Shown in pieces: positions 1-64,000 of a DNA stretch of 64,000 bases. Source of the DNA: Verrucomicrobiota bacterium (lineage in GTDB: Bacteria > Verrucomicrobiota > Verrucomicrobiia > Opitutales > Opitutaceae); assembly GCA_048498795.1 (NCBI GenBank), contig JBEHXH010000013.1, forward strand, positions 24,717 through 88,716, in the 5' to 3' direction. The first letter of the stretch is position 1. Every line of letters starts with the position of its first letter. A model generated the notes under the pieces. It did not search any database. It worked only from the letters and a program-made list of their open reading frames with translations, and had not been told where the DNA came from. A program made the position numbers and the translations under genes.

Positions 1-207
1 CTCTGTGTGGGAAAAGTCCTGCCGGAATCGCGCGCGGAGTTTCGCCGTATCATAGCGGCGTTGGTTGCGGACGGGGCGGACAGTGTGATCTTCGGTTGCA
101 CGGAGATTCCATTGCTGGTGAGCGCCGCGGACTCAACGGTGCCGATTTTCGATACGACGGCGATTCACGCGGCGGCGGCAGTCGAGTGGATGCTGGGTGG
201 TGAATAA
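1..207 (+). CDS. Asp/Glu/hydantoin racemase family protein, C-terminal fragment (gene begins upstream of window)
   Basis: Reading frame is open from base 1. The C-terminal sequence ...VIFGCTEIPLL...VPIFDTTAIHAAAAVEW resembles the second active-site region of aspartate/glutamate racemases. Stop at 205-207. Confidence 0.5.
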   Translation, partial: LCVGKVLPESRAEFRRIIAALVADGADSVIFGCTEIPLLVSAADSTVPIFDTTAIHAAAAVEWMLGGE

Positions 208-216
208 CTTTCGGTT

Positions 217-546
217 ATGCAAATTTCGGATATCCCCTTTGGCACAACGGATTGGTCGGCCATAGAACCGGAAATAAAGCCCGGCGAGCAGGGCACGGCC
301 ACGTGGCGCACCCGGCAATTCGGTGCGATCCGTGTGCGGATGCTCGACTACTCGCCGGGCTACGCGGCCGATCACTGGTGTGTGAAAGGCCACATCCTGC
401 TGTGCCTAGAGGGCGAACTGCACACGGAGCTGGCCGATGGGCGACGCTTCGTCCTTCGGCCGGGCATGAGCTATCAGGTGGCGGACCACGCGGAGCCGCA
501 CCGCTCAACCGCGCCGGTGGGAGCGCGGTTGTTTGTCGTCGATTGA
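217..546 (+). CDS. cupin domain protein (small beta-barrel, DUF861-like)
   Basis: 109-aa ORF. The G..H.H....E....GE...L..G motif spacing (HWCVKGHILLCLEGELHTEL..G..F.L.PG) is typical of cupin_2/cupin_3 proteins. Confidence 0.45.
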   Translation: MQISDIPFGTTDWSAIEPEIKPGEQGTATWRTRQFGAIRVRMLDYSPGYAADHWCVKGHILLCLEGELHTELADGRRFVLRPGMSYQVADHAEPHRSTAPVGARLFVVD

Positions 547-550
547 CGCG

Positions 551-2314
<1,764 letters not shown>

Positions 2315-2455
2315 CGGGCCAGTGTCGCAGCACATTTACATACTCGCGAGCCTGCAATCGTGCCCGGTCGATTTTATCCAACCACGGCCGATATTTTCCG
2401 GCGAGTGGGCTTGCGCCGGGACTTGGCGGCCCTGTAGTTTTGTCCTTTCACACGC

Positions 2456-3472
2456 ATGAAGAAAGCGCTCATCACCGGTATCACGGGTCAGGACGGCTCC
2501 TATCTCGCCGAGCTGTTGCTCGAAAAAGGCTACGAGGTTCATGGCATCATCCGCCGCGCCTCGACCTTCAACACGAGCCGCATCGATCACCTTTACCGCG
2601 ACCCGCATGTGAATGGCGTGCGCCTCTTCCTGCACTACGGCGACCTCGCCGACTCGGTGCAAATGGTGAAGCTGCTCTACGACCTGCAGCCGGATGAAAT
2701 CTACAACCTCGGCGCGCAGTCACACGTGCGCGTGTCGTTCGACATCCCGGAATATACGGGCGATGTCGATGGCCTCGGCGCGCAGCGTATCCTCGAGGCA
2801 GTGCGCGAGGCGGGGCTGGTGAAGAAGGTCCGGTTTTATCAGGCGTCGTCGTCCGAAATGTTCGGCAAGGTCCAGCAGGTGCCGCAGGTCGAGACCACGC
2901 CGTTCTGGCCACGCTCGCCGTACGGCTGCGCCAAGGTCTACGCGTACTGGCTCACCGTTAACTACCGTGAGAGCTACAATCTCCACGCGTCCAACGGCAT
3001 CTTGTTCAATCACGAGAGCCCTCGCCGTGGTGAGACGTTTGTCACGCGCAAGATCACGCGCGCGGCGACCCGCATCAAGCTGGGCCTGCAGGACTCGCTC
3101 TACCTCGGCAACCTCGATGCCCAGCGCGACTGGGGCTACGCCAAGGAGTATGTCGAGATGATGTGGCTGATGCTGCAGCAGGACAAACCCGACGATTACG
3201 TCGTGGCGACGAACGAGACGCACAGCGTGCGCGAGTTCTGCCAAGTGACCTTCGATCGGCTTGGGCTCGATTGGGAGAAGTATGTGAAGTACGACCAGCG
3301 CTATGAGCGCCCTGCAGAGGTCGAGCTTCTCATCGGCAATCCCGCCAAGGCGGAGAAGCAGCTCGGTTGGAAACCCAAGGTGCTCTTCAAGGATCTCGTG
3401 CACATCATGGTCGATTCCGACCTCGAACTGGCCAAGCGCGAGGCGCAGATCGCGCAGTTGCCGAAGCCGTAA
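2456..3472 (+). CDS. gmd: GDP-mannose 4,6-dehydratase
   Basis: [34 protein letters not shown]... The N-terminal Rossmann GxxGxxG, catalytic YxxxK (YGCAKVYAY) and overall Gmd architecture of the SDR-extended family are present. 338 aa. Confidence 0.9.
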
Positions 3473-3480
3473 TTTTTTTG

Positions 3481-3554
3481 GGCCCACGAAACACACGAAG
3501 GGACACGAAAGCCGGAAGTGATTTGGTTTCGCGTCGTTCGTGTGTTTCGTGGGC
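3481..3554. repeat. hairpin element of 10-bp-phased CACGAAA/CACGAAG heptamers in the gmd-fcl spacer
   Basis: GGCCCACGAAACACACGAAGGGACACGAAAG ..loop.. CGTCGTTCGTGTGTTTCGTGGGC, an ~18-bp stem. Confidence 0.7.
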
Positions 3555-3566
3555 TAAAGGGATTGA

Positions 3567-4502
3567 ATGAAGCTCTTCATCGCAGGTCATAATGGCATGG
3601 TTGGGGCCGCGCTCGTGCGGCGGTTTTCGGCCCAGCCAGGCGTCACGCTTTTGCTGCGATCACGGCGTGAGCTGGATCTCACTTCGGCGGCGGCGGTGGA
3701 TGCGTTTTACGCCGCGGAGAAGCCGGACGTCGCGATCATCGCGGCGGCGAAAGTCGGCGGCATTCACGCCAACAACACGTACCCGGCGGAATTCCTCTAC
3801 GACAATCTGGCGATCGCGGCCAACACGATCCATGGTGCATGGCGCACGGGCGTGAAGCGCCTGCTCTTCCTCGGCAGTTCCTGCATCTACCCGAAGCATG
3901 CGCCGCAGCCGATGCCGGAGGATTGCCTGCTCACGGGGCCGCTGGAGCCGACCAACGAGGCCTACGCCATCGCGAAGATTTCCGGGCTCAAGCTCGCGCA
4001 GTACTACCGCAAGCAGCACGGCGTGCTCTTCCACTCGGCGATGCCGACGAATCTCTACGGCCCGGCGGACAACTACCATCTGCAGAACTCGCATGTGCTG
4101 CCCGCGCTGATCCGCAAGTTTCACGAAGCCAAGGTCGCGAATCGGCCCGAGGTTGTGGCGTGGGGTACCGGCAGCCCGAAGCGCGAATTCCTACATGTCG
4201 ACGACCTCGCGGAAGCCTGCGCTTTTCTACTCAAGCTCGATAATCCGCCCGACTGGATCAACGTCGGCACGGGGACCGATGTCACGATTCGCGAGCTGAC
4301 GGAAACGGTTGCGTCAGTGACCAAGTTTGGCGGCAAGGTCGTCTGGGATTCCACGAAGCCCGACGGCACGCCGCGCAAGCTCATGGACGTCTCGAAACTT
4401 TCCAGCCTCGGCTGGACGGCGAAGATCGGCCTGCGTGAAGGTGTCGATAAAGCTTACGCGAGTTTCCTCGCGGAGATGGCGGCGGGCACGCTGCGGCAGT
4501 GA
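3567..4502 (+). CDS. fcl: GDP-L-fucose synthase (GDP-4-keto-6-deoxymannose 3,5-epimerase/4-reductase)
   Basis: [19 protein letters not shown]..., and GSSCIYPK...[12 protein letters not shown] typical of Fcl/WcaG. Directly downstream of gmd. 311 aa. Confidence 0.9.
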
Positions 4503-4527
4503 AGTCGGTTTAACCGAGGCTGGATTT

Positions 4528-4587
4528 AACCGCGGATGAACTCGGATCAAGGCTTGCTCATCCGCGTCCATCCGAGTTCATCCGCAG
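4528..4587. repeat. hairpin element of 10-bp-phased CGGATGA/CGGATCA heptamers 3' of fcl
   Basis: GCGGATGAACTCGGAT ..22-nt loop.. ATCCGAGTTCATCCGC, a 16-bp perfect stem between convergent fcl and methyltransferase genes. Confidence 0.7.
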
Positions 4588-4659
4588 TTAAAAATCCTCC
4601 ACTAGATTGTGAGGTTCTCGTGAGGAGATGGCGAAACGCTCACGCGTTCCGCTACGAGA

Positions 4660-5418
4660 TCAGCTTTTCCCGAGACGGCGCTTTAGGCCCTTCAGCTTAA
4701 TGCGCCACCAGATTTTCAGCGAGTTCGCGAGGCTCGGGTAGTGGATCGAGCGACGATAGATGTGATCGAAATGATGCGCTAGCGATGCGTTGATCTTGAG
4801 GTCGTGCGTGCGCTTTTCGGGCAGTAGCAGCGCGAAGGCGAGACCGCCCCAGATCTGATCGCGGAAATCTTCCGCGGCGTTGAGCGTGCCAGGGACGAAG
4901 TCGAGTTCGACGACATGCACGTGAGGATTGCCCGCCCAGTCGGCGTCGGCGATCCCGCGGCGGCACTCCGGGTTGCCGCTGTCGTGCATGAGGACCCAGA
5001 GCGGCGACGTGGTCGGGCGGTACGCGAGCAGGGCATTTAGGTCGGCCTTCACGCCCTCATAACGATGGTCGCCATCGACGAGCGCGAAGTTCAGCGGCAT
5101 GCCGTTGGCCTGGCACTCGGAGAGGACGAGCGGGATGAGCTTTGGCGAATCGCCCGTGAGAAATTTCACGTTGGGCATCTGCGGCTCGAGGTTCCGGCGG
5201 ACGTCGGGCGAGATGTCGAGCGAGTACGTCAGCTTGGCGTGATCGCGGATCTGGCGGAGGCAGCCGCCCTCGCACGTGCCGATTTCGAGTGCCGCCACGG
5301 ACTGGGCGCGCCGCAGGACTTGGAGCAGAGCGCCCTTCTCGCCGTCCTGCATGAGCCAGAGCTGTTCGGGGCTTTTGGCGGGATAGAGCAGGGCGGAGAG
5401 ATCGTTCACAGTCTTCAT
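4660..5418 (-). CDS. class I SAM-dependent methyltransferase (CmcI/TylF-like O-methyltransferase family)
   Basis: MKTVNDLSALLYPAKSPEQLWLMQ...LEIGTCEGGCLRQI...LVDGDHRYEGVKADL is a SAM-binding fold of the cephalosporin hydroxylase/macrocin-O-MT type. The in-frame 565-aa ORF (to 6357) is rejected because its upper part is antisense to tatC. Confidence 0.5.
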   Translation of the reverse strand: MKTVNDLSALLYPAKSPEQLWLMQDGEKGALLQVLRRAQSVAALEIGTCEGGCLRQIRDHAKLTYSLDISPDVRRNLEPQMPNVKFLTGDSPKLIPLVLSECQANGMPLNFALVDGDHRYEGVKADLNALLAYRPTTSPLWVLMHDSGNPECRRGIADADWAGNPHVHVVELDFVPGTLNAAEDFRDQIWGGLAFALLLPEKRTHDLKINASLAHHFDHIYRRSIHYPSLANSLKIWWRIKLKGLKRRLGKS

Positions 5419-5535
5419 CGCTGGATAGAGGGGCGTGGCGCGGACCGTGGCCGGGCGGGGCGGGGATGAAAAGGCAAAACGGCGCGCGCAAAGTTTGCTC
5501 GCGCCGGGGCCTTTCGCGCCAAACGATGATCCCTC

Positions 5536-6522
5536 ATGGCCGACGTAGACTTCCTCCCTGACGACGCCGCCGAGGGCGGTGAGCGCAAATCCTTTTGGGA
5601 GCATATCAACGACCTGCGCCGCGCCCTCGTGCGCTCGGCGATCGCGATCGGCATCGCGCTGATCGTCTGCCTGTTTCTCGACGACAAGCTCGTGGCGATC
5701 CTCGAATACCCGCTGCGCCGGATGGACATCTTCGAGAAAGAGAAACCGACCGTGACCTTCCAACTCGGCGCGACAAAGTTCGGACCCTTCGAGGTGACGA
5801 AGGAAGAGTTTCCCGCGCTGCCGGACGGCGTCGCCCCGCGCGCGATTTACCACCTCGGCGTCATGCAGGTCGCCGACCAGCAGGTGCTCACGCTGAAGCT
5901 CGATCCCAACGGGACGCAGGACGACAGCCTCAAGGTGCGCCTGCACAACCTCGGGCCGGCGGAGGCGTTCTTCATCGCATTTCACATCGCGCTTTACGGG
6001 GCGTTCGTCTTGGCCGCGCCGTTTTGGATCTACTACATGGGTGGCTTCCTGTTGCCGGCGCTGAAGGACAACGAGCGTAAATCCATCCTGCAGTGGCTGG
6101 GGTGGGGCGTGTTTCTCTTTGTGCTCGGAGTGACGCTCACGTACTTCGTGCTGCTGCCCGTCGCGCTCAAGGCCTCCATGCAGTACTCCAATATCCTCGG
6201 CTTCGCGTCGACAGACTGGCGCGCGGAGGAATACATTCGCTTCGTCTGTAAGTTTATCCTCGGCATGGGTATAGGGTTTCAGTTTCCGCTGGTGGTACTC
6301 TTCCTGGTGAAACTCGGCATGCTCACATATCGCGACTTGGCGAAATACCGCCGGCATGTGATCGTGCTCGTACTGATCCTGGGTGCGCTGCTCACGACTC
6401 CTGAGGTCATCACGCAGGTCTCGATGGCGGTGCCGCTTTACCTGCTCTACGAGACCTGCATCTGGATCGCATGGTACTGGGACTGGAAGAAGCGCCGCGC
6501 GGGCGGGATCATCGAGACGTAG
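5536..6522 (+). CDS. tatC: twin-arginine translocase subunit TatC (with ~75-aa insertion in the first periplasmic loop)
   Basis: The N-terminus (FWEHINDLRRALVRSAIAIGIALIVCLF), six predicted TM helices and LLPVALKASMQYS...LLTTPEVITQ are TatC hallmarks. Length is 328 aa versus ~250 aa typical, and the extra segment EKEKPTVTFQLGATKFGPFEVTKEE...LKVRLHNLGP lies between TM1 and TM2. Confidence 0.8.
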   Translation: MADVDFLPDDAAEGGERKSFWEHINDLRRALVRSAIAIGIALIVCLFLDDKLVAILEYPLRRMDIFEKEKPTVTFQLGATKFGPFEVTKEEFPALPDGVAPRAIYHLGVMQVADQQVLTLKLDPNGTQDDSLKVRLHNLGPAEAFFIAFHIALYGAFVLAAPFWIYYMGGFLLPALKDNERKSILQWLGWGVFLFVLGVTLTYFVLLPVALKASMQYSNILGFASTDWRAEEYIRFVCKFILGMGIGFQFPLVVLFLVKLGMLTYRDLAKYRRHVIVLVLILGALLTTPEVITQVSMAVPLYLLYETCIWIAWYWDWKKRRAGGIIET

Positions 6523-6551
6523 TGTGGGGCGGTTTAGGCCGCACCCTTTTT
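6523..6551 (+). terminator. rho-independent terminator-like hairpin followed by T5 run after tatC
   Basis: GTGGGGCGGtttaggCCGCACCC followed by TTTTT, immediately 3' of the tatC stop. Confidence 0.5.
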
Positions 6552-6624
6552 AGCCACAGATTACACCGATGGGCACAGATAGCTGGCGCGTTTATCTGTG
6601 CCCATCGGTCTAATCTGTGGCTAG
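6551..6624. repeat. 31-bp near-perfect inverted repeat (one mismatch) with 11-nt loop, built from CACAGAT/CACCGAT units phased at 10 bp
   Basis: TAGCCACAGATTACACCGATGGGCACAGATA ... TATCTGTGCCCATCGGTCTAATCTGTGGCTAG. Confidence 0.8.
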
Positions 6625-6691
6625 GTTGGATGGCGCTTCGGTTTTTCGTCATTTGCAACTTAAGTACTAAAGTCCGCGGCCCACGCGCCGA

Positions 6692-9319
6692 TTGTCGGGT
6701 TTGATGTCTGTTGGTGCTCCAAGCCCGGTGGAGGCTCCGTCAGCGCTCGGCGAAGCCGGTCTCGCGACCGATGTGTGGCCGCGCGTTGGCGAGCGCTGGC
6801 GTTCCATCTACGAAATTCGCGAGCAGTTGTCGGAGACGACTGCCGGGCGCTACTGGCGCGCCGCGCGGATCGACACCGACGAAAACGTCGTCCTCCGCAT
6901 CTTTCACACGACCGTCGATGAAGCCCGACCCGGCGCGTGGGACGGCATCCTTGCCCTCGACTCTGCGCACCTGCTGCGGGCGCGTCCGGCGTTCATGGTG
7001 GAGAACTGCCGCGTCGAGGAATTCGAAGCGCCGGTGGGCACCGCGCTCAGCCGCTGGCGCCGACAGTCGGGTGGTATTGACGCAGACGGCATCGAGGCGC
7101 TGGTGCGCCAAGTCGCCTCGGTCCTTAGTCAATTGCACGGCGTCGGTCTCGTGCACCTCGGCCTGCATCCCGACTCGATTTACGTGCGCGAGGAGGATGG
7201 TAAGCTGCATTTTGTCGTCGGCGCGCTGGAGTCGGTCACACCGTTTGAGCGAGACCGATTGATCCCGGCGCCGGTCGATCCCTTCTACGCTCCGCCCGAG
7301 GCCGCAGGACTCTTTCAGCACTCGCCCGGCCCCATACTGCGGGCGTGGGATTGGTGGACCCTCGGACGTGCGGTGCAGGAAGCGATCCTCGGCTGCCATG
7401 TGCTCGGCCACATCCTCGAACGCGAAGTGATTCCTGCTACGCCGGAGCTCAATGCGCGCATGGAAGCCATGCTGCTCGAGCGCGACGCCGCCGGTCTTCG
7501 CGCGGGCGCGGTCGAAGCGATGCCCGTGCAGGACAAGCGGGTGGACAACCTTCTCCGCGGCCTGCTCACGTCCACCCGGGACGGCCGCTGGGGCCGCGAG
7601 GAAATCGACGGCTGGCTCAAGCGCGATACCATCAAGCATCGCTACGGCCTGCCGCGCACGGAGCGTCTTTTTCGTCTTGGCGAGCGCCCCCTCACGGTGC
7701 CCGAGGCAGCGGACCTGCTGCGTACGCCGGACCTGTGGCCCGAGATCGTGCCGCACGTGTTCAATCTCAAGCAGCCCGGGATGCTCGCGCATTTCCTCGA
7801 TGACTCGCACGCGCACCGGTCGTTTCTCGAAAAACTCACCGACGCGCTGAAGCTCGCGGAAAGCGACGCGCTCAAGTCGTATCCCTCCGCATTGGTACGT
7901 GAAGTGGTGGCGGCGCTGGCGCTGCAGTACCTCGCAGGCAACGAATTCATCTGGCGCGGACGCCGCACCGATACGGCTACGATCCGCGAAATCCTCGACG
8001 CGCCCGGCGACCCCAAGGCGCAATTAGAGCTCGCGCGGCTCTTCAGCCAACGCGTGGTTGTTGGGCAAATCCAGCGCTGCGATGCGGAGTCGGCGCAGAT
8101 TCTCGGCGACCTCGGGCGGGTGGGTGGCGAGGCGGAGGCGCTCGCCATCTCGTCGGGCTGGCTGACGATGACCGACACCACCGGCATCCTCCGGCTCTGG
8201 TCGACGGTGCTGCTCTCCCAAGCTGCGATGCAGGGTGCGCGGGCCAATCTGAAGAAGCGCTTCGCGTGCTGCTCGAATGCCGCGATGAACAAGATTTTCC
8301 AGCTCGAAGCGCCCGCTAGACTCGACCTCGTGGTGTTGGCGTGGGCGGACCGCGAGCCGGCGAAGTTTGGCTTTGTGACCCACGCGGAGTGGGCCAAGCG
8401 GCGTCTCGGCGAACTGCGCGCGACCGGCGACAAGTACGCGATGGCGCTTTTCTGGCGGCGTCTCGGCAAGGCACTCTCCATTGGCACGTGGCTTTTCTCC
8501 CGCTGGCGCATCCTCGTGCCCATCTGGGTGGGCGTGATCACGCTCGGGCTCGTTGCACATCCTGGCCCGCGCTGGGCGTTTGTCGCGATCCTGCCCGCAT
8601 TGCTGGCAGCGGCATGGCGCGTGTTTTCGCAGAAGATGCATGCGTCCCAGACGAAGCTCTTTGCGCCTGCTGCTGCACCCTGGGGCTGGCGCGATGGCGT
8701 GAAACGCTGTCGTACTGAGGCCGAGGCCGTTGCTCCCGGGCTCGATGAAGCCGGACTCCTACGCATGATCCGTGAGATCAATGCCGACATCGCCAAGCTC
8801 CAGATCGAGCCGAAACCAGAGGTGATCGTGATGCCGCCAAAATTTCATAGCACATGGGTGGCCGTGATCGGCAGCTGGATCGCCGTTGGGCTCGTCGTTG
8901 CCACGCATGGATGGGAAATAAAGATCCACCCGCCGAGCATCGCGGCATTTCGGGCTGCATGGGCGGCGAAGCCTCCTCCCATCGACGAAGAAGCGGCGAA
9001 GCCGATCAAGGTCACCTGGCCGCACAAGGCCGTGGGCGAGATCCATGTCGTGAATCTCAAGGGCCATGAGGAAGCCACGCCCGAGCAGCGCGCGGCGGCG
9101 ATGGCGGCGGGGCACAAGATTGCCGATCCCTATTTGCCGGAGACGATCACGCTCTTCATCGCGGTGCGCGTGCCGACCGAGAAGGAATACGGCTTCATGA
9201 TGTACAACGGCAAGACCGGCCAGCTCGCCAACCAGCACGTGTACCTCACGATCTACGAGCCGCTCCCGCGCATGTGGATCGAGCTTTCGGGCGAGCAGGC
9301 GATCTACATGATCCCGTAA
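6692..9319 (+). CDS. membrane-anchored protein kinase-like protein, predicted pseudokinase, with ~300-aa C-terminal extracytoplasmic region
   Basis: The kinase catalytic-loop region LHGVGLVHLGLHPDSIYV has the canonical HRDLKPxN replaced by HLGLHPDS, so the catalytic Asp is absent. An APE-like FYAPPEA and a subdomain-IX-like WDWWTLGRAV are present. There is no Gly-rich loop and VLRI sits where VAIK would be (Lys to Arg). Hydrophobic segments at about aa 590-640 and aa 715-735 predict TM anchoring. Confidence 0.6.
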   Translation: MSGLMSVGAPSPVEAPSALGEAGLATDVWPRVGERWRSIYEIREQLSETTAGRYWRAARIDTDENVVLRIFHTTVDEARPGAWDGILALDSAHLLRARPAFMVENCRVEEFEAPVGTALSRWRRQSGGIDADGIEALVRQVASVLSQLHGVGLVHLGLHPDSIYVREEDGKLHFVVGALESVTPFERDRLIPAPVDPFYAPPEAAGLFQHSPGPILRAWDWWTLGRAVQEAILGCHVLGHILEREVIPATPELNARMEAMLLERDAAGLRAGAVEAMPVQDKRVDNLLRGLLTSTRDGRWGREEIDGWLKRDTIKHRYGLPRTERLFRLGERPLTVPEAADLLRTPDLWPEIVPHVFNLKQPGMLAHFLDDSHAHRSFLEKLTDALKLAESDALKSYPSALVREVVAALALQYLAGNEFIWRGRRTDTATIREILDAPGDPKAQLELARLFSQRVVVGQIQRCDAESAQILGDLGRVGGEAEALAISSGWLTMTDTTGILRLWSTVLLSQAAMQGARANLKKRFACCSNAAMNKIFQLEAPARLDLVVLAWADREPAKFGFVTHAEWAKRRLGELRATGDKYAMALFWRRLGKALSIGTWLFSRWRILVPIWVGVITLGLVAHPGPRWAFVAILPALLAAAWRVFSQKMHASQTKLFAPAAAPWGWRDGVKRCRTEAEAVAPGLDEAGLLRMIREINADIAKLQIEPKPEVIVMPPKFHSTWVAVIGSWIAVGLVVATHGWEIKIHPPSIAAFRAAWAAKPPPIDEEAAKPIKVTWPHKAVGEIHVVNLKGHEEATPEQRAAAMAAGHKIADPYLPETITLFIAVRVPTEKEYGFMMYNGKTGQLANQHVYLTIYEPLPRMWIELSGEQAIYMIP

Positions 9320-9388
9320 GGGCGGCGGAGAATCATTTCCGGAGATTTCGGTTGCGCCGGTCGCGATCCGCTTTGCACTGGGAGCCGA

Positions 9389-10549
9389 TTGGCAGCTAAC
9401 GGATATCAAGTCATCGCCCGCAAATGGCGCCCGCAGACCTTCGACGATGTCGTGGGGCAGGACCATGTCATGCGGACGCTGCGCAACGCGATTGTGCGCG
9501 GCCGTATCGCGCATGCCTATCTCTTCGTGGGACCGCGCGGCACGGGCAAGACCTCGACGGCGCGCATCTTTGCCAAGGCGCTCAACTGCACCGATGGGCC
9601 GAAGGCAGATTTTTCGCTCGATGACCCGGCGGTGAAATCGATCAGCGACGGGACGCATCTCGACGTGATCGAGATCGACGGTGCGTCGAACAACGGCGTC
9701 GAGCAGGTGCGCGATCTCCGCGAGACCGCGCGCTACGCGCCGGCGCAGGGCAAGTTCAAGATCTACATCATCGACGAGGTGCACATGCTCTCGACGGCGG
9801 CGTTCAACGCGCTGCTGAAGACCCTCGAAGAGCCGCCGCCGCACGTGAAGTTCGTCTTCGCGACGACGGACGTGCAGAAGGTGCTCCCGACGATCCTATC
9901 GCGCTGCCAGCGCTTCGACCTCAAGCCGATCCCGGCGGAGCTGATCGTGGAGCGGCTAAAAAAGATCGCAGCCGACGAGAAGATCAAAGCCTCCGACGCA
10001 GCGCTCGCCTGCATCGCACGCATGGCGGACGGCGGCATGCGTGATGCGCAGTCAGTGCTCGACCAGATGATTTCCTTCTGTGGTGCCGAGATCGCCGAGG
10101 CGGACGTGCTCGATGTCTATGGTCTCGTCGCCGCAGAGAAGGTCGCAGAACTCGGCGCGGCGGTAGCCGCGGGCGATCACCAGAAGATTGTTTCCATCGT
10201 TGATGATTGCGACGCGGCCGGTCGCGACCTCGTGCGCCTCCTGTCGGATCTGCAAGGGCTCGTGCGCACGGCGCTGCTCGACTCGATCGCGAAGGGCGGA
10301 CGTAGCGAACAGCTCGGCGTGGCGATGACCACGGAGCAAATCACGCGCCTCCTTGATGGCCTGCGCGAAGGTGAATCGGGCGTGAAGCTCGGGCTAGCGG
10401 AGAAAATCAATTTCGAAGTCACGCTGCTCAAGGCCGTCGAGGCCAGCCGCGCTCGCGCGATCGATTCGCTCATCAAGGAGCTCGCTGCTCTCGCCGATGA
10501 AGCGCCCGCGGCCGTGGGCGCGGACGACAGCGAAAAAAAAAAGGGCTGA
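9389..10549 (+). CDS. dnaX: DNA polymerase III subunit gamma/tau, zero-frame product (gamma-like, domains I-III only)
   Basis: [16 protein letters not shown]..., Walker [21 protein letters not shown], a zinc-module region, and the clamp-loader SRC motif ([10 protein letters not shown]). The 386-aa product ends ...DDSEKKKG* two codons after an A10 run. Confidence 0.9.
10532..10543 (+). promoter_or_regulatory. candidate programmed -1 ribosomal frameshift / slippage site, GAA AAA AAA AAG
   Basis: The A10 homopolymer (10533-10542) forms the classic dnaX-type slippery sequence A AAA AAG. The -1 frame has a stop at 10498-10500 and is then open to 10995. A potential stem-loop GTACGGCttctcGCCGTAC lies ~27 nt downstream. 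Confidence 0.5.
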
Positions 10550-10995
10550 TTGATCGGCTCGAAGTACGGCTTCTCGCCGTACGACTGCCGGAGATTCGCG
10601 GACCGCGGCCCGAGGTAACGACAGGCTCTTCGGTTTCGGCTGCTTCAATCGAAGAGAGCGATGCGGTGGCGCTCGCGGCCATCGCACCGGCCAAAACGAG
10701 AGATGAAGCCGCTCCACCGCCGACTACCGGCAGCGACGACGATGCGCCTTCTTGGCCGCTGAGCGAAAGCGACGAAGCGGCGTTTTTGTCGGAGGCACGC
10801 GATAGGGGTGAAACCGTCGTGGCCGCTCCGGTCGCCCAGCGGGAGACCGAGGAAGCCGCAATCGACCCGAAGGCTCTCCCCTCGGCGGATCAGCTCGCGG
10901 CGAAGCTTTCTCCCGAGGTGCGCGAAGTGCTCGACGATCTCTTCCGCGCGAAGTTCACCAACGTGCGGAAGGTGTCGCCGAAGCTGCTGAAGTGA
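10543..10995 (+). CDS. dnaX: tau-specific C-terminal extension of DnaX, reachable only by -1 frameshift or transcriptional slippage at the A10 run (would give a tau of ~535 aa)
   Basis: The -1 frame is open 10501-10995 (150 codons after the slip site). It is acidic and low-complexity, ending ...[29 protein letters not shown]. No independent RBS or ATG; the six-frame track shows only a GTG-initiated 109-aa fragment (10666-10995). Confidence 0.4.
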
Positions 10996-11020
10996 GGGGT
11001 GGCAGAGGTTCGTTTTGAAT

Positions 11021-11050
11021 CGCGAATGGGCGCAAACGCACGCGAATGGA
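11021..11050. repeat. three 10-bp-phased CGCGAAT-type units (CGCGAATGGG CGCAAACGCA CGCGAATGGA)
   Basis: Same heptamer family as the elements at 3481, 4528, 59771-60046 and 62270. Confidence 0.6.
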
Positions 11051-11131
11051 AGGCGAGCTAGGCGCGGGTCCTGGGCAAATGAGCTACATTAGCTGTCGAT
11101 GCCGAACCGAACGTACAACGGCCTAAAGTGG

Positions 11132-11181
11132 CTGCGGCATTTTGCCGCAGATGTTAAAGATTCTGCGGCTGGAAGCCGCAG
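11132..11181. terminator. twin hairpins with identical stems between convergent genes (probable bidirectional terminator)
   Basis: CTGCGGCatttTGCCGCAG and CTGCGGCtggaaGCCGCAG are 12 nt apart, between the dnaX-extension stop (10995) and the stop of the minus-strand gene ending at 11233. Confidence 0.5.
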
Positions 11182-11232
11182 CTACTTTGGCCGAGTGCAC
11201 CGGCGCGTTGCGGGAAAACGCGCCGATCTTGA

Positions 11233-12219
11233 TCACTTCTTTTGCTCGGCGGGCGGGGGGGACTTGGCTGGAGTGTCAACCACGGTGGGGATACCGACGT
11301 CGACCCGACCCTCTTTCACGCGACGGTTGAGCGCGGCTGGCTCAGGCATGTCTTTGCCGAAGTACGGACCGGCGCTGAGGATCAGCGCGGGGAGCGACTG
11401 AGTCATGTTCACGCCTTGCGCGCTCACGGTCATGCGCGTGCGCCAGAGGAGCACGCGCTTTTTCTGAGCGATGGCTTGATAGTCGTACGCGGAGGCGACG
11501 ATGAAGTAGATATCGCTGTTCGCTTGATCTACGAGAAACTCGTTGGTCGGGCTCTGGCGGCGGAAGACATTGACCGGATTCGCGAACTCAAAGGCTTCGT
11601 CGCTCATGATCGCCTGGCCACCGGGGACGCGGCTACCGGCATCGCTGGACTGCTTCATGATGGTGGCAGCTTCGAGCGCCTCGACGAATTGGTGGGTAAA
11701 CTTCACGCCGCCGACGAGGAGGGCGCGGCTGACGAGATTGTCGACCTTGGCCTCGTTGCTCACGGTGGGATTCTCCGCGTCGTCGATCAGTGTGCTGTGA
11801 GAGCCCCAGCTGTAGAAGATTGCGAGAGTAGGCGGTTGCTTGGCTTGCTCGGCGTCAAGGTAGCCGGCGGAGGAGAGCGAGCGGTGGAGGATGGCGTCGA
11901 GCTGTTCAGTCGGCGGCTTGGTTTCGCCGGCGGGGGCGTGGCCGATGGTGAGGTAGCCGGTGCAGATCGCAGTATAGTAGGCGGGGCTGCTCGACGAGGC
12001 GGGAGGGAGTTTTTTCCCGGCCTCGGTCATCTCTGTCATCACCGTGATGTCGAGCGAGGGATTCGATTGGAAGGATTTCGGCAGGATGTTGAACACCCAG
12101 CCGGAGTCCTTGGCGTTTTTCACCTTGGGGACCTCGTCGAGTTCACCGGCGGCGAAGGCCGTAGTGAGCGGCAAAAGCAGCACGAAGCTCAAGCAACGAA
12201 GCACAGCAGGGGTAGTCAT
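11233..12219 (-). CDS. secreted protein of unknown function, paralogue family A member 1
   Basis: The start is chosen at MTTPAVLRCLSFVLLLPLTTAFAAG (signal peptide). It shares YY..A..GY...G, a ...SAGYLDAE... region, DIYFIVASAYDYQ and WRTRMTVSAQGV...LPALILSAGPYFGKDMPE with the adjacent gene 12263-13234 and with 58837-59745. Confidence 0.6.
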   Translation of the reverse strand: MTTPAVLRCLSFVLLLPLTTAFAAGELDEVPKVKNAKDSGWVFNILPKSFQSNPSLDITVMTEMTEAGKKLPPASSSSPAYYTAICTGYLTIGHAPAGETKPPTEQLDAILHRSLSSAGYLDAEQAKQPPTLAIFYSWGSHSTLIDDAENPTVSNEAKVDNLVSRALLVGGVKFTHQFVEALEAATIMKQSSDAGSRVPGGQAIMSDEAFEFANPVNVFRRQSPTNEFLVDQANSDIYFIVASAYDYQAIAQKKRVLLWRTRMTVSAQGVNMTQSLPALILSAGPYFGKDMPEPAALNRRVKEGRVDVGIPTVVDTPAKSPPPAEQKK

Positions 12220-12262
12220 CGGAGTAAGGTGACGGCAGGTGAGCGCAGAAAGTTTCGCCGGA

Positions 12263-13234
12263 TCATTTTGCCTCAGGCTTGCTTGCCGGTGGCTCGACCA
12301 CGGTAGGAGCGCCCACGCCGACGGTGCCGTCGCGCACGGCCAAGCGGCGAATGATCTGGCTCTCAGCCATGTCTTTTCCAAAATAGGGCCCGGCGGCTGC
12401 GATCAATGTGGGGAGGGCGAGGTCTTGGCCGACGCCTTGCGCGGCGACTGTCATGCGAGTGCGCCAGACGAGTTCACGGTGATTGACGGCGACAGAGTGG
12501 TAGTCGAAAGCCGAAGCAATCACATAGTAGCAATCGCTGGTTGATTGCGTGAGAAGGAACTCGCTTTTCGGATTCGCGTCTTGAAAGCGCTTCACCGGGT
12601 CATCGAGCGCATTCATTATGGCCACGGCTTGGGCTGCGCCAAGATTGGTCCCGCCATCGCCAGGACTCAAATGGGTGCTCGAGGCATCCTGCACGTCGGC
12701 GGATTGACGCAGGGCGCTGGCGAGATCGGCGGCAAATTTGGTGCCGCCCACGAGCACCGCGCGTTCAAGGATATTGGGCCGAGGGTCGGTGTAAAATACG
12801 CCATTGATGTCCGAATCCGGTAAATAACTCGTCCCCCAGAAATAAGTGATGAGCAGACTGGGTTGATGCTGCGCGTCGGCCGGCAGGTAGCCGCTGTTGG
12901 CGAGCGAACGCTGGAGCAGCTTGTCGATATCCGATTCGCTCAGGCGCTTCTGCACAGGTACGCGACCGTAAGCCCGGTATCCACTATTGCGCGCCACGTA
13001 ATAAATCGGGTGATCTTTTTCGCCCGGAGGCAGTTTTTTTCCGAACAGCGAGACTTCGGTGATGATCGTGAGCTGGAGGTCCGGATTTTTCTGAAACGCC
13101 TTTGGCAGAAGGATGCGCGAAATATCGCGCCGCGGTGGCTCAACGGGAGTAGCATCCTCGGCCCGCGAGAGCAGTGGCAGTATCGCGAGGCCGAGAGCAT
13201 ATATCCGCCAAAGTCTGGTATGGTGGAGAACCAT
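12263..13234 (-). CDS. secreted protein of unknown function, paralogue family A member 2
   Basis: N-terminal signal peptide (RIYALGLAILPLLSRA). Clear similarity to 11233-12219, including WRTRMTVAAQGV...LPTLIAAAGPYFGKDMAE and CYYVIASAFDYH. The two form a tandem pair. Confidence 0.6.
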   Translation of the reverse strand: MVLHHTRLWRIYALGLAILPLLSRAEDATPVEPPRRDISRILLPKAFQKNPDLQLTIITEVSLFGKKLPPGEKDHPIYYVARNSGYRAYGRVPVQKRLSESDIDKLLQRSLANSGYLPADAQHQPSLLITYFWGTSYLPDSDINGVFYTDPRPNILERAVLVGGTKFAADLASALRQSADVQDASSTHLSPGDGGTNLGAAQAVAIMNALDDPVKRFQDANPKSEFLLTQSTSDCYYVIASAFDYHSVAVNHRELVWRTRMTVAAQGVGQDLALPTLIAAAGPYFGKDMAESQIIRRLAVRDGTVGVGAPTVVEPPASKPEAK

Positions 13235-13270
13235 GGAGAGTGGAGGTGGGACGAAGAGGAGAGAGGAGCG

Positions 13271-15061
13271 TTACTCCCAGCCGATGGGCCGGCCCTTGTT
13301 TTGCTCCTGCAGCCAAGCCATGAGCGGGGCGTAGTACTCCAGCATCGCGCGCGTGGAGAGGTCCTCGCCGGTGGCATTCTTCAAGATGGTGCGCCAGTCG
13401 TGCGTGGCACCCTGAATCATGATCGAGCGGAGGAAATCGCCGACCTGCTTGTTATTGGCGTAATTGCAGGACTGCGGCGGCTGATGAAGAATCTTGCGCG
13501 CGATGTAGTCGTGGAGCTGGTACTTGAAGACCTGCGCGAGCGCGTAGCTGTAATAGTAACACGGAGTGTCGTTGATGTGCGTCTTGGTGGCGGCGTCGCA
13601 GAATTCCTCGCCGCGCGCGGTCGGGGGCTCGATGCCTTGGAACTCGCGAACGTATTTCCACCAGCGCGCGTTCCACTGGTCGGCGGGGAGATTGTGCGCG
13701 TAGACGTCGGCTTCCCAGTGGGCCATCACGCCGGACGACCACGGGATGAACACGACGCCGGGAGAGAGGGCGTTGCTGAGGAGGAAGGCGGTCTCGTCGA
13801 CCTTGTAGTCGGCGGGCAGGATGCCGAGGGACTTCAGGTACGGCGCCTGCGAGGCGGCAAGGGCGATGAGCTCGCCGAAGCCCTCGTGGAAAGACGGATT
13901 CGCACCGGTGCGGAGCAGCGCGGGCACATCGGGCCGCGTGTAGCTCATGAAGTAGTAGCCATGGCCGAGCTCGTGATGCGCGGTCTCGAACCAGTATGGA
14001 TCGGACTCGATGCTCTGAAGCGAGCGGATGTCGTTATCGAGGTCGATGTGCCAGCAGGAGGCATGGGTGTTCTTCTTGCGCTTGCTGTCGGCGGCGACGG
14101 GGTAGAGGTCGGACTTCGTCCAGAACGTAGCCGGCAGCGAAGCGAAGCCGAGGCCGGTATAGAACTGCTCGGCAGACTTGATGATGAACTCGGGCGTGCG
14201 GTCCTTGAAGAACGGTGTGAGGTCAGCGCCCTCGGCCAGGCCGTCCCACTGCTGCGACCAACGGTTGGCGATCCAATGCGCGGGGATCAGCTTCGGCACG
14301 GGCTGATGATATTTCTCGGCGAGCTTGTACTTCGCCCACGTGTGGAGTTGGAGGTAGAGCGGACGCAGCACGCGGAGGAACTCGTCGTTGAGGGCGATCA
14401 TCTCCTCGGTGGTCACGCCGTAGTTGGCAACCTGCAGCGTGAAGTAGTCGTGGTAACCCATCTCCTGCGCGACGCCGTTGCGCAGATCGCGGAGCTTCAC
14501 GAGGCCAGGCTTGAGGGCGATGCCGGAGGTCTTCGACGCTTCCCACACGGCTTGGCGCTCGGCGAGGTCGGTGGACGAACGAAGGGCGTTGTCGATTTCG
14601 TTAGCGGTGACGACCTTGCCGCGGAGTTTGAACTCGAAGCTGTTGAGCGTGGACGCCTGCGCGGTCTCGGCGGCGATGCGATCGGCGACGAGTTTCGGGT
14701 TGGTCATCGGGCCCTCGGCGGCGTTGAGCAACACGTGCTCGAGCTGGCGCCACGTGATCTCGTTGAGCTCGGACTTATGCTTCAGGAGCTCCTTGGCCTC
14801 GTTGATGATCGCGGGGTTGCCGTTGAAGGCCGCGTAGGCCTTGCCGGCGACTTCGGACGCGGCGTCGTGCGCGGGCGTGACGTCGGTGGCGGCGTCCCAC
14901 TGGGCCTCGCTCTGTACGCGGACGAGGGCCTGGTAGCTGGCATTGACGAGATCGAGGAAACGGTCGGCGCGCTCTTGAATCGCGGAGCGGTCGACCGCAA
15001 ACGCGGTGCTGCACAGAGCGAGCGCGAGAATAAGGGGAAGTTTTCGCATGGGGACGAGCAT
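13271..15061 (-). CDS. peptidase family M2 (angiotensin-converting-enzyme-like peptidyl-dipeptidase), secreted
   Basis: Signal peptide (MRKLPLILALALCSTAFA). The zinc motif HHELGHGYY sits in an ACE-like context (about 590 aa) with a downstream third zinc ligand region (FHEGFGE). The true start may be the internal M at 15049. Confidence 0.75.
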   Translation of the reverse strand: MLVPMRKLPLILALALCSTAFAVDRSAIQERADRFLDLVNASYQALVRVQSEAQWDAATDVTPAHDAASEVAGKAYAAFNGNPAIINEAKELLKHKSELNEITWRQLEHVLLNAAEGPMTNPKLVADRIAAETAQASTLNSFEFKLRGKVVTANEIDNALRSSTDLAERQAVWEASKTSGIALKPGLVKLRDLRNGVAQEMGYHDYFTLQVANYGVTTEEMIALNDEFLRVLRPLYLQLHTWAKYKLAEKYHQPVPKLIPAHWIANRWSQQWDGLAEGADLTPFFKDRTPEFIIKSAEQFYTGLGFASLPATFWTKSDLYPVAADSKRKKNTHASCWHIDLDNDIRSLQSIESDPYWFETAHHELGHGYYFMSYTRPDVPALLRTGANPSFHEGFGELIALAASQAPYLKSLGILPADYKVDETAFLLSNALSPGVVFIPWSSGVMAHWEADVYAHNLPADQWNARWWKYVREFQGIEPPTARGEEFCDAATKTHINDTPCYYYSYALAQVFKYQLHDYIARKILHQPPQSCNYANNKQVGDFLRSIMIQGATHDWRTILKNATGEDLSTRAMLEYYAPLMAWLQEQNKGRPIGWE

Positions 15062-15150
15062 GAGTGTCTATAGTACACGCGCCACACAAAATCGGCGAAC
15101 GGCGCGGCACCGGACTCGACTCGGTGCGCGGGCCTTGCTCGCATCGCGGG

Positions 15151-17091
15151 ATGGTGCGCTCCGCTTCAGCTCCCGCTGCCTCGCCGTCCGTCGCCGCGGC
15201 GCATGGCGTGCGTACGTGGCTGGCGGCGGTGATCATCGTCGGAGCGGTGCTGCTGGCGTATGCGAATACGAGGCGAGTACCTTTCTTCTTCGATGACCGG
15301 GCGGCGATCGTGGAGAACGCGACGATCCGCGAGTGGTCGACGGCGCTTTTCCCGCCGACCGATTCGGGTCTCGGCGTGCGCGGGCGGCCGCTGATCAATC
15401 TCTCGCTCGCGGCGAACTACGCGCTCGGCGGCCTCGATGTGCGCGGGTATCACGCGGCGAATCTCGCGTTTCATGCGGGCGCAGCGCTGCTGCTCTTCGG
15501 CATTGTGCGGCGGACGCTGCGCGGAGCGAGGTGGCGGGATCAATTTGGCACCGACGCTGATGGGCTCGCGCTGGCAGCGTCATTGGTGTGGGCCGTGCAT
15601 CCGTTGCTCACGGAGTCAGTGACCTGTGTAATCCAGCGCACGGAGTCGCTCTCGAGTTTGTTTTATCTGTTCACGCTGTATGGGTTCGTGAGAGCGGCGG
15701 AGCCGAGTGCGCCGCGCTGGTGGTATGGGATCAGTGTGGCCGCGTGCGCGGTGGGCGTGATGGCGAAGGAGATTCTAGCGACCGCGCCGGTGCTTGTGCT
15801 GCTCTACGATGCGATCTGCGTGAGCGATGGATTCGCGGCGGCGTGGCGCGCGCGGCGCGGGTACTATCTCGCACTCATGGGGACGTGGGCGCCGCTGGCG
15901 CTGCTCATCGTGGGCGCGCAGGGACGCGGCGGCACGGTGGGTTTTGATGTGGGGATGAGTGCGTGGAAGTATGCGCTCACGCAGTGCTGGGCGGTGGTGC
16001 ACTATCTGCGGCTGGCGATCGTGTCGTGGCCGCTGGTGGTGGACTACGGCGTCGATGTGGTGACGAGCCCTGCAGCAGTGTGGCCGCAGGCTCTGTTGCT
16101 CAGCGTGCTAGTGGGCGCGAGTGCAGTGGCGGTGGTGCGGCGGAGCGCGGCAGGATTTTTGGGTGCGTGGTTTTTTGTGATCCTCGGACCGAGCTCCAGT
16201 GTGCTGCCGCTCACGACGCAGACGATTGCGGAGCACCGCATGTACCTGCCGCTCGCAGCGGTAGTGGTGCTCGCGGTGTTTGGGGTGTATCGCTGGCTCG
16301 GGCGCGGCGCGCTTGTCGGATTTGGAGGAGTAGCGGTGGCGCTGGGCATCGCGACTTTCCTTCGCAACGAAGACTATCGCTCGGAGATCGCGATCTGGAC
16401 GCAGACGGTGGCGCATCGGCCGGGCAACCCCCGCGCGCACTACAATCTCGCGGTGGCGTTGCTCGCGGAGAATCGCGTGGCGGAGGCGGAGCCGGAATTG
16501 CGCACGGCGGTGCGGTTGTCGCCCGGCTACACGGATGCGCACGTGAGTCTCGGGCAACTGCTCGTGAATCTCCAGCGGCCCGCGGAAGCGGTGGTGGAGT
16601 TGGAAGCGGCGTTGCAGCTGCGGTCGAATTCTTTTCCCGCGCACGTGAATCTCGGCACGGCGCTGGTGGCGACGGGTCGGGCGGCGGAGGCGCTGCCACA
16701 CTATCAAGAGGCGGTGCGGCTGCAGCCAACGTCGGCGCTCGCGCAGTTTGGGCTCGGCAGCACGCTGGCGGGACTCGGACGACTGCGCGAAGCGATCGCG
16801 CTGCTGACGGAGGCGGTGCGGCTCGATCCGCAGAATGCGGCGGCACAGCTCAATCTCGGCGGAGCACTCGCTACGCTCGGTGATCCGCAAGCGGCGCTGC
16901 CGCATTTCGAGGCGGCGGTGCAATTGAGACCGCAGGCGCCGGAGGTGCATTTCAACTTCGGCTTGCTGCTTGCGCAGCTTGGGCAAGTGGACCGCGCGGT
17001 GGCGGAGTTTCAGCGCACGCTGGAGCTGCGGCCGGATTTTGCACCGGCGCGCGCGAGTCTCGACCAATTGCGTCCGTATTTGCGCAAATGA
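15151..17091 (+). CDS. TMTC-like membrane protein: N-terminal polytopic (GT-C/PMT-like, DUF1736-type) domain fused to C-terminal TPR repeats
   Basis: FFFDDRAAIVENATIREW... lies in the first loop and is followed by ~9 TM helices. The C-terminal ~250 aa carry repeated A..Y/H.NLG.AL...G....A.....A..L.P TPR units. It is a paralogue of 56780-58720. The longer ORF would start at 15064. Confidence 0.6.
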   Translation: MVRSASAPAASPSVAAAHGVRTWLAAVIIVGAVLLAYANTRRVPFFFDDRAAIVENATIREWSTALFPPTDSGLGVRGRPLINLSLAANYALGGLDVRGYHAANLAFHAGAALLLFGIVRRTLRGARWRDQFGTDADGLALAASLVWAVHPLLTESVTCVIQRTESLSSLFYLFTLYGFVRAAEPSAPRWWYGISVAACAVGVMAKEILATAPVLVLLYDAICVSDGFAAAWRARRGYYLALMGTWAPLALLIVGAQGRGGTVGFDVGMSAWKYALTQCWAVVHYLRLAIVSWPLVVDYGVDVVTSPAAVWPQALLLSVLVGASAVAVVRRSAAGFLGAWFFVILGPSSSVLPLTTQTIAEHRMYLPLAAVVVLAVFGVYRWLGRGALVGFGGVAVALGIATFLRNEDYRSEIAIWTQTVAHRPGNPRAHYNLAVALLAENRVAEAEPELRTAVRLSPGYTDAHVSLGQLLVNLQRPAEAVVELEAALQLRSNSFPAHVNLGTALVATGRAAEALPHYQEAVRLQPTSALAQFGLGSTLAGLGRLREAIALLTEAVRLDPQNAAAQLNLGGALATLGDPQAALPHFEAAVQLRPQAPEVHFNFGLLLAQLGQVDRAVAEFQRTLELRPDFAPARASLDQLRPYLRK

Positions 17092-17135
17092 TCGGCGGAA
17101 ATTTGTAGTGGAAAAATCGTTACGAAGTTGTTGCA

Positions 17136-17528
17136 ATGACTCTCCTTCCTCTTGTGACGACCCCTGCCCAAGCCCTTGCCGTGATCGATGGTGCGCTGTG
17201 TCTGCTCGACCGCCGCGGCGGTCGCTCGGTGCAACACGCGCCGCTCGCGACGGCGGTGGTGGAGTTTCGCCGCGGAGCGCTGTGCACGTATGTGCGCGAG
17301 CATCCGTTTGGCCTGCTGCCGGGTCTGCCCAATCTCTACTGCCTCGACGGCGCGCACCGCCTCCACTGGATGGCGGAGTGGCCGGATCTCACCGATCCCT
17401 GCATGGCGATCGTGGGTGAGGAGCGCGGCGAATTGTTCGCGCAAGCGGCGTCGGGTATGCTCGTGCGACTCGATGCGCTGACAGGGAAACTGATCGCAGT
17501 CTCGGCGCCGGTCGCGGTCGCGAGCTGA
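17136..17528 (+). CDS. hypothetical protein (130 aa)
   Basis: ORF only; no recognisable motif. Codon usage is consistent with its neighbours. Confidence 0.3.
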   Translation: MTLLPLVTTPAQALAVIDGALCLLDRRGGRSVQHAPLATAVVEFRRGALCTYVREHPFGLLPGLPNLYCLDGAHRLHWMAEWPDLTDPCMAIVGEERGELFAQAASGMLVRLDALTGKLIAVSAPVAVAS

Positions 17529-17635
17529 CGTCTCTGGGTTTCGCGGGGCTCTTTATTAAGCGCGAAGACGCTAAGTTGGCGAAGGTTCGCGAAGAGTTTA
17601 TTCGGCGATTGGTGGCTGCGGCTCTTGGGTGAGCT

Positions 17636-18955
17636 TTACGGAGTGGGCAGTTTCCTGTCTGCGACGCGAAGTTGGGCGGAGGCTTCGGTGGCGATGATGG
17701 TGCCGCCGTGAAAATCGAGTTTGGTGACGGGGCTCGAGGTTTCGCCGGCGGAGTCGAAGCTAAGCGTGTCGGTGCCGCTGCCGGTCGTGTAGTCGGCGTA
17801 GCCGCCGGATTTGAACCAGAGCTGCGGGTGGCCTTTAACGGTGACGGATTCGCTGAAAGTGACAGTGAGTTTCTTGTCGGCCCGCGTGATGCTCGTGATG
17901 GCGGGGCCAGTGGTGTTTTCAGGGTCCCATTTGCCGGCGAAGGTCCATTTGGCGGTGATGTCGGCGGGCTTGAGCGTGGTGAGGTTGTTAGCGTGCCACG
18001 CGTAGTCTCCGCCGTCGCGGTGGACGTTGAAGTAGAGGAAGCGCTCGCCCCAGATGTTGGAGGGATCGGCGTCCTTGTTTTTCTTCAGATCGGCCTCGGT
18101 GGGCGTGCTGCCGTCGAGTGGATACATAACGCGCTTGGGTTGAGCATCGCGGAGAGTTTTCGAGAGCGTGGAATCAAGCACGTAGATCGCGGCGTCGTGA
18201 TGATGACGCGCGAAGCGCCAGCCCTCGACGCCGTCGAAGCGGCAGTGGGTCATGACGAACTTCATGTCCTGATCGCGGCTGCCATCGTGCCACATCGCGG
18301 CCTCGGCCTTCGGATTCACTTCGAAGAGATCGCAGTCGGTCATGTAGCACCAGCCGCGCGGGCAGACGAAATCGACGGAGCCGCAGACCTTGAGGCGAGC
18401 ATGGTAGTATCGGCCGTTGGGACTCGAGTGGTGTGCGGCGTCCTCGGAGAACTGGCCATTGGCGGTGCGCCAGAGGGAGAGTGTGTCATTGCCCTGGCTA
18501 AGGATGTCGGCGTCCTCGAGTACCGTGCGGTCGCCGCGGCCGTAGATCGCGAAGGCGTGCGTGCCGATCACGCCGTGGGTGTTTTGCACCGTGAGATTTT
18601 CGAGCACGAAGTCGTCGCCGTTGATGTTGAGCACGGCTTGGCCGAGATTGTCGCGATTCGCGCCGCGGTAGTCGCTCGCAGCTTGGGGAAACTCGATTCG
18701 CGTGCCCGCGCGACTCTCGCCGCGGAGCGTGACGTAGCTGGCGTCGACGCGGATTTTTTCATGATACACGCCGTCTTTCACGAAGATGAGGCGACGCTCG
18801 CGGTTGTCCTTGGGGATCGAGGCGACGGCTCCCTGCACGGTCTTGAAATCACCGCGGCCATCGGCGGCGACGGTGAAGTCTGGCTTGACCGGCCACGCGG
18901 ACGGGGCGCCGAAAGCTGTGAGCGTGGCGAGGACGAGCAGGGCGGGGTAGCGCAT
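17636..18955 (-). CDS. pectinesterase-like (CE8 pectin methylesterase family, right-handed beta-helix), secreted
   Basis: Signal peptide. QAVLNINGDDFVLENLTVQN matches the QAVAL...F region, ILSQGNDTLSL matches G.QDTLY, and GSVDFVCPRGW matches G.VDFIFG. These are the conserved CE8 catalytic Gln/Asp/Asp regions. Confidence 0.55.
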   Translation of the reverse strand: MRYPALLVLATLTAFGAPSAWPVKPDFTVAADGRGDFKTVQGAVASIPKDNRERRLIFVKDGVYHEKIRVDASYVTLRGESRAGTRIEFPQAASDYRGANRDNLGQAVLNINGDDFVLENLTVQNTHGVIGTHAFAIYGRGDRTVLEDADILSQGNDTLSLWRTANGQFSEDAAHHSSPNGRYYHARLKVCGSVDFVCPRGWCYMTDCDLFEVNPKAEAAMWHDGSRDQDMKFVMTHCRFDGVEGWRFARHHHDAAIYVLDSTLSKTLRDAQPKRVMYPLDGSTPTEADLKKNKDADPSNIWGERFLYFNVHRDGGDYAWHANNLTTLKPADITAKWTFAGKWDPENTTGPAITSITRADKKLTVTFSESVTVKGHPQLWFKSGGYADYTTGSGTDTLSFDSAGETSSPVTKLDFHGGTIIATEASAQLRVADRKLPTP

Positions 18956-19008
18956 GACAAGGACCGGTTGCGGGTACCTGCTAGACGCAGATCGCTCCGG
19001 GCGGTTGC

Positions 19009-21138
19009 TCAGTTTTCGCCGACGTGACGAGCAGGCGGCTCCGTGTTGGAGTGCGGTTCAGGCGGTGAGTCGGCCGAGGCGGTATCGATGGCGACGGTGG
19101 TTTCCTTCGGAGGAGCGTCGATGGCAGCGAGCGTGTCTGCGTCGAAGAGGAAAACCGAATCGAACTCATCGATGCGGCCATCGCGAAAGACGACACTGCG
19201 ATTGGCGCGGATTAGGGTATTCCAGCGCGGACTGATTTTGTAGCTACGGCGCTCCGCACGAGAGAGGCAGACAAAGCGGGTGCCGAGGCTGGGCAGCAGC
19301 GAAAGGTCGCAGCGCTCGTAGATGCGGCGGATGGTTTCTGTGCGCTCGTCCTGGCGGTAGGGATTGGTCAGCGCATAGATACCAGCGAGCGTAGGGCGAC
19401 CGGCGAGCGGCGTGACGAAGTGAATCGTGTTGTCGGCGGAGGTAAGCACGACGTCGTGGCGGCCGGCGTGAGTCTTGAGCCACGCGGCGGCGCTGCGGCC
19501 GTGCGTTTGGAAGAGCAGGACTTTGCCGTCGGGCAAGGTCACGATGTCGCGATAAAACTCATACACGTGCGGTGCAACACAGAGGACGAAGAAGAACGTC
19601 CACAGGCCCCGCGATATGAAGGCGAGCCGCGTGCGTCGCCACTGAGCGGCGCCGAGGGTGATGACGAGGGCGAGGCCGAGATTGAGGAAGAGGACGAACT
19701 TGTTGCTGTCGCCCCAGTCGAAGGCGTAGCGGTAGAAATTGATCAGGATGAAAAAGGCCATGCACGCAGCGAAGTACGGCCACCAGCGCGCGAGAAACCG
19801 CCGCACCATCGCCGCGCCAGGGTGCAGGCGCGCGAAAGCAAGGCCCGCGAGCAGAGAGCCCCACACGAGGAAGTCGCCATCGACAAGCACCCAGAACAAG
19901 GCGCGGCGGACGAGCCGGGGGAGCCCAATCAGTTCCTGAGCGGGTAACAAATGGATCGAGGCCCACGAATCGAAGTCGACATTTTCGGGCGGACCATAGG
20001 CAAGCAGGTAGAGCAGTTGAAGAATGCCGAGAGCGATGAAAGGCGACCACCAACGCCAGTGACGCAGCAGGAAAGCGCGGTGTATCCAAAAAATGGGGAC
20101 AAGCGCGAGACCGAGCACGGCGAAGCCGACGATGTGGGAAAACGGCAGCAGGCCGATCAGGATTAGCGCCTGCAACAGGCGCACGGGGCGGGCGGCTGTT
20201 TCCCGAGCCGAGCCCTCGCGCTCGCCGAAGGCGAAGACGGCACTGAGTATGAGCAGGATGACAGGCAGTGAAAAGAGCAGGCCGCGCTGGGGTTCGATGA
20301 GGTTGGAGAGCGTGGCTTCAAAATTATAGAACGGAAACGCGAGCAGGCCGTCGAAGGGTTTCGCGGGATTGAAGAACGCCGGACGGAAGACCGCGTAGTG
20401 GGCGAGGTTGACGAGCGCGGTGTTGAGAAAAAGGAAGAGCAGCGCGGCGAGAAAGATCCACGCGCGCGGCAGACGCACGCACCGCTCGAAGACCGCCCAC
20501 ACCGCGCCGATCATTGCTCCGGCTCCGAGGAGATTGAGGAGGAAGAGAGCCCGAAGCGGGGAGAGACCGAGCCGGTAGAGGTGAGCGACGTAGAAATCCG
20601 CGAGGAAGTGGTACTTCAACGGGAACGGCGCCATATCGAGATCGGTCGGCGGGAAGCCGCTCGACGTGAGAAACGCGTTGGCGACGGAGAGATGAAACGG
20701 TGTGTCGATGAAGTTGAAATTGCACCACACCTGTCCGTCGATCCGCTCGAGGCTCCACGCGAAACGTGCGAGCACGAACACGCTCAGGGCGAGAAACCAG
20801 AAGTTCCAGCGGCGAACGGAGAGGGCGCTGCGTGAGATGTGCCACCAGAGCACCGCAAGTGGTGAGTTTTCGCCTGGCCGGCGATAACGTGCGAGTGCGA
20901 CGACTGAGGACAGAAGCGCGAGCCACGTCGCACCGAGATAATCGCGGCCCCAGCCGAGTGCGACGTACAGAAAGAAGTCGACCCAGTTAACGAGAAACAG
21001 CGTGAGCCCAAGCGCCGTGAGGTAACGGGGCAGGCCGCGGAGCTGCTCAAGCAACGCGACGCGGCGCTGAAGCAGCCCAGCCAGCAGGGCGACAAGGGTC
21101 AGGTGAACAAACGCGAACATGGGGCCGGACGCGTCCAA
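19009..21138 (-). CDS. large polytopic integral membrane protein (≥12 predicted TM helices; possibly a GT-C-type glycosyltransferase), function unknown
   Basis: 709 aa dominated by hydrophobic helices, with a hydrophilic ~150-aa C-terminal tail. No diagnostic motif recognised. Confidence 0.4.
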   Translation of the reverse strand: MDASGPMFAFVHLTLVALLAGLLQRRVALLEQLRGLPRYLTALGLTLFLVNWVDFFLYVALGWGRDYLGATWLALLSSVVALARYRRPGENSPLAVLWWHISRSALSVRRWNFWFLALSVFVLARFAWSLERIDGQVWCNFNFIDTPFHLSVANAFLTSSGFPPTDLDMAPFPLKYHFLADFYVAHLYRLGLSPLRALFLLNLLGAGAMIGAVWAVFERCVRLPRAWIFLAALLFLFLNTALVNLAHYAVFRPAFFNPAKPFDGLLAFPFYNFEATLSNLIEPQRGLLFSLPVILLILSAVFAFGEREGSARETAARPVRLLQALILIGLLPFSHIVGFAVLGLALVPIFWIHRAFLLRHWRWWSPFIALGILQLLYLLAYGPPENVDFDSWASIHLLPAQELIGLPRLVRRALFWVLVDGDFLVWGSLLAGLAFARLHPGAAMVRRFLARWWPYFAACMAFFILINFYRYAFDWGDSNKFVLFLNLGLALVITLGAAQWRRTRLAFISRGLWTFFFVLCVAPHVYEFYRDIVTLPDGKVLLFQTHGRSAAAWLKTHAGRHDVVLTSADNTIHFVTPLAGRPTLAGIYALTNPYRQDERTETIRRIYERCDLSLLPSLGTRFVCLSRAERRSYKISPRWNTLIRANRSVVFRDGRIDEFDSVFLFDADTLAAIDAPPKETTVAIDTASADSPPEPHSNTEPPARHVGEN

Positions 21139-21365
21139 TGAAGGCGGTTCCGAGCCCGAAGGCTAGATGCAAATAAGATACCGATGCTTTTTGGCGGAGT
21201 TTTCGGAGGAAGCGGAGAGAGGAAAAAGAAGTACCAAGCTCCAACCTCCAAGCGCCAGTGAAACCCCAAGGGCTAAAGCCCCAAAGAGGATGCTTCAGGA
21301 ATTGAAGGTTGGAAATTGGGGCTTCTCTGGAGCTTGGAGGTTGGTGCTTGGTGCTTTCGCAAGTG

Positions 21366-22535
21366 TTATTGGAAGCACTCCAAGTATTTCAGCCCCGTGC
21401 TTGTATTGAAGAGCACGACCGACTCCTCGGGGCGTACCGTGCCATCGGCGAGCAGGTCTTTCAGGGCGGCGTAGCAGGCGCCGCCTTCTGGAGCGGGGAA
21501 GATGCCTTCGGCGGCGCCGACTTCGCGGACCGCAGTGAGCATCGCTTCGTCGGAGACGGCGATGGCGCCGCCGTGCGACGTGCGGAGCGCTTCGAGCATG
21601 ATGAAATCGCCGACGGCCTTGGGCACGCGCAGGCCACTCGCGCGGGTGTGCGCGCCGAGATGCTCCGCGGCGAATTTCTCACCGCTGGTGAACGCGCGGA
21701 CGATTGGTTGGCAGCCGGTGGCTTGCACGGTGAACATGCGCGGGCGCTTCGTGCCGACGGGGAGCAGGCCAAGCTTTTCGAGCTCGTCGAAAGCCTTCCA
21801 CATGCCGATGAGGCCGGTGCCCCCGCCGGTTGGGTAGAGGATCACGTCGGGCAATTTCCAGTCGAGCTGCTCGGCGAGTTCGTAGCCGAGCGTCTTCTTG
21901 CCCTCGGCGCGATAGGGCTCCTTCAGCGTCGAGACATCGAACCAGCCTTCGGCGGTCTTGCGTTTCGCGACTTCGGCGCCGCAGTCGGTGATGAGACCGT
22001 CGATGAGTGTGACGTGTGCGCCCATCTGCTCGCACTCGATGACGTTGGCGCGGGGCGTGTCGCGCGGCATGAAGATATGCGCTTCCATCCCAGCGCGCGC
22101 GGCGTAGGCGGCGAGCGCACCGGCGGCGTTGCCCGCGGAGGGGACGGCGAGTTTTTTCAGGCCAAACTGTTTCGCCATCGAGACCGCGGTGGTCATGCCG
22201 CGGGCTTTGAAACTGCCGGTGGGATTCTGTGCTTCGTCCTTGATGTAGAGCGCACGCATTCCGTGTTTCGCTCCGAGGCGCGGCGCGTCGAACAGCGGCG
22301 TGCAGCCTTCACCGAGCGTGACGATGTCAGCGTCGTCGCGCACGGGCAGCACCTCGCGGTAGCGCCAGAGGTTCTTCGCGCGCGTGCGCAGCGACTCCTT
22401 GGTCAGCGTGCGCGCGGCAGTGGCGAGATCGTAGTGCGCGAAGAGCGGCTTACCGCAGCAGGCGCTGACGTTTTGCGGGACTTTGGCGTCGTGCTCACGA
22501 CCGCAGAGGGTGCAGGCGAGATGAGTGAGGTGCAT
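21366..22535 (-). CDS. thrC: threonine synthase (PLP-dependent, fold type II)
   Basis: N-terminal Zn-ribbon-like CxxC...CC, the PLP-lysine motif TGSFKARGM, the Gly-rich loop YPTGGGTGLIGMWKAF, and 389 aa typical of short-form ThrC. Confidence 0.8.
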   Translation of the reverse strand: MHLTHLACTLCGREHDAKVPQNVSACCGKPLFAHYDLATAARTLTKESLRTRAKNLWRYREVLPVRDDADIVTLGEGCTPLFDAPRLGAKHGMRALYIKDEAQNPTGSFKARGMTTAVSMAKQFGLKKLAVPSAGNAAGALAAYAARAGMEAHIFMPRDTPRANVIECEQMGAHVTLIDGLITDCGAEVAKRKTAEGWFDVSTLKEPYRAEGKKTLGYELAEQLDWKLPDVILYPTGGGTGLIGMWKAFDELEKLGLLPVGTKRPRMFTVQATGCQPIVRAFTSGEKFAAEHLGAHTRASGLRVPKAVGDFIMLEALRTSHGGAIAVSDEAMLTAVREVGAAEGIFPAPEGGACYAALKDLLADGTVRPEESVVLFNTSTGLKYLECFQ

Positions 22536-22583
22536 CGCGGAGAAGGGAGTTTGGCCGCGAACTGCGCGAAGGACACGAAAAAC

Positions 22584-23267
22584 TCACTCGGTAAACCGGT
22601 AGCCGATGCCAGACTCGGTTTTGATGAACGCGGCCGCGCCGGGCGGCTCGAGTTTCTTGCGCAGGTTGGCCATGTGGACGCGCACGTAGTGGGTGTCGTG
22701 TTCGTGGGCGGGGCCCCACACTTCGCGCAGGAGCTGGCGATGCGTGACGACTTTGCCGCGATGCTGGAGCAGAAGACGCAGCAGCGCGTACTCCTTGGCC
22801 GTGAGATGGAGATCGACGCCGGCGCGCGTGACGGTGCGCTTCGTGAAATCGACCTCCGTGTCACCGAAGCGAATGCTGGCGGCCTCGCCGGGAGATTGGG
22901 CGCGCCGGAGGAGCACGCGCATGCGGGCGAGCAGTTCGCCACTGCCGAAAGGCTTTGTGAGATAGTCGTCGGCGCCGGCGTCGAGGGCAGCGATCTTGTC
23001 GGCTTCGCCTCCACGTACGGAGAGAATCAGCACGGGGAGCTGGCTCCACTCGCGGAGACGGCGGAGGACATCGAGACCCGAGATGTCGGGCAGGCTGAGA
23101 TCGAGGATCACAGCATCGGGCCGGCGCACGGCGGCGTCATTGAGTCCCAGGTTGCCGGACTCAGCCTCGCGCACTCGATAGCCGGCGGCCTCCAGCACCA
23201 CCCGTAGGAGGCGACGGATCTGCACCTCGTCATCGATCACGAGAATGTCGGGCGCGAGGGCGGTCAT
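22584..23267 (-). CDS. kdpE: two-component response regulator KdpE (OmpR family)
   Basis: Receiver domain (ILVIDDE...DAVILDLSLPDISG...ADDYLTKPF) plus a winged-helix output domain (GIGYRF). There is a 4-nt overlap with kdpD upstream. Confidence 0.85.
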   Translation of the reverse strand: MTALAPDILVIDDEVQIRRLLRVVLEAAGYRVREAESGNLGLNDAAVRRPDAVILDLSLPDISGLDVLRRLREWSQLPVLILSVRGGEADKIAALDAGADDYLTKPFGSGELLARMRVLLRRAQSPGEAASIRFGDTEVDFTKRTVTRAGVDLHLTAKEYALLRLLLQHRGKVVTHRQLLREVWGPAHEHDTHYVRVHMANLRKKLEPPGAAAFIKTESGIGYRFTE

Positions 23268-25942
23268 TCGGCGGGGACGTTACCGTGCGGGGTGTGGGGG
23301 AGGTAAACGGTAAAAACCGCGCCGCCGCCCGGATTCTCGCCCACGACGATCTCGCCACCTTGCGCGACGACGAAGCCGCGCACGATCGACAGGCCGAGGC
23401 CGAGCCCGCCGGCGCGAGCGGCGTCGCCGCGCTGGAATTTTTGAAACAAGCGCTCGCGCATCTCCGACGGAAAACCCGGACCGCGGTCGGCCACGGTGAA
23501 AAATACCCGAGCGCGCGCAGGCTCGTGGCCGACAACGAGGAAGATCGGCGTGGCCGCGGGCGTGTGCAGGGCGGCGTTGAGCAGCAGATTGGCGATGACC
23601 TGCTCCATGAGTGCCGCGTCGGCGCGAAACAGGGGGAGATCGGCCGGGACGTCGCTCTCGAACGGATGCCCCGCGAGCGATTCGCGGACACTCTCGACGG
23701 CGGCGGAGACCAGGTCGTGCGCATCGCACCAATCGAGTCGCGGTTGAAGCGCGCCGGACTCGAGCCGCGTTTGATCGAGAAGATTGTCGACGAGCCGAGC
23801 GAGACGGTTGGAGGCGGTGCGACTCTCGGCGATGAGATGACTCCGCGTTACCTCATCAGACGAGCCAAGGCTTTCGAGTGCGCCGCGCAGGACGGCGAGG
23901 GGTGTCTTCAGCTCGTGCGAGACCGCGTCGAGCAAGGCGCGATGGAGTTTTTCGGACTCGGCGAGCAGTTTCTCGCGCTCGCCGGCGGCGCGCAGGTGCT
24001 CGCGCTCGACGATGAGGGCGAGCTGGGCGGCGAAGCTCTCCACGAGATCACGCTGCGCGAGGGTGAGGGTGATGTCGGCAGGTACGCGGACGGCGAGGAC
24101 GCCGACGGCGGCATCCTCCGCGACGAGCGGAACGTGAAAAGCCTGCGCGGACGGCAGCGTGTCGGTGAAGCGGCCGGCTTTCTTACGATTGCGCCACGCC
24201 CAGTCGGCGACGGCGCGCTCCTTGTCGTCGATCGAGAGCGACCCCGCGAAGTGCGGAGTGAGCTGTCCCGCCGCATCGCCGAGGAGAAGCGCGGTCTGCG
24301 CGCCGAAGACGCGGTCGGCTTGCCGCAAGGCGGCGAACACAGCGTCGTCGAGCGTGCGTGCCGGGCCGATAGCTTGGGTGAGGTGGAGCAGGGCGGTGGC
24401 TCGCTCCTCGCGCAGCCGCTCATGGCGCTCTTGCGCGCGGATGCGAGCGGTAAGCTGTCCCGACATCAGCGCGACCACGATGTAGGTGCCGAACATCAGG
24501 CCGTCCTCCAGCTTCGCGATGACGAAGGTGAAGATCGGCGGGATGAAGAGGAAATTCCATGTCAGTGCGCTGAGCACTCCGGCGGCGAGGACCGGGCCGC
24601 GACCGACCCGCAGGCTCAGCGCGATCACGGCGAGCAGATAGATGAAGCCGATGGAGAGATAGCCCGTTAATGGGACGAGGAACCAACTGACAATCGTGAG
24701 CAACGCGAGGACCGCGGCGGCCTCGCCGTACTCCTGCGCGGGCGAAGGCTCAGCCGGTAGCCAGTTGAGCCAAGGCGACGGTTGACCGGCAGCGCGCTCG
24801 GCGGGCACGACATAGATGTCGATGGGGCCGCTGCGACGGAGGAGCTGGTCGACGAGATTGCCGCCAGTGACCAGGTCGAGCCAGCGGGAGCGGCGCGATT
24901 TGCCGACGACGATCTGGGTGGCATTGCGCTGCAGGGCGACGCGCACGAGGGCTTCGGCGACATCCTCGTCGCGCGTGACGACGATCTCGGCGCCGAGCTC
25001 GCGAGCGAGAGCGAGATTCTGCTCCAGACGGCGAGCAGCCTCGGCATCGAGGGCACGGGACGACTCCACGCTGACGGCGATCCAGGCGGCGCCCTGCGCG
25101 GCAGCCATGCGGCGCGTCCAGCGGACGAGTTGCAGAGACGTGGGGCTCGGGCCGACGGCGACGAGCAGACGCTCGCCGCTGCGCCACACTGTGCGCGCGG
25201 GACCGGAAGCACGCAGCTCGCGCAGGCGCTGGTCGACCCGCTCGGCGACGAAGCGCAGGGCGAGTTCCCGCAGGGCAGTGAGGTGCGTGTCCTTGAAGAA
25301 ATTCTCGGCCGCGAGGGCGGCGCGCTCGCCGAGATAGACTTTCCCCTCGGCCAGCCGCTCGCGGAGCGCTTCGGGGGGCAAGTCGATCAGCTCGATCTGA
25401 TCGGCAAGATCGAGGACCGAGTCAGGCACGGTCTCCTGCACCGTGATGCCGGTGATCTGCCGCACGGCGTCGGCGCGGCTCTCGACGTGCTGGACGTTGA
25501 GCGTGGTGTAGACGTCGATACCCGCATCGAGAAGTTCGATCACATCCTGATAACGCTTCGGATGACGCGAGCCGGGGGCGTTGGTGTGCGCGAACTCGTC
25601 CATGAGGATCAGGCGCGGACGGCGTTGGAGTGCGGCCTCGAGGTCAAACTCGGTGAGCGTGATACCCTGATGTTGGAAGGTGTGCCGGGGTAACGTCGGC
25701 AGGCCGGTGAGCAACGCCTCGGTTTCAGCCCGACGATGGGTTTCGACCACACCGACGACCAGATCGACGCCCTCCCGCAGCTCCTGCTGGGCGGCGCGCA
25801 GCATCGAGTAGGTTTTGCCCACACCGGGGCACATGCCAAAAAACACCTTGAGCCGGCCACGCTGCGCGCGGGCCGCCCCGCGTTGCAGGGCGGCGAGCAG
25901 GGCGTCGGGATCGGGACGCAGATCGACCAACGGCTCAGGCAC
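23264..25942 (-). CDS. kdpD: sensor histidine kinase KdpD
   Basis: N-terminal KdpD domain with Walker A (FFGMCPGVGKTYSM), a Usp-like domain, 4 TM helices, a GAF-like segment, an H-box (SHELKTPLAVL) and an ATPase N/G boxes (NLLLNAALHT, DRGPGFP...GLGLGLSIV). 892 aa. Confidence 0.9.
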   Translation of the reverse strand: MPEPLVDLRPDPDALLAALQRGAARAQRGRLKVFFGMCPGVGKTYSMLRAAQQELREGVDLVVGVVETHRRAETEALLTGLPTLPRHTFQHQGITLTEFDLEAALQRRPRLILMDEFAHTNAPGSRHPKRYQDVIELLDAGIDVYTTLNVQHVESRADAVRQITGITVQETVPDSVLDLADQIELIDLPPEALRERLAEGKVYLGERAALAAENFFKDTHLTALRELALRFVAERVDQRLRELRASGPARTVWRSGERLLVAVGPSPTSLQLVRWTRRMAAAQGAAWIAVSVESSRALDAEAARRLEQNLALARELGAEIVVTRDEDVAEALVRVALQRNATQIVVGKSRRSRWLDLVTGGNLVDQLLRRSGPIDIYVVPAERAAGQPSPWLNWLPAEPSPAQEYGEAAAVLALLTIVSWFLVPLTGYLSIGFIYLLAVIALSLRVGRGPVLAAGVLSALTWNFLFIPPIFTFVIAKLEDGLMFGTYIVVALMSGQLTARIRAQERHERLREERATALLHLTQAIGPARTLDDAVFAALRQADRVFGAQTALLLGDAAGQLTPHFAGSLSIDDKERAVADWAWRNRKKAGRFTDTLPSAQAFHVPLVAEDAAVGVLAVRVPADITLTLAQRDLVESFAAQLALIVEREHLRAAGEREKLLAESEKLHRALLDAVSHELKTPLAVLRGALESLGSSDEVTRSHLIAESRTASNRLARLVDNLLDQTRLESGALQPRLDWCDAHDLVSAAVESVRESLAGHPFESDVPADLPLFRADAALMEQVIANLLLNAALHTPAATPIFLVVGHEPARARVFFTVADRGPGFPSEMRERLFQKFQRGDAARAGGLGLGLSIVRGFVVAQGGEIVVGENPGGGAVFTVYLPHTPHGNVPAE

Positions 25943-26000
25943 GGCGACGATAAATCATGATTGGTCCGCGATGGACACGGTGAAATGAGCGCGGTGGAAC

Positions 26001-26585
26001 TCAGTGCGCGGCATCGAGCGCGAGATTGAGCAGCAGGACGTTTACGCGCGGCTCGCCGAGCGCGGAGAGATCGCGGGCTTCGGTGTGGGCGGCGACGAGT
26101 GAGTGGACCTTGGTGGGCGGAAGGTGGCGGGCGGCGGCGACGCGGGCGGATTGAAGCTCAGCATTGGCGAGGCTGATGTGCGGATCGAGTCCACTGCCGG
26201 AGGATGTGACGGCATCGGCGGGCACGGCAGCGTCGGGTGCGAGCCTGTTCTCGGCGCGATACGCAGCGATGGCGGCGGCGATCGAGTCAGCGAGCTTTTT
26301 CGAAGTAGGGCCGAGGTTGGTGCCGGAAGAGTTGGCGGCATCGTAGCCGGTGCCGGCGGCAGACGGACGCGGATGGAAGTATTTCTCGCTCGCGAAATTC
26401 TGCGCGAGCAAGGCGGAGCCGCGCACAGTGCCGGTGGCGTCGGTGACGAGCGAGCCATCGGCCTTGGCCTTGAAGAAGAGCTGACCGCCCGCGTATACGG
26501 CGAGTGGATACACGCCGCAGAGCAGCAACGCGAATACGCTGGTGACGAGTACGGACGTTTTGAGCTCGGTGAAGAGAGTTTTCAT
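26001..26585 (-). CDS. kdpC: potassium-transporting ATPase subunit KdpC
   Basis: 194 aa with an N-terminal TM segment; the C-terminal ...SGSGLDPHIS... is the KdpC signature. Confidence 0.85.
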   Translation of the reverse strand: MKTLFTELKTSVLVTSVFALLLCGVYPLAVYAGGQLFFKAKADGSLVTDATGTVRGSALLAQNFASEKYFHPRPSAAGTGYDAANSSGTNLGPTSKKLADSIAAAIAAYRAENRLAPDAAVPADAVTSSGSGLDPHISLANAELQSARVAAARHLPPTKVHSLVAAHTEARDLSALGEPRVNVLLLNLALDAAH

Positions 26586-26596
26586 GGCGGGATTAT

Positions 26597-28639
26597 TCAG
26601 ACGAGGTGCAGGGCGTTGATGAGGACGTCGATGAGTTTGATACCGACGAACGGCACGACGATGCCACCGAGGCCGTAAATGATGAGATTGCGGCGCAGCA
26701 TCGCGGTGGCGCCAATGGGGCGGTAAGCGACGCCCTTCAGCGCGAGCGGGATGAGCGCGATGATGATGAGGGCGTTGAAGATCACGGCGCTAAGGATCGC
26801 GCTCAGCGGTGAGGCGAGGTGCATGACATTGAGCGGAGCGATGGCGGGGAAAGCGCCGACGAGCATCGCGGGGATGATCGCGAAATACTTCGCGACGTCG
26901 TTGGCGATGGAGAACGTGGTGAGCGCGCCGCGCGTGATGAGCATCTGCTTCCCGATGGCGACGATCTCGAGGAGCTTCGTGGGATTGGAGTCGAGATCGA
27001 CCATGTTGCCTGCCTCCTTGGCGGCCTGCGTGCCGGTGTTCATCGCTACGCCGACGTCGGCTTGGGCGAGAGCGGGTGCATCGTTGGTGCCGTCGCCCGT
27101 CATGGCCACGAGATGCCCCTTGGCCTGCTCCTCGCGGATGCGGGCGAGCTTCATCTCGGGCGTGGCCTGGGCGAGGAAATCGTCGACGCCCGCCTCGGCG
27201 GCGATCGCGGCGGCGGTGAGGGGATTGTCGCCGGTGATCATCACGGTGCGGATGCCCATCGCGCGGAGCTGGGCGAAACGCTCCTTGATGCCGCCCTTCA
27301 CGACATCCTTAAGGAAGATCACGCCGAGCACTTCGCGACCCTCGGCGACCACGAGCGGCGTGCCGCCGGAGCGCGAGATGTGTTCGACCGACTCGGTGAC
27401 CGCGGCGGGAAAGGCACCGCCTTGCGTCTCGACCCACGCGCGGATGCTGGCGGCCGCGCCCTTGCGAATGGAGCGCGCGGGCGCAGTGGACGTAGCGGTG
27501 AAATCGAGACCGCTCATGCGCGTCTGCGCGGTGAACGGCACGAACGTGTGCGGCGAGCCAGCGAGATCGCGGGCGCGCAGATTGAACTTTTCCTTCGCGA
27601 GCACGACGATGCTGCGACCCTCGGGCGTCTCGTCGGCGAGCGAGGAGAGCTGAGCCGCGTCGGCCAGACGCGCGGGAGTGACGCCGGGCGCGGTGACGAA
27701 GTCGGCGGCTTGGCGATTGCCCAGTGTGATCGTGCCCGTCTTGTCGAGCAGCAACACATCGATGTCGCCGGCGGCCTCGACCGCGCGACCGGACATGGCG
27801 AGGACATTGCGCTGCAGCAAGCGGTCCATGCCGGCGATGCCGATGGCGCTGAGCAGGCCGCCGATCGTCGTGGGAATGAGACACACGAGCAGCGCGATCA
27901 ACGTGGTGATCGAGAACGCGACGTTCGAGTACGTGCCGAACGGTTTCAGCGCGATGATCACGAGCAGGAAGATCACGGTGAGCGCGGACAGCAGGATCGT
28001 GAGCGCGAGCTCGTTGGGCGTCTTTTGGCGCGATGCACCCTCGACGAGGCTGATCATATGATCGAGGAAGCCCTCGCCGGGATTGGCGGTGATGCGGATG
28101 ACGAGCGCATCGGAGAGGATCGTGGTGCCGCCGGTGACGGCGCTGCGGTCGCCGCCGGCCTCGCGGATGACGGGAGCGGATTCGCCGGTGATGGCGGATT
28201 CGTCGACGGACGCGGCGCCCTCGACCACCTCGCCATCGCCGGGAATCTGTTGACCCGCAGTGACGACGACGATGTCCCCCTGACGGAGCAATGAGGCGTC
28301 GACGGACTCAAGTGCGCCGTGCTTGTTGCGGCGCTGCGCGACGAGCTGCTTGCGCGAGGCGCGCAGCGCGCGGGCTTGGGCCTTACCACGGCCCTCGGCG
28401 ACGGACTCCGCGAAGTTGGCAAAGACGACGGTGAACAGCAGCCACAGCGCGACCTGCAGCACGTAGGGAAACGGGTCGTGCGAGGTGAAGAGCTGCTCGA
28501 AGCTCAACGCGGCACCGATGAGCGTGACGAACATCACCGGGTTCTTGAGCTGGGCGCGTGGGTCGAGCTTGCGGAACGCCGCCGAGATGGCGGGCAGCAA
28601 GATGGTGCGATCGGCGAGGGAGGCGGACTTGGTGCTCAT
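26597..28639 (-). CDS. kdpB: potassium-transporting P-type ATPase subunit KdpB
   Basis: The N-terminus [38 protein letters not shown] aligns with E. coli KdpB MSRKQLALFEPTLVV...NPVMFIV. P-type motifs DKTGTIT, TGDN and [16 protein letters not shown] are present. The longer ORF start at 28699 is rejected. Confidence 0.9.
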
Positions 28640-28679
28640 GATAGGCCGCGACGCGGCAGGCTGAGTCGGAAAATATTTC

Positions 28680-30494
28680 TTAGAACAAGGTGCCGGCATG
28701 CATCAGGTAGTGCTCGACGATCGGACCGATCGCCAAGGCCGGGAGAAATGTGAGCGCGCCGACAAGCAGCACCGTGCCGATGAGCAACACCACAAATGTC
28801 AGGCCCTCGGTGCGGAAGGTGCCCGCGCTCGCCGGCACGAGTTTTTTGCCCGCGAGATTTCCCGCGAGGGCGAGAATGGGCACGATCATCAGGAAGCGGC
28901 CGACGAGCATCGCGACGCCGAGCGTGACGTTGTAGTGCGGGTCGCCATTGCTCGGTGTGCAAGTGAGACCGGCAAAGGCGGAGCCGTTGTTGCCGACGGT
29001 CGAGCTGTAGGCGTAGAGGATTTCGGAGAAGCCGTGCGGGCCCGCGTTGTTGAGCCCGGCCTGACCCCAGTCGCTCACGGCGGCCCACGCGGTGCCGCAG
29101 AGGATCGTGGCCGCGAGCACCATGAGCACGAGCATGACGAGCTTCACATCGTAGGCCTCGATTTTTTTGCCGAGGTACTCGGGGGTGCGGCCGACCATCA
29201 GGCCGGCGATGAACACGGCGAGCACGACGAAAATCAGCATGCCGTAGAGCCCAGCGCCCACGCCGCCGAAAATGACCTCGCCGGTCTCGATATTGAAGAG
29301 CGGCACAAGTCCGCCGATGGGTGTGAACGAGTCGTGCATGGCGTTGACCGCACCGCACGAGGCATCGGTGGTGATGGTGGCGAACAACGCGGAGTTGAAG
29401 ATGCCGAAGCGCACCTCCTTGCCCTCCATGTTGCCGTCGGCTGCGGCGACCCCGAGCTTCTGGTGAATGGGATTACCCACGGCCTCGGCGCGCCAGCACA
29501 CGAGCGCGCCGGCGATGAAGAGGGCGAACATCGCACCCCAGACGGCCCAACCGTGGCGCTGGTTTTTCACCACGCGGCCGAGGTAGTACGTGAGCGCGCT
29601 CGGGATCGCGAAGATCGCGAGCATCTGCAGGAAATTCGACAACGGCGTGGGATTCTCGAACGGGTGCGCGGCGTTGGCGTTGACGTAACCGCCGCCATTG
29701 GTGCCGAGCATTTTGATCGCGACCTGCGAAGCGATGGGGCCCTGCACGATGGTCTGCGTGTCGATGACTTTATCGACCATCACGGGCGTCTTGCCATCGG
29801 CGGCGAGCACGGGCTGGCCTTTGGCGTCGGTCTTCGGAACCTGGCTGGTGTAGGGCTCCAGTGTCTTTGCGGAAGTATAGGGCTGGAAGTTTTGAATCAT
29901 GCCCTGCGACACCAGCACGAGCGCGAACACGAGACTGAACGGCGTGAGCACGTAGTAGGTGACGCGCACGAGGTCCGCCCAGAAATTGCCGACCGTCTTC
30001 GCGGTGTGGCGCGCGATGCCACGCACGAGCGCGGCGGCGATGGCGATGCCCACGGCGGCGGACGTGAAGTTGTGGATGGTCAGCGCGACCATCTGCGAGA
30101 AATACGACATCGTCGCTTCGCCACCGTAGCTCTGCCAGTTGGTGTTGGTGGTGAAACTGACCGCGGTGTTAAACGCCAGCGCGGGTGCGAGGCCGGGCAG
30201 GTTTTGCGGATTGAGCGGCAGCAAGTCCTGAAAACGCAGGATGCAGTACGTGAACAGCAGGCCCACGACGCTGAATGTCAGCATCGAGCACGCGTAGCCG
30301 AACCAGCTCTGCTCCTGTGCGGGATCGATGCCGCAGAGCCAGTAGGTCGCGCGCTCGATGGGACGAATCATGGGATCGAGCCACGTGCGGCCGCGCTCGA
30401 GCACGCGGACGAGATAAAGCCCGAGTGGCTTGGTGACGAGCAGCAGCGCGCCGACGAAGAGAACGAGCTGGAGCCAGGAATTCGGGGAGTTCAT
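28680..30494 (-). CDS. kdpA: potassium-transporting ATPase subunit KdpA
   Basis: 604 aa with 10-12 TM helices. The N-terminus [28 protein letters not shown] and the selectivity-filter-like GTNGGG segments indicate KdpA. Confidence 0.9.
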
Positions 30495-30578
30495 TTAGAA
30501 TTTCTCCGGACGGAGGACGGCCACGACGAGGTAGGCGAGGCAGGCGAGTGCGATAAGCGAGATGATGGCGGTTTCCAT
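30495..30578 (-). CDS. kdpF: KdpF, 27-aa single-TM peptide
   Basis: METAIISLIALACLAYLVVAVLRPEKF; compare E. coli KdpF MSAGVITGVLLVFLLLGYLVYALINAEAF. Its stop abuts the kdpA start (TAA immediately before the kdpA ATG). Not in the supplied ORF track (<60 aa). Confidence 0.7.
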   Translation of the reverse strand: METAIISLIALACLAYLVVAVLRPEKF

Positions 30579-30590
30579 GGCGGGCGGTGG

Positions 30591-30680
30591 TCAGCGGAGA
30601 CGTTCGCAGGCTGCGGCGTAGGCGGCGCTGAGCGCGAAAAACGCGAGCGTGAACAGGATCAGGCCGAGATCGGAATTCAT
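30591..30680 (-). CDS. second KdpF-like hydrophobic peptide (29 aa) immediately upstream of kdpF
   Basis: MNSDLGLILFTLAFFALSAAYAAACERLR is a single predicted TM helix with a central Tyr, 12 nt upstream of kdpF on the same strand and downstream of a KdpE-box-like direct repeat. Confidence 0.35.
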   Translation of the reverse strand: MNSDLGLILFTLAFFALSAAYAAACERLR

Positions 30681-30738
30681 GACGCGGCGAGTATCGCACG
30701 TCGCGGGCCCCGCGCCTAATCAAGCGGAGCCCGCGGAG

Positions 30739-30757
30739 CATCAAGAAAACATCAAGA
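30739..30757 (-). promoter_or_regulatory. candidate KdpE (OmpR-family) binding site: 8-bp direct repeat at 11-bp phase upstream of the kdp operon
   Basis: CATCAAGAaaaCATCAAGA (TCTTGATGtttTCTTGATG in operon orientation), ~60 nt upstream of the first small ORF of the kdp transcription unit. Confidence 0.4.
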
Positions 30758-30762
30758 CGCTC

Positions 30763-30954
30763 TCAGCGCGACAGGTAGAGCAGCGGCAGCGCGATCAACG
30801 GATATGCGAGCACGCTGGCGGTGGAGCCGAGGGAATTGGCGGAAATCTTGGGCACGGAGAACGTCACCTCGGAATCGAGGGCGAGTTCGACGGCGGTGAG
30901 TGCGGCGATGACGAGAACGGCCGCGAGGGCGAAGCGAAGAGTGGTGGAGCGCAT
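30763..30954 (-). CDS. possible small membrane protein (63 aa, two hydrophobic segments)
   Basis: ORF between the flotillin gene and the kdp promoter region. No homology recognised; it may be non-coding. Confidence 0.2.
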   Translation of the reverse strand: MRSTTLRFALAAVLVIAALTAVELALDSEVTFSVPKISANSLGSTASVLAYPLIALPLLYLSR

Positions 30955-31010
30955 GGGGTAGGGTGCAGGCGGGCGCGGCCGATAGAGGCCGCGCCCGCGT
31001 TGCGGATTAT

Positions 31011-32945
31011 TTAGGCAGCGCGCTTTTCGGTTTTCTCGCGCGTGACGAGCGCGAGCATGGAGTCGAGCAGGCCGTTGGTGCCCTGCGCGCCGGTGACGGA
31101 GACGTCGGGGACGATGCGCATGTTTTTCTCGGCGAGCGTCTGCGTGAGCTGCATCACCGTGTAGTTGGCGCCGCCGAGCGCATCGACGCCGGCGCGGTAG
31201 GCCTCCGCTTTTGCGGTGCCGGTGGCGCGGATGGCCTCGGCGTCACCGAGCGCGCGGAGCTTGGTGGACTCGGCCTCGCCGCTCGCGTGCTTGATGGCGG
31301 ACTGCGCGTGGAGATCGGCAATGCGCACGCCCTGATCGGCGTCGACCATCTGCTGCTGGATGTTGGCGAGCGCGGTGGCTTTCACGAGCTCCTGACGCTG
31401 ACGCTGCGCGGCCTCCTGGATCTCGTAGGTTTTCTTTTCCTCCTCCGCGATCTTGCGGTCGGTCTGCGTCTTCATGAGGTCGACCGGCGGCGTGATGTCG
31501 CCGATGAGCGTGTCGATCGCCTGCACATCGTACGCGGCGAGCGCGATACGGATGTGCGCGGCGGCCTCGCTCTGGCGCGCGCTGCGGGCATTGAGGAAGT
31601 CGAGCACGGTGTGGTGCTGCGCCGAGTTGCGGAAATAATTTCCAACGATCGGCTGCAACGCGTGGTCGACGAGGTTCTGCATCGAACCGAGTCGCGAGAT
31701 GACTTTGGGCGCATCGAGCGCGCCGACGTGGATAATCTGCGCGACATCGAGGTTGAACGCGAAACCATCCTTCGAGCGCACGGTGATCGAGCTGAGCTTC
31801 TCGTCGAAGTGGTGCGCCTCGGTGCGATTGGCCCAGTTGAGCACGATGTTCGTCGTGGGCACGAGCTCGACGCGCATGACGCGGGTGTTGACCGGGTGCT
31901 TGCCCGGATAGAGCGGCGTGACCCACACGCCCTTGTGGCCGACGTGGACGAGGTCGCCGTGTTTGAACTCCGCGCCGCTCACGTCCTCGTGGGCGAGGCC
32001 GACGAAGGAAATGACCACGCCGACGGAGCCGATGGGGATGCTGAGCATCGGCACCTGCTCGACCTCGGCGAACCACGGATTGAGATTCCACGAGCCGGAC
32101 AACAGCACCTGCTCCTGCAAGCCGCGACGGCCGCGGCCATCGAGAAACGCCTGCGCGTTTTGGAAGTTATCGTGGCCGGCGATGATCGGGCCGGCGATCT
32201 CGCCCGCCTCGATGGGCTGGCCGTCGAGCGTGGTGACGATGCCGACCTGGTCGGGCTTGATCTGCGTGAGCGAGAGTTCGCTCGGGGAGATGTTGTGCTG
32301 CGCAGCGTTGGCGGCGGTGATGATCTCGAAGAGCGCGCCATTGATGCGGTACGTGCCCGCGGTGAGAATTGCGAGCTGGCGGCCCTTCTCGCCGCCACCG
32401 GTGAGGAAGCGGCGCGCGTCCTGGAAGTTATCGCAATCGATCACGCGGCCGAGGATGCGGCCCGCGGGCATCGGCACGCCGGAGGCGGCAACGACGAGAG
32501 CGATTTCACCCGGAGCCACGTCGACGACGGGCATCTTCAACACGCGGAACTGCCAGAAGAAATAGCCGAAGTGCACGCCCGGCGGGAGCGTGTCGGCCTG
32601 ATAGCCGGCCTCGCCGTCGAGCGCGACCAGCTGGCCAGCGGGCAGGGAGCGACGCGAAAATTTCTTCACGAGTACGCCGACCTGATTCTCGCGGATGACG
32701 GCGACACCGAGCAGCAACGGCGCGAAAATCGCACCGAAGCTGAGCAGCGCGCCCCGCTCGTACCAACTCTCGGCCATGCCGAGCGCAGTGCCGGCGAGGA
32801 TCAAGGCGCCCGCAGCGAGCGCGAGACGTTGCGAGGCGCCGCGCTGCTTGAGCGCATAGCCTTTGAGTATGAGAGCGGCGGCAATGAGGAACAGGTGCGC
32901 GAGCAGGCTCGCGGCACCGAGGACAAGTTGAACGGGGATGTTCAT
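31011..32945 (-). CDS. flotillin-like SPFH/Band-7 domain protein (YqiK-type)
   Basis: N-terminal TM helices, an SPFH-like region, and a C-terminal Ala/Glu/Gln-rich coiled-coil (EEEKKTYEIQEAAQRQRQELVKATALANIQQQ...). The start is placed at MNIPVQL; the longer ORF starts at 32990. Confidence 0.6.
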   Translation of the reverse strand: MNIPVQLVLGAASLLAHLFLIAAALILKGYALKQRGASQRLALAAGALILAGTALGMAESWYERGALLSFGAIFAPLLLGVAVIRENQVGVLVKKFSRRSLPAGQLVALDGEAGYQADTLPPGVHFGYFFWQFRVLKMPVVDVAPGEIALVVAASGVPMPAGRILGRVIDCDNFQDARRFLTGGGEKGRQLAILTAGTYRINGALFEIITAANAAQHNISPSELSLTQIKPDQVGIVTTLDGQPIEAGEIAGPIIAGHDNFQNAQAFLDGRGRRGLQEQVLLSGSWNLNPWFAEVEQVPMLSIPIGSVGVVISFVGLAHEDVSGAEFKHGDLVHVGHKGVWVTPLYPGKHPVNTRVMRVELVPTTNIVLNWANRTEAHHFDEKLSSITVRSKDGFAFNLDVAQIIHVGALDAPKVISRLGSMQNLVDHALQPIVGNYFRNSAQHHTVLDFLNARSARQSEAAAHIRIALAAYDVQAIDTLIGDITPPVDLMKTQTDRKIAEEEKKTYEIQEAAQRQRQELVKATALANIQQQMVDADQGVRIADLHAQSAIKHASGEAESTKLRALGDAEAIRATGTAKAEAYRAGVDALGGANYTVMQLTQTLAEKNMRIVPDVSVTGAQGTNGLLDSMLALVTREKTEKRAA

Positions 32946-33348
32946 GACACGGGCGACGGAATGCGCCGACAGCCCGCAGGGTTTCCCCATGCAGGCACGA
33001 CGGTGCGGTGACAGTGGAGCGACCGTGGAGACATCCGCCCAAGCGGAGCCCTAGTGGATCACCCTTCCAGTGGCCGACGAGGTTAGCTGACGGGCTAGGT
33101 GCCAGGAAGTCACCCGGGCTACACTCGCGTGCGGCCCTGCGCCCCGTCCGTCGCGCGAGAGTCGCGTGGCGGAAATTGGGTCCCCCGTGCTGTCCACCGA
33201 GGAAGCGGTGGCAGCTTAGGCGTGCGAATCCAAAGAACGGGGCAGAGCATGAGCCCTCCGCACCGACGAGCAAGGGTCGCGATACCCTAGGCTGCGTAAT
33301 TACCTATTAATCAGGCTAATCCGAAAAACATGTGATTAAGCGACTGGA

Positions 33349-34869
33349 TCAGTACTCGCGCATCATGATGAACTCCGCATCGGGCAAAGGCTGCGCGAGG
33401 TCGGCGATCGCGACGGCGAAAAGCATCCGACGCTGCGGCGGCGAGAGGCCCGGCTCGAGGACGGCGGAATAGTAGTCTTTATAGATTACCTCGTCGCGGC
33501 CGAGCTGATCGAAGGCACTTTGGGCTTCCAGATATTGACGCAGGAGTTTGTTCGCTGCGTAGGGCTGGCCGGTGTCCGGATCGGTGATGGTAGCGGCCAC
33601 GGAAGCGAGGTCGTTGCCGAGGGCGGAGATCTTTTCGCGGATGGCGCGGAGCTTGGCTTGCTCGGCCTGGATGAGCTCGCGTACTTTTGCGATTCTGGCC
33701 TCGGCGCGGGCACGCATGGCTTCGGGTGTTGGGTTGATGCCCAGTGATGGCAGGCTGGGTTCGTCACTTTCGATCCGAATTTGCCGCGGACGATGACGGT
33801 AGAAATCCATCAGCTCTTGCCGTGAATCGAGGATGCGCTGCTTCAAGTCGGGAGGCAAATGCGCGGGCACGGTGATGACGGGCTTGGGAATGGCGGCGAG
33901 ACCGCGGCGAATTTCCTCGGCGCGTTTTTCGAGATCGGAGAGACGCGGCCACTGGCGCTCGGCGAGGGCGGTGGCCTTGCGCGCGCGAGCGCGATTGGAG
34001 TCGGTCTTCGTGTCGGCGACGAATTGACGGAGTTCGTTTTTCAGCTGCTCTTTGTCGTGCAGAAATGCGGTGATCCGCTCGTTGAGTACCTGATCGAGCG
34101 AGTCGGGCAGGGTGATGCGTGAATTGGCCGGGTAGAAATAGATTTGGCGGAAATTGGGGGCGGGACCGCGGATGGCGCCGAGCCGCCTCGTGGGGCTGGC
34201 GCGCTCGTCCTCGGCGGCGATTTCCGTGAGCAAGTCGCGCTGCTCGATCGACAGGCCATCTTGCAGAAAGCAGATACAGCGCATCTGACGGCGAGCGGCG
34301 ACGCCGAGCGCGATGCTGCTCGGAACGCCCGGCGGGGCGATAGAGAACAAATTGCTCAACTCGAAATCGACGCTGTTGGAAAGATCGACGCGGAGCTTTT
34401 CGGCGGAGGATTCGAGGGCATTGACGGCGGCGGTCTGGGTTTGCGCGAAAGCGATCAGGCTTTTTTCACGAGCGGCGGAGTCGGCGGGGCTGAGTTCGGC
34501 GAGCTTGGTGCTCAGATCGCCGAGGAGTTGGAGACGGGTGGTGCGATAAGACTCGAGCGCTTCTTTGCGTTTTCGGTTGAGCTTGGAGTTGAGAGCGTAG
34601 CCCAAGCTGGGGTAGAAATATTGGCCAACCCAAGGCGCTAGTTCTTCCGGCGCAGTGAAGCGATGGCCTTGGGAAATTGTGAAGGACGACGAACTGCCTT
34701 CGTCCGTGTTTTCCCCGAACGCCGGCACCCCGGGAGGGAAGTAAAGACGCAGGGGTTCGAAGTGGCGCGGCTCATCCGACTGGGCCCAAAGGGCCGAAAT
34801 CGACCCGAGGACGATGTAACAAAGCGTCCCGACCAGCAAGCGGGTGCGCCACGATGGGGAAGTGCGCAT
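33349..34869 (-). CDS. secreted protein of unknown function, paralogue family B member (fourth, dispersed copy)
   Basis: Signal peptide (LLVGTLCYIVLGSISALWA). Shares the YFPPG.P region, Arg/Glu-rich helical repeats and the C-terminal motif LEPGLSPPQRRMLFAVAIADL with the tandem genes at 43603-48491. Divergent from the porin-pst operon. Confidence 0.6.
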   Translation of the reverse strand: MRTSPSWRTRLLVGTLCYIVLGSISALWAQSDEPRHFEPLRLYFPPGVPAFGENTDEGSSSSFTISQGHRFTAPEELAPWVGQYFYPSLGYALNSKLNRKRKEALESYRTTRLQLLGDLSTKLAELSPADSAAREKSLIAFAQTQTAAVNALESSAEKLRVDLSNSVDFELSNLFSIAPPGVPSSIALGVAARRQMRCICFLQDGLSIEQRDLLTEIAAEDERASPTRRLGAIRGPAPNFRQIYFYPANSRITLPDSLDQVLNERITAFLHDKEQLKNELRQFVADTKTDSNRARARKATALAERQWPRLSDLEKRAEEIRRGLAAIPKPVITVPAHLPPDLKQRILDSRQELMDFYRHRPRQIRIESDEPSLPSLGINPTPEAMRARAEARIAKVRELIQAEQAKLRAIREKISALGNDLASVAATITDPDTGQPYAANKLLRQYLEAQSAFDQLGRDEVIYKDYYSAVLEPGLSPPQRRMLFAVAIADLAQPLPDAEFIMMREY

Positions 34870-34945
34870 GGGGTATGATGATATGTTACGTAAGAAGCGC
34901 CGCCGACCGCGAACTTTTTTCCGGGCATAAAGTGGCTTTGCGCCT

Positions 34946-34974
34946 TTGTCACAGGCGCGTCACGCGGTCGTAAC
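34946..34974 (+). promoter_or_regulatory. Pho-box-like element: three 7-mers at 11-bp phase (TTGTCAC aggc GCGTCAC gcgg TCGTAAC)
   Basis: Located 57-85 nt upstream of the porin start (35031), in the shared divergent promoter region with 33349-34869. The architecture matches PhoB boxes (7-bp direct repeats separated by 4 bp). Confidence 0.45.
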
Positions 34975-35030
34975 AATTGGGCTCTACAAATAGGGCGTTC
35001 ATTCCACGCCAAACGAACCAAAACCACGCA

Positions 35031-36374
35031 CCTATGCTCCTCAAAAAATCCCTCTGGCTCGCGCTGCTCGGCGGCTCGCTCCTGACTGCCGGCACCGCGC
35101 TGGCGCAAGACAGCGGCCCGCTGCTGAACCTGCTCGTCAAGAAAGGCCTCGTTTCCGATCAGGAAGCGGAAAACCTTCGCGCCGAGCTCGTGAAGGATTT
35201 CACGGCCAACACGTCCGCCGGCAAGCTGAACCTCAGCTCCTCGATCGCTGACTTCAAGCTCTCGGGCGACATGCGCATCCGCGAACAGTACGAGACGCAG
35301 GCTCCCGAGGTGAACCCGACGAACATCACCAACGAGCGCTTCCGCAATCGTATCCGCTTTCGTTTCAACGGTGACGTGACCCTCCAGAAGGGCTGGTCCG
35401 CCGGCTTCGCTCTCGAGACCGGCCAGGCGGCCGACTCGGGCAACCAGACGCTCGGTGACGGTGCCGACGACTACGCGATCTTCCTCGCCCGTGCTTATGT
35501 TGGCTGGAAGCCGAATCTGAACTGGTCCTTCGTGGCCGGCAAACAGAAGAATCTTCTCTACACGACCGATCTCGTCTGGGACGCCGACATCAATCCGCAG
35601 GGCTTCTCCGAGAACTACACCTACTTCCTCGGCGGCAAGGACACCTTCGAGGTGCGCGCCGGCCAGTGGATCATGGACGACCGCCCGGAGAGCACCCCCG
35701 GACCCGCGGGCCGTGACGCTTGGCTCTTCGCCCAGCAGTTCGTGTACACCGGCTACTTCGGCCACGACTCCATCGGCAACCAGCTGAACAGCTTTATCCT
35801 CGCCCCCGGCTTCATGAAGTACAATGGCTCGACCATCGACTTCGCCGCGGCGGCCAACGTCCTCTCCGGCGGCGGTGAGGCGGCCTTCACGGGCACGACC
35901 CGCTACCTGACGACCTTCGTTTTCCCCGGTGAAATCAACTGGGTCGGCATCAACGGCGAAGGCACCGCGTTCAAGTTCTACTGGGACTACGCACACAACC
36001 TGGAAGCCAGCGACCGCGTCTACGGCGTGTACGGTGTCTCCCGCGCTTTCAGTAAGGGTGCTGACGCCTGGCTCGGTGGTATCGGCTACAGCTTCGGTAC
36101 CGGCAAGGTGCAGGGCGACTACAGCCTCAAGCTCGACTATCGCAGCGTCGGCATCGGTGCGCTCGATCCCAACATCAACGACTCCGACTTCGCCTTCAGC
36201 TTCCTGAATCAGGAAGGCTGGAAAGCCGCGCTGTCGTACAACGTGACGGACTTCACCAACTTCAACCTCACCTACTTCCACACGAAGCACAAGCAGGCTG
36301 GCCTCAATCAGGCCACCCTCGCGGCCCGCGATCACACGCAGCTCCTGCAGGTCGATCTGGTCGTGAAGTTCTAA
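35031..36374 (+). CDS. outer-membrane porin, phosphate-selective OprO/OprP-like (by context)
   Basis: Signal peptide MLLKKSLWLALLGGSLLTAGTALA, an alternating amphipathic beta-strand pattern, and a C-terminal ...LQVDLVVKF (terminal Phe). Sits directly upstream of pstS. The longer ORF starts at 34977. Confidence 0.6.
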   Translation, partial: PMLLKKSLWLALLGGSLLTAGTALAQDSGPLLNLLVKKGLVSDQEAENLRAELVKDFTANTSAGKLNLSSSIADFKLSGDMRIREQYETQAPEVNPTNITNERFRNRIRFRFNGDVTLQKGWSAGFALETGQAADSGNQTLGDGADDYAIFLARAYVGWKPNLNWSFVAGKQKNLLYTTDLVWDADINPQGFSENYTYFLGGKDTFEVRAGQWIMDDRPESTPGPAGRDAWLFAQQFVYTGYFGHDSIGNQLNSFILAPGFMKYNGSTIDFAAAANVLSGGGEAAFTGTTRYLTTFVFPGEINWVGINGEGTAFKFYWDYAHNLEASDRVYGVYGVSRAFSKGADAWLGGIGYSFGTGKVQGDYSLKLDYRSVGIGALDPNINDSDFAFSFLNQEGWKAALSYNVTDFTNFNLTYFHTKHKQAGLNQATLAARDHTQLLQVDLVVKF

Positions 36375-36405
36375 CCTCGGTCCTTAATCCGAAAGCTCAT
36401 CCAAC

Positions 36406-37230
36406 ATGAAAAAATTCCTCCTCATCGCCTCCGCGCTCGCCGCCGTTTCCGTGGCGAACGCCCAGAAGCTCGTGATCAAGGGCTCCGACACCCTCGGTGC
36501 CAAGCTCGTCCCGACCCTCAAGGAAGCCTACGTCGCGAAGAACCCCGGCGTCTCGTTTGAGATCGCCGCTGAAGGTTCGACGACCGGCATCACCGCCATC
36601 ATCGACAGCACCGCGCAGATCGGCATGTCCTCCCGCCGCGCCAAGCCCACGGAAATGTCCGCGGCTGGTGCCAAGGGCGTTGTCCTCACCCCGACCATCG
36701 TCGCTTTCGACGGCATCGGCGTGATCGTCAACGAGGGCAATCCCGTCAAGAACCTCACCAAGCGCCAGGTCGAGCAGATCTTCGCCGGTGAAGTCACCGA
36801 CTGGTCCGCGGTCGGCGGCACTCCGGGCAAGATCTCGGTCTATACCCGCAACACCTCCTCCGGCACCTACGCCGATTTCAAGGAGCTCGCGATGAACAAG
36901 AAGGATTACGCTTCTTCGTCGCAGAAGATGGCGGGCAACGAGCAAATCGCCGCTGAAGTGGGCAAGAACGCGGCTGGCATCGGCTATGTCGGCCTCGCCT
37001 ACCTCAATGCGCCGGGCACTCGCACTGTCTCGATCGGCGACGGCAAGGATTCCGTGGTCCCGAACAAGGAGACTGTCCTCAGCCACAAGTATCCGTACGC
37101 CCGCCCCACGTTCTACTACACGAATGGCGAGCCTGCGGGTGAGGCGAAGAAGTTCATCGACTTCACGCAGAGCGACGAAGGCCACAAGATCATCGAGCAG
37201 GTCGGCTTCATCGTTCCTCCGCAGAGCTGA
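36406..37230 (+). CDS. pstS: phosphate ABC transporter substrate-binding protein PstS
   Basis: Signal peptide, then KGSDTLGAKLVPTLKEAY...IGMSSRRAKPTE...GIGYVGLAY typical of PstS family PBPs. Confidence 0.85.
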   Translation: MKKFLLIASALAAVSVANAQKLVIKGSDTLGAKLVPTLKEAYVAKNPGVSFEIAAEGSTTGITAIIDSTAQIGMSSRRAKPTEMSAAGAKGVVLTPTIVAFDGIGVIVNEGNPVKNLTKRQVEQIFAGEVTDWSAVGGTPGKISVYTRNTSSGTYADFKELAMNKKDYASSSQKMAGNEQIAAEVGKNAAGIGYVGLAYLNAPGTRTVSIGDGKDSVVPNKETVLSHKYPYARPTFYYTNGEPAGEAKKFIDFTQSDEGHKIIEQVGFIVPPQS

Positions 37231-37339
37231 CCTCTTGGTCATTTCCTGTTCATTCCCAAGCCCGCTGGACCGAAACGCCGGCGGGCTTTTGTTTCCTCTC
37301 TCGTTTTTCCTTTCCCGCTTTTACTAGACTCACTGGCCC

Positions 37340-38941
37340 ATGGACTCCACGCCGCCTGACGCGCCGAAGAACTTCCTCGCGAACAAGGCCAAATTCAAGC
37401 TGTTCGGCCTCAACTCCGACGACTTCATCCGGATATTTTTTGGCGGGAATGCCTTCATCTCGGTGGTCGTGCTCGTGCTGATCACGATCTTCCTTTTCCG
37501 CGAGGGCAGTGGATTCCTCGGCCAAAACGACCAGAACCTGCGCGTGTACCGCCAGGCCGGTCTGGAGTACGTCGACCTCATGCGTGCCGAGGTCAATGAC
37601 CATACGGCACTCAATCGTTATCTTTCCGACCTCCGTGTCCGAGCCTACCGTTACTACACGGAGCAAACCGACAACACCCCGGAGGCGGCCAACACCGCAC
37701 TCGCGCCGTTCGACGATTTTGCCGGCAAGTTCAGCGATACAATCAATCCGGTGCGTGGCGTTGTCTCCGACCTCACCGACGTAGCGACCGAGATCAAAAC
37801 CAAGTTTGCCGTCACCGAGGACAAGAAGATCGAGCGCCGCCAACTGCTCGCAGTAGGCAAGACGGTCGAGGCTGCGAAGGTGAAGATCGACGAAGTCGAT
37901 TTCGCCAAGGAGCTGAAGCCGCTGCGCGACGCGCAACCCGCTTTCAAAGCCGCCAATATCGAGCTCACGACCCAGCTCGGACAAGTGCTTGCAGCGGCCC
38001 CCGCGATGCCTTCGCCGGATCTGCAGGGCCGCATGGATCGTTTCAAGAGCCTCACGCGCGATTTCCTCGCGACGCTCCCCACCGTCGAGCACGATCTCGC
38101 CGCGTGGGATTACACGAAGCCGGTGCCTCGCTGGAAGGGCATCACGAGTTTTCTCTTCGGCCGCGAGTGGCTCACGGCGAGTTTCTGGCAGGACTGGTAC
38201 GGCATTGTTCCGCTGCTGGTTGGCTCGCTGATGGTCTCGATTCTCGCGCTGATCATCGCGGTGCCGCTTGGCGTCGGTGCGGCGATCTACGTCAATCAGA
38301 TCGCGTCGCCCGCAGAGCAAAAGCTCATCAAGCCCGCGATCGAGTTCATCTCCGCGTTTCCCTCGGTGGTACTTGGCTTCTTCGGCATCGCGGTGCTGGG
38401 TGAAACCCTGCGCGCGATTTCGCACGTCACATGGCTGAGCTGGGTGCCCGGGTTTCCCTTTAGCGAGCGACTCAACATTCTTACCGCGGGCTGCCTGCTC
38501 GCGCTGATCGCGGTCCCGACCATCTTCACGCTCGCGGAAGATGCGATCAACAACGTGCCGCGCGCTTTCAAGGAAGCGTCGTTCGCTCTCGGTGCGACGC
38601 GCCTGCAGACGATCATCAAGATCATCGTGCCCGCCTCGCTCTCCGGCATCATCTCCGCGGCACTGCTCGGACTCGGCCGCGTGATCGGTGAGACGATGGT
38701 GGTGCTCCTCTGCGCCGGCAACCGCATCGCGATCCCGGATTTCACCGCGGGTCTCGGTGTCTTCGTCCAGCCGGTGCACACGATGACCGGTATTATCGCG
38801 CAGGAAATGGGTGAGGTGCCGCTCGGCAGCATCCATTACCGGGCCCTCTTCATGGTGGGCCTCGTGCTCTTCTTCCTCTCGCTCGCCATCAACTACGTGG
38901 CGCAGCAGGTCGTCCGCCGCTACCGCATCTCCATCGGTTGA
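37340..38941 (+). CDS. pstC: phosphate ABC transporter permease PstC, long form with ~230-aa N-terminal TM + periplasmic extension
   Basis: The C-terminal ~300 aa are a canonical PstC core ([10 protein letters not shown]...[26 protein letters not shown] with the EAA loop). The N-terminal 230 aa (one TM then a hydrophilic domain) are additional. Confidence 0.85.
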
Positions 38942-38945
38942 ACCC

Positions 38946-40022
38946 ATGAGCGCCGAATCCGCCACACTTCCTCCGCCCACCGTCGCACCGGAAAAGCACG
39001 AGTTCCAGACGCAGCCCAACGTGGCGCGGCGCTGGGAAGGTTTCACTTTCTGGTTCTTCCGCGGCTCCACCTATTTCGTGCTGCTGTGCGGCGCGGCGGT
39101 GTTTCTCAACATCGTTGGCAAGGGCTCGCGCACGATCTTCAAGGCCGAGGCACCATTCGTGAACGTCGCGTTCTTCACGCAGGCGCCCGAGTCGCTCTAC
39201 GTCTTCGAGTACCAAGGCAAGAAGGTCGAACTCGGCGACAAGGAGTATCGCGCCTTCCTCGTGCAGCATCCGGACGCAGCTTCGATCAAGGCCGAGAGCT
39301 ATGTGTACTCGGCGGGTGGCATCTTTCCCTGCATCGTCGGCACGATCCTGCTCGTTATCGGGTCGATGACCATCGCTCTCGTACTCGGCGTAGCGGCGGC
39401 GATCTATCTCAACGAGTATGCTCTGGACGGCCCGTTCATCCGCTTCGTGCGTCTCGCGATTCTTAATCTCGCCGGCGTGCCCTCGATCGTCTTCGGCCTC
39501 TTCGGCTTCGGCATGTTTGTGCTCTTCTTCAATTGGAACGTGTCGCTGCTCGCCGGCTGGTTCACCCTCGCGTTCATGGTGCTGCCGGTGATCATCACGG
39601 CCAGCGAAGAGTCGCTCAAGGCGGTGCCGAAAGGTTTCCGCGAAGCGTCCCTCGCACTCGGTGCGACCAAGTGGCAGACGATTCGCACCAATGTGCTGCC
39701 GTACGCGCTGCCCGGCATTCTGACCTCGTCGATTCTCGGCATCGCGCGCGTCGCCGGTGAGACCGCGCCGATCATGTTCACCGCCGCGTATGTGGTCCGC
39801 GACAAGTTGCCGTGGGACGTCGCGAAGTTCAGCGACTTCTTCTTCCAGGGCGTGATGGCACTCCCGTACCACATCTACGTCGTCAGCTCCAAGATCCCGC
39901 AAAACGAGTACACCGAGCGCGTGCAATACGGCACCGCCTTCGTGTTCCTGCTGATCGTGGCCATCATCGCCACCGCTTCGATCCTGCTTCGCAATAACCT
40001 TCGCAACCGCTACAAATGGTAA
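38946..40022 (+). CDS. pstA: phosphate ABC transporter permease PstA
   Basis: EAA-loop motif [26 protein letters not shown] and 6 TM helices. The start is placed at MSAESATL; the ORF-track start at 38811 overlaps pstC and is rejected. Confidence 0.85.
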
Positions 40023-40882
40023 CCGCCGAACCCGTCGCCATGGCTTCCCGCTCATCCGCTTCCACCGCCCGGCCCATGGCCGTGCCGAATACCGGCGCGT
40101 CCGGGCAAGTCCCCGCTCCCGCGGGCCAGACCCTCATCGACATCGAGCATCTCGATTTCTACTACGGCCCCAACAAGGCGCTCCACGACATCAACCTCAA
40201 GATCGAGGACAAGAAGGTCACTGCGTTCATCGGGCCGTCCGGCTGCGGCAAGTCCACGCTGCTCCGCTGTCTCAACCGCATGAACGACCTGATCGACGGC
40301 ACGCGCATCGGCGCCGGGTCGATCAAGATTCGCGGGGTAAACATCCACCAGCACGACGTCGATGTGATCGAGCTGCGCAAGCGCGTCGGTATGGTCTTCC
40401 AGAAGTCCAATCCCTTCCCGAAGTCGATCTACGAGAACATCACCTACGGCCTCAAGCTGCAGGGCGTCAGTGACAAGGCCCGCCTCGATGAAGTCGTCGA
40501 GAAATCGCTCCGCGGCGCCGCGCTCTGGGATGAAGTGAAGGACCGCCTCCAAGCCAGCGGCCTCGGTCTCTCTGGTGGCCAGCAGCAGCGCCTCTGCATC
40601 GCCCGCGCCATCGCAGTCGAGCCCGAGGTTATCCTGATGGACGAGCCGTGCTCCGCGCTCGATCCGGTCGCGACGGCCAAGGTCGAGGAGCTCATCCAGG
40701 AACTCCGCTCGCAGTTCACCATCGTGATCGTGACGCACAACATGCAGCAGGCCGCGCGTTGCTCGGACAAGACGGCCTTCTTCTACATGGGCAAGCTCAT
40801 CGAGTTCGCCCCCACGCGCGACATCTTCATGAAGCCCGCCAATCCGCAGACGGAAGCCTACGTCTCCGGCCGTTTCGGCTGA
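40016..40882 (+). CDS. pstB: phosphate ABC transporter ATP-binding protein PstB
   Basis: Walker [10 protein letters not shown], signature [14 protein letters not shown], Walker [12 protein letters not shown], and an H-loop. ATGGTAA overlaps the pstA stop; an alternative start is at 40040. Confidence 0.9.
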
Positions 40883-40972
40883 ATTCGATCCGTGACCAAG
40901 TAACGGGAATAACCTGTACCCACTTTCCCGATACTTGGCTCCGACCACCACCCACTTCCTCAACAGACACCC

Positions 40973-41632
40973 ATGACCCACTACGCCGAAGAGATGACCC
41001 AGCTCCGAGAGAACCTGCTCTCCATGGCCAGCCACGCGGAGTCCGCGGTGGCGCGGTCCATGCGCGCGCTGGTCGAGCGCGACGACATCCTCGCTCACCG
41101 CGTGCAGGAGGATGACAACATCCTCGACCAGCTCGAGATCGACATTGACGACATCGCGCTGCACCTGCTCGCCAAGGCGCCGCTCGCGACCGATCTGCGC
41201 CTGACGACCGTCGCGATGAAGATCTGCCAGAACCTCGAGCGCGTGGGCGACGAGGCCGTGAGCATCTCCCGCCGCGCGATCGATCTCAACATGGAGCCGC
41301 AGCTCAAGCCCTATGTCGATCTGCCCCGCATGGCGACGATGGCGATCGAGATGATGCGCGATGCGATCACCGCCTTCATCAACCGCGAGCCCGAGCGCGC
41401 CCGCGCCGTGATCCCGCGCGACAAGGAAGTGGACGAGCTCAACCGCCAGCTCCACCGCGAACTCTCCAGCTACATGGTCGAGCGCCCGACCACCATCTCG
41501 CGCTGCCTGCATCTGATGGTGATCTCGAAGTGCCTTGAGCGCATCGCCGATCACGCGACCAACATCGCCGAAGAGGTCGTCTACCTCTACGAAGCGATCG
41601 ATATCCGCCACTCGGGCGCCAAGCACGAATGA
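40973..41632 (+). CDS. phoU: phosphate signalling complex protein PhoU
   Basis: Two PhoU repeats with conserved E(R/D)IGD metal-binding motifs (LERVGDEAV and LERIADHAT). 219 aa. Confidence 0.85.
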   Translation: MTHYAEEMTQLRENLLSMASHAESAVARSMRALVERDDILAHRVQEDDNILDQLEIDIDDIALHLLAKAPLATDLRLTTVAMKICQNLERVGDEAVSISRRAIDLNMEPQLKPYVDLPRMATMAIEMMRDAITAFINREPERARAVIPRDKEVDELNRQLHRELSSYMVERPTTISRCLHLMVISKCLERIADHATNIAEEVVYLYEAIDIRHSGAKHE

Positions 41633-42318
41633 TGAAGCCTAAAATCCTTCTCGTCGACGACGAACCCGATGCGCTGGATGTGCTCGGGTTCAAACTCAAG
41701 GAAGCGGGTTTTGCGCCCATCTTCGCCAAGGATGGCGCTCGCGCCATCGCGGCGGCTCGCGATGAGCGGCCGGAGCTGATCGTGCTCGATCTCATGCTCC
41801 CCGAGGTCGACGGCCTCGAGGTGTGCAAGATCCTCCGCCGCGATCCCGGCACCGCGAGCATCCCGATCCTCATGCTCACCGCACGTGCGGCCGAGATGGA
41901 CCGCGTGCTCGGTCTCGAACTGGGTGCCGATGACTACGTCACGAAGCCCTTCAGTCCGCGCGAACTCGTGCTTCGCATCAAGAAGCTGCTGGCCCGCGCC
42001 AAGACCGCGGATGACACTAATTCGCTGATTCGCTTCGGCGAGCTGGAGATCGATTCGGCCCGCCATCAGGTGAAGCTGTCGACCGAGGCCGTCACGCTGA
42101 CCGCGACCGAGTTCAAGCTCCTCGAAATTCTCGTCCGTCGCCGTGGCCGCGTGCAAACGCGCGACCGCCTCCTGCAGGATGTCTGGGGCTATGAGAACCC
42201 GATCGACAGTCGCACCGTCGACACCCACATGCGCCGCCTGCGCGAGAAGATCGGGGTTGCTTCCGATTATCTCGAGACAGTTCGCGGGGTCGGCTACCGC
42301 TGCAAAGCGGAGGTCTGA
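41629..42318 (+). CDS. phoB: phosphate regulon response regulator PhoB (OmpR family)
   Basis: Receiver domain (ILLVDDEPD...LIVLDLMLPEVDG...ADDYVTKPF) plus a winged-helix domain (RTVDTHMRRLREK...GVGYR). 4-nt overlap with phoU; followed by phoR. Confidence 0.75.
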   Translation: MMKPKILLVDDEPDALDVLGFKLKEAGFAPIFAKDGARAIAAARDERPELIVLDLMLPEVDGLEVCKILRRDPGTASIPILMLTARAAEMDRVLGLELGADDYVTKPFSPRELVLRIKKLLARAKTADDTNSLIRFGELEIDSARHQVKLSTEAVTLTATEFKLLEILVRRRGRVQTRDRLLQDVWGYENPIDSRTVDTHMRRLREKIGVASDYLETVRGVGYRCKAEV

Positions 42319-42412
42319 GTCGCACGCTCGGGCGTGAGGCCCGAGGCGTGGGCTCGGCCCGCGCGCTTTTCCTTCGCGCATTGGCGCAAACTGGTTTCGT
42401 ATCACCTTTGTC

Positions 42413-43594
42413 GTGACGCTCTTGGAATGGATTCTTCTCGTCGCCTTCGCGGTGACTTTTCTCTCGCTCTGGCGTGAGCGCGGTGCACGCCGTGCTTCGG
42501 AGGCGCGGCACCGCGAGGAGATGGAGTCGGAGAGCATCCGGCGCGCGGAACAGCTCCGTGGTCAATCGGAGCGCACAGCCGCGCTGTTTGACCGGATGGT
42601 TGAGGGCGTGATTGCGCTCGATCAAACCGGCCGCATCCGCCTCGCCAATCGTGCCGCGGGAGCGATGTTCAATTTCAATCCGCCGGCGACTGGCCGGACG
42701 TTGCTCGAGGCGACGCGGAACCACGAAGTTGCTGCGGTGGCATCGCGCCTCGATACCGAGGCTGAGGTACTCGGCCACGAAATCCGTATCGAGTCGAGCG
42801 CCGCGCCGCGTTTCCTGCAGGTGAATGCCCTCGCGCTCCGCGACGGCAACGGCGTGCGCGATGGCGCGATCCTCGTGCTCCATGACCTGACGGCGCTGCG
42901 GCAGGCGGAGAGCCTGCGGCAGGAGTTCGTGGGCAACGTCAGCCATGAGCTGCGCACGCCGCTTTCGCTCATCAAGAGCGCGGCTGAGACTTTGATCGAT
43001 GGGGCGAAGGATGACCCGTCGGCACTAGTGCGTTTCCTGGAAATCATCGACCGTCACGCCAATCGACTGACGCTGCTCATCGACGATCTCCTCCTACTTT
43101 CGACGCTCGACTCGGGACGCGTGCGACTGGAGCTGCGGCCAGTGCCGATGCGCTCGGTAGTGCAGGAAGCGATCGACGATCTCTCGAACCGGGCGCGCAG
43201 CCGGAAAATGGCGATGGAGAATGCTGTGCCCGCCGGGCTGACTGCGCTCGGCGACGCGACGCGTCTGCAGCAAGTGCTCGGCAACCTCCTCGACAACGCG
43301 GTGAAGTACGGTCGCAACGAAGGCAAGATTCGCATCAATGCCCAGCTCATCGGCGACAAGCTCGTCGAGGTGTCGGTGCGCGATGACGGACCGGGCATCC
43401 CGGTCGAGGCGCAGGGGCGGATTTTCGAGCGTTTCTATCGCGTCGACAAGGCGCGGTCGCGTGAGCAAGGCGGCACAGGCCTCGGTCTCGCGATCGTGAA
43501 ACATGTCGTGCAGGCGCACGGCGGCGAGGTGCGGGTGGAGAGCGTAGTCGGGCAGGGCGCGGTGTTTTTCTTCACGCTGCCGGTGGCGAGCTGA
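42413..43594 (+). CDS. phoR: phosphate regulon sensor histidine kinase PhoR
   Basis: N-terminal TM segment, a PAS-like segment, an H-box (SHELRTPLSLI), an N-box (LLDNAVKYG), and G-boxes (DDGPGIP, GGTGLGLAIV). Confidence 0.75.
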   Translation: MTLLEWILLVAFAVTFLSLWRERGARRASEARHREEMESESIRRAEQLRGQSERTAALFDRMVEGVIALDQTGRIRLANRAAGAMFNFNPPATGRTLLEATRNHEVAAVASRLDTEAEVLGHEIRIESSAAPRFLQVNALALRDGNGVRDGAILVLHDLTALRQAESLRQEFVGNVSHELRTPLSLIKSAAETLIDGAKDDPSALVRFLEIIDRHANRLTLLIDDLLLLSTLDSGRVRLELRPVPMRSVVQEAIDDLSNRARSRKMAMENAVPAGLTALGDATRLQQVLGNLLDNAVKYGRNEGKIRINAQLIGDKLVEVSVRDDGPGIPVEAQGRIFERFYRVDKARSREQGGTGLGLAIVKHVVQAHGGEVRVESVVGQGAVFFFTLPVAS

Positions 43595-43602
43595 GCGCCG
43601 AG

Positions 43603-45153
43603 TTATCCGCCGCGGGCGAAGGGCTGTTTTTTTCCGTTCGGTAAAGCGTTGTCGAGGTGGACAAGGGCACCGCCGAAGAGAAGGCGACGTTGCTCTGAGG
43701 AAAGGCCCGGCTCGAGGGTGGCAACGCGGTATTCCTCGTAGGCGTCTTCGGTGGCCTTGTAGAGAGCGAAGCGCGTGACGGCACCTAGGGCGGCAGCCAG
43801 TTGGCGCGGGTCGTCGGTGCCCAGAAATGTGGCGACGTCGGTTTGCAACGATTTCACCTCGGCCGTGAGTTGGTCACGTTTCGCCTCGTAGGCATCGATG
43901 ATTACCGCGAGCTGTTCGCGAAATCGATCGATCTGCCTTCCTCCCACGGAGCGAGGATCGCGCGACTCTTGATCGGGGATCACACGCAACCGCAGGTCCA
44001 AGCCTTGATATTCCATGGTGAAGACGGCGGGCAGATTTGGATACTGCGCCACGACGGCGTCGATCAGCGGCATCGTATCGCGCTGCAGCGCGCGACGCTG
44101 ATCAAGCACGGCCGCGATACGGCCGGTGAGGATCGGTGGCAGCGGCGACGTGACTGTATGCTTGATCGGCGGACGAGCGGCCTGGTGGCCGACGCGAATT
44201 TCTTCAGCGAGTTTTTCGAGCTTAGTGAAGCGCGGGGCCTGATTCTGGGCGAGGCGCTCGTAGGCCGGGGTGCGAAAGATATTCAGCGGCACGTTGTCCT
44301 TGGTGATTACGAGATCGATGAGTTCTTGCTTGAGCGCGGTCTTGAGCTGCTTGAAGGCGAAGACTTTCTCCGCAAGTGCACCGCTTGGCTCGGGGTCGAG
44401 CTTTACGCGGGAAGTCTCGGGCAGGAAGTACAGCGCGGAGTCGGGCAACGGCACATTGGCCGCGTCGCGCGGCTGAGCAAAAATTTCTTGCGCAATCTCG
44501 CGCAGTAGACGGCGCTGGGCAGGCGAGAGGCCGTCCTGATAGTAGGCGGTGGCGCGCATGACCTCCGCCTTTTCGTAGTCGCTATAGCCGCCCTCGGTCA
44601 GGCTCCACATGCGATGGGCGGACCAATCGTTGGACCAGCGGGAGATTTCGTCGCGCAAAGTCTCGCCCTCGCGCTCAAGCGCGGCGATCAGCGGAGTTTG
44701 TTTTGCCGCGAGCTCCTGCAAGGCAGCAAGGCGATCTGCGCGGGGGAAATCGTGCGTGCGCTCGAGCTCGGCCCGCAACTCGACGAGGAGATTGTCGCGC
44801 GCGATACGGTAGTGATCGAGCCGATGCCGGATCGGGAGCGAGAAGTCTCGTGTTGCGAGACGCGTCGCGAGCATCGCGTAAAACGGCTCGTCGAGATAAA
44901 GTGCCATTTCTTCCGGCGCGGCAAACGGCCCGCCTGTCGGCACCGAGGCTGCGACCGAGAGATCTCCGAGAGCGGGCGTGATGGGCGGAAAATATACCGG
45001 CTTAAGCGAACCGCGAGGGACGGCCGGTTGCTCCACGCTGTCGGGTGCGCGCAGCGGAGGGAGCGGGGCGTTGGTGTAACTCTCTCCGTCAGCCAACGCT
45101 AAGGATGGCGCGATCAAGACCAGACAACCGCGGCAGCAGAGTGATAGGCGCAT
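43603..45153 (-). CDS. secreted protein of unknown function, paralogue family B member (tandem copy 3 of 3)
   Basis: Signal peptide, then VYFPPITPALGD, LYLDEPFYAMLATRL, IRHRLDHYRIARDNLLVELRAELERTHDF, and a C-terminal LEPGLSSEQRRLLFGGALVHLDNALP. Confidence 0.6.
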   Translation of the reverse strand: MRLSLCCRGCLVLIAPSLALADGESYTNAPLPPLRAPDSVEQPAVPRGSLKPVYFPPITPALGDLSVAASVPTGGPFAAPEEMALYLDEPFYAMLATRLATRDFSLPIRHRLDHYRIARDNLLVELRAELERTHDFPRADRLAALQELAAKQTPLIAALEREGETLRDEISRWSNDWSAHRMWSLTEGGYSDYEKAEVMRATAYYQDGLSPAQRRLLREIAQEIFAQPRDAANVPLPDSALYFLPETSRVKLDPEPSGALAEKVFAFKQLKTALKQELIDLVITKDNVPLNIFRTPAYERLAQNQAPRFTKLEKLAEEIRVGHQAARPPIKHTVTSPLPPILTGRIAAVLDQRRALQRDTMPLIDAVVAQYPNLPAVFTMEYQGLDLRLRVIPDQESRDPRSVGGRQIDRFREQLAVIIDAYEAKRDQLTAEVKSLQTDVATFLGTDDPRQLAAALGAVTRFALYKATEDAYEEYRVATLEPGLSSEQRRLLFGGALVHLDNALPNGKKQPFARGG

Positions 45154-45244
45154 CGGATGACGGGGTGATCTCCAGAGTACGCCGCGAGTATCGGCTAACT
45201 ATATACATCCGGCCAGCCGAAATTAATCATCCATTTGGCCAATG

Positions 45245-46831
45245 TCAGCGGGTGGGACTCGCGGTGGGCTGAGCCACGGCGGAGGGCAGAGCGATGTCGA
45301 GTCGAGCGAGGCCGGCGCCAAAAAGCAGGCGGCGCTGCGCGGGGGAAAGTCCCGGTTCGAGCGCGGCCGCACGATACTCGGCGAAAGCGTCGTAAGTGGA
45401 TTTGATGAGGGCGTGCTGAGCCGTCACACCGATGACCGCACCGATTTTCACGGGGTCGCTCGTGCCGAGAAAAGCTGCGACCTCGACCCGCACCGCCTCG
45501 ACTTCCTTCGAGAGTTCCTCGTAGCGATCGTCGTAACGGCTCATGATGGCCGCGAATTCGAGCCGGAATTTTTCGATCTCTCGTCCTTTGGCCGACTCCG
45601 GGTCGCTGGCGCCGCCGTACGGAATAAGTTTAGTGACCAGCCGGTTGCCGCGCAACTCCGCTATGAGTGTGGCGGGCAGCTTCGGATAGCGCGCGTTGAG
45701 CTCGTTGATCTCGGCCATCGTGTCGCGGTGCAGGGCGCGACGCAAATCGATCACGGCGGCGATGCGACCGCTCAACACGGGCGGCAGGGGGGAAATCGGG
45801 GTGCGTGGGCGCGCAGGCTTGGTGGCGTCATACGCGCGCCGGATTTCCTCGGCGAGCTCCTCAAGTTGGGCGATGCGCGGTGCCTGTTTTTCCGCGAGGC
45901 GTTGAAACGCCGAGGTGCGTAGGAGGGCCAGCGAGCGGTTATCCTCTTTTGCGACCGCAGCACGAAGTTCCTCCTTGAGGGCGGTCTTGAGCTGCTGAAA
46001 TTCCGCTAGCTTGGTGGCCAGCGGGGTATCGTATTTCGCGACGATGCGCACTTGTGCGCCCTCGGGCAGGAAGGCGACGACATTGTCGCGAAGGGCGTCC
46101 TTTCGTCGCCTGGGTTGTGCTCCGAGGATATCGTTGGCCGCTTCGCGCAGCAGGCGGCGCTGCGCGAGAGAAAGCCCGTCCTGAAAATACGCCATCCCGC
46201 GCATCGCTTGGGCCTCATCCTTGTCCGTATACGCGTTTTTTCCGTCGCCGAGGCGCCAAACGCGTTTGGCTGACCAATCGTAGGTGGATTTGGAGAACGC
46301 GTCGCGCAGGTCCTCAGCGGTTTGCTCAAGCTCGGCGAGCGCAGGCGCCTGTTTCTTCGCGAGCATTTCCAATGCGGCTAGGCGATCCTCACGAGAAAAG
46401 TCCGCGGTGCGTTCCAGTTCCGCGCGGAGCTCGACGAGGAGGTTGTCGCGGCCGATACGATAGTGATCCAGCGGATGCCGGAGCCGCATGGTGAAATCGT
46501 CCCCGTCGAGCCGCGCGGCGAGCACCGCGTAGAACGGTTCATCGATGTAGAGCGACATCTCCTCGGGCGCATTGGCCACGCCACGGGCAGCAACGGAGGA
46601 GCTGGGCGTGGTATCGCCCATCCCGGGCGGTATAGGCGGATAAAAGACGGTGACGGGCTTCGGCGGGCTATCCCGCACGTTGAACTCGGGCATCGGACGG
46701 TTGTTCGGATCTGCCCGCGGCTCGGGCGGCGGAATGTAAGTAGGCTCGTCGGCGTAGACCGCACCAGCCAGTAGCCAAGCAAGAACCGGTCCGCACCAGC
46801 AACGGCGACTGAAAACATGACGGGGTGGCAT
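45245..46831 (-). CDS. secreted protein of unknown function, paralogue family B member (tandem copy 2 of 3)
   Basis: Signal peptide (VLAWLLAGAVYA), then FYPPIPPGMGD, LYIDEPFYAVLAARL, LRHPLDHYRIGRDNLLVELRAELERTADFSREDRLAALEMLAKKQ, and a C-terminal LEPGLSPAQRRLLFGAGLARLDIALP. Confidence 0.6.
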   Translation of the reverse strand: MPPRHVFSRRCWCGPVLAWLLAGAVYADEPTYIPPPEPRADPNNRPMPEFNVRDSPPKPVTVFYPPIPPGMGDTTPSSSVAARGVANAPEEMSLYIDEPFYAVLAARLDGDDFTMRLRHPLDHYRIGRDNLLVELRAELERTADFSREDRLAALEMLAKKQAPALAELEQTAEDLRDAFSKSTYDWSAKRVWRLGDGKNAYTDKDEAQAMRGMAYFQDGLSLAQRRLLREAANDILGAQPRRRKDALRDNVVAFLPEGAQVRIVAKYDTPLATKLAEFQQLKTALKEELRAAVAKEDNRSLALLRTSAFQRLAEKQAPRIAQLEELAEEIRRAYDATKPARPRTPISPLPPVLSGRIAAVIDLRRALHRDTMAEINELNARYPKLPATLIAELRGNRLVTKLIPYGGASDPESAKGREIEKFRLEFAAIMSRYDDRYEELSKEVEAVRVEVAAFLGTSDPVKIGAVIGVTAQHALIKSTYDAFAEYRAAALEPGLSPAQRRLLFGAGLARLDIALPSAVAQPTASPTR

Positions 46832-46943
46832 GTGCAGATAGGAAAGGCCGGCGTTTGCGTCGGATCAATCGAAAGCTACGACATGAAATGATCGTAGGTT
46901 ACACCCTTTATCGGGCTGCGACACACGCGCGCGGACCTCCGCT

Positions 46944-48491
46944 CTATCGGCGACCGCGGCCTGTAGGTTGCGGCTCGGCCGAGGGGAGCGCGATGTCCAG
47001 ATGACCGAGGCTGGCACCAAAGAGCAAGCGACGCTGTTCGGCGGAGAGACCGGGCTCGATGGTGGAGATACGGTACTCGGCGTAGGCTTCTTCGTTGGCT
47101 TTCGCCATGGAGTAGATCGCAACGACGCCGAGGGCATCGTTGATTTTTTGCGGGTCGGTGGTGTTGAGAAAAGCGCCCGCGTCGGCGCGCAGCGACTCGA
47201 TTTCCTTTTTCAGAGCATCGAGCCGATCGTCATAGCTATCGAGCGCCACGCGCACTTCTTTGCGATATTTTTCGAGCATCCGGCCTTGAGGAGACTCGGG
47301 ATCGTTGGCGCTCGGGTAAGGGATGATACGGGTCACGAGCTGCGTCCCGCGAAATTCCATCACGACCGTCGCGGGAAGATTGGGGTAGCGGGGATTTATC
47401 TCGTTGAGCGCGTTGATCGTGTCGCGCTGGAGCGCGCGGCGCATGTCGAGCACGGCGGCGATGCGCGCGGTCATCAGGGGCGGCAGCGGAGAAAGCGGCG
47501 GGCGCGGACGCGGGGGACGAGTCGCATCGTACTCGCGGCGGATGTCTTCGGCGAGACGCTCCAGACGAGCAATACGGGACGCCTGCTGCGTCGCGAGACT
47601 TTGATAGGCGTTGGTGCGGATGAAACCGAAGATCGTATCATCCCGCTGCAGGACGAGGGCGCGCAGTTCATCCTTCAGCTCTTTCTTAAGACGCTTGAAT
47701 TCCTCGGTCTTGGCCGCGAGCGGGGTGCCGTCGGTCACGGGTATGCGGATACGCGAACCCTCTGGCAGGAACGCGACCACGAAGTCTCGCGGGGGTGAAG
47801 CGGGCTTTTTCCCGGTGCGAGCGGGGTCGTTGAGTACGTCATTGGCGGCTTCCCGCAAAAGGCGGCGCTGCGAGGTCGACAACCCGTCTTGGTAAAATGC
47901 CACGGCGCGCATCACCTCGGCTTCATCGGAGGCGGAATATTCGCGGGTGCCGTCGCCGAGGCGCCAGTTGCGAATCGCGGACCAATGATATGCGGATTTC
48001 GCGAACGACTGCCGCAGTTCCTCTGCGTCGTGTTCCAGCGCTGCGAGCGCAGCGGCCTGTTTCTTCGCCAGCTCCTCAAGGGCGGCTAGTCGGTCGTCTC
48101 GGGAAAAATCCGACGTGCGCTCCAACTCGGCGCGAAGCTCAACGAGGAGATTGTCGCGGGCGATGCGGTAGTGATCCAGCGGGTGCCGCAGCCGCATGGA
48201 GAAATTGTCCTCGTGCAAACGGGTCGCGAGGATGGGATAGAACAGCTCGTCGACGTAGAGCGACATCTCCTCGGGGGCGCTGGCCATGCCGCCCTTGCCG
48301 AGTGACTCACCCGGAGAGGATTCGCCCATGCCCGGAGGAACGGGCGGAAAGAAGATGGGGTAGGGCTTTATCCATACGTCACGGTATTCTGCTGGGGGGG
48401 ACGAATCCAACTGCGCTCGAACCGCTGCCGCCGACCACCACGCCAAGCCTGCGACCACGGCGATCCGCAGGCACTTGGGGTGGGAGGGCAT
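46944..48491 (-). CDS. secreted protein of unknown function, paralogue family B member (tandem copy 1 of 3, directly downstream of pitA)
   Basis: The start is chosen at MPSHPKCLRIAVVAGLAWWSAAAVRA (signal peptide); the longer ORF start at 48617 would overlap pitA. It contains FFPPVPPGMGE, LYVDELFYPILATRL, LRHPLDHYRIARDNLLVELRAELERTSDFSRDDRLAALEELAKKQ, and a C-terminal IEPGLSAEQRRLLFGASLGHLDIALP. Confidence 0.6.
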   Translation of the reverse strand: MPSHPKCLRIAVVAGLAWWSAAAVRAQLDSSPPAEYRDVWIKPYPIFFPPVPPGMGESSPGESLGKGGMASAPEEMSLYVDELFYPILATRLHEDNFSMRLRHPLDHYRIARDNLLVELRAELERTSDFSRDDRLAALEELAKKQAAALAALEHDAEELRQSFAKSAYHWSAIRNWRLGDGTREYSASDEAEVMRAVAFYQDGLSTSQRRLLREAANDVLNDPARTGKKPASPPRDFVVAFLPEGSRIRIPVTDGTPLAAKTEEFKRLKKELKDELRALVLQRDDTIFGFIRTNAYQSLATQQASRIARLERLAEDIRREYDATRPPRPRPPLSPLPPLMTARIAAVLDMRRALQRDTINALNEINPRYPNLPATVVMEFRGTQLVTRIIPYPSANDPESPQGRMLEKYRKEVRVALDSYDDRLDALKKEIESLRADAGAFLNTTDPQKINDALGVVAIYSMAKANEEAYAEYRISTIEPGLSAEQRRLLFGASLGHLDIALPSAEPQPTGRGRR

Positions 48492-48517
48492 GCCCGTTAT
48501 CGGACAATATATTCCGA

Positions 48518-49579
48518 TTAAATCAAATGAAAGACGCGCACCAACCCGTAGCCAAGTGCCCCCGTAATCGGGAGCGTGAGCACCCACGCCCACACGATGC
48601 GGCCAACGACGCCCCACTTCACGGCGCTGAAGCGCTTGGTCGCGCCCACGCCCATGATAGAGGTGGAGATGACGTGCGTAGTGGAAACGGGGATACCGTA
48701 AGAGGCGGCGCCTTGCAGAACGAGCGCAGCGGTCGTCTCCGCGGCGAACCCGTGCACGGGCTGCAGCTTCACCATCTTGTGACCCATCGTCTTGATGATA
48801 CGCCAGCCGCCCGCGGCGGTGCCCGCGGCCATCGTGAGCGCGCAGGTAAACACCACCCAGCGCGGGATGTCCTTAAATTCCGTGACACTGAGAAACGACA
48901 GCCAAGGAGGCAGATCTTTGAAGATGCCCTGCGCGGTGCCGGTCACGAGCGCGAGCGTGATGATGCCCATCGTTTTTTGCGCGTCGTTGGAGCCATGGCT
49001 GAAGCCCATGAAGCCTGCGCTCACGAGCTGAAGCTTGCCGAACGTGACGTTGACGAAGCGCGGTGTCGCTTTGCGCAGCACGATCATGAGCAGCGCCATC
49101 AGCAAAGCTCCGCCGATGAAACCGAAGACCGGCGAGATGAGCATGGGCAGCACGACCTTGGGCCAGAGGCCGATAGCCGCCCCCTTCTTGTCGACGGTGG
49201 ACCAGATGAGGACATGCCAGTTGTCATGCGCAGTGGCGAGGGCTGCGCCGCAAAGGCCGCCGATCAATGCGTGGCTGGAACTCGACGGCAGGCCGAGCCA
49301 CCACGTGAGCAGATTCCAGACGATCGCGGCGATCAACGCGCATAGCACGGTGTGCATCGTGGCGGCGCCGGCATCGACGAGGCCACCGCTGATGGTCTTG
49401 GCGACAGCGGTGCCGCAGAGCGCGCCGACGAGGTTCCACGCTGCGGCCCAGATCACTGCGGCGCGCGGGGTGAGGACCTTGGTCGAGACGACGGTTGCGA
49501 TGGCGTTGGCCGTATCGTGAAAGCCGTTGATGTACTCGAAGACCAGCGCCGCGAGGAGGACGAGCAGGAAGAGGGTCAT
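48518..49579 (-). CDS. pitA: inorganic phosphate transporter, PiT family
   Basis: YINGFHDTANAIATVVSTKVL and a second repeat ...GFSHGSNDAQKTMGIITLAL (the paired GANDVAN-type motifs of PiT/PHO-4). ~10 TM helices. Confidence 0.85.
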   Translation of the reverse strand: MTLFLLVLLAALVFEYINGFHDTANAIATVVSTKVLTPRAAVIWAAAWNLVGALCGTAVAKTISGGLVDAGAATMHTVLCALIAAIVWNLLTWWLGLPSSSSHALIGGLCGAALATAHDNWHVLIWSTVDKKGAAIGLWPKVVLPMLISPVFGFIGGALLMALLMIVLRKATPRFVNVTFGKLQLVSAGFMGFSHGSNDAQKTMGIITLALVTGTAQGIFKDLPPWLSFLSVTEFKDIPRWVVFTCALTMAAGTAAGGWRIIKTMGHKMVKLQPVHGFAAETTAALVLQGAASYGIPVSTTHVISTSIMGVGATKRFSAVKWGVVGRIVWAWVLTLPITGALGYGLVRVFHLI

Positions 49580-49594
49580 GGGCCGGCGGCGGCG

Positions 49595-50230
49595 TCAGGA
49601 GTGCTTGAGCACGATCTGCACGACGATGTTGCCTGCGCTGCGGCAGCGATCCACCGCGCGTTCCACCATCTCGAGCAAGTCTTGGATAATCACGAGCTCC
49701 TTGGCCGTGCACGGGCCGGAGTAGAGCTGCTTGAGCTGCGCGAGCATGACCTTGTCGGCCTCGCCCTCGGCGAACTGGAGGCGGTCATTGGCCTCGCGGA
49801 TGCGCTCGATGCTCGTTCCGCCGCGGAGCTGCTTCACCATCTCGACCACTGCATCGGCCGCCTGCGAAAGCAGCTCAGCCTGGCGGGCAAACAAATCCGG
49901 CGGCAAGCGCCCGGGGTAGATCGAAATATGCTCGGCGACCTTCTCGACCTGCTTCGGGATGCGGTAGAGGGCGAACGACAACGCCTCGATGTCCTCGCGC
50001 TCGAGCGGCGTGACGAACGTCCGGCTCAGTGCCTCGGACATCTCGTGGCGGATGCGCTTCTCCTTGCGGCGGCTCTGGGTGAAGGCGTCGAGCGCCGACT
50101 GGCCGCCAGAGGAGACGGTCTGGAGATACTGGGCGAAGAGCCCGACGCTCACCTTGGCCTCTTCGGCACCGGCTTCGAGGAGATCGAAGAACTTGTCGTC
50201 TTTCCCGAGGAGTTTTTTCAGCGAAAGCAT
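49595..50230 (-). CDS. DUF47 (PhoU-like) Pit accessory protein
   Basis: MLSLKKLLGKDDKFFDLLEAGAEEA...; a ~200-aa helical protein immediately upstream of and co-directional with pitA, the conserved DUF47-PiT pair. The longer ORF start at 50359 is rejected. Confidence 0.7.
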   Translation of the reverse strand: MLSLKKLLGKDDKFFDLLEAGAEEAKVSVGLFAQYLQTVSSGGQSALDAFTQSRRKEKRIRHEMSEALSRTFVTPLEREDIEALSFALYRIPKQVEKVAEHISIYPGRLPPDLFARQAELLSQAADAVVEMVKQLRGGTSIERIREANDRLQFAEGEADKVMLAQLKQLYSGPCTAKELVIIQDLLEMVERAVDRCRSAGNIVVQIVLKHS

Positions 50231-50252
50231 GGCCGGTGAGCTACCGGGCCAT

Positions 50253-50277
50253 GTTACAAAAGCGATACAAATTACAA
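50253..50277 (-). promoter_or_regulatory. Pho-box-like direct repeats upstream of DUF47-pitA (TTGTAAT TTGTATC gctt TTGTAAC in gene orientation)
   Basis: Heptamers related to the TTGTCAC/TCGTAAC units upstream of the porin-pst operon, with 7-4-7 spacing for the last two. It lies only ~22 nt from the annotated ATG, so the geometry is uncertain. Confidence 0.3.
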
Positions 50278-50282
50278 TCCGG

Positions 50283-51071
50283 TCATATCTTACCACGCGC
50301 CCAAGCCCACAGGTACCCGATCCGCTCATAGGCCGCGGAGGTGGTGCGCTGGAGGGCATCGAGACTGAAGAACCAGTCGCGCCAGCTGCTCTCCTCGCTG
50401 GGTTTGGATTGGAAGTCGGTGGGGCAGGCGAGCGGCGTGAGACCCTGACGGCGCATCAGGCCCATCGCGCGCGGCATGTGCGAGGCGGAGGTGACGAGGG
50501 CGAACGGCACATCGGGGCCGATCATGGTCTTGAGCTCGATGGCTTCGTTCTCGGTGTCGCGCGGTGTATCCGCGGTGAGGATACGCTCGCGCGGCAGGCC
50601 CATCGAGACGGCGGCGCGGGCGAGCACGCTGGCATGGCTCGGGCGGCCCGGCGCGCCGGCGCCGGTGACGATGAGCTTTGCCTCTGGCAATGCGCGCGAA
50701 AGACGCAGTCCCTCAGTGAGGCGGCCGCCCGCCGCGCCGCTGAGCGCGATGGTGGCGGGCAGCTCTTTCGATCCGCTATGACCACCACCGAGGACGACGA
50801 TGTACTTGCACGCGGCGAGCTTGGGCGGGAGCGGTGCGCCTGCGACCAGCTCGGGCACGGGATCGTACTGGCCCTCGATCGAGTGAATCAGGAAATTGGA
50901 TACAGGGTTGTTGGCCGCGAGGAGGAGCAGGCCCACGCCGGTGCCGATCATGATGCGGCCGAGACGCTGGTGGCGCTTCGTGCGCGTCAGCAGCCAGCCG
51001 ATAAGAACGAGCAACGTGCACGCCTGCAGCGGCATGATCCAGAAAGTGATGAACTTCTTCAGCCAAAACAT
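50283..51071 (-). CDS. DUF218 family protein (YdcF/ElyC/SanA-like envelope biogenesis factor)
   Basis: N-terminal TM anchor, then ...YIVVLGGGH...LIVTGAG...DTENEAIELK...ALVTSASHMPRAM typical of DUF218. The start is chosen at MFWLKKF. Confidence 0.6.
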   Translation of the reverse strand: MFWLKKFITFWIMPLQACTLLVLIGWLLTRTKRHQRLGRIMIGTGVGLLLLAANNPVSNFLIHSIEGQYDPVPELVAGAPLPPKLAACKYIVVLGGGHSGSKELPATIALSGAAGGRLTEGLRLSRALPEAKLIVTGAGAPGRPSHASVLARAAVSMGLPRERILTADTPRDTENEAIELKTMIGPDVPFALVTSASHMPRAMGLMRRQGLTPLACPTDFQSKPSEESSWRDWFFSLDALQRTTSAAYERIGYLWAWARGKI

Positions 51072-51212
51072 CCGCCGAGCGAAGCGGTCTCGTCTGTTCC
51101 CGGCGAGCGTCGAGTTGCGCGCTAAACGATTTGACCTCGTATCCCCTTCTTTCGGGACACGTCTTGCCATGGACTGCGCGGGGTCGCCCCTGTTAATCTC
51201 TATCTATCCCGC

Positions 51213-52634
51213 GTGTTACTCCTCGTCATGTCATTATCTCTCGTTCGTTTCTCGGTCTTGGTCGTCCTCCTTGGTGTTGTCACGCTCGCTGCGGCGCGCG
51301 GGCAGAGTACAGCACCGGTGGATAAAATCGCCGACGCCAAAGCCGAGCACGACGCGCGCCTGGCGTGGTTTCGCGAGGCGAAGTACGGCCTCTTCATCCA
51401 CTGGGGCCTCTACGCGGTGCCGGCCGGGCAGTGGAAGGGCAAGGCGGTCCCGGGTATCGGGGAGTGGATCATGAACCGCGCGAAGATCCCCGTCGGCGAA
51501 TACTCGCAGCTCGCGACGCAGTTCAACCCTGTGAAGTTCGACGCTGAGGCGTGGGTGCAGATGGCGGTTGATGCGGGTATGAAGTACATCGTCATCACTT
51601 CGAAGCATCACGACGGCTTCGCGATGTACCGCTCCGAAATCTCGCCGTACAACATCGTAGATGCGACGCCGTTCAAGCGTGACCCGATCAAAGAACTCGC
51701 CGCCGTCTGCGCGAAACACGGCATGCCCTTCGGCTTCTACTACTCCCAGTCGCAGGACTGGCACGAGCGCGGCGGTGCGGGCAACGACTGGGATTTTCCC
51801 CCTGATCCGGCGAAGGACAAGGACGGCACGTATGACCAGTATCTCCGCGCGAAGGCCGAGCCGCAGGTGCGCGAGTTGCTACAGAACTACGGCCCGGTGT
51901 GCCTGATCTGGTTCGACACGCCGAAGATGATGGCGGGCGAGCGCGGTCAGCGCTTCGTCGACCTCGTGCGCTCGCTCCAGCCGAAGTGCCTGATCGACGG
52001 CCGCCTCGGCACGGCGGGCGACTACGAGTCCACCGGTGACAACGCCATCCCTGCCGCGCACAAGGAAGGCGATTGGGAAACGCCCGCGACGATCAATCAC
52101 ACGTGGGGCTTCAAGACCGACGACCACGACTGGAAGTCGCCCGGCGAAATCCTCTTCAAGCTCGTCGACATCGCGAGCAAGGGCGGCAACTACCTGCTCA
52201 ACGTCGGCCCGACTTCCGAGGGCATCATCCCGCAGCCGAGTCAGGACAATCTCCGCGCGGTCGGCGCGTGGCTCAAGGTGCACGGCGAGGCCATCTACGG
52301 CGCGGGCCGCTCGCCCTTCGGCTTCGAGTTTGGCGAGTACAGCACGACGCAAAAGGACCGCGCGGGCGCGCCGATCTTCCTCAAGCGCGACGACTGGCGC
52401 TGCACGGTAAAGCCGGGGAAAGTCTATTTCACTTTCTTCGGCGAAGGGATGCCGCGGAATGGTTTCGAGATCCCCGCGTTCAAGAACGCGATCAAGCACG
52501 CGTATCTCCTCGGCGATGCGGCGCACACCGAACTCACGCGCAACGGTCGCGTGGTGTCGTTCCCGCGGCCCGCGCCGGTCGCGATGGCGAATGTGCTCTG
52601 CGTCGAGATCGAGGGCGACCGTCTGGAGTTCTGA
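51213..52634 (+). CDS. alpha-L-fucosidase, glycoside hydrolase family 29, secreted
   Basis: Signal peptide. AWFREAKYGLFIHWGLYAVPAG..., a ...KHHDGFAMY... catalytic nucleophile region and WFDTP... are GH29 hallmarks. 473 aa. Confidence 0.85.
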   Translation: MLLLVMSLSLVRFSVLVVLLGVVTLAAARGQSTAPVDKIADAKAEHDARLAWFREAKYGLFIHWGLYAVPAGQWKGKAVPGIGEWIMNRAKIPVGEYSQLATQFNPVKFDAEAWVQMAVDAGMKYIVITSKHHDGFAMYRSEISPYNIVDATPFKRDPIKELAAVCAKHGMPFGFYYSQSQDWHERGGAGNDWDFPPDPAKDKDGTYDQYLRAKAEPQVRELLQNYGPVCLIWFDTPKMMAGERGQRFVDLVRSLQPKCLIDGRLGTAGDYESTGDNAIPAAHKEGDWETPATINHTWGFKTDDHDWKSPGEILFKLVDIASKGGNYLLNVGPTSEGIIPQPSQDNLRAVGAWLKVHGEAIYGAGRSPFGFEFGEYSTTQKDRAGAPIFLKRDDWRCTVKPGKVYFTFFGEGMPRNGFEIPAFKNAIKHAYLLGDAAHTELTRNGRVVSFPRPAPVAMANVLCVEIEGDRLEF

Positions 52635-52643
52635 GTCGCGGGC

Positions 52644-52844
52644 TTGCCGCGGGTGAGGTGCGTGCGTTTTGTCACGCGTGTGAAGAAACCCACCCGCGAC
52701 GAACGCCAGCGCATGTGCGTGAAGAAGCGTCGCTATAATTCGCAAGGCGACGCGCTCGATGCGGCGGCAGTGCTGGGCCTCGGACGGCAGCGCTCAGCGT
52801 ATCAGTGCCCGCTGTGCAAAAAGTGGCACCTCACCTCCAATTAA
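52644..52844 (+). CDS. small basic protein with C-terminal CxxC (possible zinc-ribbon), hypothetical
   Basis: 66-aa ORF ending ...AYQCPLCKKWHLTSN. The start may be the internal M (MCVKKRRYNSQGDALDAA...). No family assigned. Confidence 0.25.
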   Translation: MPRVRCVRFVTRVKKPTRDERQRMCVKKRRYNSQGDALDAAAVLGLGRQRSAYQCPLCKKWHLTSN

Positions 52845-52847
52845 GAC

Positions 52848-53057
52848 ATGAGCACACCGCCGTGGAAAAAATCCAAACCCGACGCAGCGGCGCCGAAGGC
52901 GAAGCTCACGCCGGAAAGCGTCGAGTGGGCGAAAGCCCGCGCGAAGGCCGCAGGCCGGCGCTATCCCAATCTCGTCGACAACATGGCCGCGGCTCGCCGT
53001 CAGCGCGAAGCGCAGCAAGGCGAGCCGGGCGGGTTGGGCAGTCTGCCCGCGCCTTAG
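52848..53057 (+). CDS. small basic hypothetical protein (69 aa)
   Basis: Lys/Arg/Ala-rich ORF ending 4 nt inside the convergent AsmA gene; coding status uncertain. Confidence 0.2.
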   Translation: MSTPPWKKSKPDAAAPKAKLTPESVEWAKARAKAAGRRYPNLVDNMAAARRQREAQQGEPGGLGSLPAP

Positions 53058-56000
53058 CGCAGGAGAGCACCCACGCCCGCCTTCGCGACCATCGCCCAGA
53101 GGGCTTTCGAGTCCGGATTCGCGGCGGTGCCACCGACAGAGAAGCTCTCGCTCATGAGATAGTAGCCCTTGTCGTCTTGCTCGTTCTTGAGGAGGCGCAG
53201 GCGATTGAGCACCACGGCGAATTGATCTTTCGCAGCAAGCTGCACGCTGATCTGCATCGGCTGCTGGTCGATCGGCACATCCTTCTGGAACGTGATGCCG
53301 CCGGTGCCGGTGATACGCTTGTTGGGCGAGATGAACTCGAGGTTGGTGAGCTTGAGGTTGAGATCCGCGCCACGCTCGACGTGGAGTGAGAATTTGTCGA
53401 AGGCCATCTCCTTGAGTTCGCTGGCGAGTTCTCCGGCAGCTACTACTCCGTCAGACTTTGTGACAAATGCTCCGATGAGTTGGGTTGCGCCGCCCAAAAC
53501 TCCCGCAACTTCGCCCTTCTTGCCGAGCGCGCGGAGCGTGCCGGCGGTGCCGGTGACATCGAAGACGCCGTAGCTATTTTGGATGAGATCGTTCATCGTA
53601 CGACCGGAGCCATTGAGCTTTGCGTTGACGGAGACCTTGGTCTCGATCGCGGGCTTCTCGTTGGGATTGGCCGCGCGGAGGATTTCGCCGAGGTCGAGAT
53701 TGGTGACCGTGGTGTTGCCGGTGAGCGTGTATGGTGTCGGCTTCTTCGGATCGAAGGTGATCACGCCGACGAGCTTGAACGGGTTCTCCTTGAAGCGGCC
53801 TTCGAGGCTGTCGACGCCGAGCTTGGTGTCGTTGACGACGAAGGAGCCCTTCACGCCGCTGACGATGTAGTCGCGGCCGTAGACGATCTTCTTGAGATCG
53901 GTGTCGAGCTTGGCGGTGACGCCGGACCAGAACGGCACGGTGTCGCGCGCATTGGCGGCGGGAGTCACGGGCTTGGTCGCGACGGCCGGAGCGAGGGTGG
54001 GCTTCGCGGGCGTGGTGGCGACCTGCGGCGGAGTTGCGGGAGCGAGCTCGCTAAAGGCCTGCAAGTCGTCGGCGAAGAGCTGCGTGCTGGAGAGCTTGCC
54101 GGTGGCGGAAATGGCGGTGCCGGTTTTTGCGAAGCTGCCCTCGAACGTGACATCGGAGCGGCGGTCGCCCGCGGTGACGACGAGCGGGAGTTTCACGACA
54201 CCGCTGCCATCGGCCTTGAGCGAGGCGACGGCGCTAACCTCGACGGTGCCGAGCGCGGCGCCGGTTTGCTTCACGATGAGATTGCGCGCGGTGACGACGG
54301 CCTTGACCGAGGTGGTGTCGCCGACGCTGCCCTCGAAAACGGTGGCGACATTGCCGCGCGAGAGCGTAGCGTACGGCGCGAGCACGGGCTGAGCGAGCGC
54401 GGCGGCGACGTCGGCCTCGAGATTGCCCTTGGCGGTGGCGCTGAACTTCGCGCCGAGATTGGCCTCACCGGCGGCGACGACCTTGAGCACGGTGGCCTTG
54501 CCCTGCGTGACCTCGAGACGACGTACATCGTACGTAGCGACATCGCCCTTCTTCGTGGCGGAGAGGTCAACGGCGACGTCGAGGTTTTGCGCGAGCTTCT
54601 GGTTATCGAGTGTCACGCTGGCGCCGCGGACCACGAGCGGCTCGGTGGTGCGGAGTGCGAGGTCATCGGCGCTGCGTGCGCTGACTTCGAGGGCTGCGCC
54701 CGCGAGCACGCCGGCAAACTGCGACTTCGGCACGAAGGCCTGCGCCCACGCGAGCGGGATCTCGCCGAGGCGCACGGTGGCGGCGGGCTTGGCGGGATCG
54801 TTGAGCGCGATGGTCGTCTTCTGCAGATCGAGCGTGAGCGGCTGCTTCGTTTCGAGCGCGAGCAGGAGCGCGTTGTTGGCCTGCTGCGAGGCGGTGACGA
54901 ACATCTTCGCCAGCGCAAGCGTCTGGCCCGAGAAACGGCCCTCGGCGGAAACGGCGCTCACGATCGGACCGGGGTCGAGGGGCAGGTACGGCTTCAACGC
55001 GGCGATGAGCTTGGCATCGAGCTGCGCGGCGAAGTCGATCACGGGCGTCTTAGCGAGATCGGTGACGGATGCGGAGAGCTTGCCGCCGACGGCGTCGCCC
55101 GCCGGGAGGGAAATTTTCAGCTCGGTGAGCTCGGCGGTGATTTTTTCCGCCGTGTAGTCGATCTGCGGGCGGACAGAGAGGGCGAGCTGCTCGACGAGCT
55201 TCTTGTCGCCTTGGCGCACGGTGACGGCGCGGAGCGTGAGCGGGTCGATGGCGCGGACGGCGATGCGGCTGCCATCGGCGCTGGCCTCGACGCCGAGCGT
55301 GAGCGAGAGATCACCGCTATCGATCGCGAGCGGCTTGGCGACCGGCTGCGCCCACGCGAGCGGGAGCGCTTGCACGGTGACGCGCGCGAGCTGGGCCTTC
55401 GGGTCGGCGAGCGTGACGCGCTTGTCGGCGACGGAGAACGAGACCTTCTGCAGCGTGGCGACCTGCGCGAACTTGCGGCCATCGGTGCCGGTGACGTCAA
55501 GCTCCAGCTTGTCGAGCTGGGCGACATTGTTGGCGAAGCGCGCATCGAAGGCGGTGCGGACCTGCACGGAGCCGACAGCGGCGAGGGCAGGGGAAAGTTT
55601 TTCGAGCTGGGCGGCGGTGGCGTTGAGCTCGCCACGCGCGGAAGCGGCGTTGGTGGTCGGGTCGAAAGTAAACGCGCCGTTGCCCTGTGCGGTCAGGTCG
55701 GGCAGACCGAGACCGGCGAGCAGCGCGGCGAGCTGACCGCGGTCAGCACCGAGCTTCCACGTGCCGGCGAACTGATGCGCAGCGGCCTGATACTCGATGT
55801 TGGAAGAAAGGAGCGGGGCGGGATTATCGGCGCGGATGAAGCCGACGGAGAGGGCGTAGGTCTCGTTGCCGCCGGCGGTGGGCTGGTCGGCCTTGAGCGT
55901 GACGCGCAGGCGCTCGGCGGGGAGGTTGGGGCCGCTGGCGGTGGCGATGGTCTCGAGTTCGACGGAGTCGACGCGGCGGTCGGCGGCGAGGTGCAGCGCG

Positions 56001-56665
56001 AGCGAGCCCGCGGCCTGGAGGGCGGCGAGCGGCGCGCCCTTGGTGGCGTCGGCGAACTCGATCTTCCAGTCGAGCTTGCCCTTCTGGCCAGTCTCGATTC
56101 CGGCGCCGCTGACGTCAAACGTGGCGGTCTGGCCGGCGGGCAGAAGTGCGCGGCCCTTGAGCGCGAGCTTGGCGACGCGGAGGTCGAACGGGAGCTGGGT
56201 GAGCTTGAGCGCGCCGTCGAAGGCGGGCGGTTGGGTGGTGGCGGGAGAAGTGGAGGAGGCAGCGGCGGACTTTGAGGCGCTCGCCGGCGCGGGCGTAGTC
56301 GCGGCGGCGTTGGCGGCCGGAGTGGCGGCGGGCTTGGCGTCGCGCAGGTCGACCACGAGGCCGTCGATGGCGACGTCGTCGACGTTGATCTTTTTGCCGC
56401 TGATGTAGTCCCACGCGGAGTAGTTGGCGGAGACCTTGTCGGCGGTGAGGATCATGCCCGCCTGCTCGACGCGGAGGCCGGTGAGCTCGGTGCGCGAGAG
56501 ACCCGCGCCGACGCCGCTCAGCTCGATCTTGGTGCCGGGCTGGCCGGCGACGGCCTTGCGGACGGCCCACGTCTGGATGGACGGAGTGAAGGCGAGCGCG
56601 ACCAGAATGAGCGCGAGCAACGCAATGCTACCCAGAACGATGGCAATGATCTTGAATGCTTTCAT
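53054..56665 (-). CDS. AsmA-family protein (large envelope-spanning TamB/YhdP-like protein), 1203 aa
   Basis: N-terminal signal-anchor (MKAFKIIAIVLGSIALLALILVALAF), a very long Ala/Thr/Leu-rich beta-rich body, and a C-terminal AsmA_2-like region (...GRDYIVSGVKGSFVVNDTKLGVDSLEGRF...). Confidence 0.6.
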   Translation of the reverse strand: MKAFKIIAIVLGSIALLALILVALAFTPSIQTWAVRKAVAGQPGTKIELSGVGAGLSRTELTGLRVEQAGMILTADKVSANYSAWDYISGKKINVDDVAIDGLVVDLRDAKPAATPAANAAATTPAPASASKSAAASSTSPATTQPPAFDGALKLTQLPFDLRVAKLALKGRALLPAGQTATFDVSGAGIETGQKGKLDWKIEFADATKGAPLAALQAAGSLALHLAADRRVDSVELETIATASGPNLPAERLRVTLKADQPTAGGNETYALSVGFIRADNPAPLLSSNIEYQAAAHQFAGTWKLGADRGQLAALLAGLGLPDLTAQGNGAFTFDPTTNAASARGELNATAAQLEKLSPALAAVGSVQVRTAFDARFANNVAQLDKLELDVTGTDGRKFAQVATLQKVSFSVADKRVTLADPKAQLARVTVQALPLAWAQPVAKPLAIDSGDLSLTLGVEASADGSRIAVRAIDPLTLRAVTVRQGDKKLVEQLALSVRPQIDYTAEKITAELTELKISLPAGDAVGGKLSASVTDLAKTPVIDFAAQLDAKLIAALKPYLPLDPGPIVSAVSAEGRFSGQTLALAKMFVTASQQANNALLLALETKQPLTLDLQKTTIALNDPAKPAATVRLGEIPLAWAQAFVPKSQFAGVLAGAALEVSARSADDLALRTTEPLVVRGASVTLDNQKLAQNLDVAVDLSATKKGDVATYDVRRLEVTQGKATVLKVVAAGEANLGAKFSATAKGNLEADVAAALAQPVLAPYATLSRGNVATVFEGSVGDTTSVKAVVTARNLIVKQTGAALGTVEVSAVASLKADGSGVVKLPLVVTAGDRRSDVTFEGSFAKTGTAISATGKLSSTQLFADDLQAFSELAPATPPQVATTPAKPTLAPAVATKPVTPAANARDTVPFWSGVTAKLDTDLKKIVYGRDYIVSGVKGSFVVNDTKLGVDSLEGRFKENPFKLVGVITFDPKKPTPYTLTGNTTVTNLDLGEILRAANPNEKPAIETKVSVNAKLNGSGRTMNDLIQNSYGVFDVTGTAGTLRALGKKGEVAGVLGGATQLIGAFVTKSDGVVAAGELASELKEMAFDKFSLHVERGADLNLKLTNLEFISPNKRITGTGGITFQKDVPIDQQPMQISVQLAAKDQFAVVLNRLRLLKNEQDDKGYYLMSESFSVGGTAANPDSKALWAMVAKAGVGALLR

Positions 56666-56779
56666 CGGAACCTATCAGGCCACCAACAAACGCAGCCCCC
56701 TCACAAGTCAATTTACGCACCAGAATGTTGCATTGCAGTGCAACAAAAGGGGCCCAGAAGCGGCGGAGATAAGCTACCC

Positions 56780-58720
56780 TCAGGGGGAACCGAGCCGACG
56801 CTGGGCCAAAACGGCGTTCTGGCGGGCGGCGTCGAGCGACGGATCGAGGCGTAGAGCCTCGTTGAACTGGTCGAGGGCGGCGCGGAATTGCCCGGCGCGA
56901 CCGAGGGCCATGCCGTAGCGGTTGCGCATCAGGGCGTCGTTGGGCCGTAGGCGCACAGCCTCGGCGAAGTGAGGGAGCGCCTCGGGGGCGCGGTTGAGAC
57001 TGGCGAGGACGTTGCCGAGATTAAAGTGCGCGTCGGCGTCCTGCGGTACGAGCTGCACAAGCTGAGTGAACTGCTCGGCGGCGGCCTCGAGATTGCCGGA
57101 TTGGGCGAGACCGGCGGCGAGATTGGCGCGCGGACCGGGGGCGCGCGGCGCGTATTGGACGGCGGCGAAGAGCCGCGCGAGGCCGTCGGCGGTGCGGCCG
57201 GAGAGGAGCAGGGCGTTGCCGAGATTATTGAGCGTGTTGAGATCGTGCGGGGCGCGGTCGAGGGCCTGCTGATAATAGCCGAGCGCGGCGGAGGTGTCGC
57301 CGAGCTCCTGGCAAACGCTGCCGAGATTATTGAGGACGGGTACGACACCGGGCTGCACGGCGAGCGAACGCTCCAGCCACTTGCGCGCCTCGGCGAGGTG
57401 GCCGGCGCGGTGATGATAGTCGGCGAGGAGGGCCATGGCGCGGGCGTTGGTGGGCTGCTTCGCGACGGTATCCTCGCAGATGCTGATGGCGGAGGCGTAG
57501 CGGTCGTTGCGCGCGATGGTCGTGACAGCGAAAGCGAGCGCGACGCTCGCGCCGATGGGCAGTGCACGACGACCGAGCCACGCATAGCCGCAGAGCACGA
57601 GACCCACGACGAGAGCGGCGAGCGGCAGGTACATGCGATGCTCGGCGACCGTCTGGCCCACGAGCGGAATCACGCTGGAGCTGGGGGCGAGGATCAGGAA
57701 AAACCATGCGCCGAGACAGCCGACTGCTGGGCGTTTGAGGACGGTCCAGAGCGTTGTGGCGAAAAGTGCGAGCAGCAGCAGGCCCTGCCACCAGACCTCG
57801 GCGACGGAGTCGACGAGCGCGGTGCCGTAGTCGAGCACCAACTGCTGCGGCCAGAGCGCGAGCTTCAGGTAGAGCACGAGGGCATCGCATTGTTTCAGCA
57901 GATACGTCCACGGCGAGACCCCGAGGCCGAAGCCAGCAGAGACGCCGCGCGTGCCGCCGCCCTTCGCGACGAAGAAAATCAGGATGAGCCACGTGGCGGC
58001 GAGGGAGAGCAGGAGTTTCCCGCGGCACGACCAGACCTCGCGCCACGAGCCGGCGAGAAACGCGCGATCGTAGAGCGCGGCGAAGAGCGGTACGGAGACC
58101 ATGACCTCCTTCGTCATCATACCGAGGGCGCATGCGACGATGGCGGCGACGCGCCACGCGGGTGCGGAGTTTTCTTCGGCGGCGCGCACGTAACAAAGTA
58201 GCGCGAGAAAGTACCACAAGCCGAGCAACGCTTCTGCGCGCTGCGAGATGTACGTGACGGACTCGGTCTGCAGCGGGTGCAGGAGCCACAAGGCGGCGAC
58301 GAGCAGGGCGAGTTCCCAGGCGGCGGAGCCGAAGCGCGCGGCGAGCACGGACTGCGTGAGCGTGCGGCGCAGCAGCGCGAACAACGCGAACGCGGCGGCG
58401 AAGTGGATGAGGAGATTGACGACGTGGTAGCTGCTGACGGCGAAGCCACTCGCGGCATAGTTGGCGGCGACGGAGAGATTGACGACGGGGCGGCCGGAGA
58501 TGGGGAGGCCGCCCATCTCGCCGTCCTGCGGTGGAGCGAACGCGGTGCCGAGGCTGCGGATGGAGGGGTTGTTGACGATGGCCAGTTCGTCGTCGAAGAC
58601 GAAGGGCACGGAGAAGCTATTGTGCCACGCGATCAACGCGGTCACGGCGAGGATCAGCCCGGCCACCAACGAGGTGCGAAAGGAGCCGGACGCTGCGCCG
58701 CCGGCACGCGAGAAAGCCAT
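56780..58720 (-). CDS. TMTC-like membrane protein (polytopic N-domain + C-terminal TPR repeats), paralogue of 15151-17091
   Basis: PFVFDDELAIVNNPSIRSL matches FFFDDRAAIVENATIREW in the paralogue. Same TM topology, and C-terminal TPR units (A...Y...G....A......A..L.P). The start is chosen at MAFSRAGG. Confidence 0.6.
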   Translation of the reverse strand: MAFSRAGGAASGSFRTSLVAGLILAVTALIAWHNSFSVPFVFDDELAIVNNPSIRSLGTAFAPPQDGEMGGLPISGRPVVNLSVAANYAASGFAVSSYHVVNLLIHFAAAFALFALLRRTLTQSVLAARFGSAAWELALLVAALWLLHPLQTESVTYISQRAEALLGLWYFLALLCYVRAAEENSAPAWRVAAIVACALGMMTKEVMVSVPLFAALYDRAFLAGSWREVWSCRGKLLLSLAATWLILIFFVAKGGGTRGVSAGFGLGVSPWTYLLKQCDALVLYLKLALWPQQLVLDYGTALVDSVAEVWWQGLLLLALFATTLWTVLKRPAVGCLGAWFFLILAPSSSVIPLVGQTVAEHRMYLPLAALVVGLVLCGYAWLGRRALPIGASVALAFAVTTIARNDRYASAISICEDTVAKQPTNARAMALLADYHHRAGHLAEARKWLERSLAVQPGVVPVLNNLGSVCQELGDTSAALGYYQQALDRAPHDLNTLNNLGNALLLSGRTADGLARLFAAVQYAPRAPGPRANLAAGLAQSGNLEAAAEQFTQLVQLVPQDADAHFNLGNVLASLNRAPEALPHFAEAVRLRPNDALMRNRYGMALGRAGQFRAALDQFNEALRLDPSLDAARQNAVLAQRRLGSP

Positions 58721-58836
58721 GCGGCAGAGCAACGGGCGTGGCGGAGGTTGTCCAGTCCGGGTGACTGCCGAACGGTCCGCCCGGTGCGCTTTTGACTGTC
58801 GCCCGTGGCGCGCGCGCATTATGGAGTTTCCCCGCG

Positions 58837-59745
58837 ATGCGATCACCCCTCCGCATTCTCGCCTGTGCGCTGGCGCTGCTCAGCGCGTGCACGGGCCGGC
58901 TGCGCGCGGATGGCAACGTGATCGTGAATAGTGTCGCCAGTGCCGAGTACACGGCGCGGAAGTATCCCAACGGCGAGGCGAAGGAGGAGAGCTACGTGAT
59001 CATGCAGGGGCACTTTTTCGAGGGCGTGAGCGTGGACGGCTCGATCGATCGGCTGCCGTTTCGCCGCATCGCGGAGATCTTCGCGCCGGAGCTGGCGAAG
59101 CGGAAATATCTTCCGGCGAAATCCACGCGCGAGGCGGATCTCCTGATCGTGGTGCATTGGGGCACGACGCAGCCGCACGTGACCGCCGACGAGATGCGCG
59201 CGAAGGATTCGCCCATTACCGACCCGTCGACCGATCCCAACGTGCTCGCGCATAACTCGCTCGTGGAGCAAAATTCCGACAATTATCTCGGACTGCTCTT
59301 CGGTTCGCATGATCCGGCCGCGGAGATGCTGTACCGTGAGCAATTCGACGAGCTGGCAGGGCAGGCGGGTGCGGAAATGACGACAGCGACCAATGCCCAA
59401 CTCCTCGGCTACACGGGTGAGCTGCGGCGTTATAAGAACCAAATGATGACGAGCACCGAGGAGGAAGCGCTCCGGCTCGATCTGCGGAAGGAGCGGTACT
59501 TTCTGATTTTAAAAGCGTATGATCTGCACACGCCGAAGACTGCGGCGCCGCGACGCGCGGTGTGGACGCTCTACATGAATATGAGCTCCGCGGGGAATAA
59601 CTTCACGACAGCGCTCGACCGCATGAGCGTGGCCGCGGCGAAATTCGCCGGACAGCCGACGGATCACGTCACGACCTTGAAGCCAGCGCCACGCGAAGGG
59701 CGCGTGGATATCGGGACGCCAGTGATGATCGTGGATAAGCGATAG
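58837..59745 (+). CDS. lipoprotein of unknown function, paralogue family A member 3
   Basis: Lipobox-like signal MRSPLRILACALALLSAC. The C-terminal RAVWTLYMNMSSAGNNFTTALDRMSVAAAKFAGQPTD...GRVDIGTPVMIV is homologous to WRTRMTV(S/A)AQGV...GPYFGKDM...GTVGVGAPTVV of the 11233/12263 pair. Confidence 0.55.
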   Translation: MRSPLRILACALALLSACTGRLRADGNVIVNSVASAEYTARKYPNGEAKEESYVIMQGHFFEGVSVDGSIDRLPFRRIAEIFAPELAKRKYLPAKSTREADLLIVVHWGTTQPHVTADEMRAKDSPITDPSTDPNVLAHNSLVEQNSDNYLGLLFGSHDPAAEMLYREQFDELAGQAGAEMTTATNAQLLGYTGELRRYKNQMMTSTEEEALRLDLRKERYFLILKAYDLHTPKTAAPRRAVWTLYMNMSSAGNNFTTALDRMSVAAAKFAGQPTDHVTTLKPAPREGRVDIGTPVMIVDKR

Positions 59746-59770
59746 AGGTGGTGGACGACCCGATTTTTTG

Positions 59771-59800
59771 AACCGCGAATAGACGCGAATAAACGCGAAT
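59771..59800. repeat. three perfect-phase 10-bp tandem units (AACCGCGAAT AGACGCGAAT AAACGCGAAT)
   Basis: Direct reading of the sequence; part of a 280-bp repeat-dense intergenic region. Confidence 0.8.
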
Positions 59801-59843
59801 GAGGTTGAGCGGCGCGAGGGGTGATGCGGAGGTCTCCAGGCAG

Positions 59844-60007
59844 GTGCCCACGAATGGACACGAAATTACACGAATGGGGGAGCGTGGGGCTGCGGCGGGA
59901 ATTCGACGTTGGGCGGAGGCGAATGAACGCGGCGGGGGCGCCGCGTCCCCATCAGAGACTGAGAAGATCGAAATTATTCGTGTCGATTCGTGTCCATTCG
60001 TGGGCAC
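59844..60007. repeat. 164-bp element bounded by 32-bp near-perfect terminal inverted repeats made of CACGAAT units (MITE-like or long REP-like hairpin)
   Basis: The left arm is GTGCCCACGAATGGACACGAAATTACACGAATG. The right arm is CATTCGTGTCGATTCGTGTCCATTCGTGGGCAC. A ~98-bp spacer separates them, and a smaller hairpin ATCACGAAT..ATTCGCGAT sits at 60020-60046. Confidence 0.6.
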
Positions 60008-60104
60008 GGATTGGCGGAATCACGAATAGGCGTGATGATTCGCGATTGCTCCCTGTCTCGCATCGCAAAGGCCTCGCGGGAGCTCGGCCCTCCATGGGAG
60101 GGGC

Positions 60105-60974
60105 TTACTTGGTCGGTTTCTTCATCTGGTCTTTCGCGAGTTGTTCGACCTGCTGCAACGTTTGCTGGGTTTGCTGGAGGCGGGTGAGCTCGGTAACGGC
60201 TTTCTTTTGGTCGGGGGAAAACGTGTTTTGCGCGAGGCCGGCGATGTTGACGGTGAACTGCTCCTGCTGCTCGTCGCTCATCGGTGCCTGTACCATCGCT
60301 AGGCCGCGCTGGAGATTCGCGGTGGCACCACGGAAGAGTTGGGCGTTTTCGTAGTTTTGAAACTGCGCGAAGGCTTCCGGGCCCATCTGCGACTGGAGCT
60401 TTTGGTCGATGTCGTTTTGCGCGGTGGCGATCAGTTCGCGCATCTGAGACTGATCGAATTTTTTCCCGTCCTGCATGGATTGCGCGGCGGCAGCGGCGGC
60501 GATGTCGACGATGGAGGACTGGCGCTCGACGAGGAGGTCCTTCAACTGCGCGAGCGCGGCGGGCGCGAGGTTCATCGACTTGAAAAGCTGGGCGTAGCGC
60601 GTGTCGACCGCTTCGCGGAATTTGGCGTTCATCGCGGCCTGCATCTCGGGGCTGTTGAGCATCGCGAGCATCTCGACGCGGGCGTTGTTGGCCTTGGCGG
60701 GATTGGCCTTCGCGGCGGAATCGCCGGATTTGGTGTCGTCGGGTTTTGCGTTGGTGGAGGCCTTGGCGCGCTCGGCGGCGAGGTCGGCCTCGAGTTTTTT
60801 GGCGCGGGCCTCGGCGTCCCACGCGCGTTTGCGGAGCTCGGCGCGCTCGTCGGGATTGAGTGCGTCGGCGCGGGATTGGATCAGCTCGAGGTGCTGGTTC
60901 CAAGCGAGCCAGCCGACGCCGAGCAAGGCGACGGCGAGGACGAGGGCCGCGGCGGTGGCGCGAGATTTCATTGG
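60105..60974 (-). CDS. hypothetical membrane-anchored/secreted Ala/Gln/Lys-rich coiled-coil protein
   Basis: The start is chosen at MKSRATAAALVLAVALLGV (signal/anchor). The rest is low-complexity and helical. No family recognised. Confidence 0.4.
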   Translation of the reverse strand, partial: PMKSRATAAALVLAVALLGVGWLAWNQHLELIQSRADALNPDERAELRKRAWDAEARAKKLEADLAAERAKASTNAKPDDTKSGDSAAKANPAKANNARVEMLAMLNSPEMQAAMNAKFREAVDTRYAQLFKSMNLAPAALAQLKDLLVERQSSIVDIAAAAAAQSMQDGKKFDQSQMRELIATAQNDIDQKLQSQMGPEAFAQFQNYENAQLFRGATANLQRGLAMVQAPMSDEQQEQFTVNIAGLAQNTFSPDQKKAVTELTRLQQTQQTLQQVEQLAKDQMKKPTK

Positions 60975-61081
60975 GGAATGGGCAGTATCAGACGCCGGGT
61001 GAAGGTGGCGCGCAACCGCAATCCCGGCGCGCAATGTGGTTGGCGTTGGCGTGCAACCCGCTATGACACGACGAAAAGACC

Positions 61082-62263
61082 ATGGGCGAAAACCTCCACG
61101 AATGGGCGAATCTCCTCGTGCGCTTGGCGCACTTCATCGCGGGCATCATGTGGGTCGGCACGTCGTTTTATTTCGTGTGGCTCGACTCCGCGTTCAAGCC
61201 GCTGGCGAAGACGGAGCCGGGTGTGGAAGGCGAGCTGTACATGGTGCACGGCGGTTTTTTCTACCGCGTGGAAAAGCGTCGCTTCGGGGCGGGGCAGATG
61301 CCGTCGCCGCTGCACTGGTTCATCTGGGAGGCGACGCTCACGTGGATCACGGGCTTCATCATGCTGTGGGTCGTGTACTACACGACGCAGGGCTCGCTGC
61401 TCGTCGATCCCTCGGTGCGCGCGCTCACCGACACGCAGGCGACACTGATCGGAGTCGGGTCGATGGTCGGCGGGTGGTTCATCTACGACGGACTGTTTCG
61501 CTCGCCGCTGGCGAAAATGGGTGCGCTCTCCAATGCGCTCGGCCTCGCGCTCGCGGCGGGGATGGTGTGGTTTCTCACGCACACGTTTAGCGGGCGCGGG
61601 GCGTTCATCCATCTCGGCGCGGTGTTTGGCACGATCATGGTGACCAACGTGTGGGTGCACATCCTGCCCAACCAGCGCGCGATCATCCGCGCCGCGCAGG
61701 AGGGCCGCGAGCCCGACTACGAGCTGGGGAAAAAGGCGAAACGCCGTTCGATGCACAACAGCTACATGACGATCCCCGTGCTGTTCACGATGATCTCGAA
61801 TCACTTTCCGGCGATTACGAATCACCCGCAAAACTGGCTCGCGCTGGTCCTCGTGATCGTGGCGGGCGCGTTTGCGCGGCACACGATGATCTCGGCGAAA
61901 CTTTGGCCGCTGATCCCGGCGATCGGCGCGGTGACGGCGCTCTTCATCATGACGCTCCCGCCGCCTCCGCCGACGATCGATGTGTCGGGCCCGAAGGTGC
62001 CGTTCTCACAGGCGTATGCGATCGTGCAGCAGCGCTGTGTGACGTGTCACGCGGAGCATCCGACGGACGATGTCTTCAAGACCGCGCCGCTCGGCACGCG
62101 CTTCGATGCGCCAGAGCTGGTGCAGGCCTTCGCGCCGCGTATTTGGGAACGCGCGGTGGTGCGCAAGACGATGCCGCTCCTGAACAAGACGGGCATCACC
62201 GATGAGGAGCGGATGATTCTTGCGCGCTGGATCGCGCAGGGGGCGAAGCGGGACGAGAAGTGA
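61082..62263 (+). CDS. puuD: DUF989 membrane protein with C-terminal c-type cytochrome domain (urate hydroxylase PuuD-like)
   Basis: N-terminal HEWANLLVRLAHFIAGIMWVGTSFYFVWLD matches the conserved DUF989 start. ~6 TM helices. A C-terminal haem-binding CVTCH with downstream Met (RKTMPL). Confidence 0.6.
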   Translation: MGENLHEWANLLVRLAHFIAGIMWVGTSFYFVWLDSAFKPLAKTEPGVEGELYMVHGGFFYRVEKRRFGAGQMPSPLHWFIWEATLTWITGFIMLWVVYYTTQGSLLVDPSVRALTDTQATLIGVGSMVGGWFIYDGLFRSPLAKMGALSNALGLALAAGMVWFLTHTFSGRGAFIHLGAVFGTIMVTNVWVHILPNQRAIIRAAQEGREPDYELGKKAKRRSMHNSYMTIPVLFTMISNHFPAITNHPQNWLALVLVIVAGAFARHTMISAKLWPLIPAIGAVTALFIMTLPPPPPTIDVSGPKVPFSQAYAIVQQRCVTCHAEHPTDDVFKTAPLGTRFDAPELVQAFAPRIWERAVVRKTMPLLNKTGITDEERMILARWIAQGAKRDEK

Positions 62264-62269
62264 AGCCTA

Positions 62270-62298
62270 ACCGCGGATGGACGCGGATGAACACGGAT
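62270..62298. repeat. three 10-bp-phased CGCGGAT-type units (CGCGGATGGA CGCGGATGAA CACGGATTTT)
   Basis: Same heptamer family; located between convergent puuD-like and DUF420 genes. Confidence 0.6.
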
Positions 62299-62531
62299 TT
62301 TTACAGAACAGAACGAAGCGGTTCTTGGTAGGAGGTGATTGAGCGCCACTACCGGCGTATTTTGCTTTTTTACAGGAGGGAACGGAGGAAAGGCCGGAGG
62401 GCGGAGGAACGTCGAAGTTCGGAGGTAGATCTATTTTACTTTCAGATCGCTACGGGCGCGAAGAATGCAAGGCGTGCCTAGCGGGAGAATTCTAACTCCG
62501 GCCTTTTCTCCGTTCTCTCCTGTAAAAAATC

Positions 62532-62966
62532 TCAGCGCGCTGCGGGCCACCAGCGGTAGAGGAAGAAATACACCAGCACGCCCGTCACGCTCACGTAGTA
62601 CCAAATGGGAAACGTGAATTTCGCCCACGCGCGGTGGGTTGCGAAGTCGCCCTTGATCGCGAAGAGGAACGTCCGCGGCACGAGGTAGGCGATGGAGATC
62701 GCGAGGATGATGTGCGAGATCAGCATCGTGTAGTACACGATGCGGATCGCGCCTTCGCCGCCGAAGGGCGTGTGCACGCCGTGGATCAGCGCCTTGTGCG
62801 TCACGTAGCCGACGAGGAAGATCGCGGACACGACGCCCGCGGTGAGCATCACGGTGCGATGGGCGTTCTTGTGGCCGGTCTTGATCAGGATGAAGCCGAT
62901 GGTGATCAGGACCGTCGCGAGGCCGTTGAGCGTGGCGTTGAGGGCGGGGATGTCTTGGACGGTCAT
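62532..62966 (-). CDS. DUF420 family 4-TM membrane protein (commonly linked to haem-copper oxidase / haem A genes)
   Basis: MTVQDIPALNATLNGLATVLITIGFILIKTGHKNAHRTVML...RIVYYTMLISHIILAISIAYLVP...HRAWAKFTFPIWYYVSVTGVLVYFFLY fits the DUF420 pattern. The start ATG overlaps the ctaB stop (ATGA). Confidence 0.55.
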   Translation of the reverse strand: MTVQDIPALNATLNGLATVLITIGFILIKTGHKNAHRTVMLTAGVVSAIFLVGYVTHKALIHGVHTPFGGEGAIRIVYYTMLISHIILAISIAYLVPRTFLFAIKGDFATHRAWAKFTFPIWYYVSVTGVLVYFFLYRWWPAAR

Positions 62967-63859
62967 GGGACGAGCCAGAAATGAGCGACACGGTCGGCGA
63001 CGAGTGTGCCGAGCACGAGCGGCAGGTAGCCGATGGAGGCGAAGAAGAGTTTCTTGGCCGTGACATCGCGGCCCTCGGCGTGGAGGAAGCGCAGCGCGCA
63101 CCAGAGGAACCACGCATTGCACACGAGCGCCGGTATGCCGTACCACGCGGTCGCGAGACCGAGGTACCAAGGGAGCAGGCTCACCACGATGAGCATCAGG
63201 GTAGCCACCAGCGACCAGCCTGCGACGTACGCACCCGACTCGTCGCGCACGGAGAGCATGGGGAAATTCACCGTCGAGTAGTCTTTCCGATACACCCACG
63301 CGATCGCCATGAAGTGCGGGATCTGCCAGAGAAACAGCACGCCGAAGAGGATCGCGCCCAGCGCGCTCACGCGGCCCTCGGCGGCAGTCCAGCCGATGAG
63401 CGGAGGAAACGCGCCAGCGATGGCGCCTATCTCGGTGCTCCAGCGCGACCAGCGCTTCGCGGGCGTGTACCAACCGAGATAGGAAACAATCGTGGCGAGC
63501 GTGAAGCCGGCCGCCAGCGGCGCCACGCGCGCGAAAAGCAGCATAAGCGACACGATGCACATGCCCCAGCCGAGCACGAAGGCCGAGCCACTCGCGACCT
63601 TGCCCGAGGGCAGGGGACGGTCGGCGGTGCGCTGCATCCGCGCATCGGTGTCGCGCTCCTGATACTGGTTGAGCGCGGCGACGCCACCCGCGGCGAGCGA
63701 GGTGCCGACGATCAGCAGCACGAGGTGCAGCCAGTCGGCCGGTGGACGCGCGGCGAGGTAGCCCACCAGCGCTGTGAGCACGGAGAGCAGACTCAGCCGA
63801 GGTTTGGTGAGCTCGACGTAGTCGCGAAACTTCGCGTTGACTGGCGCGATCTCGGTCAT
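62963..63859 (-). CDS. ctaB: protohaem IX farnesyltransferase (haem O synthase)
   Basis: YVELTKPRLSLLSVLTALVGYLAA, ...NQYQERDTDARMQRTADRPLPSG... and ...FLWQIPHFMAIAWVYRKDY are UbiA-family CtaB/CyoE signatures. 298 aa. Confidence 0.85.
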   Translation of the reverse strand: MTEIAPVNAKFRDYVELTKPRLSLLSVLTALVGYLAARPPADWLHLVLLIVGTSLAAGGVAALNQYQERDTDARMQRTADRPLPSGKVASGSAFVLGWGMCIVSLMLLFARVAPLAAGFTLATIVSYLGWYTPAKRWSRWSTEIGAIAGAFPPLIGWTAAEGRVSALGAILFGVLFLWQIPHFMAIAWVYRKDYSTVNFPMLSVRDESGAYVAGWSLVATLMLIVVSLLPWYLGLATAWYGIPALVCNAWFLWCALRFLHAEGRDVTAKKLFFASIGYLPLVLGTLVADRVAHFWLVP

Positions 63860-64000
63860 GTTTCAGTGGGCTCGGCACCCTCGATGACATCGCGATGCGC
63901 GAGCCACGTGAGCCAGAAAGTCGTCGCGAGCGTGAGCGCACCGCACAGCACGTGGCCCGTGGTGATCTCGGGATCGCGGTAGGTTTTGATGATGGACGCG
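63856..64000 (-). CDS. ctaA: haem A synthase (CtaA/COX15-like), C-terminal fragment; gene continues beyond window end
   Basis: The minus-strand frame is open to the window edge and ends ...TTGHVLCGALTLATTFWLTWLAHRDVIEGAEPTET*, with the conserved His in the final TM helix. Stop overlaps the ctaB start (ATGA). Confidence 0.45.
   Translation of the reverse strand, partial: ASIIKTYRDPEITTGHVLCGALTLATTFWLTWLAHRDVIEGAEPTET

Follow-up and report, generated by a model that had tools for sequence, protein, structure and literature searches.

Pseudokinases are proteins that retain the kinase fold without at least one of the VAIK lysine, the HRD aspartate and the DFG aspartate (PMC12599244). Bacterial pseudokinases are almost unexplored experimentally, and seven families of them, from actinobacteria, proteobacteria and cyanobacteria, have been set out (PMC12599244). 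EssB/YukC, the transmembrane pseudokinase of the T7SS of Firmicutes (PDB 6Z0F), serves as a non-catalytic scaffold (PMC12599244). The MviN/MurJ-linked pseudokinase of Mycobacterium represents the ActPs3 family (PDB 3UQC; PMC12599244). The proteobacterial GLW family carries GLW in place of HRD and LLLL/W in place of VAIK, and the actinobacterial ActPs2 family is marked by insertions of ~30 aa between beta3 and alphaC and of ~200–250 aa in the activation loop (PMC12599244; bioRxiv 10.1101/2025.01.12.632604). SelO, SidJ and WNK were formerly counted as pseudokinases and proved to be enzymes whose residues had been relocated or put to new use (PMC12599244).

Here we describe a gene from the window, that is, the whole 64-kb stretch of Opitutaceae DNA that was analysed. 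It encodes a transmembrane pseudokinase of a bacterial family that has not been described before and that most likely has a non-catalytic scaffold or transducer role. EssB/YukC probably offers the closest functional analogy: both proteins have an N-terminal cytoplasmic kinase fold whose Gly-rich loop and three catalytic motifs have decayed, with a membrane anchor behind it; the C-terminal part is extracytoplasmic in EssB/YukC and presumed to be so in the window protein. EssB, however, is a protein of ~440 aa with a single TM segment and a shortened activation loop and is encoded in T7SS loci, whereas the window protein has 871 aa and three TM segments, its activation segment is of full length, a helical domain of 290 aa is added and no secretion-system genes lie next to it. 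No EssB/YukC chain was found among the best 60 of the 502 PDB sequence matches described below. Like the family described here, ActPs3 is membrane-tethered and has lost the K/D/D residues; it works as a docking platform, and a TM helix precedes its C-terminal domain, which is extracytoplasmic in ActPs3 and presumed to be so in the window protein. The window family differs in its normal-length activation segment, with ~20 residues from GGL (173–175) to APPE (196–199), and in having no MurJ fusion. It also falls outside the GLW family, with HL(N/G)LRP and VVLR at the respective positions, and shares with ActPs2 only the conserved VAIK Lys-to-Arg exchange, the large insertions of that family being absent from our alignment and model.

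Gene and domain architecture

The coding sequence and the parts of its product are listed below; residue numbers are counted from the ATG at 6704.

6704..9319, plus strand: complete coding sequence, 871 aa plus stop (ORF list; identical protein in the collection)
6791..7618, plus strand: pseudokinase domain with a bilobal protein-kinase fold, residues ~30–305 (profile, AF2 model, Foldseek, conservation)
7619..8497, plus strand: conserved all-helical middle domain, residues 306–598 (~290 aa), predicted to be cytoplasmic (AF2 model, profiles)
8504..8629, plus strand: predicted TM hairpin of TM1 (~601–618) and TM2 (~622–642) with a short, low-charge HPGPR turn between them (hydrophobicity, model)
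8630..8845, plus strand: putative cytoplasmic loop between TM2 and TM3, ~70 aa, two helices, with conserved W..WRDG..RC..E (model, alignment, charge)
8846..8914, plus strand: predicted TM3, residues ~715–737 (hydrophobicity, model)
8915..9010, plus strand: Ala/Pro/Lys/Glu-rich linker with low pLDDT at 755–765, 28–93 aa long in the family (model, alignment)
9011..9316, plus strand: C-terminal globular domain, residues 770–871 (~100 aa), beta-alpha-beta5, presumed periplasmic (model, profiles)

The likely start is the ATG at 6704; an in-frame TTG is present at 6692. The matching entry in the protein collection (P0001, 871 aa) begins at this ATG and is 100% identical to the window protein.

Behind the kinase-like domain lies the helical middle domain, for which neither a Pfam family nor a related PDB structure was found and which is shared with catalytically active relatives of the protein. 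Both the middle domain and these active sisters had been overlooked in the preliminary description, made from the sequence of the window alone. Three hydrophobic segments (601–618, 622–642 and 715–737; mean Kyte–Doolittle 1.66–1.79) are kept throughout the family. The TM1–TM2 hairpin follows the positive-inside rule, with Lys/Arg-rich flanks and a charge-poor turn, whereas the flanks of TM3 are ambiguous (K+R 1.7 before versus 2.3 after). The two or three TM helices proposed earlier correspond to three segments, and these do not come directly after the first ~300 aa, since the ~290-aa helical domain intervenes.

The C-terminal part is smaller than had been thought. A domain of ~230 aa was claimed, yet only ~135 aa remain after the last TM segment, of which the globular part makes up ~100 aa. 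The domain contains invariant or nearly invariant residues (W772, Y810, V823, P853 and W858), and the proposal that its fold is unknown stands, as neither a Pfam family nor a relative in the PDB was found for it. Profile searches of these two databases with the C-terminal domain and with the whole non-kinase module yielded no meaningful match, the best PDB E value being 0.037 and the DUF matches being scattered and confined to single members. From the topology the C-terminal domain is presumed to be extracytoplasmic, in the periplasm, a placement that the TM3 flanks leave insecure.

A kinase fold without catalytic residues

Five sites in the kinase-like domain of the window protein are listed here.

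6896..6898, plus strand: Arg65 (in VVLR) at the position of the beta3 'VAIK' lysine (alignment)
7154..7177, plus strand: degenerate catalytic loop HLGLHPDS (151–158), facing HRDLKPxN (family and MNK1 alignment)
7220..7228, plus strand: Gly173-Ala174-Leu175 at the DFG position, the metal-binding Asp being gone (alignment)
7289..7369, plus strand: invariant C-lobe signature from APPE (196–199) to WDWWTLGR (215–222), common to the active relatives (family alignment)
7499..7522, plus strand: nearly invariant family-specific loop R266-A-G-A-V-E-A-M273 (RAGxVExM), also in the active relatives (alignment)

The AF2 model has a mean pLDDT of 93.2, and a Foldseek search of the PDB gave at least 2000 matches among solved kinases; their target TM-scores were 0.70–0.76 over ~290 columns at 13–18% identity. 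In line with the structural matches, the family profile retrieved 502 kinase sequences from the PDB at E ≤ 1e-3, led by ULK3 (2e-12); in the alignment with MNK1, the family 'HlnlrPet' faces 'HRDLKPEN' and 'vvlr' faces 'YAVK'. The Pfam Pkinase model, when applied to the window protein alone, stayed below threshold (19.8 bits against a cut-off of 31.7; E 5.6e-4, residues 107–299), and a precomputed PF00069 match is present in most homologs. The resemblance to the kinase fold is not due to chance, and the fold is genuine. Conservation is highest in the C-lobe, where the mean identity to the query is 49% versus ~30% elsewhere. These results uphold the earlier placing of a kinase-fold signature in the N-terminal ~300 aa: AF2, Foldseek and the family profile locate the fold at ~30–305, Foldseek and the family profile both match kinases, and every motif quoted at the time is found (VVLRI 62–66, HLGLHPDS 151–158, APPE 196–199 and WDWWTLG 215–221).

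Within this fold, all catalytic positions are degenerate. Window Arg65 aligns with the beta3 lysine of MNK1 and HIPK2, and across 120 aligned family members the position is held by Arg in 94, His in 5, Leu in 4, Ser in 3 and Val in 3, and by Lys in none. In the catalytic loop of the window protein, Asp is replaced by Gly153, Lys by His155 and Asn by Ser158; the same 120 members show Asn (49), Gly (39), Ala (17), Ser (7) and, in only three, Asp at the HRD aspartate position, and Thr (40), Val (19), Ala (17) and Asn (13) at that of the catalytic-loop asparagine. The DFG position reads GGL by consensus (Gly 92 or Ala 24, then Gly 113, then Leu 93 or Phe 20). LSETTAGRYW stands at the place of the Gly-rich loop, and the corresponding columns are variable in the 120 members, without a conserved Gly pattern. 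The window protein therefore lacks what a competent Hanks-type Ser/Thr kinase requires, namely the beta3 Lys, the HRD Asp with the Asn, the DFG Asp and GxGxxG. The preliminary description had read the catalytic determinants of this one protein as replaced and its Gly-rich loop as missing; the alignment extends that reading to the whole family. A search of the catalytic loop and the DFG position for a substitute invariant Asp or Lys in the 120 members found none, so that the intact catalytic residues that might have pointed to an atypical active kinase do not appear there. With a kinase fold and a family-wide loss of the catalytic triad, the window protein is a pseudokinase by definition.

Distribution and selection

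The catalytic losses are common to ~120–180 protein clusters, whose named sources are nearly all Opitutaceae/Opitutales, and the family was found in 70 species-representative loci of Opitutaceae, bacteria of soil and freshwater. Homologs are encoded, for example, by the culturable Opitutus terrae and Nibricoccus aquaticus. Intact ORFs of 860–970 aa occur in more than 100 clusters, and the family alignment contains 18 invariant and ~50 nearly invariant columns. Ten independent ortholog pairs gave dN/dS values of 0.05–0.13 for the kinase-like domain and 0.11–0.23 for the whole gene, pairs with unsaturated dS (0.29–0.72) included, and every domain is under purifying selection (dN/dS ~0.1–0.2). 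Paralogs from tandem duplication have been retained in the family; a search for a second paralog inside the window found none.

Purifying selection on a degenerate domain indicates that the protein is functional and not decaying. A former kinase gene drifting into a functionless pseudogene might be suspected from the loss of all catalytic residues and from the score below the Pfam Pkinase threshold. That reading is effectively refuted by the column conservation and the dN/dS values, as well as by the intact reading frames and the retained tandem paralogs, and we consider it barely conceivable.

Genomic context and active relatives

In both deep clades the gene order valS..gmd-fcl-(tatC)-gene-prfB is kept. 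The neighbours are gmd, fcl, tatC, dnaX or prfB; dnaX lies downstream of the gene in the window, a placement that is not conserved. Two sequence features separate the gene from tatC.

6529–6551, plus strand: terminator-like hairpin and T-run between tatC and the gene (intergenic sequence)
6551–6623, plus strand: inverted repeat with 31-nt arms between tatC and the gene (intergenic sequence)

Together, hairpin and inverted repeat suggest separate transcription of the gene and tatC. As a main reading, an operon in which the gene works with gmd-fcl or tatC was rejected, because the same backbone also holds valS and prfB, both features precede the gene and the downstream dnaX is not conserved. The conserved neighbours are unrelated housekeeping genes and give no pointer to a partner, and tblastn searches of the window and the main-family loci for PP2C, FHA, AAA+ and Fer4_12 genes found none. 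Among Opitutaceae, the window gene belongs to the core genome, stands alone and is inherited vertically.

The closest relatives of the family are rare but true homologs that are predicted from their motifs to be catalytically active (P0232, P0245, P0247, P0249, P0252 and L073, 5728-8436). VFIK, HRDLKPxN and D(Y/F)G are intact in them, unlike in the window family; they also have FHA and PP2C neighbours and no C-terminal beta-alpha-beta5 domain. Active and dead proteins have in common the motifs YAPPE, DWWxLGRxxQE, RAGxVE and LLRGLLTSxxxRW, the helical middle domain and the C-terminal TM segments, and they separate with an NJ bootstrap of 100/100. Three of the active relatives directly follow a PP2C gene, and four have an FHA-domain gene immediately upstream. 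They sit in an unk415/AAA+/Fer4_12 cassette, often beside transposases, and its ClpB-like AAA+ protein matches PADLOC DolB and PDC-M37B; a ManC-like gene is located ~3 kb downstream of P0245. A second Opitutaceae subfamily, with a Zn-ribbon and HRG/GGW motifs, is also found in an AAA+/Fer4_12 cassette. A word-index homolog search with the active relatives was dominated by generic kinases.

Function and alternative explanations

Because all catalytic residues are lost and the protein is nevertheless strongly conserved across Opitutaceae, a scaffold role, not an enzymatic one, is probable. Our main reading, to which we assign a probability of about 0.6, is that the gene product is a polytopic inner-membrane pseudokinase that acts as a non-catalytic scaffold or transducer and derives from an active, FHA/PP2C-associated membrane kinase. 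We infer both the scaffold or transducer role and the membrane topology. The preliminary description had likened the protein to a dead, eSTK-like scaffold or receptor and not to an enzyme, a view that gains support from the family-wide losses and the low dN/dS of the kinase-like domain.

Two rival readings give the site of the former kinase activity another use. Near-invariant polar residues surround it (Arg65, Arg75, Arg103, Glu105, His145, His151, Asp/Asn192 and Glu199), and, given the strong constraint on this domain and the precedents of SelO, SidJ and WNK-type relocation (PMC12599244), an atypical enzyme that transfers phosphate through relocated residues or carries out other chemistry, such as AMPylation or glutamylation, was considered. 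We judge it quite improbable: the Gly-rich loop has been lost jointly with all four canonical positions for catalysis or metal binding, the catalytic loop and DFG position offer no invariant acidic residue for a metal, and conservation peaks in C-lobe surface motifs, not in the N-lobe elements that bind nucleotide. The PP2C and FHA partners of the active relatives are also absent, as expected if phospho-signalling has been abandoned. A pocket that binds a nucleotide or another small anionic molecule by way of Arg65 and Arg75 but does not turn it over, and thereby toggles the conformation of the scaffold, seems unlikely to us as well. It would fit the conserved beta3 Lys-to-Arg exchange (94 of 120) and the non-canonical ligand binding that the bSTK atlas preprint suggests for ActPs2, which carries the same exchange (bioRxiv 10.1101/2025.01.12.632604). 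A GDP-sugar is a conceivable ligand, as the gene follows gmd-fcl in both deep clades and an active relative has the ManC-like gene nearby. Against this, the presence of valS, tatC and prfB in the same backbone speaks for inherited gene order instead of an operon, the terminator-like hairpin and long inverted repeat set the gene apart from tatC, and gmd-fcl is missing from the neighbourhood of the dispersed paralog (cluster 4).

Membership in a kinase-based anti-phage system of the PD-T4-6, BREX PglW, MADS or Mokosh type, as sensor or effector, is very improbable and was rejected on the short, sub-threshold matches and the housekeeping context. PADLOC does give weak matches to PD-T4-6 (E 3.5e-6, the best value), PglW and MkoA, NCBIfam to PglW and MAD6, and the cassette of the active relatives, with its ClpB-like AAA+ gene, adjoins transposases. 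These matches, however, span 45–90 residues near the catalytic-loop helix and amount to generic kinase similarity, with NCBIfam scores far below the cut-offs (PglW 14.3 bits versus 990; MAD6 14.4 versus 460). No defence-type neighbour was found among the window flanks and 70 main-family loci by conserved-neighbour comparison and by tblastn with the cassette genes. Amid housekeeping genes, the window carries this catalytically dead core gene as a single copy.

Proposed mechanism and origin

In the scaffold or transducer reading, the N-terminal ~600 aa would lie in the cytoplasm as a kinase fold dead for phosphate transfer with a tightly associated helical domain. The TM hairpin and third TM helix would anchor the protein in the membrane, and the flexible Ala/Pro-rich tether would place the ~100-aa domain in the periplasm. 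We propose that the invariant C-lobe surface formed by APPE, WDWWxLGR, RAGxVE and LLRGLLxxxxxRW, together with the middle domain, may serve a cytoplasmic partner as a platform for docking or allostery; the membrane and periplasmic parts could localise this platform or modulate it upon an envelope cue. Such a protein would have arisen from an active FHA/PP2C-associated membrane Ser/Thr kinase through catalytic loss, ending as a stand-alone core gene.

A more specific origin is tentative, and we would lean against it: the Opitutaceae family may be the domesticated, catalytically dead descendant of a membrane kinase from a mobile multi-gene cassette. In the cassette in question, the kinase is accompanied by FHA and PP2C, by a Fer4_12/radical-SAM-like protein, by a ClpB-like AAA+ ATPase and by a protein of unknown function, a set resembling candidate anti-phage systems. 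Its kinase would have been captured into the core genome, shed its FHA and PP2C partners, gained a new periplasmic domain and become an envelope-linked scaffold; the Zn-ribbon HRG/GGW subfamily could then represent an intermediate stage.

Implications

The Opitutaceae proteins add a further lineage-limited family to the seven known ones and bring with them two extra conserved domains without Pfam or PDB relatives. Their living active sisters, paired with FHA and PP2C genes, provide a natural before-and-after comparison. As active and dead homologs share the C-lobe surface and the middle domain, they form a comparison set for the parts that are kept in non-catalytic signalling, and this set gives concrete constructs for partner screens. 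Some members currently bear the name 'serine/threonine protein kinase', which is misleading for annotation.

Kinase fold and catalytic positions

The open reading frame of the pseudokinase was confirmed as real, and P0001, a homolog in a public protein collection, is identical to the 871-aa, ATG-started window protein. All of the motifs quoted in the preliminary description were found in it, with LSETTAGRYW standing at the expected Gly-rich-loop site (residues are numbered from the ATG).

6692 (TTG) or 6704 (ATG) to 9319, + strand: pseudokinase gene
Residues 62–66: VVLRI
Residues 151–158: HLGLHPDS
Residues 196–199: APPE
Residues 215–221: WDWWTLG

Against Pfam Pkinase the window protein alone scored 19.8 bits, under the 31.7-bit cut-off, so its assignment to the kinases had to be backed by independent evidence. 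An AlphaFold2 model built with 108 homologs (mean pLDDT 93.2, pTM 0.70) matched at least 2,000 PDB kinase chains in Foldseek, among them Aurora A, CaMKII, ULK1 and PDK1, at target TM-scores of 0.70–0.76 over ~290 columns with 13–18% identity. At E ≤ 1e-3 the family profile had 502 matches among PDB kinase sequences, led by ULK3 (2e-12). In the MNK1 alignment, 'GIAHRDLKPENIL' lies opposite the family consensus 'glvHlnlrPetif' and 'YAVKI' opposite 'vvlrv'; VAIK of HIPK2 lies opposite VVLR of the window protein. As judged from the model and the profile, the kinase fold claimed earlier is genuine.

A homolog search with the window protein returned 149 matches, of which the full-length ones measure 860–970 aa and share 30–42% identity; all named sources are Opitutaceae, Opitutae or Opitutus. 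The substitution of every catalytic determinant, initially read from one protein, extends across the family.

Table. Residues at catalytic positions in the 120-sequence family alignment
beta3 Lys: Arg 94, Lys 0
HRD Asp: Asn 49, Gly 39, Ala 17, Ser 7, Asp 3
Catalytic-loop Lys: Arg 75
Catalytic-loop Asn: Thr 40, Val 19, Ala 17, Asn 13
DFG: Gly/Ala - Gly - Leu/Phe

Other positions show little or no variation (P197, P198, E199, W215, D216, W218, G221, R222, Q225, G268, G286-L-L288, R295 and W296), and the C-lobe is the best-conserved region, with a mean of 49% identity to the window protein versus ~30% elsewhere. Nei–Gojobori dN/dS in ten independent ortholog pairs was 0.11–0.23 for the whole gene and 0.05–0.13 for the kinase-like domain, with unsaturated dS (0.29–0.72) in the four closest pairs. 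Such ratios mark it as a pseudokinase that is maintained, not as a gene in decay. The pseudokinase claim was correct in substance.

Domain architecture and predicted topology

The anatomy was drawn from AlphaFold2 secondary structure, hydropathy and family statistics.

Residues ~30–305: kinase-like domain
Residues 306–598: conserved all-helical middle domain
Residues 601–618 and 622–642: TM1 and TM2, which form a tight hairpin (turn HPGPR)
Residues 643–714: loop that contains two helices and the conserved motif W..WRDG..RC..E
Residues 715–737: TM3
Residues 738–769: Ala/Pro/Lys/Glu-rich linker, low pLDDT at 755–765
Residues 770–871: compact beta-alpha-beta5 domain

The 'two or three' membrane helices first proposed are three, but they had been placed directly after the first ~300 aa, overlooking the middle domain; the C-terminal domain, put at ~230 aa, had been overstated in size. 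The kinase-like domain bears no signal peptide and should therefore be cytoplasmic. The TM1–TM2 hairpin has Lys/Arg-rich flanks and a charge-poor turn; it should bring the chain back inside, after which TM3 would carry the C-terminal domain out of the cell's interior. We infer this topology, since the charges on either side of TM3 give an ambiguous bias. Linker length varies from 28 to 93 aa across the family.

The non-kinase domains are without known relatives in Pfam or the PDB: Pfam gave no match in the middle or C-terminal domain, Foldseek none in the PDB at E ≤ 1e-3 for the non-kinase domains of the model, and a C-terminal-domain profile reached at best E 0.037 against PDB sequences.

Distribution and genomic context

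Among 1.84 billion cluster representatives, the non-kinase-module profile matched only 181 proteins at E ≤ 1e-3, and in nearly all full-length matches the module lies at residue ~305–320. When a single genome was scanned for each GTDB species, 74 loci were recovered, almost all of them in Opitutaceae, Opitutales or Verrucomicrobiota MAGs without further classification. This is a small family confined to one lineage. In several genomes two or three paralogs occur; no second paralog was found within the window. Tandem copies immediately follow gmd–fcl in two loci (L013, 5797–8550 and 8975–11830; L015, 3132–5789 and 5674–8556), and a third, dispersed paralog group lacks this linkage (L006, L008, L016, L035, L038, L053 and L061).

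2456–6522: gmd–fcl–tatC stretch, compared across loci L002–L075
6529–6542: terminator-like hairpin (plus a T-run) between tatC and the pseudokinase gene
6551–6623: inverted repeat in the same intergenic region (31-nt arms, 97% complementary, 11-nt loop)

Roughly half of the loci, from both deep clades, keep the arrangement gmd–fcl–(tatC)–family gene, in which gmd and fcl encode GDP-mannose 4,6-dehydratase and GDP-fucose synthase. Upstream of this block lies valS, and downstream of the family gene are prfB (~34 bp away in 31 loci) and an ATP-grasp-like gene; in the window dnaX takes this downstream place, a position in which it is not conserved. Because these neighbours are unrelated housekeeping genes, we attribute the linkage to gene order inherited with the core genome and not to an operon. 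The inverted repeat is the sole copy in the window (chance expectation 0) and could serve as a strong terminator/attenuator or as a protein-binding palindrome; alternatively, it could be REP-like.

Active relatives and probable loss of catalysis

The weakest full-length matches of the non-kinase-module profile had the middle domain only in common. These proteins, and one from an Acidobacteria-labelled MAG (L073), are the active relatives: their sequences bear the C-lobe signature private to the family (YAPPE, (W)DWWxLGRxxQE, RAGxVE, LLRGLLTSxxxRW) and the beginning of the middle domain but, in contrast to the window family, keep VFIK, HRDLKPxN and D(Y/F)G intact. Their gene contexts stand in sharp contrast to that of the window gene.

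L076 (P0245): FHA-like – PP2C – kinase, overlapping reading frames
L078 (P0247; 949–8535) and L079 (P0232; 678–8005): unk415 – ClpB-like AAA+ – Fer4_12/radical-SAM-like – FHA – PP2C – kinase, adjoined by transposase genes
L073 (~1500–8436): unk415 – AAA+ – Fer4_12 – FHA – kinase
L080 (P0252; 4224–9692): transposases – 265-aa protein – kinase – unk415-like – AAA+

Here unk415 is a 415-aa protein of unassigned function and without a Pfam match. In three loci the conserved cassette is flanked by transposase genes (IS21, Mu-type or rve), and among PADLOC models its AAA+ protein hits PDC-M37B (4e-28) and DolB (1e-18); the cassette, which PADLOC does not recognize as a whole, looks mobile and possibly defence-related. 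By tblastn, none of its proteins had a match in the window or in the 70 main-family loci.

A second Opitutaceae subfamily (P0224; genes at L071 5590–7797 and L072 415–3318) carries an N-terminal CxxC...C...CC zinc-ribbon-like motif, is likewise degenerate (HRGLSLDT, GGW, beta3 Arg) and lacks the C-terminal beta domain. Its gene sits after unk415 – AAA+ – Fer4_12, without an FHA or PP2C gene, and it is possibly an evolutionary intermediate. Another degenerate relative, the metagenomic P0205 (1101 aa; HLRISP, AGL), also has an N-terminal zinc-ribbon-like motif, with C-terminal Sel1/TPR-like repeats replacing the beta domain. In a neighbour-joining tree (567 columns), active and degenerate proteins formed separate groups (100/100 bootstrap), and the zinc-ribbon protein and P0205 fell at the base of the main family. 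This pattern fits one loss of catalysis, with the phospho-signalling partners lost afterwards. Hanks catalytic residues are the ancestral state, from which we infer the active-to-dead direction, as the tree is unrooted and distance-based.

Proposed role and comparison with described pseudokinases

The data show the fold, the catalytic loss, the selective constraint, the architecture and the contrast to the active relatives; the topology and the scaffold role are proposals. On the best-supported reading, the window protein works without catalysis, as a transmembrane scaffold or transducer. Its conserved C-lobe surface, together with the middle domain, would bind or allosterically control a cytoplasmic partner, and the membrane segments and tethered outside domain would localize or modulate that action. 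A ligand-binding switch, which we consider doubtful, is compatible with such a role. That the protein is an atypical enzyme using other conserved residues, namely Arg65, Arg75, Glu105, His151 and Asp/Asn192 is improbable, because all metal- and phosphate-handling positions were lost together and the PP2C/FHA partners are gone. We give very little credence to a defence component, as PADLOC and NCBIfam matches are short, generic-kinase and far under cut-offs, and the gene context is housekeeping. A relic without function is refuted by the (nearly) invariant columns and the dN/dS of the ten ortholog pairs.

In function, the window protein is most like EssB/YukC and the pseudokinase MviN, both of them dead kinases that are tethered to the membrane and serve as platforms; PMC12599244, a 2025 review of bacterial pseudokinases, covers them as functional examples. 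Seven bacterial pseudokinase families (ActPs1-3, GLW, CP1, DYD and DLHK) are described from actinobacteria, proteobacteria and cyanobacteria in PMC12599244 and in the bSTK atlas preprint 10.1101/2025.01.12.632604, whose texts do not mention Verrucomicrobia, PVC bacteria or Opitutaceae. As those families are described there, the window protein lacks the defining features of each, and VVLR / HL(N/G)LRPxT / GGL matched none of the published motif sets. Some members of the window family may fall within the 42 families of the atlas classification (10.1101/2025.01.12.632604). Our literature search found no description of the window family, and by published descriptions it stands apart as an undescribed, lineage-restricted family of bacterial transmembrane pseudokinases. 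A specialist would not be much surprised; the case is clean and testable, and its value lies in the non-kinase domains without Pfam or PDB relatives and in extant active sisters, whose genes remain in FHA/PP2C operons.

Additional observations

In L076, the active relative has a ManC-like gene (13011–14072) ~3 kb downstream; a GDP-sugar connection is conceivable. Elsewhere in the window are the following reading frames.

4660–6357, - strand: 565-aa ORF overlapping plus-strand tatC (5536–6522) by ~800 nt
11233–12381, - strand: 382-aa ORF
12263–13234, - strand: 323-aa ORF, adjacent and paralogous to the preceding one

Of the first, probably only the 3′ part (~4660–5400) is a true gene; in its long form the ORF is probably a high-GC artefact. 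The two paralogous ORFs have hydrophobic, signal-peptide-like N termini and a common C-terminal motif, W-RTRMTV-AQGV...LP-LI-AAGPYFGKDM.

Follow-up and report, generated by a model that had tools for sequence, protein, structure and literature searches.

A split dnaX gene in Opitutaceae with the tau region in the −1 frame, and the probable role of transcriptional slippage on a conserved run of ten A's

The tau form of DnaX links the clamp loader with both the polymerase and the helicase, and the locus described here raises the question of how an Opitutaceae bacterium obtains it from a dnaX gene that is split between two reading frames. The gene lies on the + strand of a 64-kb stretch of DNA (the window, by which the whole stretch that was analysed is meant). 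The zero frame starts with a TTG at position 9389 and encodes a product of 386 amino acids (41.4 kDa). Its 3′ end reads GAA AAA AAA AAG GGC TGA, with the TGA (10547–10549) placed two codons past a run of ten A's (A10). The −1 frame is closed upstream by a TGA at 10498–10500 and is then open to the stop at 10993–10995, and the third (+1) frame is closed by a TGA at 10551–10553. Joining of the zero and −1 frames at the run would give a full tau with a predicted length of 535 amino acids and a mass of 57.3 kDa. The features from which the argument starts are the following.

9389–10549, + strand: zero frame of dnaX, stop included, with a gamma-like product (from the open reading frame list, Pfam and NCBIfam).

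10533–10542, + strand: the A10 run, recoding site and proposed site of RNA polymerase slippage (from the sequence and from its retention in relatives).

10537–10543, + strand: the heptamer A_AAA_AAG in the zero frame, a possible site of −1 ribosomal slippage (phase shared by 16 of 16 loci).

10543–10995, + strand: the tau-specific extension in the −1 frame, 150 codons and a stop (from third-position bias and homology with single-ORF DnaX).

The identity of the upstream ORF is clear. Pfam models for DNA_pol3_delta2 (7e-41), DNAX_ATPase_lid (1e-13) and DNA_pol3_gamma3 (8e-8) match the zero-frame product, as does the NCBIfam model TIGR02397 dnaX_nterm (3e-124), so that the gamma-like product consists of the AAA+ module, the lid, domain III and a short linker ending in EKKKG, and the ORF with domains I–III ends directly after the poly-A run. 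An earlier, sequence-only reading of the same DNA had described a DnaX of 386 residues (domains I–III) ending two codons past the run, with the heptamer within the ten A's and a −1 frame closed at 10498–10500 and then open for 150 codons to 10995. The open reading frame list and the three Pfam domains bear out the first of these points, the heptamer is present at the boundary of the run, which it overlaps, and the limits of the −1 frame were recovered from the sequence; all the statements that the reading made on the sequence itself turned out to be correct on re-examination.

That the −1 frame is a coding frame follows from its pattern of substitution. Over the first 11 codons, pairwise differences among relatives at codon positions 1, 2 and 3 amount to 109, 97 and 293, and over a C-terminal block to 1064, 792 and 1867; judging from this third-position bias, purifying selection acts on the −1 frame, starting with the codon that comes right after the run. 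Three stretches of its product are conserved in the alignment of relatives, one of which begins with the very first codon.

10543–10572, + strand: the conserved peptide GLIDRLExRL, which begins with the first codon after the run (relatives' alignment).

10753–10812, + strand: the conserved motif WP..E..E.AFL.EAR.RGE, tau residues 456–475 (alignment).

10876–10974, + strand: a conserved C-terminal motif, tau residues 497–529, the putative tau tail (alignment and hmmsearch).

In the tau frame of the window, no ATG, GTG or TTG is found from the upstream stop (10498–10500) to +123 nt, where the first start codon downstream of the run occurs; among the loci this first start lies at +3 to +168 nt, and 13 of 16 loci are without ATG, GTG or TTG between the upstream stop and the run. 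The third-position bias, taken together with the absence of start codons before the run, indicates that, past the run, translation proceeds in the −1 frame, and the absence of start codons at the run places the conserved N-terminal peptide out of reach of independent initiation.

The protein to which this segment belongs is indicated by comparison with DnaX proteins that are encoded by a single continuous ORF in other Opitutales. The product of the −1 frame can be aligned with the last 100 residues of a single-ORF DnaX, and a profile built on the extension matches by hmmsearch the continuous DnaX of L019 (7.7e-12), L025 (9e-6) and L024 (3e-4), in all three cases at the extreme C-terminus. The profile also matches, weakly (P=0.003), the general tail motif DP.I..AL..F.G.I, which ends DnaX in many phyla; against Pfam, NCBIfam and PDB sequences the extension gave no match. 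Most of it consists of low-complexity linker, with a short helical tail. On the strength of the homology with single-ORF C-termini, and of the weak match with the general tail, the extension is identified as the C-terminus of DnaX, i.e. the tau-specific region, so that the downstream ORF in the −1 frame encodes the C-terminal region of tau. By position, the tail would have a polymerase-binding role.

Comparison with the dnaX genes of relatives, which the sequence-only reading had called for, found the same split, with the downstream ORF, in 16 of 16 Opitutales loci. A scan of one genome per species placed the window in Opitutaceae (Verrucomicrobiota), and the 16 loci are those that reach the site, from Opitutaceae, L020 and L021, with the window and two metagenome contigs included; one of the split loci is from Cephaloticoccus primus CAG34, a cultured isolate. 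The layout of the frames is the same throughout, with A10 in 14 loci and A9 in two, the latter reading TCA AAA AAA AAC; the phase of the run is identical in all 16, and a G follows the run in 14 of 14 A10 loci. The zero-frame stop falls one or two sense codons past the run, and the −1 frame then continues for 105–169 codons. A metagenome scan, with a pattern that allowed A8 to A12 before GGNCTGATTGA, yielded 45 dnaX-type sites in 42 distinct contexts, 44 with A10 and one with A9; none of the 45 had A11 or A12, though the pattern allowed both. The transition between frames and the slippery motif are thus found across species (16/16 loci; 44/45 metagenome sites). Furthermore, a database search with the 150-residue peptide of the −1 frame returned 14 homologues, all of them stand-alone ORFs of 83–155 amino acids and none among these 14 matches fused to DnaX. 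For three of the homologues the genomic context was looked up, on seven contigs with sequence and one without; there each ORF lies directly 3′ of dnaX, which encodes about 385 amino acids wherever it is complete. Nine or eleven A's that would yield one ORF, and a downstream frame lacking conservation, were both looked for; neither was found.

Single departures from this picture occur. The metagenome contig with A9 (L154) has the same upstream phase, and as a single case it may be an assembly error or rare variation. In L016, a genome assembled from a soil metagenome, an in-frame TAG lies two codons 5′ of the run and would block tau if real; it too is a single case, to be ascribed either to an assembly error or to rare natural variation.

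The run itself is unusual for this DNA. It is the sole run of at least eight A's in the 64-kb window, in which the next longest has six, and the codons that compose it are in the minority in a DNA of 64% GC, with AAA accounting for 26% of Lys codons (AAG, 74%) and GAA for 24% of Glu codons. The A10 is nonetheless invariant among relatives, although flanking synonymous sites have diverged; the combination of minority codons and an unchanged run argues that the A10 is more than chance. The locus thus has what is expected of a Thermus-type realignment site in this respect, a run of A or T of about nine or more, kept against codon bias.

The nucleotides that follow the run are constrained in a similar manner.

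10546–10553, + strand: CTGATTGA, overlapping stops for the zero and third frames (TGA 10547–10549 and TGA 10551–10553; from conservation at synonymous sites).

Among relatives with a GLI-type peptide, CTGATTGA right after the run is kept at synonymous sites, with CTG in 11 of 11 and ATT in 10 of 11, in spite of the fact that ATT accounts for 10% of Ile codons and CTG for 25% of Leu codons in the window. The window and nine relatives have TGA codons at +5 and +9, and both non-tau frames are shut within 2–7 codons in 13 of 16 loci. Nearby stops in both frames other than that of the long product are a feature of the Thermus-type site as well. L015, whose third frame is open for 125 codons, and L021, with a third-frame stop at +45, are among the exceptions; each is a single case, due to an assembly error or to rare natural variation.

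Two other Opitutales, L024 and L025, have a single-ORF DnaX of 495 and 494 amino acids, respectively, with tau in the zero frame. The homologous KKK position has an A10 in each, in two phases that differ from that of the window, and in both the two alternative frames are closed within 2–6 codons. Taking the clade of the window, L024 and L025 together, the A10 at this site is found in three phases: the length of the run is conserved and its phase is not, again as in a Thermus-type site, in which run length is kept independently of phase.

With these data, transcriptional slippage on the A10 run is proposed as the main route to tau, with a probability that we put at roughly 0.6. Unmodified transcription and translation would give the 386-residue gamma-like clamp-loader subunit, which terminates two codons past the A10, and the 535-residue tau would arise only when expression adds one base at the run. 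RNA polymerase would slip on the A10/T10 tract and generate a mixed population of mRNAs, of which those with A11, A14 etc. would be read into the tau frame, those with A10 and A13 would stop at the TGA at 10547, and those with A12 and A9 would stop at the TGA at 10551, the A12 mRNAs with a predicted C-terminus ...EKKKKRAD. The tau so formed would have the C-terminal tail by which the polymerase is tethered in other bacteria. The same protein, with the predicted junction ...EKKKGLIDR..., would result from a −1 ribosomal slip on A_AAA_AAG, which is expected to contribute a minor share, and the site as a whole would set a fixed tau:gamma ratio from one gene. The proposal is favoured by four observations: all ten A's persist against codon bias, though a ribosomal slip needs only seven A's; the double stop CTGATTGA is kept against codon bias; an A10 occurs in other phases in L024 and L025; and a conserved Shine–Dalgarno (SD)-like element, a conserved downstream structure and an Rfam match were not found. 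Sequence alone cannot separate the two routes, since both give the same 535-residue, 57.3-kDa protein, and it is by weighing these observations that we infer whether the polymerase or the ribosome makes the shift, and how efficiently. The sequence-only reading had taken the zero frame as the source of a gamma-like product and had tau arise by a −1 shift or by transcriptional slippage, with which the comparative evidence agrees; its title spoke of a −1 slip, and of the two options the evidence leans to the Thermus-like transcriptional one, so that the ribosomal wording is now less favoured.

The alternative that survives best is that programmed −1 ribosomal frameshifting on A_AAA_AAG makes most of the tau, in the manner of E. 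coli with the roles of the products reversed and with essentially faithful transcription. We regard it as unlikely, but it has a real basis. The heptamer is in the zero frame in 14 of 14 A10 loci, the phase is the same in 16 of 16, and a G always follows the A10 although the tau-frame codon that it begins varies between Gly, Asp and Ala. The heptamer is by itself highly shift-prone (PMC5009743), and the review of Atkins et al. files the reversed dnaX of, e.g., Chlorobium phaeobacteroides under ribosomal frameshifting (PMC5009743). A_AAA_AAG is the most shift-prone bacterial heptamer, and alone it gives approximately 14–16% frameshifting in vitro. The fixed phase and the constant G in the reversed clade count for a ribosomal contribution, which could be substantial. 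As the source of most tau, ribosomal slippage fits less well with other features of the site. Seven A's would suffice, and all ten are kept against codon bias; the third-frame stop is kept by means of the rare ATT, for which a pure −1 shift has no need; the A10 is found at the same site in other phases in L024 and L025, where the zero frame encodes tau; and in the A9 variants the heptamer becomes A_AAA_AAC, reported to be much less shift-prone in E. coli (PMC5009743). The AAG-rich use of lysine codons (74%) also makes a tRNA-Lys(CUU), which would damp slippage, likely to be present; the 64-kb window holds no tRNA genes.

The elements that stimulate frameshifting in E. coli were looked for around the run, starting from the stem-loop of 7 bp to which the sequence-only reading had drawn attention.

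10564–10582, + strand: a 7-bp hairpin, GUACGGC-UUCUC-GCCGUAC (−10.5 kcal/mol; not conserved and not counted in the mechanism).

The hairpin does exist, and it starts 27 nt from the first base of the heptamer as had been noted, i.e. 20 nt past its last base, which is too distant for a canonical stimulator. The consensus structure of the downstream region among relatives (RNAalifold, −1.65 kcal/mol) does not contain its helix, and across relatives the positions of the hairpin can pair in 55.8% of the cells, versus 53.5% in shuffled controls and 53.2% when slid by one column. As a −1 frameshift stimulator the hairpin was therefore ruled out, being 20 nt downstream and not conserved. SD-like cores (GGAG, GAGG or AGGA) at 6–17 nt upstream of the heptamer are found in 12 of 51 contexts, exactly as in a control window (12 of 51), so that an SD-like stimulator was rejected too. 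The 45 nt upstream of the run do not fold unusually (z near 0 in most loci), and with ordinary folding energies no claim is made for an upstream terminator-like hairpin as a stimulator of transcriptional slippage. Rfam holds a DnaX frameshifting element, and no Rfam family matched the region 10300–10800 at E≤10. Of the E. coli-type −1 cassette, the locus thus has the heptamer in the zero frame and lacks the SD-like element about 10 nt upstream, a conserved stem-loop 5–9 nt downstream, gamma as the shifted product and the Rfam match. Both the lack of a conserved SD-like stimulator and the position and poor conservation of the hairpin weigh against a predominantly ribosomal origin of tau.

In a different scheme the gene is truly split, and the downstream ORF is translated separately, by internal initiation or re-initiation, into a small protein associated with the clamp loader. 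Gene callers do annotate a separate ORF (83–155 amino acids), termination followed by re-initiation is geometrically conceivable with a zero-frame stop only 4 nt past the run, and the TAG that precedes the run in L016 would be tolerated. The scheme is nevertheless very unlikely, since the most conserved N-terminal peptide, GLIDRLExRL, begins at the first codon after the run, the nearest start codons being those given above (+123 nt in the window, +3 to +168 nt among relatives), an SD-like motif is not enriched before the site, and in sister lineages this segment is part of a fused DnaX. The idea that the downstream ORF is independently translated was rejected on the ground that its conserved peptide starts at the run, where there is no start codon.

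Hardly credible is the last explanation, raised by the sequence-only reading and rejected here, that a single ORF with A11 is the true state and the A10 comes from an error of sequencing or assembly at the homopolymer, or from phase variation of the tract: homopolymers are error-prone in some sequencing chemistries and one metagenome contig (L154) has A9, but run length and layout are repeated in 16 independent genomes or metagenome-assembled genomes and, in metagenomes of many projects, at 44 of 45 sites, A11, A12 and a fused protein among the database homologues were not found, and the stops that close both non-tau frames right behind the run are kept at synonymous sites, which is sensible only if the out-of-frame state is selected.

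Every tau molecule in this lineage would need non-standard decoding, and replication would rest on a programmed ‘error’. In practice, current gene calls give a truncated dnaX and a hypothetical protein, and the annotation of Opitutaceae genomes should join both with a note on slippage. The family also offers a comparative series, made of forward A10, reversed A10, reversed A9 and genes with no run, which is suited to testing the published idea that a recoding site working at about 50% can swap the long and the short product by a single-base change. It is possible, if rather doubtful, that the A10 has been toggled within Opitutales between the tau-templated state (L024 and L025) and the gamma-templated state (Opitutaceae, L020 and L021), which would imply slippage near 50% and one-base insertions or deletions acting as nearly neutral flips of the roles of the two products. 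Were this true, an essential replisome subunit would be wholly reliant, in the reversed lineages, on the infidelity of the polymerase, perhaps with the addition of ribosomal slippage, and the group would be a natural system for measuring combined transcriptional and translational slippage. In a stronger version of the toggling idea, the tau:gamma ratio would be tunable, e.g. by growth rate or nucleotide pools.

The reversed architecture is not new. A two-ORF dnaX of this kind was published in 2013 by Antonov et al. (NAR 41:6514; GeneTack cluster COF_239165634; PMC3711429) and restated by Sharma et al. in 2014 (PMC4066793) and Atkins et al. in 2016 (PMC5009743). Antonov et al. found 17 genes in 12 genera, nine of the genes with A10, and the nine poly-A genes of Figure S3 include those of Coraliomargarita akajimensis (Verrucomicrobia, Opitutae), Chlorobium, Flavobacterium and Cytophaga (PMC3711429). 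For the A10 two-ORF dnaX genes these authors infer transcriptional realignment by analogy with Thermus, and RefSeq then had no annotation of these genes (PMC3711429); the literature searched contained no experimental test of any reversed dnaX. The gene of the window resembles that set in that the gamma ORF ends just past a poly-A run with tau in the −1 frame at the DNA level, and in that the run is A10, the commonest length there. It differs in that Opitutaceae are absent from the nine A10 genes of Figure S3, and in its sequence, which is GAA AAA AAA AAG GGN CTG ATT GA with the double TGA, whereas that of Coraliomargarita is printed as ...GACGAAAAAAAAAAGTCCAGTGAT (PMC3711429). The Opitutaceae case therefore extends a known, bioinformatically defined kind, and what is new is the conserved double stop, the lack of conserved stimulators and the presence together of forward and reversed A10 states within Opitutales.

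Among recoded genes of other types, mxiE of Shigella flexneri has in common with the dnaX of the window two overlapping ORFs that are joined by a non-templated base at a homopolymer, the longer protein requiring slippage (PMC1088944). Unlike dnaX, mxiE encodes a transcription activator, its run is of U's, and the role of slippage is regulatory rather than stoichiometric (PMC1088944). In E. coli dnaX, the same gene has A_AAA_AAG in the zero frame at the same domain boundary. There, frameshifting leads to the shorter gamma, whereas the shifted frame of the window gives the longer product, and E. coli relies on an upstream SD-like element and on a stem-loop approximately 6 nt downstream, neither of which is conserved here.

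A further parallel is Thermus thermophilus dnaX. According to the accounts of Larsen et al. (2000) given in PMC1088944 and PMC5009743, transcriptional slippage on an A9 run yields there about 50% of each product, and every run length in the mRNA has to lead to tau or else to a gamma that terminates cleanly. The gene of the window is similar in having an A run at the gamma/tau boundary with stops close by in both non-tau frames and, in the mechanism proposed, in deriving two products from one gene through a mixed mRNA population. The orientation differs, in that in Thermus the templated frame is that of tau and slippage leads to gamma, whereas here gamma is templated and slippage would lead to tau, which is presumably essential. 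The Thermus-type orientation is found within Opitutales too, in L024 and L025, with an A10 at the homologous site. The mechanism in Opitutaceae is thus probably a Thermus-like transcriptional slippage in which the roles of the two products are reversed.

The surroundings of dnaX in the window, along with one feature located elsewhere in it, are as follows:

6692-9319 (+), ORF of 875 aa directly 5' of dnaX
11132-11150 and 11163-11181, a pair of almost identical GC-rich hairpins (CTGCGGC-N5-GCCGCAG)
11233-12381 (-), ORF of 382 aa
12263-13234 (-), adjacent ORF of 323 aa
33057-33232 (-), c-di-AMP riboswitch (ydaO/yuaA leader, RF00379; 46.6 bits, E=1e-7)

The upstream ORF contains hydrophobic segments, and its sole domain match is a weak one to the protein-kinase family PF00069 (E=6e-4, below the cut-off). 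The upstream context of dnaX in the metagenome relatives L001-L005 is unlike that of the window and includes an ECF sigma factor. The hairpins, spaced by 12 nt, lie between dnaX and the convergent ORF 11233-12381; neither is followed by a T tract, and they were not called by a simple terminator scan. The two minus-strand ORFs, both with signal-like N-termini and without Pfam matches, look paralogous and have in common the pattern WRTRMTV.AQGV...LP.LI.AAGPYFGKDM. The riboswitch match scores above the gathering threshold.

Two single cases concern the reversed arrangement, in which gamma is templated and tau would arise by slippage. In one soil MAG (L016) an in-frame TAG (3120-3122) is found two codons 5' of GAA AAA AAA AAG and, if real, it would terminate DnaX ahead of the recoding site. 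In L154 (match at 2263-2283), the sole such case among the 45 metagenome dnaX-type sites, A9 replaces A10 with the upstream phase unchanged, so that the tau frame would be reachable only by +2 or -1 nt; either natural variation or faulty assembly could account for it.

Runs of A were also found in single-ORF dnaX genes:

L024 (Opitutales), about 3600-3615, A10 at dnaX codons 368-372, homologous to the run of the window
L025 (Opitutales), about 3605-3620, A10 at dnaX codons 368-372, likewise homologous
L038, L050, L052, L054, L056 and L064, A8 to A11 at dnaX codons about 390-425

The last six runs lie near the domain III/IV boundary, and the MAGs carrying them are labelled as Verrucomicrobia, Chthoniobacterales, Pontiellaceae, Omnitrophota, 'proteobacterium' and Leptospirales. 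Their occurrence under several phylum labels suggests a wide distribution of Thermus-like gamma production. In the two further Opitutales, tau is the zero frame of the single-ORF DnaX at A10, with stops within 2-6 codons in both alternative frames. This is the orientation of Thermus dnaX, so that forward and reversed dnaX are found within one order.

Follow-up and report, generated by a model that had tools for sequence, protein, structure and literature searches.

The phosphate locus and its four paralogues

The window, that is, the whole stretch of 64,000 nucleotides analyzed here, contains four genes of one protein family, designated fam, all on the minus strand and at the positions where a previous reading of the sequence alone (the sequence-only reading) had placed them. 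Three form a tandem directly downstream of DUF47-pitA and on the same strand, while the porin-pstSCAB-phoU-phoBR genes occupy the plus strand and converge with famA; Pfam searches gave the neighbours the same identities as that reading. The features of the locus are as follows:

33349-34869, minus strand: famD, 506 aa, with predicted signal peptide; divergent fourth paralogue, transcribed away from the porin-pstS operon
34946-34974, plus strand: Pho-box-like triple direct repeat between famD and the porin gene, facing the latter
35035-36374, plus strand: putative phosphate porin (Porin_5; Pfam PF16930, E 3.5e-21)
36406-37230, plus strand: pstS (Pfam)
37340-38941, plus strand: pstC (Pfam)
38811-40022, plus strand: pstA, start uncertain (Pfam)
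40016-40882, plus strand: pstB (Pfam)
40973-41632, plus strand: phoU (Pfam)
41629-42318, plus strand: phoB (Pfam)
42413-43594, plus strand: phoR (Pfam)
43603-45153, minus strand: famA, 516 aa, third tandem paralogue (ORF and translation)
45245-46831, minus strand: famB, 528 aa, second tandem paralogue, the copy modelled with AlphaFold2
46944-48491, minus strand: famC, 515 aa from ATG 48491, first tandem paralogue
48518-49579, minus strand: pitA, PHO4-family phosphate transporter (Pfam PF01384, E 4e-96)
49595-50229, minus strand: DUF47 / PhoU_div, Pit accessory (Pfam PF01865), start corrected to ATG 50229
50253-50288, minus strand: Pho-box-like sites, TTGTATC-gctt-TTGTAAC and next to it a weaker copy; DUF47 starts 23 nt downstream

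Three start codons deserve comment. The DUF47 open reading frame had been listed as 49595-50359, which is over-extended, the likely start being ATG 50229 (product MLSLKKLLGKDDKFFDLLE...), and for the porin, listed from TTG 34977, the ATG at 35035 is the likelier start according to the sequence. A longer famC frame opens with GTG and reaches 48617, but it would overlap pitA and would have no signal peptide, so that the ATG was preferred. With these starts, the spacers are as previously described: 26 nt between the pitA stop and the famC ATG, 112 nt between famC and famB, and 91 nt between famB and famA, whose stop codon is separated by 8 nt from that of the convergent phoR gene. A weak terminator-like hairpin (46897-46876) lies inside the famC-famB spacer and counts against the reading preferred below. 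In the spacers between tandem copies, searches for a Pho box, for a sigma-54 site above chance and for a sigma-70-like site gave no hits.

The tandem copies had been described as about 85% identical over long stretches, from which recent duplication was deduced, and neither statement holds. Amino acid identity is 50% between famA and famB, 49% between famA and famC and 58% between famB and famC, with nucleotide identities of 56-64%; the most similar 100-aa windows share 66-77% of their residues, with a single 50-aa block at 76-90%. Recent duplication or gene conversion was rejected on these values, and the duplications are lineage-specific yet old. famD is only 28-34% identical to the other three and keeps every residue that is invariant in the family.

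Distribution and genomic neighbourhoods of the family

A word-indexed search returned 169 homologues and a full profile search 573 representative clusters, the closest match among the scanned species representatives being 39% identical. Judging by these homologues, the family is restricted to Opitutaceae / Opitutales (Opitutaceae-type Verrucomicrobia). Linkage was evaluated in 79 loci (related loci are given L numbers below), each from a different assembly and all of them besides the window, with a sample of 82 family genes. Either pitA, DUF47, pstS/C/A, phoU or a phosphate porin was found within 2.5 kb of 53 of these 82 genes; where the available flank was at least 3 kb on either side, 35 of 53 family genes were phosphate-linked. 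The co-occurrence with pit/pst loci that the sequence-only reading had proposed looking for across genomes thus recurs in 79 assemblies, in at least six distinct gene orders and across several paralogue clades. The commonest arrangement, shared by 28 genes, is directly after DUF47-pitA and on the same strand. Other family genes lie on the opposite strand between pstC and pstS (L001, L007, L008, L009, L011, L019, L034), after a second pstSCAB-pstB operon (L006, L027, L052), divergent from a porin gene (famD in the window, L057, L064), divergent from a gene for a Na/Pi cotransporter-PhoU fusion (L013) or convergent with ppk1 (four loci, e.g. L035, L041, L062). Locus L041 comes from a cultured isolate, Horticoccus sp. 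23ND18S-11. No phosphate gene was present in the fetched flanks of around 25 of the 82 (about 30%), whose neighbours include a CHASE2 adenylate cyclase gene (L015, L042) and ftsY/nusB (L058, L072, L079). The longer homologues contained no informative domain fusions, a single protein with a PHO4 fragment being probably a merged pitA-fam gene call.

Some of these neighbourhoods could point to a structural role at the outer membrane, with fam as a partner of the phosphate porin that might, for instance, connect it to the inner-membrane transporters as a tether or gate in the periplasm. Besides the divergent orientation of famD and the porin gene, a porin or porin-like gene directly adjoins the family gene in L019, L021, L024, L057, L064 and L066, a small outer membrane protein gene precedes it in L044, L046 and L048, and the modelled helices, of up to 42 residues, could reach across part of the periplasm. 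However, this explanation is drawn purely from gene context, the commonest setting (after pitA) has no porin nearby, and the proteins carry no beta-barrel, lipid anchor or OmpA-like domain, which leaves it quite unlikely in our opinion.

A further clade, which goes beyond the sequence-only reading, has the family gene between those for an NtrC-type sigma-54 response regulator and a histidine kinase (L029, L043, L044, L046, L047, L048, L049, L055, and probably also L045). Two transmembrane segments enclose a loop of some 160 aa in this kinase, whose catalytic core comes closest to ZraS among solved structures. The sigma-54-type sequence TGGCACG-N4-GCGCA has five exact matches in 1.26 Mb of loci, and all five are immediately upstream of a family gene or of the small outer membrane protein gene before it; in L044, L046 and L048 this beta-barrel gene directly precedes the family gene, within one sigma-54 unit. 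The existence of this clade shifts the likely role of the family towards that of a partner or regulator of membrane proteins and away from that of a free scavenging enzyme.

Pho boxes

The Pho-box-like triple repeat described between famD and the porin gene is present (TTGTCAC-aggc-GCGTCAC-gcgg-TCGTAAC, three 7-mers in an 11-bp phase, seen both by inspection of the sequence and in a pattern search), and the region that holds it measures 165 nt, given the porin start at ATG 35035. Sites were scored with a position weight matrix whose training set consisted solely of pst, porin and ppk sites from other genomes, the threshold being the 98th percentile of a background of random windows. The repeat reached 20.9 and 16.0, versus a 98th-percentile background of 11.3, and the sites at 50253-50288, one of only three pattern matches across the 64 kb, reached 14.2 and 12.2. 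The latter probably constitute, from their sequence and position, the promoter region of a DUF47-pitA-famC(-famB-famA) unit. Other genomes retain a related site, TTGTTTCGCAATCGTAAC, in front of DUF47, and in them the motif is enriched upstream of pstC, the porin gene, ppk1 and DUF47. Of 32 related loci, 10 exceeded the threshold ahead of DUF47, as did both relevant regions of the window; before operon-internal family genes, i.e. those located after another gene, none of 19 cases did. The presumed DUF47-pitA-famCBA transcription unit is preceded by direct 7-bp repeats in 11-bp phase, the arrangement used here to recognize members of the Pho regulon. The boxes beside famD and beside the relatives divergent from pstC face the pst or porin gene and not the family gene; since the box adjacent to famD faces the porin, regulation of famD itself is uncertain.

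These results bear on whether the association with phosphate genes might simply be synteny inherited within one bacterial family, the proteins having an unrelated envelope function. All loci are from Opitutales and the sampled genomes belong to a single bacterial family, so that part of the linkage is bound to be inherited synteny; the 30% or so of family genes in non-phosphate contexts and the lack of any functional domain recognized by Pfam or NCBIfam would also fit. Against it, at least six gene orders involve five classes of phosphate genes (Pit, Pst, porin, Na/Pi, ppk1) and several paralogue clades, spacing is operon-like (26 nt separate pitA from famC in the window, and 28 relatives directly follow a pitA gene of the same orientation), and Pho boxes are located upstream of the units. 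We consider synteny alone an improbable explanation.

Architecture and conservation of the proteins

Signal-peptide-like N-termini (K/R, a hydrophobic core and A-x-A) were seen in all four window proteins, as had been claimed, and in 47 of 55 family members according to a crude hydropathy test. The family has no lipobox, and the window copies contain at most two Cys beyond the N-terminal 28 residues. The conserved blocks quoted in the sequence-only reading were also found. An alignment of 55 sequences has 21 invariant positions and some 45 that are nearly so; Arg, Lys, Trp, Tyr and Gln occupy many of these, and there is no conserved His or Cys that could bind metal. Phosphate binding, with only these conserved residues to go by, is a guess. 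Net charge is about +2 and pI has a median of 8.6; because the overall charge is not strongly basic, non-specific polyanion binding is unlikely, and a role as polyanion 'sponge' was discarded on the basis of that net charge and of the spread of pI values from 5.4 to 9.8.

The AlphaFold2 model of famB (pLDDT 85, pTM 0.81) is all-helical, except for two small beta-hairpins. Comparison of N- and C-terminal parts with hhalign detected repeat 2 at E 1.2e-12 and repeat 3 plus the tail at E 3.3e-11. The architecture, according to the model, is a signal peptide, a linker rich in proline that contains the invariant motif F-P-P-x-P-P, and three tandem long helical-hairpin repeats; this three-repeat organization is an addition to what had been noticed before. 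A conserved G-L-S-x-x-Q-R-R-L-L helix follows two of the three repeats (residues 219-230 and 494-503 in famB) and resembles L-T-x-x-Q at the motif level only.

Comparison with known families

For the four window proteins, Pfam and NCBIfam searches gave nothing consistent. The outcome was the same with Pfam for the 55 members, at a cutoff of E 0.1, and for 10 isolated repeats, at a cutoff of E 10. The family profile against all PDB sequences likewise gave nothing consistent, the best match being a FliG-like coiled segment at E 0.011. The profile and structure searches suggested by the sequence-only reading turned up no characterized domain with an unrelated function, nor any relative whose function or structure is known.

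Periplasmic proteins of the Spy/CpxP/ZraP type are among the closest parallels, and fam could be such a chaperone or feedback inhibitor, an envelope-stress protein co-induced with phosphate genes that protects envelope proteins or damps a sensor kinase without handling phosphate. Like them, fam proteins are all-alpha, built of helical hairpins and, by prediction, exported, and two conserved L-S-x-x-Q motifs recall their L-(S/T)-x-x-Q helix starts, the one Spy segment that hhalign aligned being precisely its LTxxQ motif; the sigma-54 clade, with its sigma-54-type promoter beside an NtrC-type regulator and a ZraS-like kinase, mirrors zraP/zraSR. Yet hhalign gave E 0.16 (probability 0.4%) with E. 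coli Spy, over the 24-residue LTxxQ segment only, and E 0.37 with CpxP, the Spy and CpxP sequences used being possibly inexact. At E cutoffs of 1, 0.1 and 10, respectively, the window proteins, the 55 members and the 10 repeats lacked any LTXXQ or Metal_resist Pfam match. There is no specific fold match with these proteins either, nor the conserved His/Cys that would bind metal. Spy, CpxP and ZraP are single hairpins of about 100-150 aa that oligomerize into a cradle shape, whereas fam, 3-4 times larger, has about 500 aa with three hairpin repeats per chain plus beta-hairpins. The fam genes of the window accompany PhoBR, Pit and Pst and not an envelope-stress system of the ZraSR, CpxAR or BaeSR kind, and such constant company with Pit, Pst, Na/Pi and ppk genes is not what one would predict for a stress chaperone. 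Membership of the Spy/CpxP/ZraP family, prompted by the L-S-x-x-Q motifs, was rejected for lack of profile homology, the likeness being kept as a functional analogy, and a chaperone role seems unlikely to us.

In gene order, fam resembles LuxP-LuxQ, TorT-TorS and PstS-Pst/PhoR, where the gene of an exported protein sits beside that of a membrane transporter or sensor kinase, an analogy that suggests a soluble protein in the periplasm that feeds into one in the membrane. LuxP, TorT and PstS have the two-lobed alpha/beta fold of periplasmic binding proteins, in contrast with the all-helical repeat model of fam, and the four window proteins gave no PBP (PBP_like_2) Pfam match. PhoU and DUF47, the latter encoded by the first gene of the fam unit, are also helical-bundle repeat proteins of pst/pit operons, but they are cytoplasmic and recognized by Pfam, whereas fam proteins have signal peptides, and neither the window proteins nor the 55 members matched PhoU or PhoU_div. 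The top Foldseek matches were ClyA, Nhe and Smh, which share an elongated long-helix bundle and small beta-hairpins. The match with the ClyA/NheA/Smh fold is not significant (best E 0.067, TM 0.12-0.20), and fam differs in having neither a hydrophobic beta-tongue nor a toxin context.

Proposed role in phosphate acquisition and signaling

The idea of an exported family tied to phosphate held up in all tests run here and is considerably strengthened by the linkage in 79 assemblies, the Pho boxes and the absence of an unrelated domain, while the accompanying deduction of recent duplication had to be abandoned. The linkage seen in about two thirds of the related genomes examined makes fam a probable helper, so far undescribed, that acts in the periplasm in the uptake or sensing of phosphate. 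Our preferred reading, which we give an even chance, is that fam assists phosphate acquisition and signaling as a new accessory protein of the periplasm, docking on membrane partners encoded by its neighbours. The proteins would be exported via Sec and act in the periplasm, each paralogue docking on or reporting to the membrane partner encoded next to it, be it Pit, Pst/porin or, in relatives, the sensor kinase. A conserved Arg/Lys/Trp/Tyr-rich surface would probably bind phosphate (or metal-phosphate) or the partner itself. famC, famB and famA would most likely be the distal genes of a PhoB-activated DUF47-pitA-famCBA unit, and famD might be expressed from the region that it has in common with the Pho-box promoter of porin-pstS. 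We infer, then, periplasmic location, co-transcription, Pi-dependent expression and a binding or regulatory activity.

Few bacterial nutrient systems have been studied as thoroughly as Pst, Pit, PhoBR and PhoU. Pit transporters are considered stand-alone, working without a periplasmic component. To our knowledge, no exported helical partner of phosphate uptake systems has been described, and we found no paper on this family in the literature on Opitutaceae phosphate biology and pitA-DUF47 operons. Opitutaceae are abundant polysaccharide degraders of freshwater and soil that live under phosphorus limitation. The presence of fam as the third gene of DUF47-pitA operons, splitting pstS from pstC and inside a two-component module, suggests an extra periplasmic layer of phosphate acquisition or sensing in these bacteria. 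If the proposed role is true, the family would represent a new protein fold and a new component of the Pho regulon, and P-stress in Verrucomicrobia could be tracked with it; should the linkage prove merely syntenic, it remains an ordinary lineage-specific family of 'hypothetical proteins'. In a bolder and rather doubtful extension, fam would be a hitherto unrecognized class of soluble, phosphate-handling periplasmic proteins with a new fold, serving as a common phosphate or metal-phosphate sensing or delivery module for Pit, Pst/porin and the sigma-54 system, with paralogues specialized for each membrane partner. Within the family, famD clusters with L034_13716, which likewise adjoins pstS.

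Genomic context and divergence of the paralogues

Four mutually related ORFs, famA to famD, lie in the window (GC content around 63 %) among genes of phosphate uptake and its control, an association made in the sequence-only reading and with which the Pfam assignments agree. The features considered here are:

17119-17136, minus: Pho-box-like site TTGCAACAACTTCGTAAC, weight matrix (PWM) score 13.1
26597-28699, minus: kdpB, distal side of famD
28680-30494, minus: kdpA, distal side of famD
31011-32990, minus: SPFH/Band-7 protein, 358-nt gap to famD
33349-34869, minus: famD, 506 aa
34946-34963, third phased repeat extending to 34974: Pho-box-like site, famD/porin intergenic region
43603-45153, minus: famA, 516 aa
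45245-46831, minus: famB, 528 aa
46944-48491, minus: famC, 515 aa counted from ATG
48518-49579, minus: pitA, PHO4 family (Pfam), upstream of famC
49595-50359 as listed, likely start ATG 50229, minus: DUF47/PhoU_div gene (Pfam), upstream of famC
50253-50270, minus: Pho-box-like site, 23 nt upstream of the DUF47 start
Plus strand: Porin_5 porin, pstS, pstC, pstA, pstB, phoU, phoB and phoR (Pfam)

The spacers from pitA through famC and famB to famA are 26, 112 and 91 nt, as originally described, and 8 nt separate the end of phoR from the famA stop. The mechanically listed DUF47 ORF is over-extended by about 43 codons; with the probable start at ATG 50229, the distance to the Pho box is only 23 nt and the 5' leader would be very short. 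A DUF218 gene (50283-51170) located upstream of DUF47 shows synteny with DUF47-pitA in many relatives. The distal side of famD, away from the porin (26597-32990, minus), carries the SPFH/Band-7 and kdpA/kdpB genes.

The tandem copies had been taken for recent duplicates, about 85 % identical, and this did not hold: pairwise identities among famA, famB and famC are 49-58 % for protein and 56-64 % for DNA, with just one 50-aa block reaching 76-90 %. These low values, together with the single cluster that the three form in a neighbour-joining tree with 76 relatives, point to an old triplication specific to the lineage of the window. A separate tandem pair has arisen independently in another genome (locus L007).

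A lineage-restricted family of exported repeat proteins

No family in Pfam or NCBIfam matched famA-famD, none was found when the 55 members of the family alignment were scanned singly along with isolated repeat segments, and a search of all PDB sequences with the family profile gave no meaningful match; the initial impression had been that no enzymatic motif is recognisable. When 1.84 billion representative proteins were searched in full with the family HMM, just 573 matched, and the named homologues and all 79 loci fetched from other assemblies (L handles) came from Opitutaceae, Opitutales or Verrucomicrobiota, with two exceptions that are probable mislabels. Given so few matches and this taxonomy, the family is lineage-restricted; its members are annotated as 'hypothetical protein', without structural assignment, and literature searches yielded no publication on it. 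Membership in the LTXXQ (Spy/CpxP/ZraP), PBP (PstS), PhoU/DUF47 and ClyA families was rejected after testing for the defining features of each, which the proteins lack apart from a motif-level resemblance between their conserved L-S-x-x-Q helices and the L-T-x-x-Q motifs of the first.

Signal-peptide-like N-terminal segments are present in all four window copies, as first noted, and 47 of the 55 aligned members passed a crude signal-peptide test. No lipobox was found, and the window copies have at most two Cys beyond the N-terminal 28 residues. The AlphaFold2 model built from the alignment is confident (pLDDT 85, pTM 0.81) and consists of a disordered N-terminus, a conserved F-P-P-x-P-P segment, long helical hairpins with helices of up to 42 residues, and two small beta-hairpins; the fold, as modelled, is new. 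Profile self-comparison resolved the chain into three homologous hairpin repeats (repeat 2 against repeat 1, E 1.2e-12; repeat 3 plus tail against repeat 1 plus tail, E 3.3e-11), a conserved G-L-S-x-x-Q-R-R-L-L helix closing repeats 1 and 3. Many Arg, Lys, Trp, Tyr and Gln residues are invariant across the alignment.

Linkage to phosphate genes in other genomes

Scanning one genome per species identified 161 relatives, and the phosphate proteins of the window were mapped by tblastn onto the 79 loci, all from separate assemblies. At least one of pitA, DUF47, pstS/C/A, phoU or porin lies within 2.5 kb of 53 of the 82 family genes; restricted to genes flanked by 3 kb or more of sequence on each side, the count is 35 of 53. 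As phosphate genes make up well under 1 % of a genome, this enrichment is very large, and the co-localisation predicted for related genomes takes several forms:

Straight after DUF47-pitA, same strand: 28 genes
Between pstC and pstS, opposite strand: L001, L007, L008, L009, L011, L019, L034
After a second pstSCAB-pstB operon: L006, L027, L052
Divergent from porin: window famD, L057, L064
Divergent from a Na/Pi cotransporter-PhoU fusion: L013:7914-9812, cotransporter on the minus strand
Convergent with ppk1 (polyphosphate kinase): four loci, including L035:1909-4173, L041:~13653 and L062:~13900

The linkage is thus more than one inherited arrangement, and we regard mere synteny as a highly improbable explanation of it. 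Some 25 family genes have no phosphate gene within the fetched flanks; their neighbours include a CHASE2 adenylate cyclase and ftsY/nusB, among others. A structural protein associated with the porin seems to us quite unlikely.

The placement between pstC and pstS (L011:2576-6823, for example) parts porin-pstS from pstCAB-phoU-phoBR, and the common pstC/family intergenic region contains a Pho box. A Pho-box-like site also lies between the cotransporter fusion and the family gene in L013. The strong match that precedes ppk1 in L035, L041 and L062 suggests that ppk1 belongs to the Pho regulon of these organisms. At the N-terminus of P0141, a homologue of 683 aa, a PHO4 fragment is joined to the family domain, which probably reflects merging or a frameshift in a pitA-family gene call and is consistent with tight pitA linkage.

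Pho boxes and promoter-like sites

The pattern TTGTMAY-N4-TTGTMAY, with up to two mismatches, has three matches in the window, among them the triple repeat previously pointed out between famD and porin, and 44 across the 79 loci, 29 of them intergenic and mostly upstream of pstC, pstS, porin or ppk1. With a PWM trained only on pst, porin and ppk sites and a threshold at the 98th percentile of random windows, sites above threshold were found upstream of pstC (17/27), porin (8/9), DUF47 (10/32, as the conserved variant TTGTTTCGCAATCGTAAC) and promoter-proximal family genes (8/57), and upstream of none of the 19 operon-internal family genes. In seven of those eight regions the gene on the other side is a divergently transcribed pst or porin-like gene; in the eighth (L013) it is the Na/Pi cotransporter gene. 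These results define the Pho box of the clade and show that the DUF47-pitA-fam unit carries it.

The variant TTGTTTC-N4-TCGTAAC precedes DUF47-pitA operons across Opitutaceae (L016, L017, L022, L025, L041, L049, L057, L064, L073 and 50253-50270 in the window) and differs from the TTGTCAC-N4-TTGTAAC of pstC and porin promoters. Around the site at 17119-17136 (minus) ORF calls are ambiguous, with no recognised phosphate gene.

Neither a Pho box nor a sigma-70-like site occurs in the spacers between the tandem copies, and sigma-54 sites there do not rise above chance; one weak terminator-like hairpin was detected. Co-transcription of famC, famB and famA from the DUF47 promoter would be the simplest reading. 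The Pho box beside famD is oriented towards the porin gene, which leaves the regulation of famD itself uncertain.

Sigma-54 modules and proposed role

Regulatory genes frame the family gene in L029, L043, L044, L046, L047, L048, L049, L055 and probably L045: upstream lies an NtrC-type response regulator (receiver, sigma-54 activator and Fis-HTH) and downstream a histidine kinase with two TM segments around a loop of about 160 aa. The solved structure nearest to the catalytic core of this kinase is that of ZraS. In L044, L046 and L048, where the module lies between DUF47-pitA and a pst-phoU operon without phoBR at that position, a gene for a small OMP beta-barrel comes before the family gene. 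Within the loci, 1.26 Mb in all, the -24/-12-type element TGGCACG-N4-GCGCA is matched exactly five times, each time directly upstream of a family gene or an OMP-family gene pair. One such module is L047:83-4434, with its promoter-like element at L047:1173-1188.

This is how the gene for a periplasmic protein that partners a two-component system, or is its target, is laid out; zraP with zraSR and luxP with luxQ are similar, and the family may act as a ZraP- or LuxP-type partner. A chaperone or inhibitor of the Spy/CpxP/ZraP kind would fit the motif and the sigma-54 analogy; it fails the homology and fold tests, and we consider it unlikely.

Four observations argue that the family assists phosphate acquisition and signalling as an accessory in the periplasm, a proposal to which we lend roughly even confidence: the export signals, the rigid repeat scaffold with its numerous invariant residues (Arg, Lys, Trp, Tyr, Gln), the location of paralogues beside different membrane partners, and the placement inside a sensor-kinase operon. 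Every paralogue would dock on the membrane partner encoded by the neighbouring gene and would either bind periplasmic phosphate or metal-phosphate or signal its presence. Architecture, absence of known relatives, linkage and promoter-like sites are established, and the comparisons give a strong, clean signal in a family confined to one verrucomicrobial family, whose function, like the expression, localisation and activity of its proteins, we infer. We rate it as a new, unrelated protein family in a known type of role, that of an accessory protein serving a transport or sensing system from the periplasm; that it is new in kind, supplying Pit-type transporters with a periplasmic partner and acting as a common phosphate-sensing module, appears doubtful.

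Elsewhere in the window, a 1203-aa ORF (53054-56665, minus) without Pfam match occupies the most GC-rich part (around 0.69) and is followed by a TPR-repeat protein (56780-58846), and a Peptidase_M2 gene (13271-15061, minus; E 1.7e-96) encodes a bacterial homologue of angiotensin-converting enzyme.
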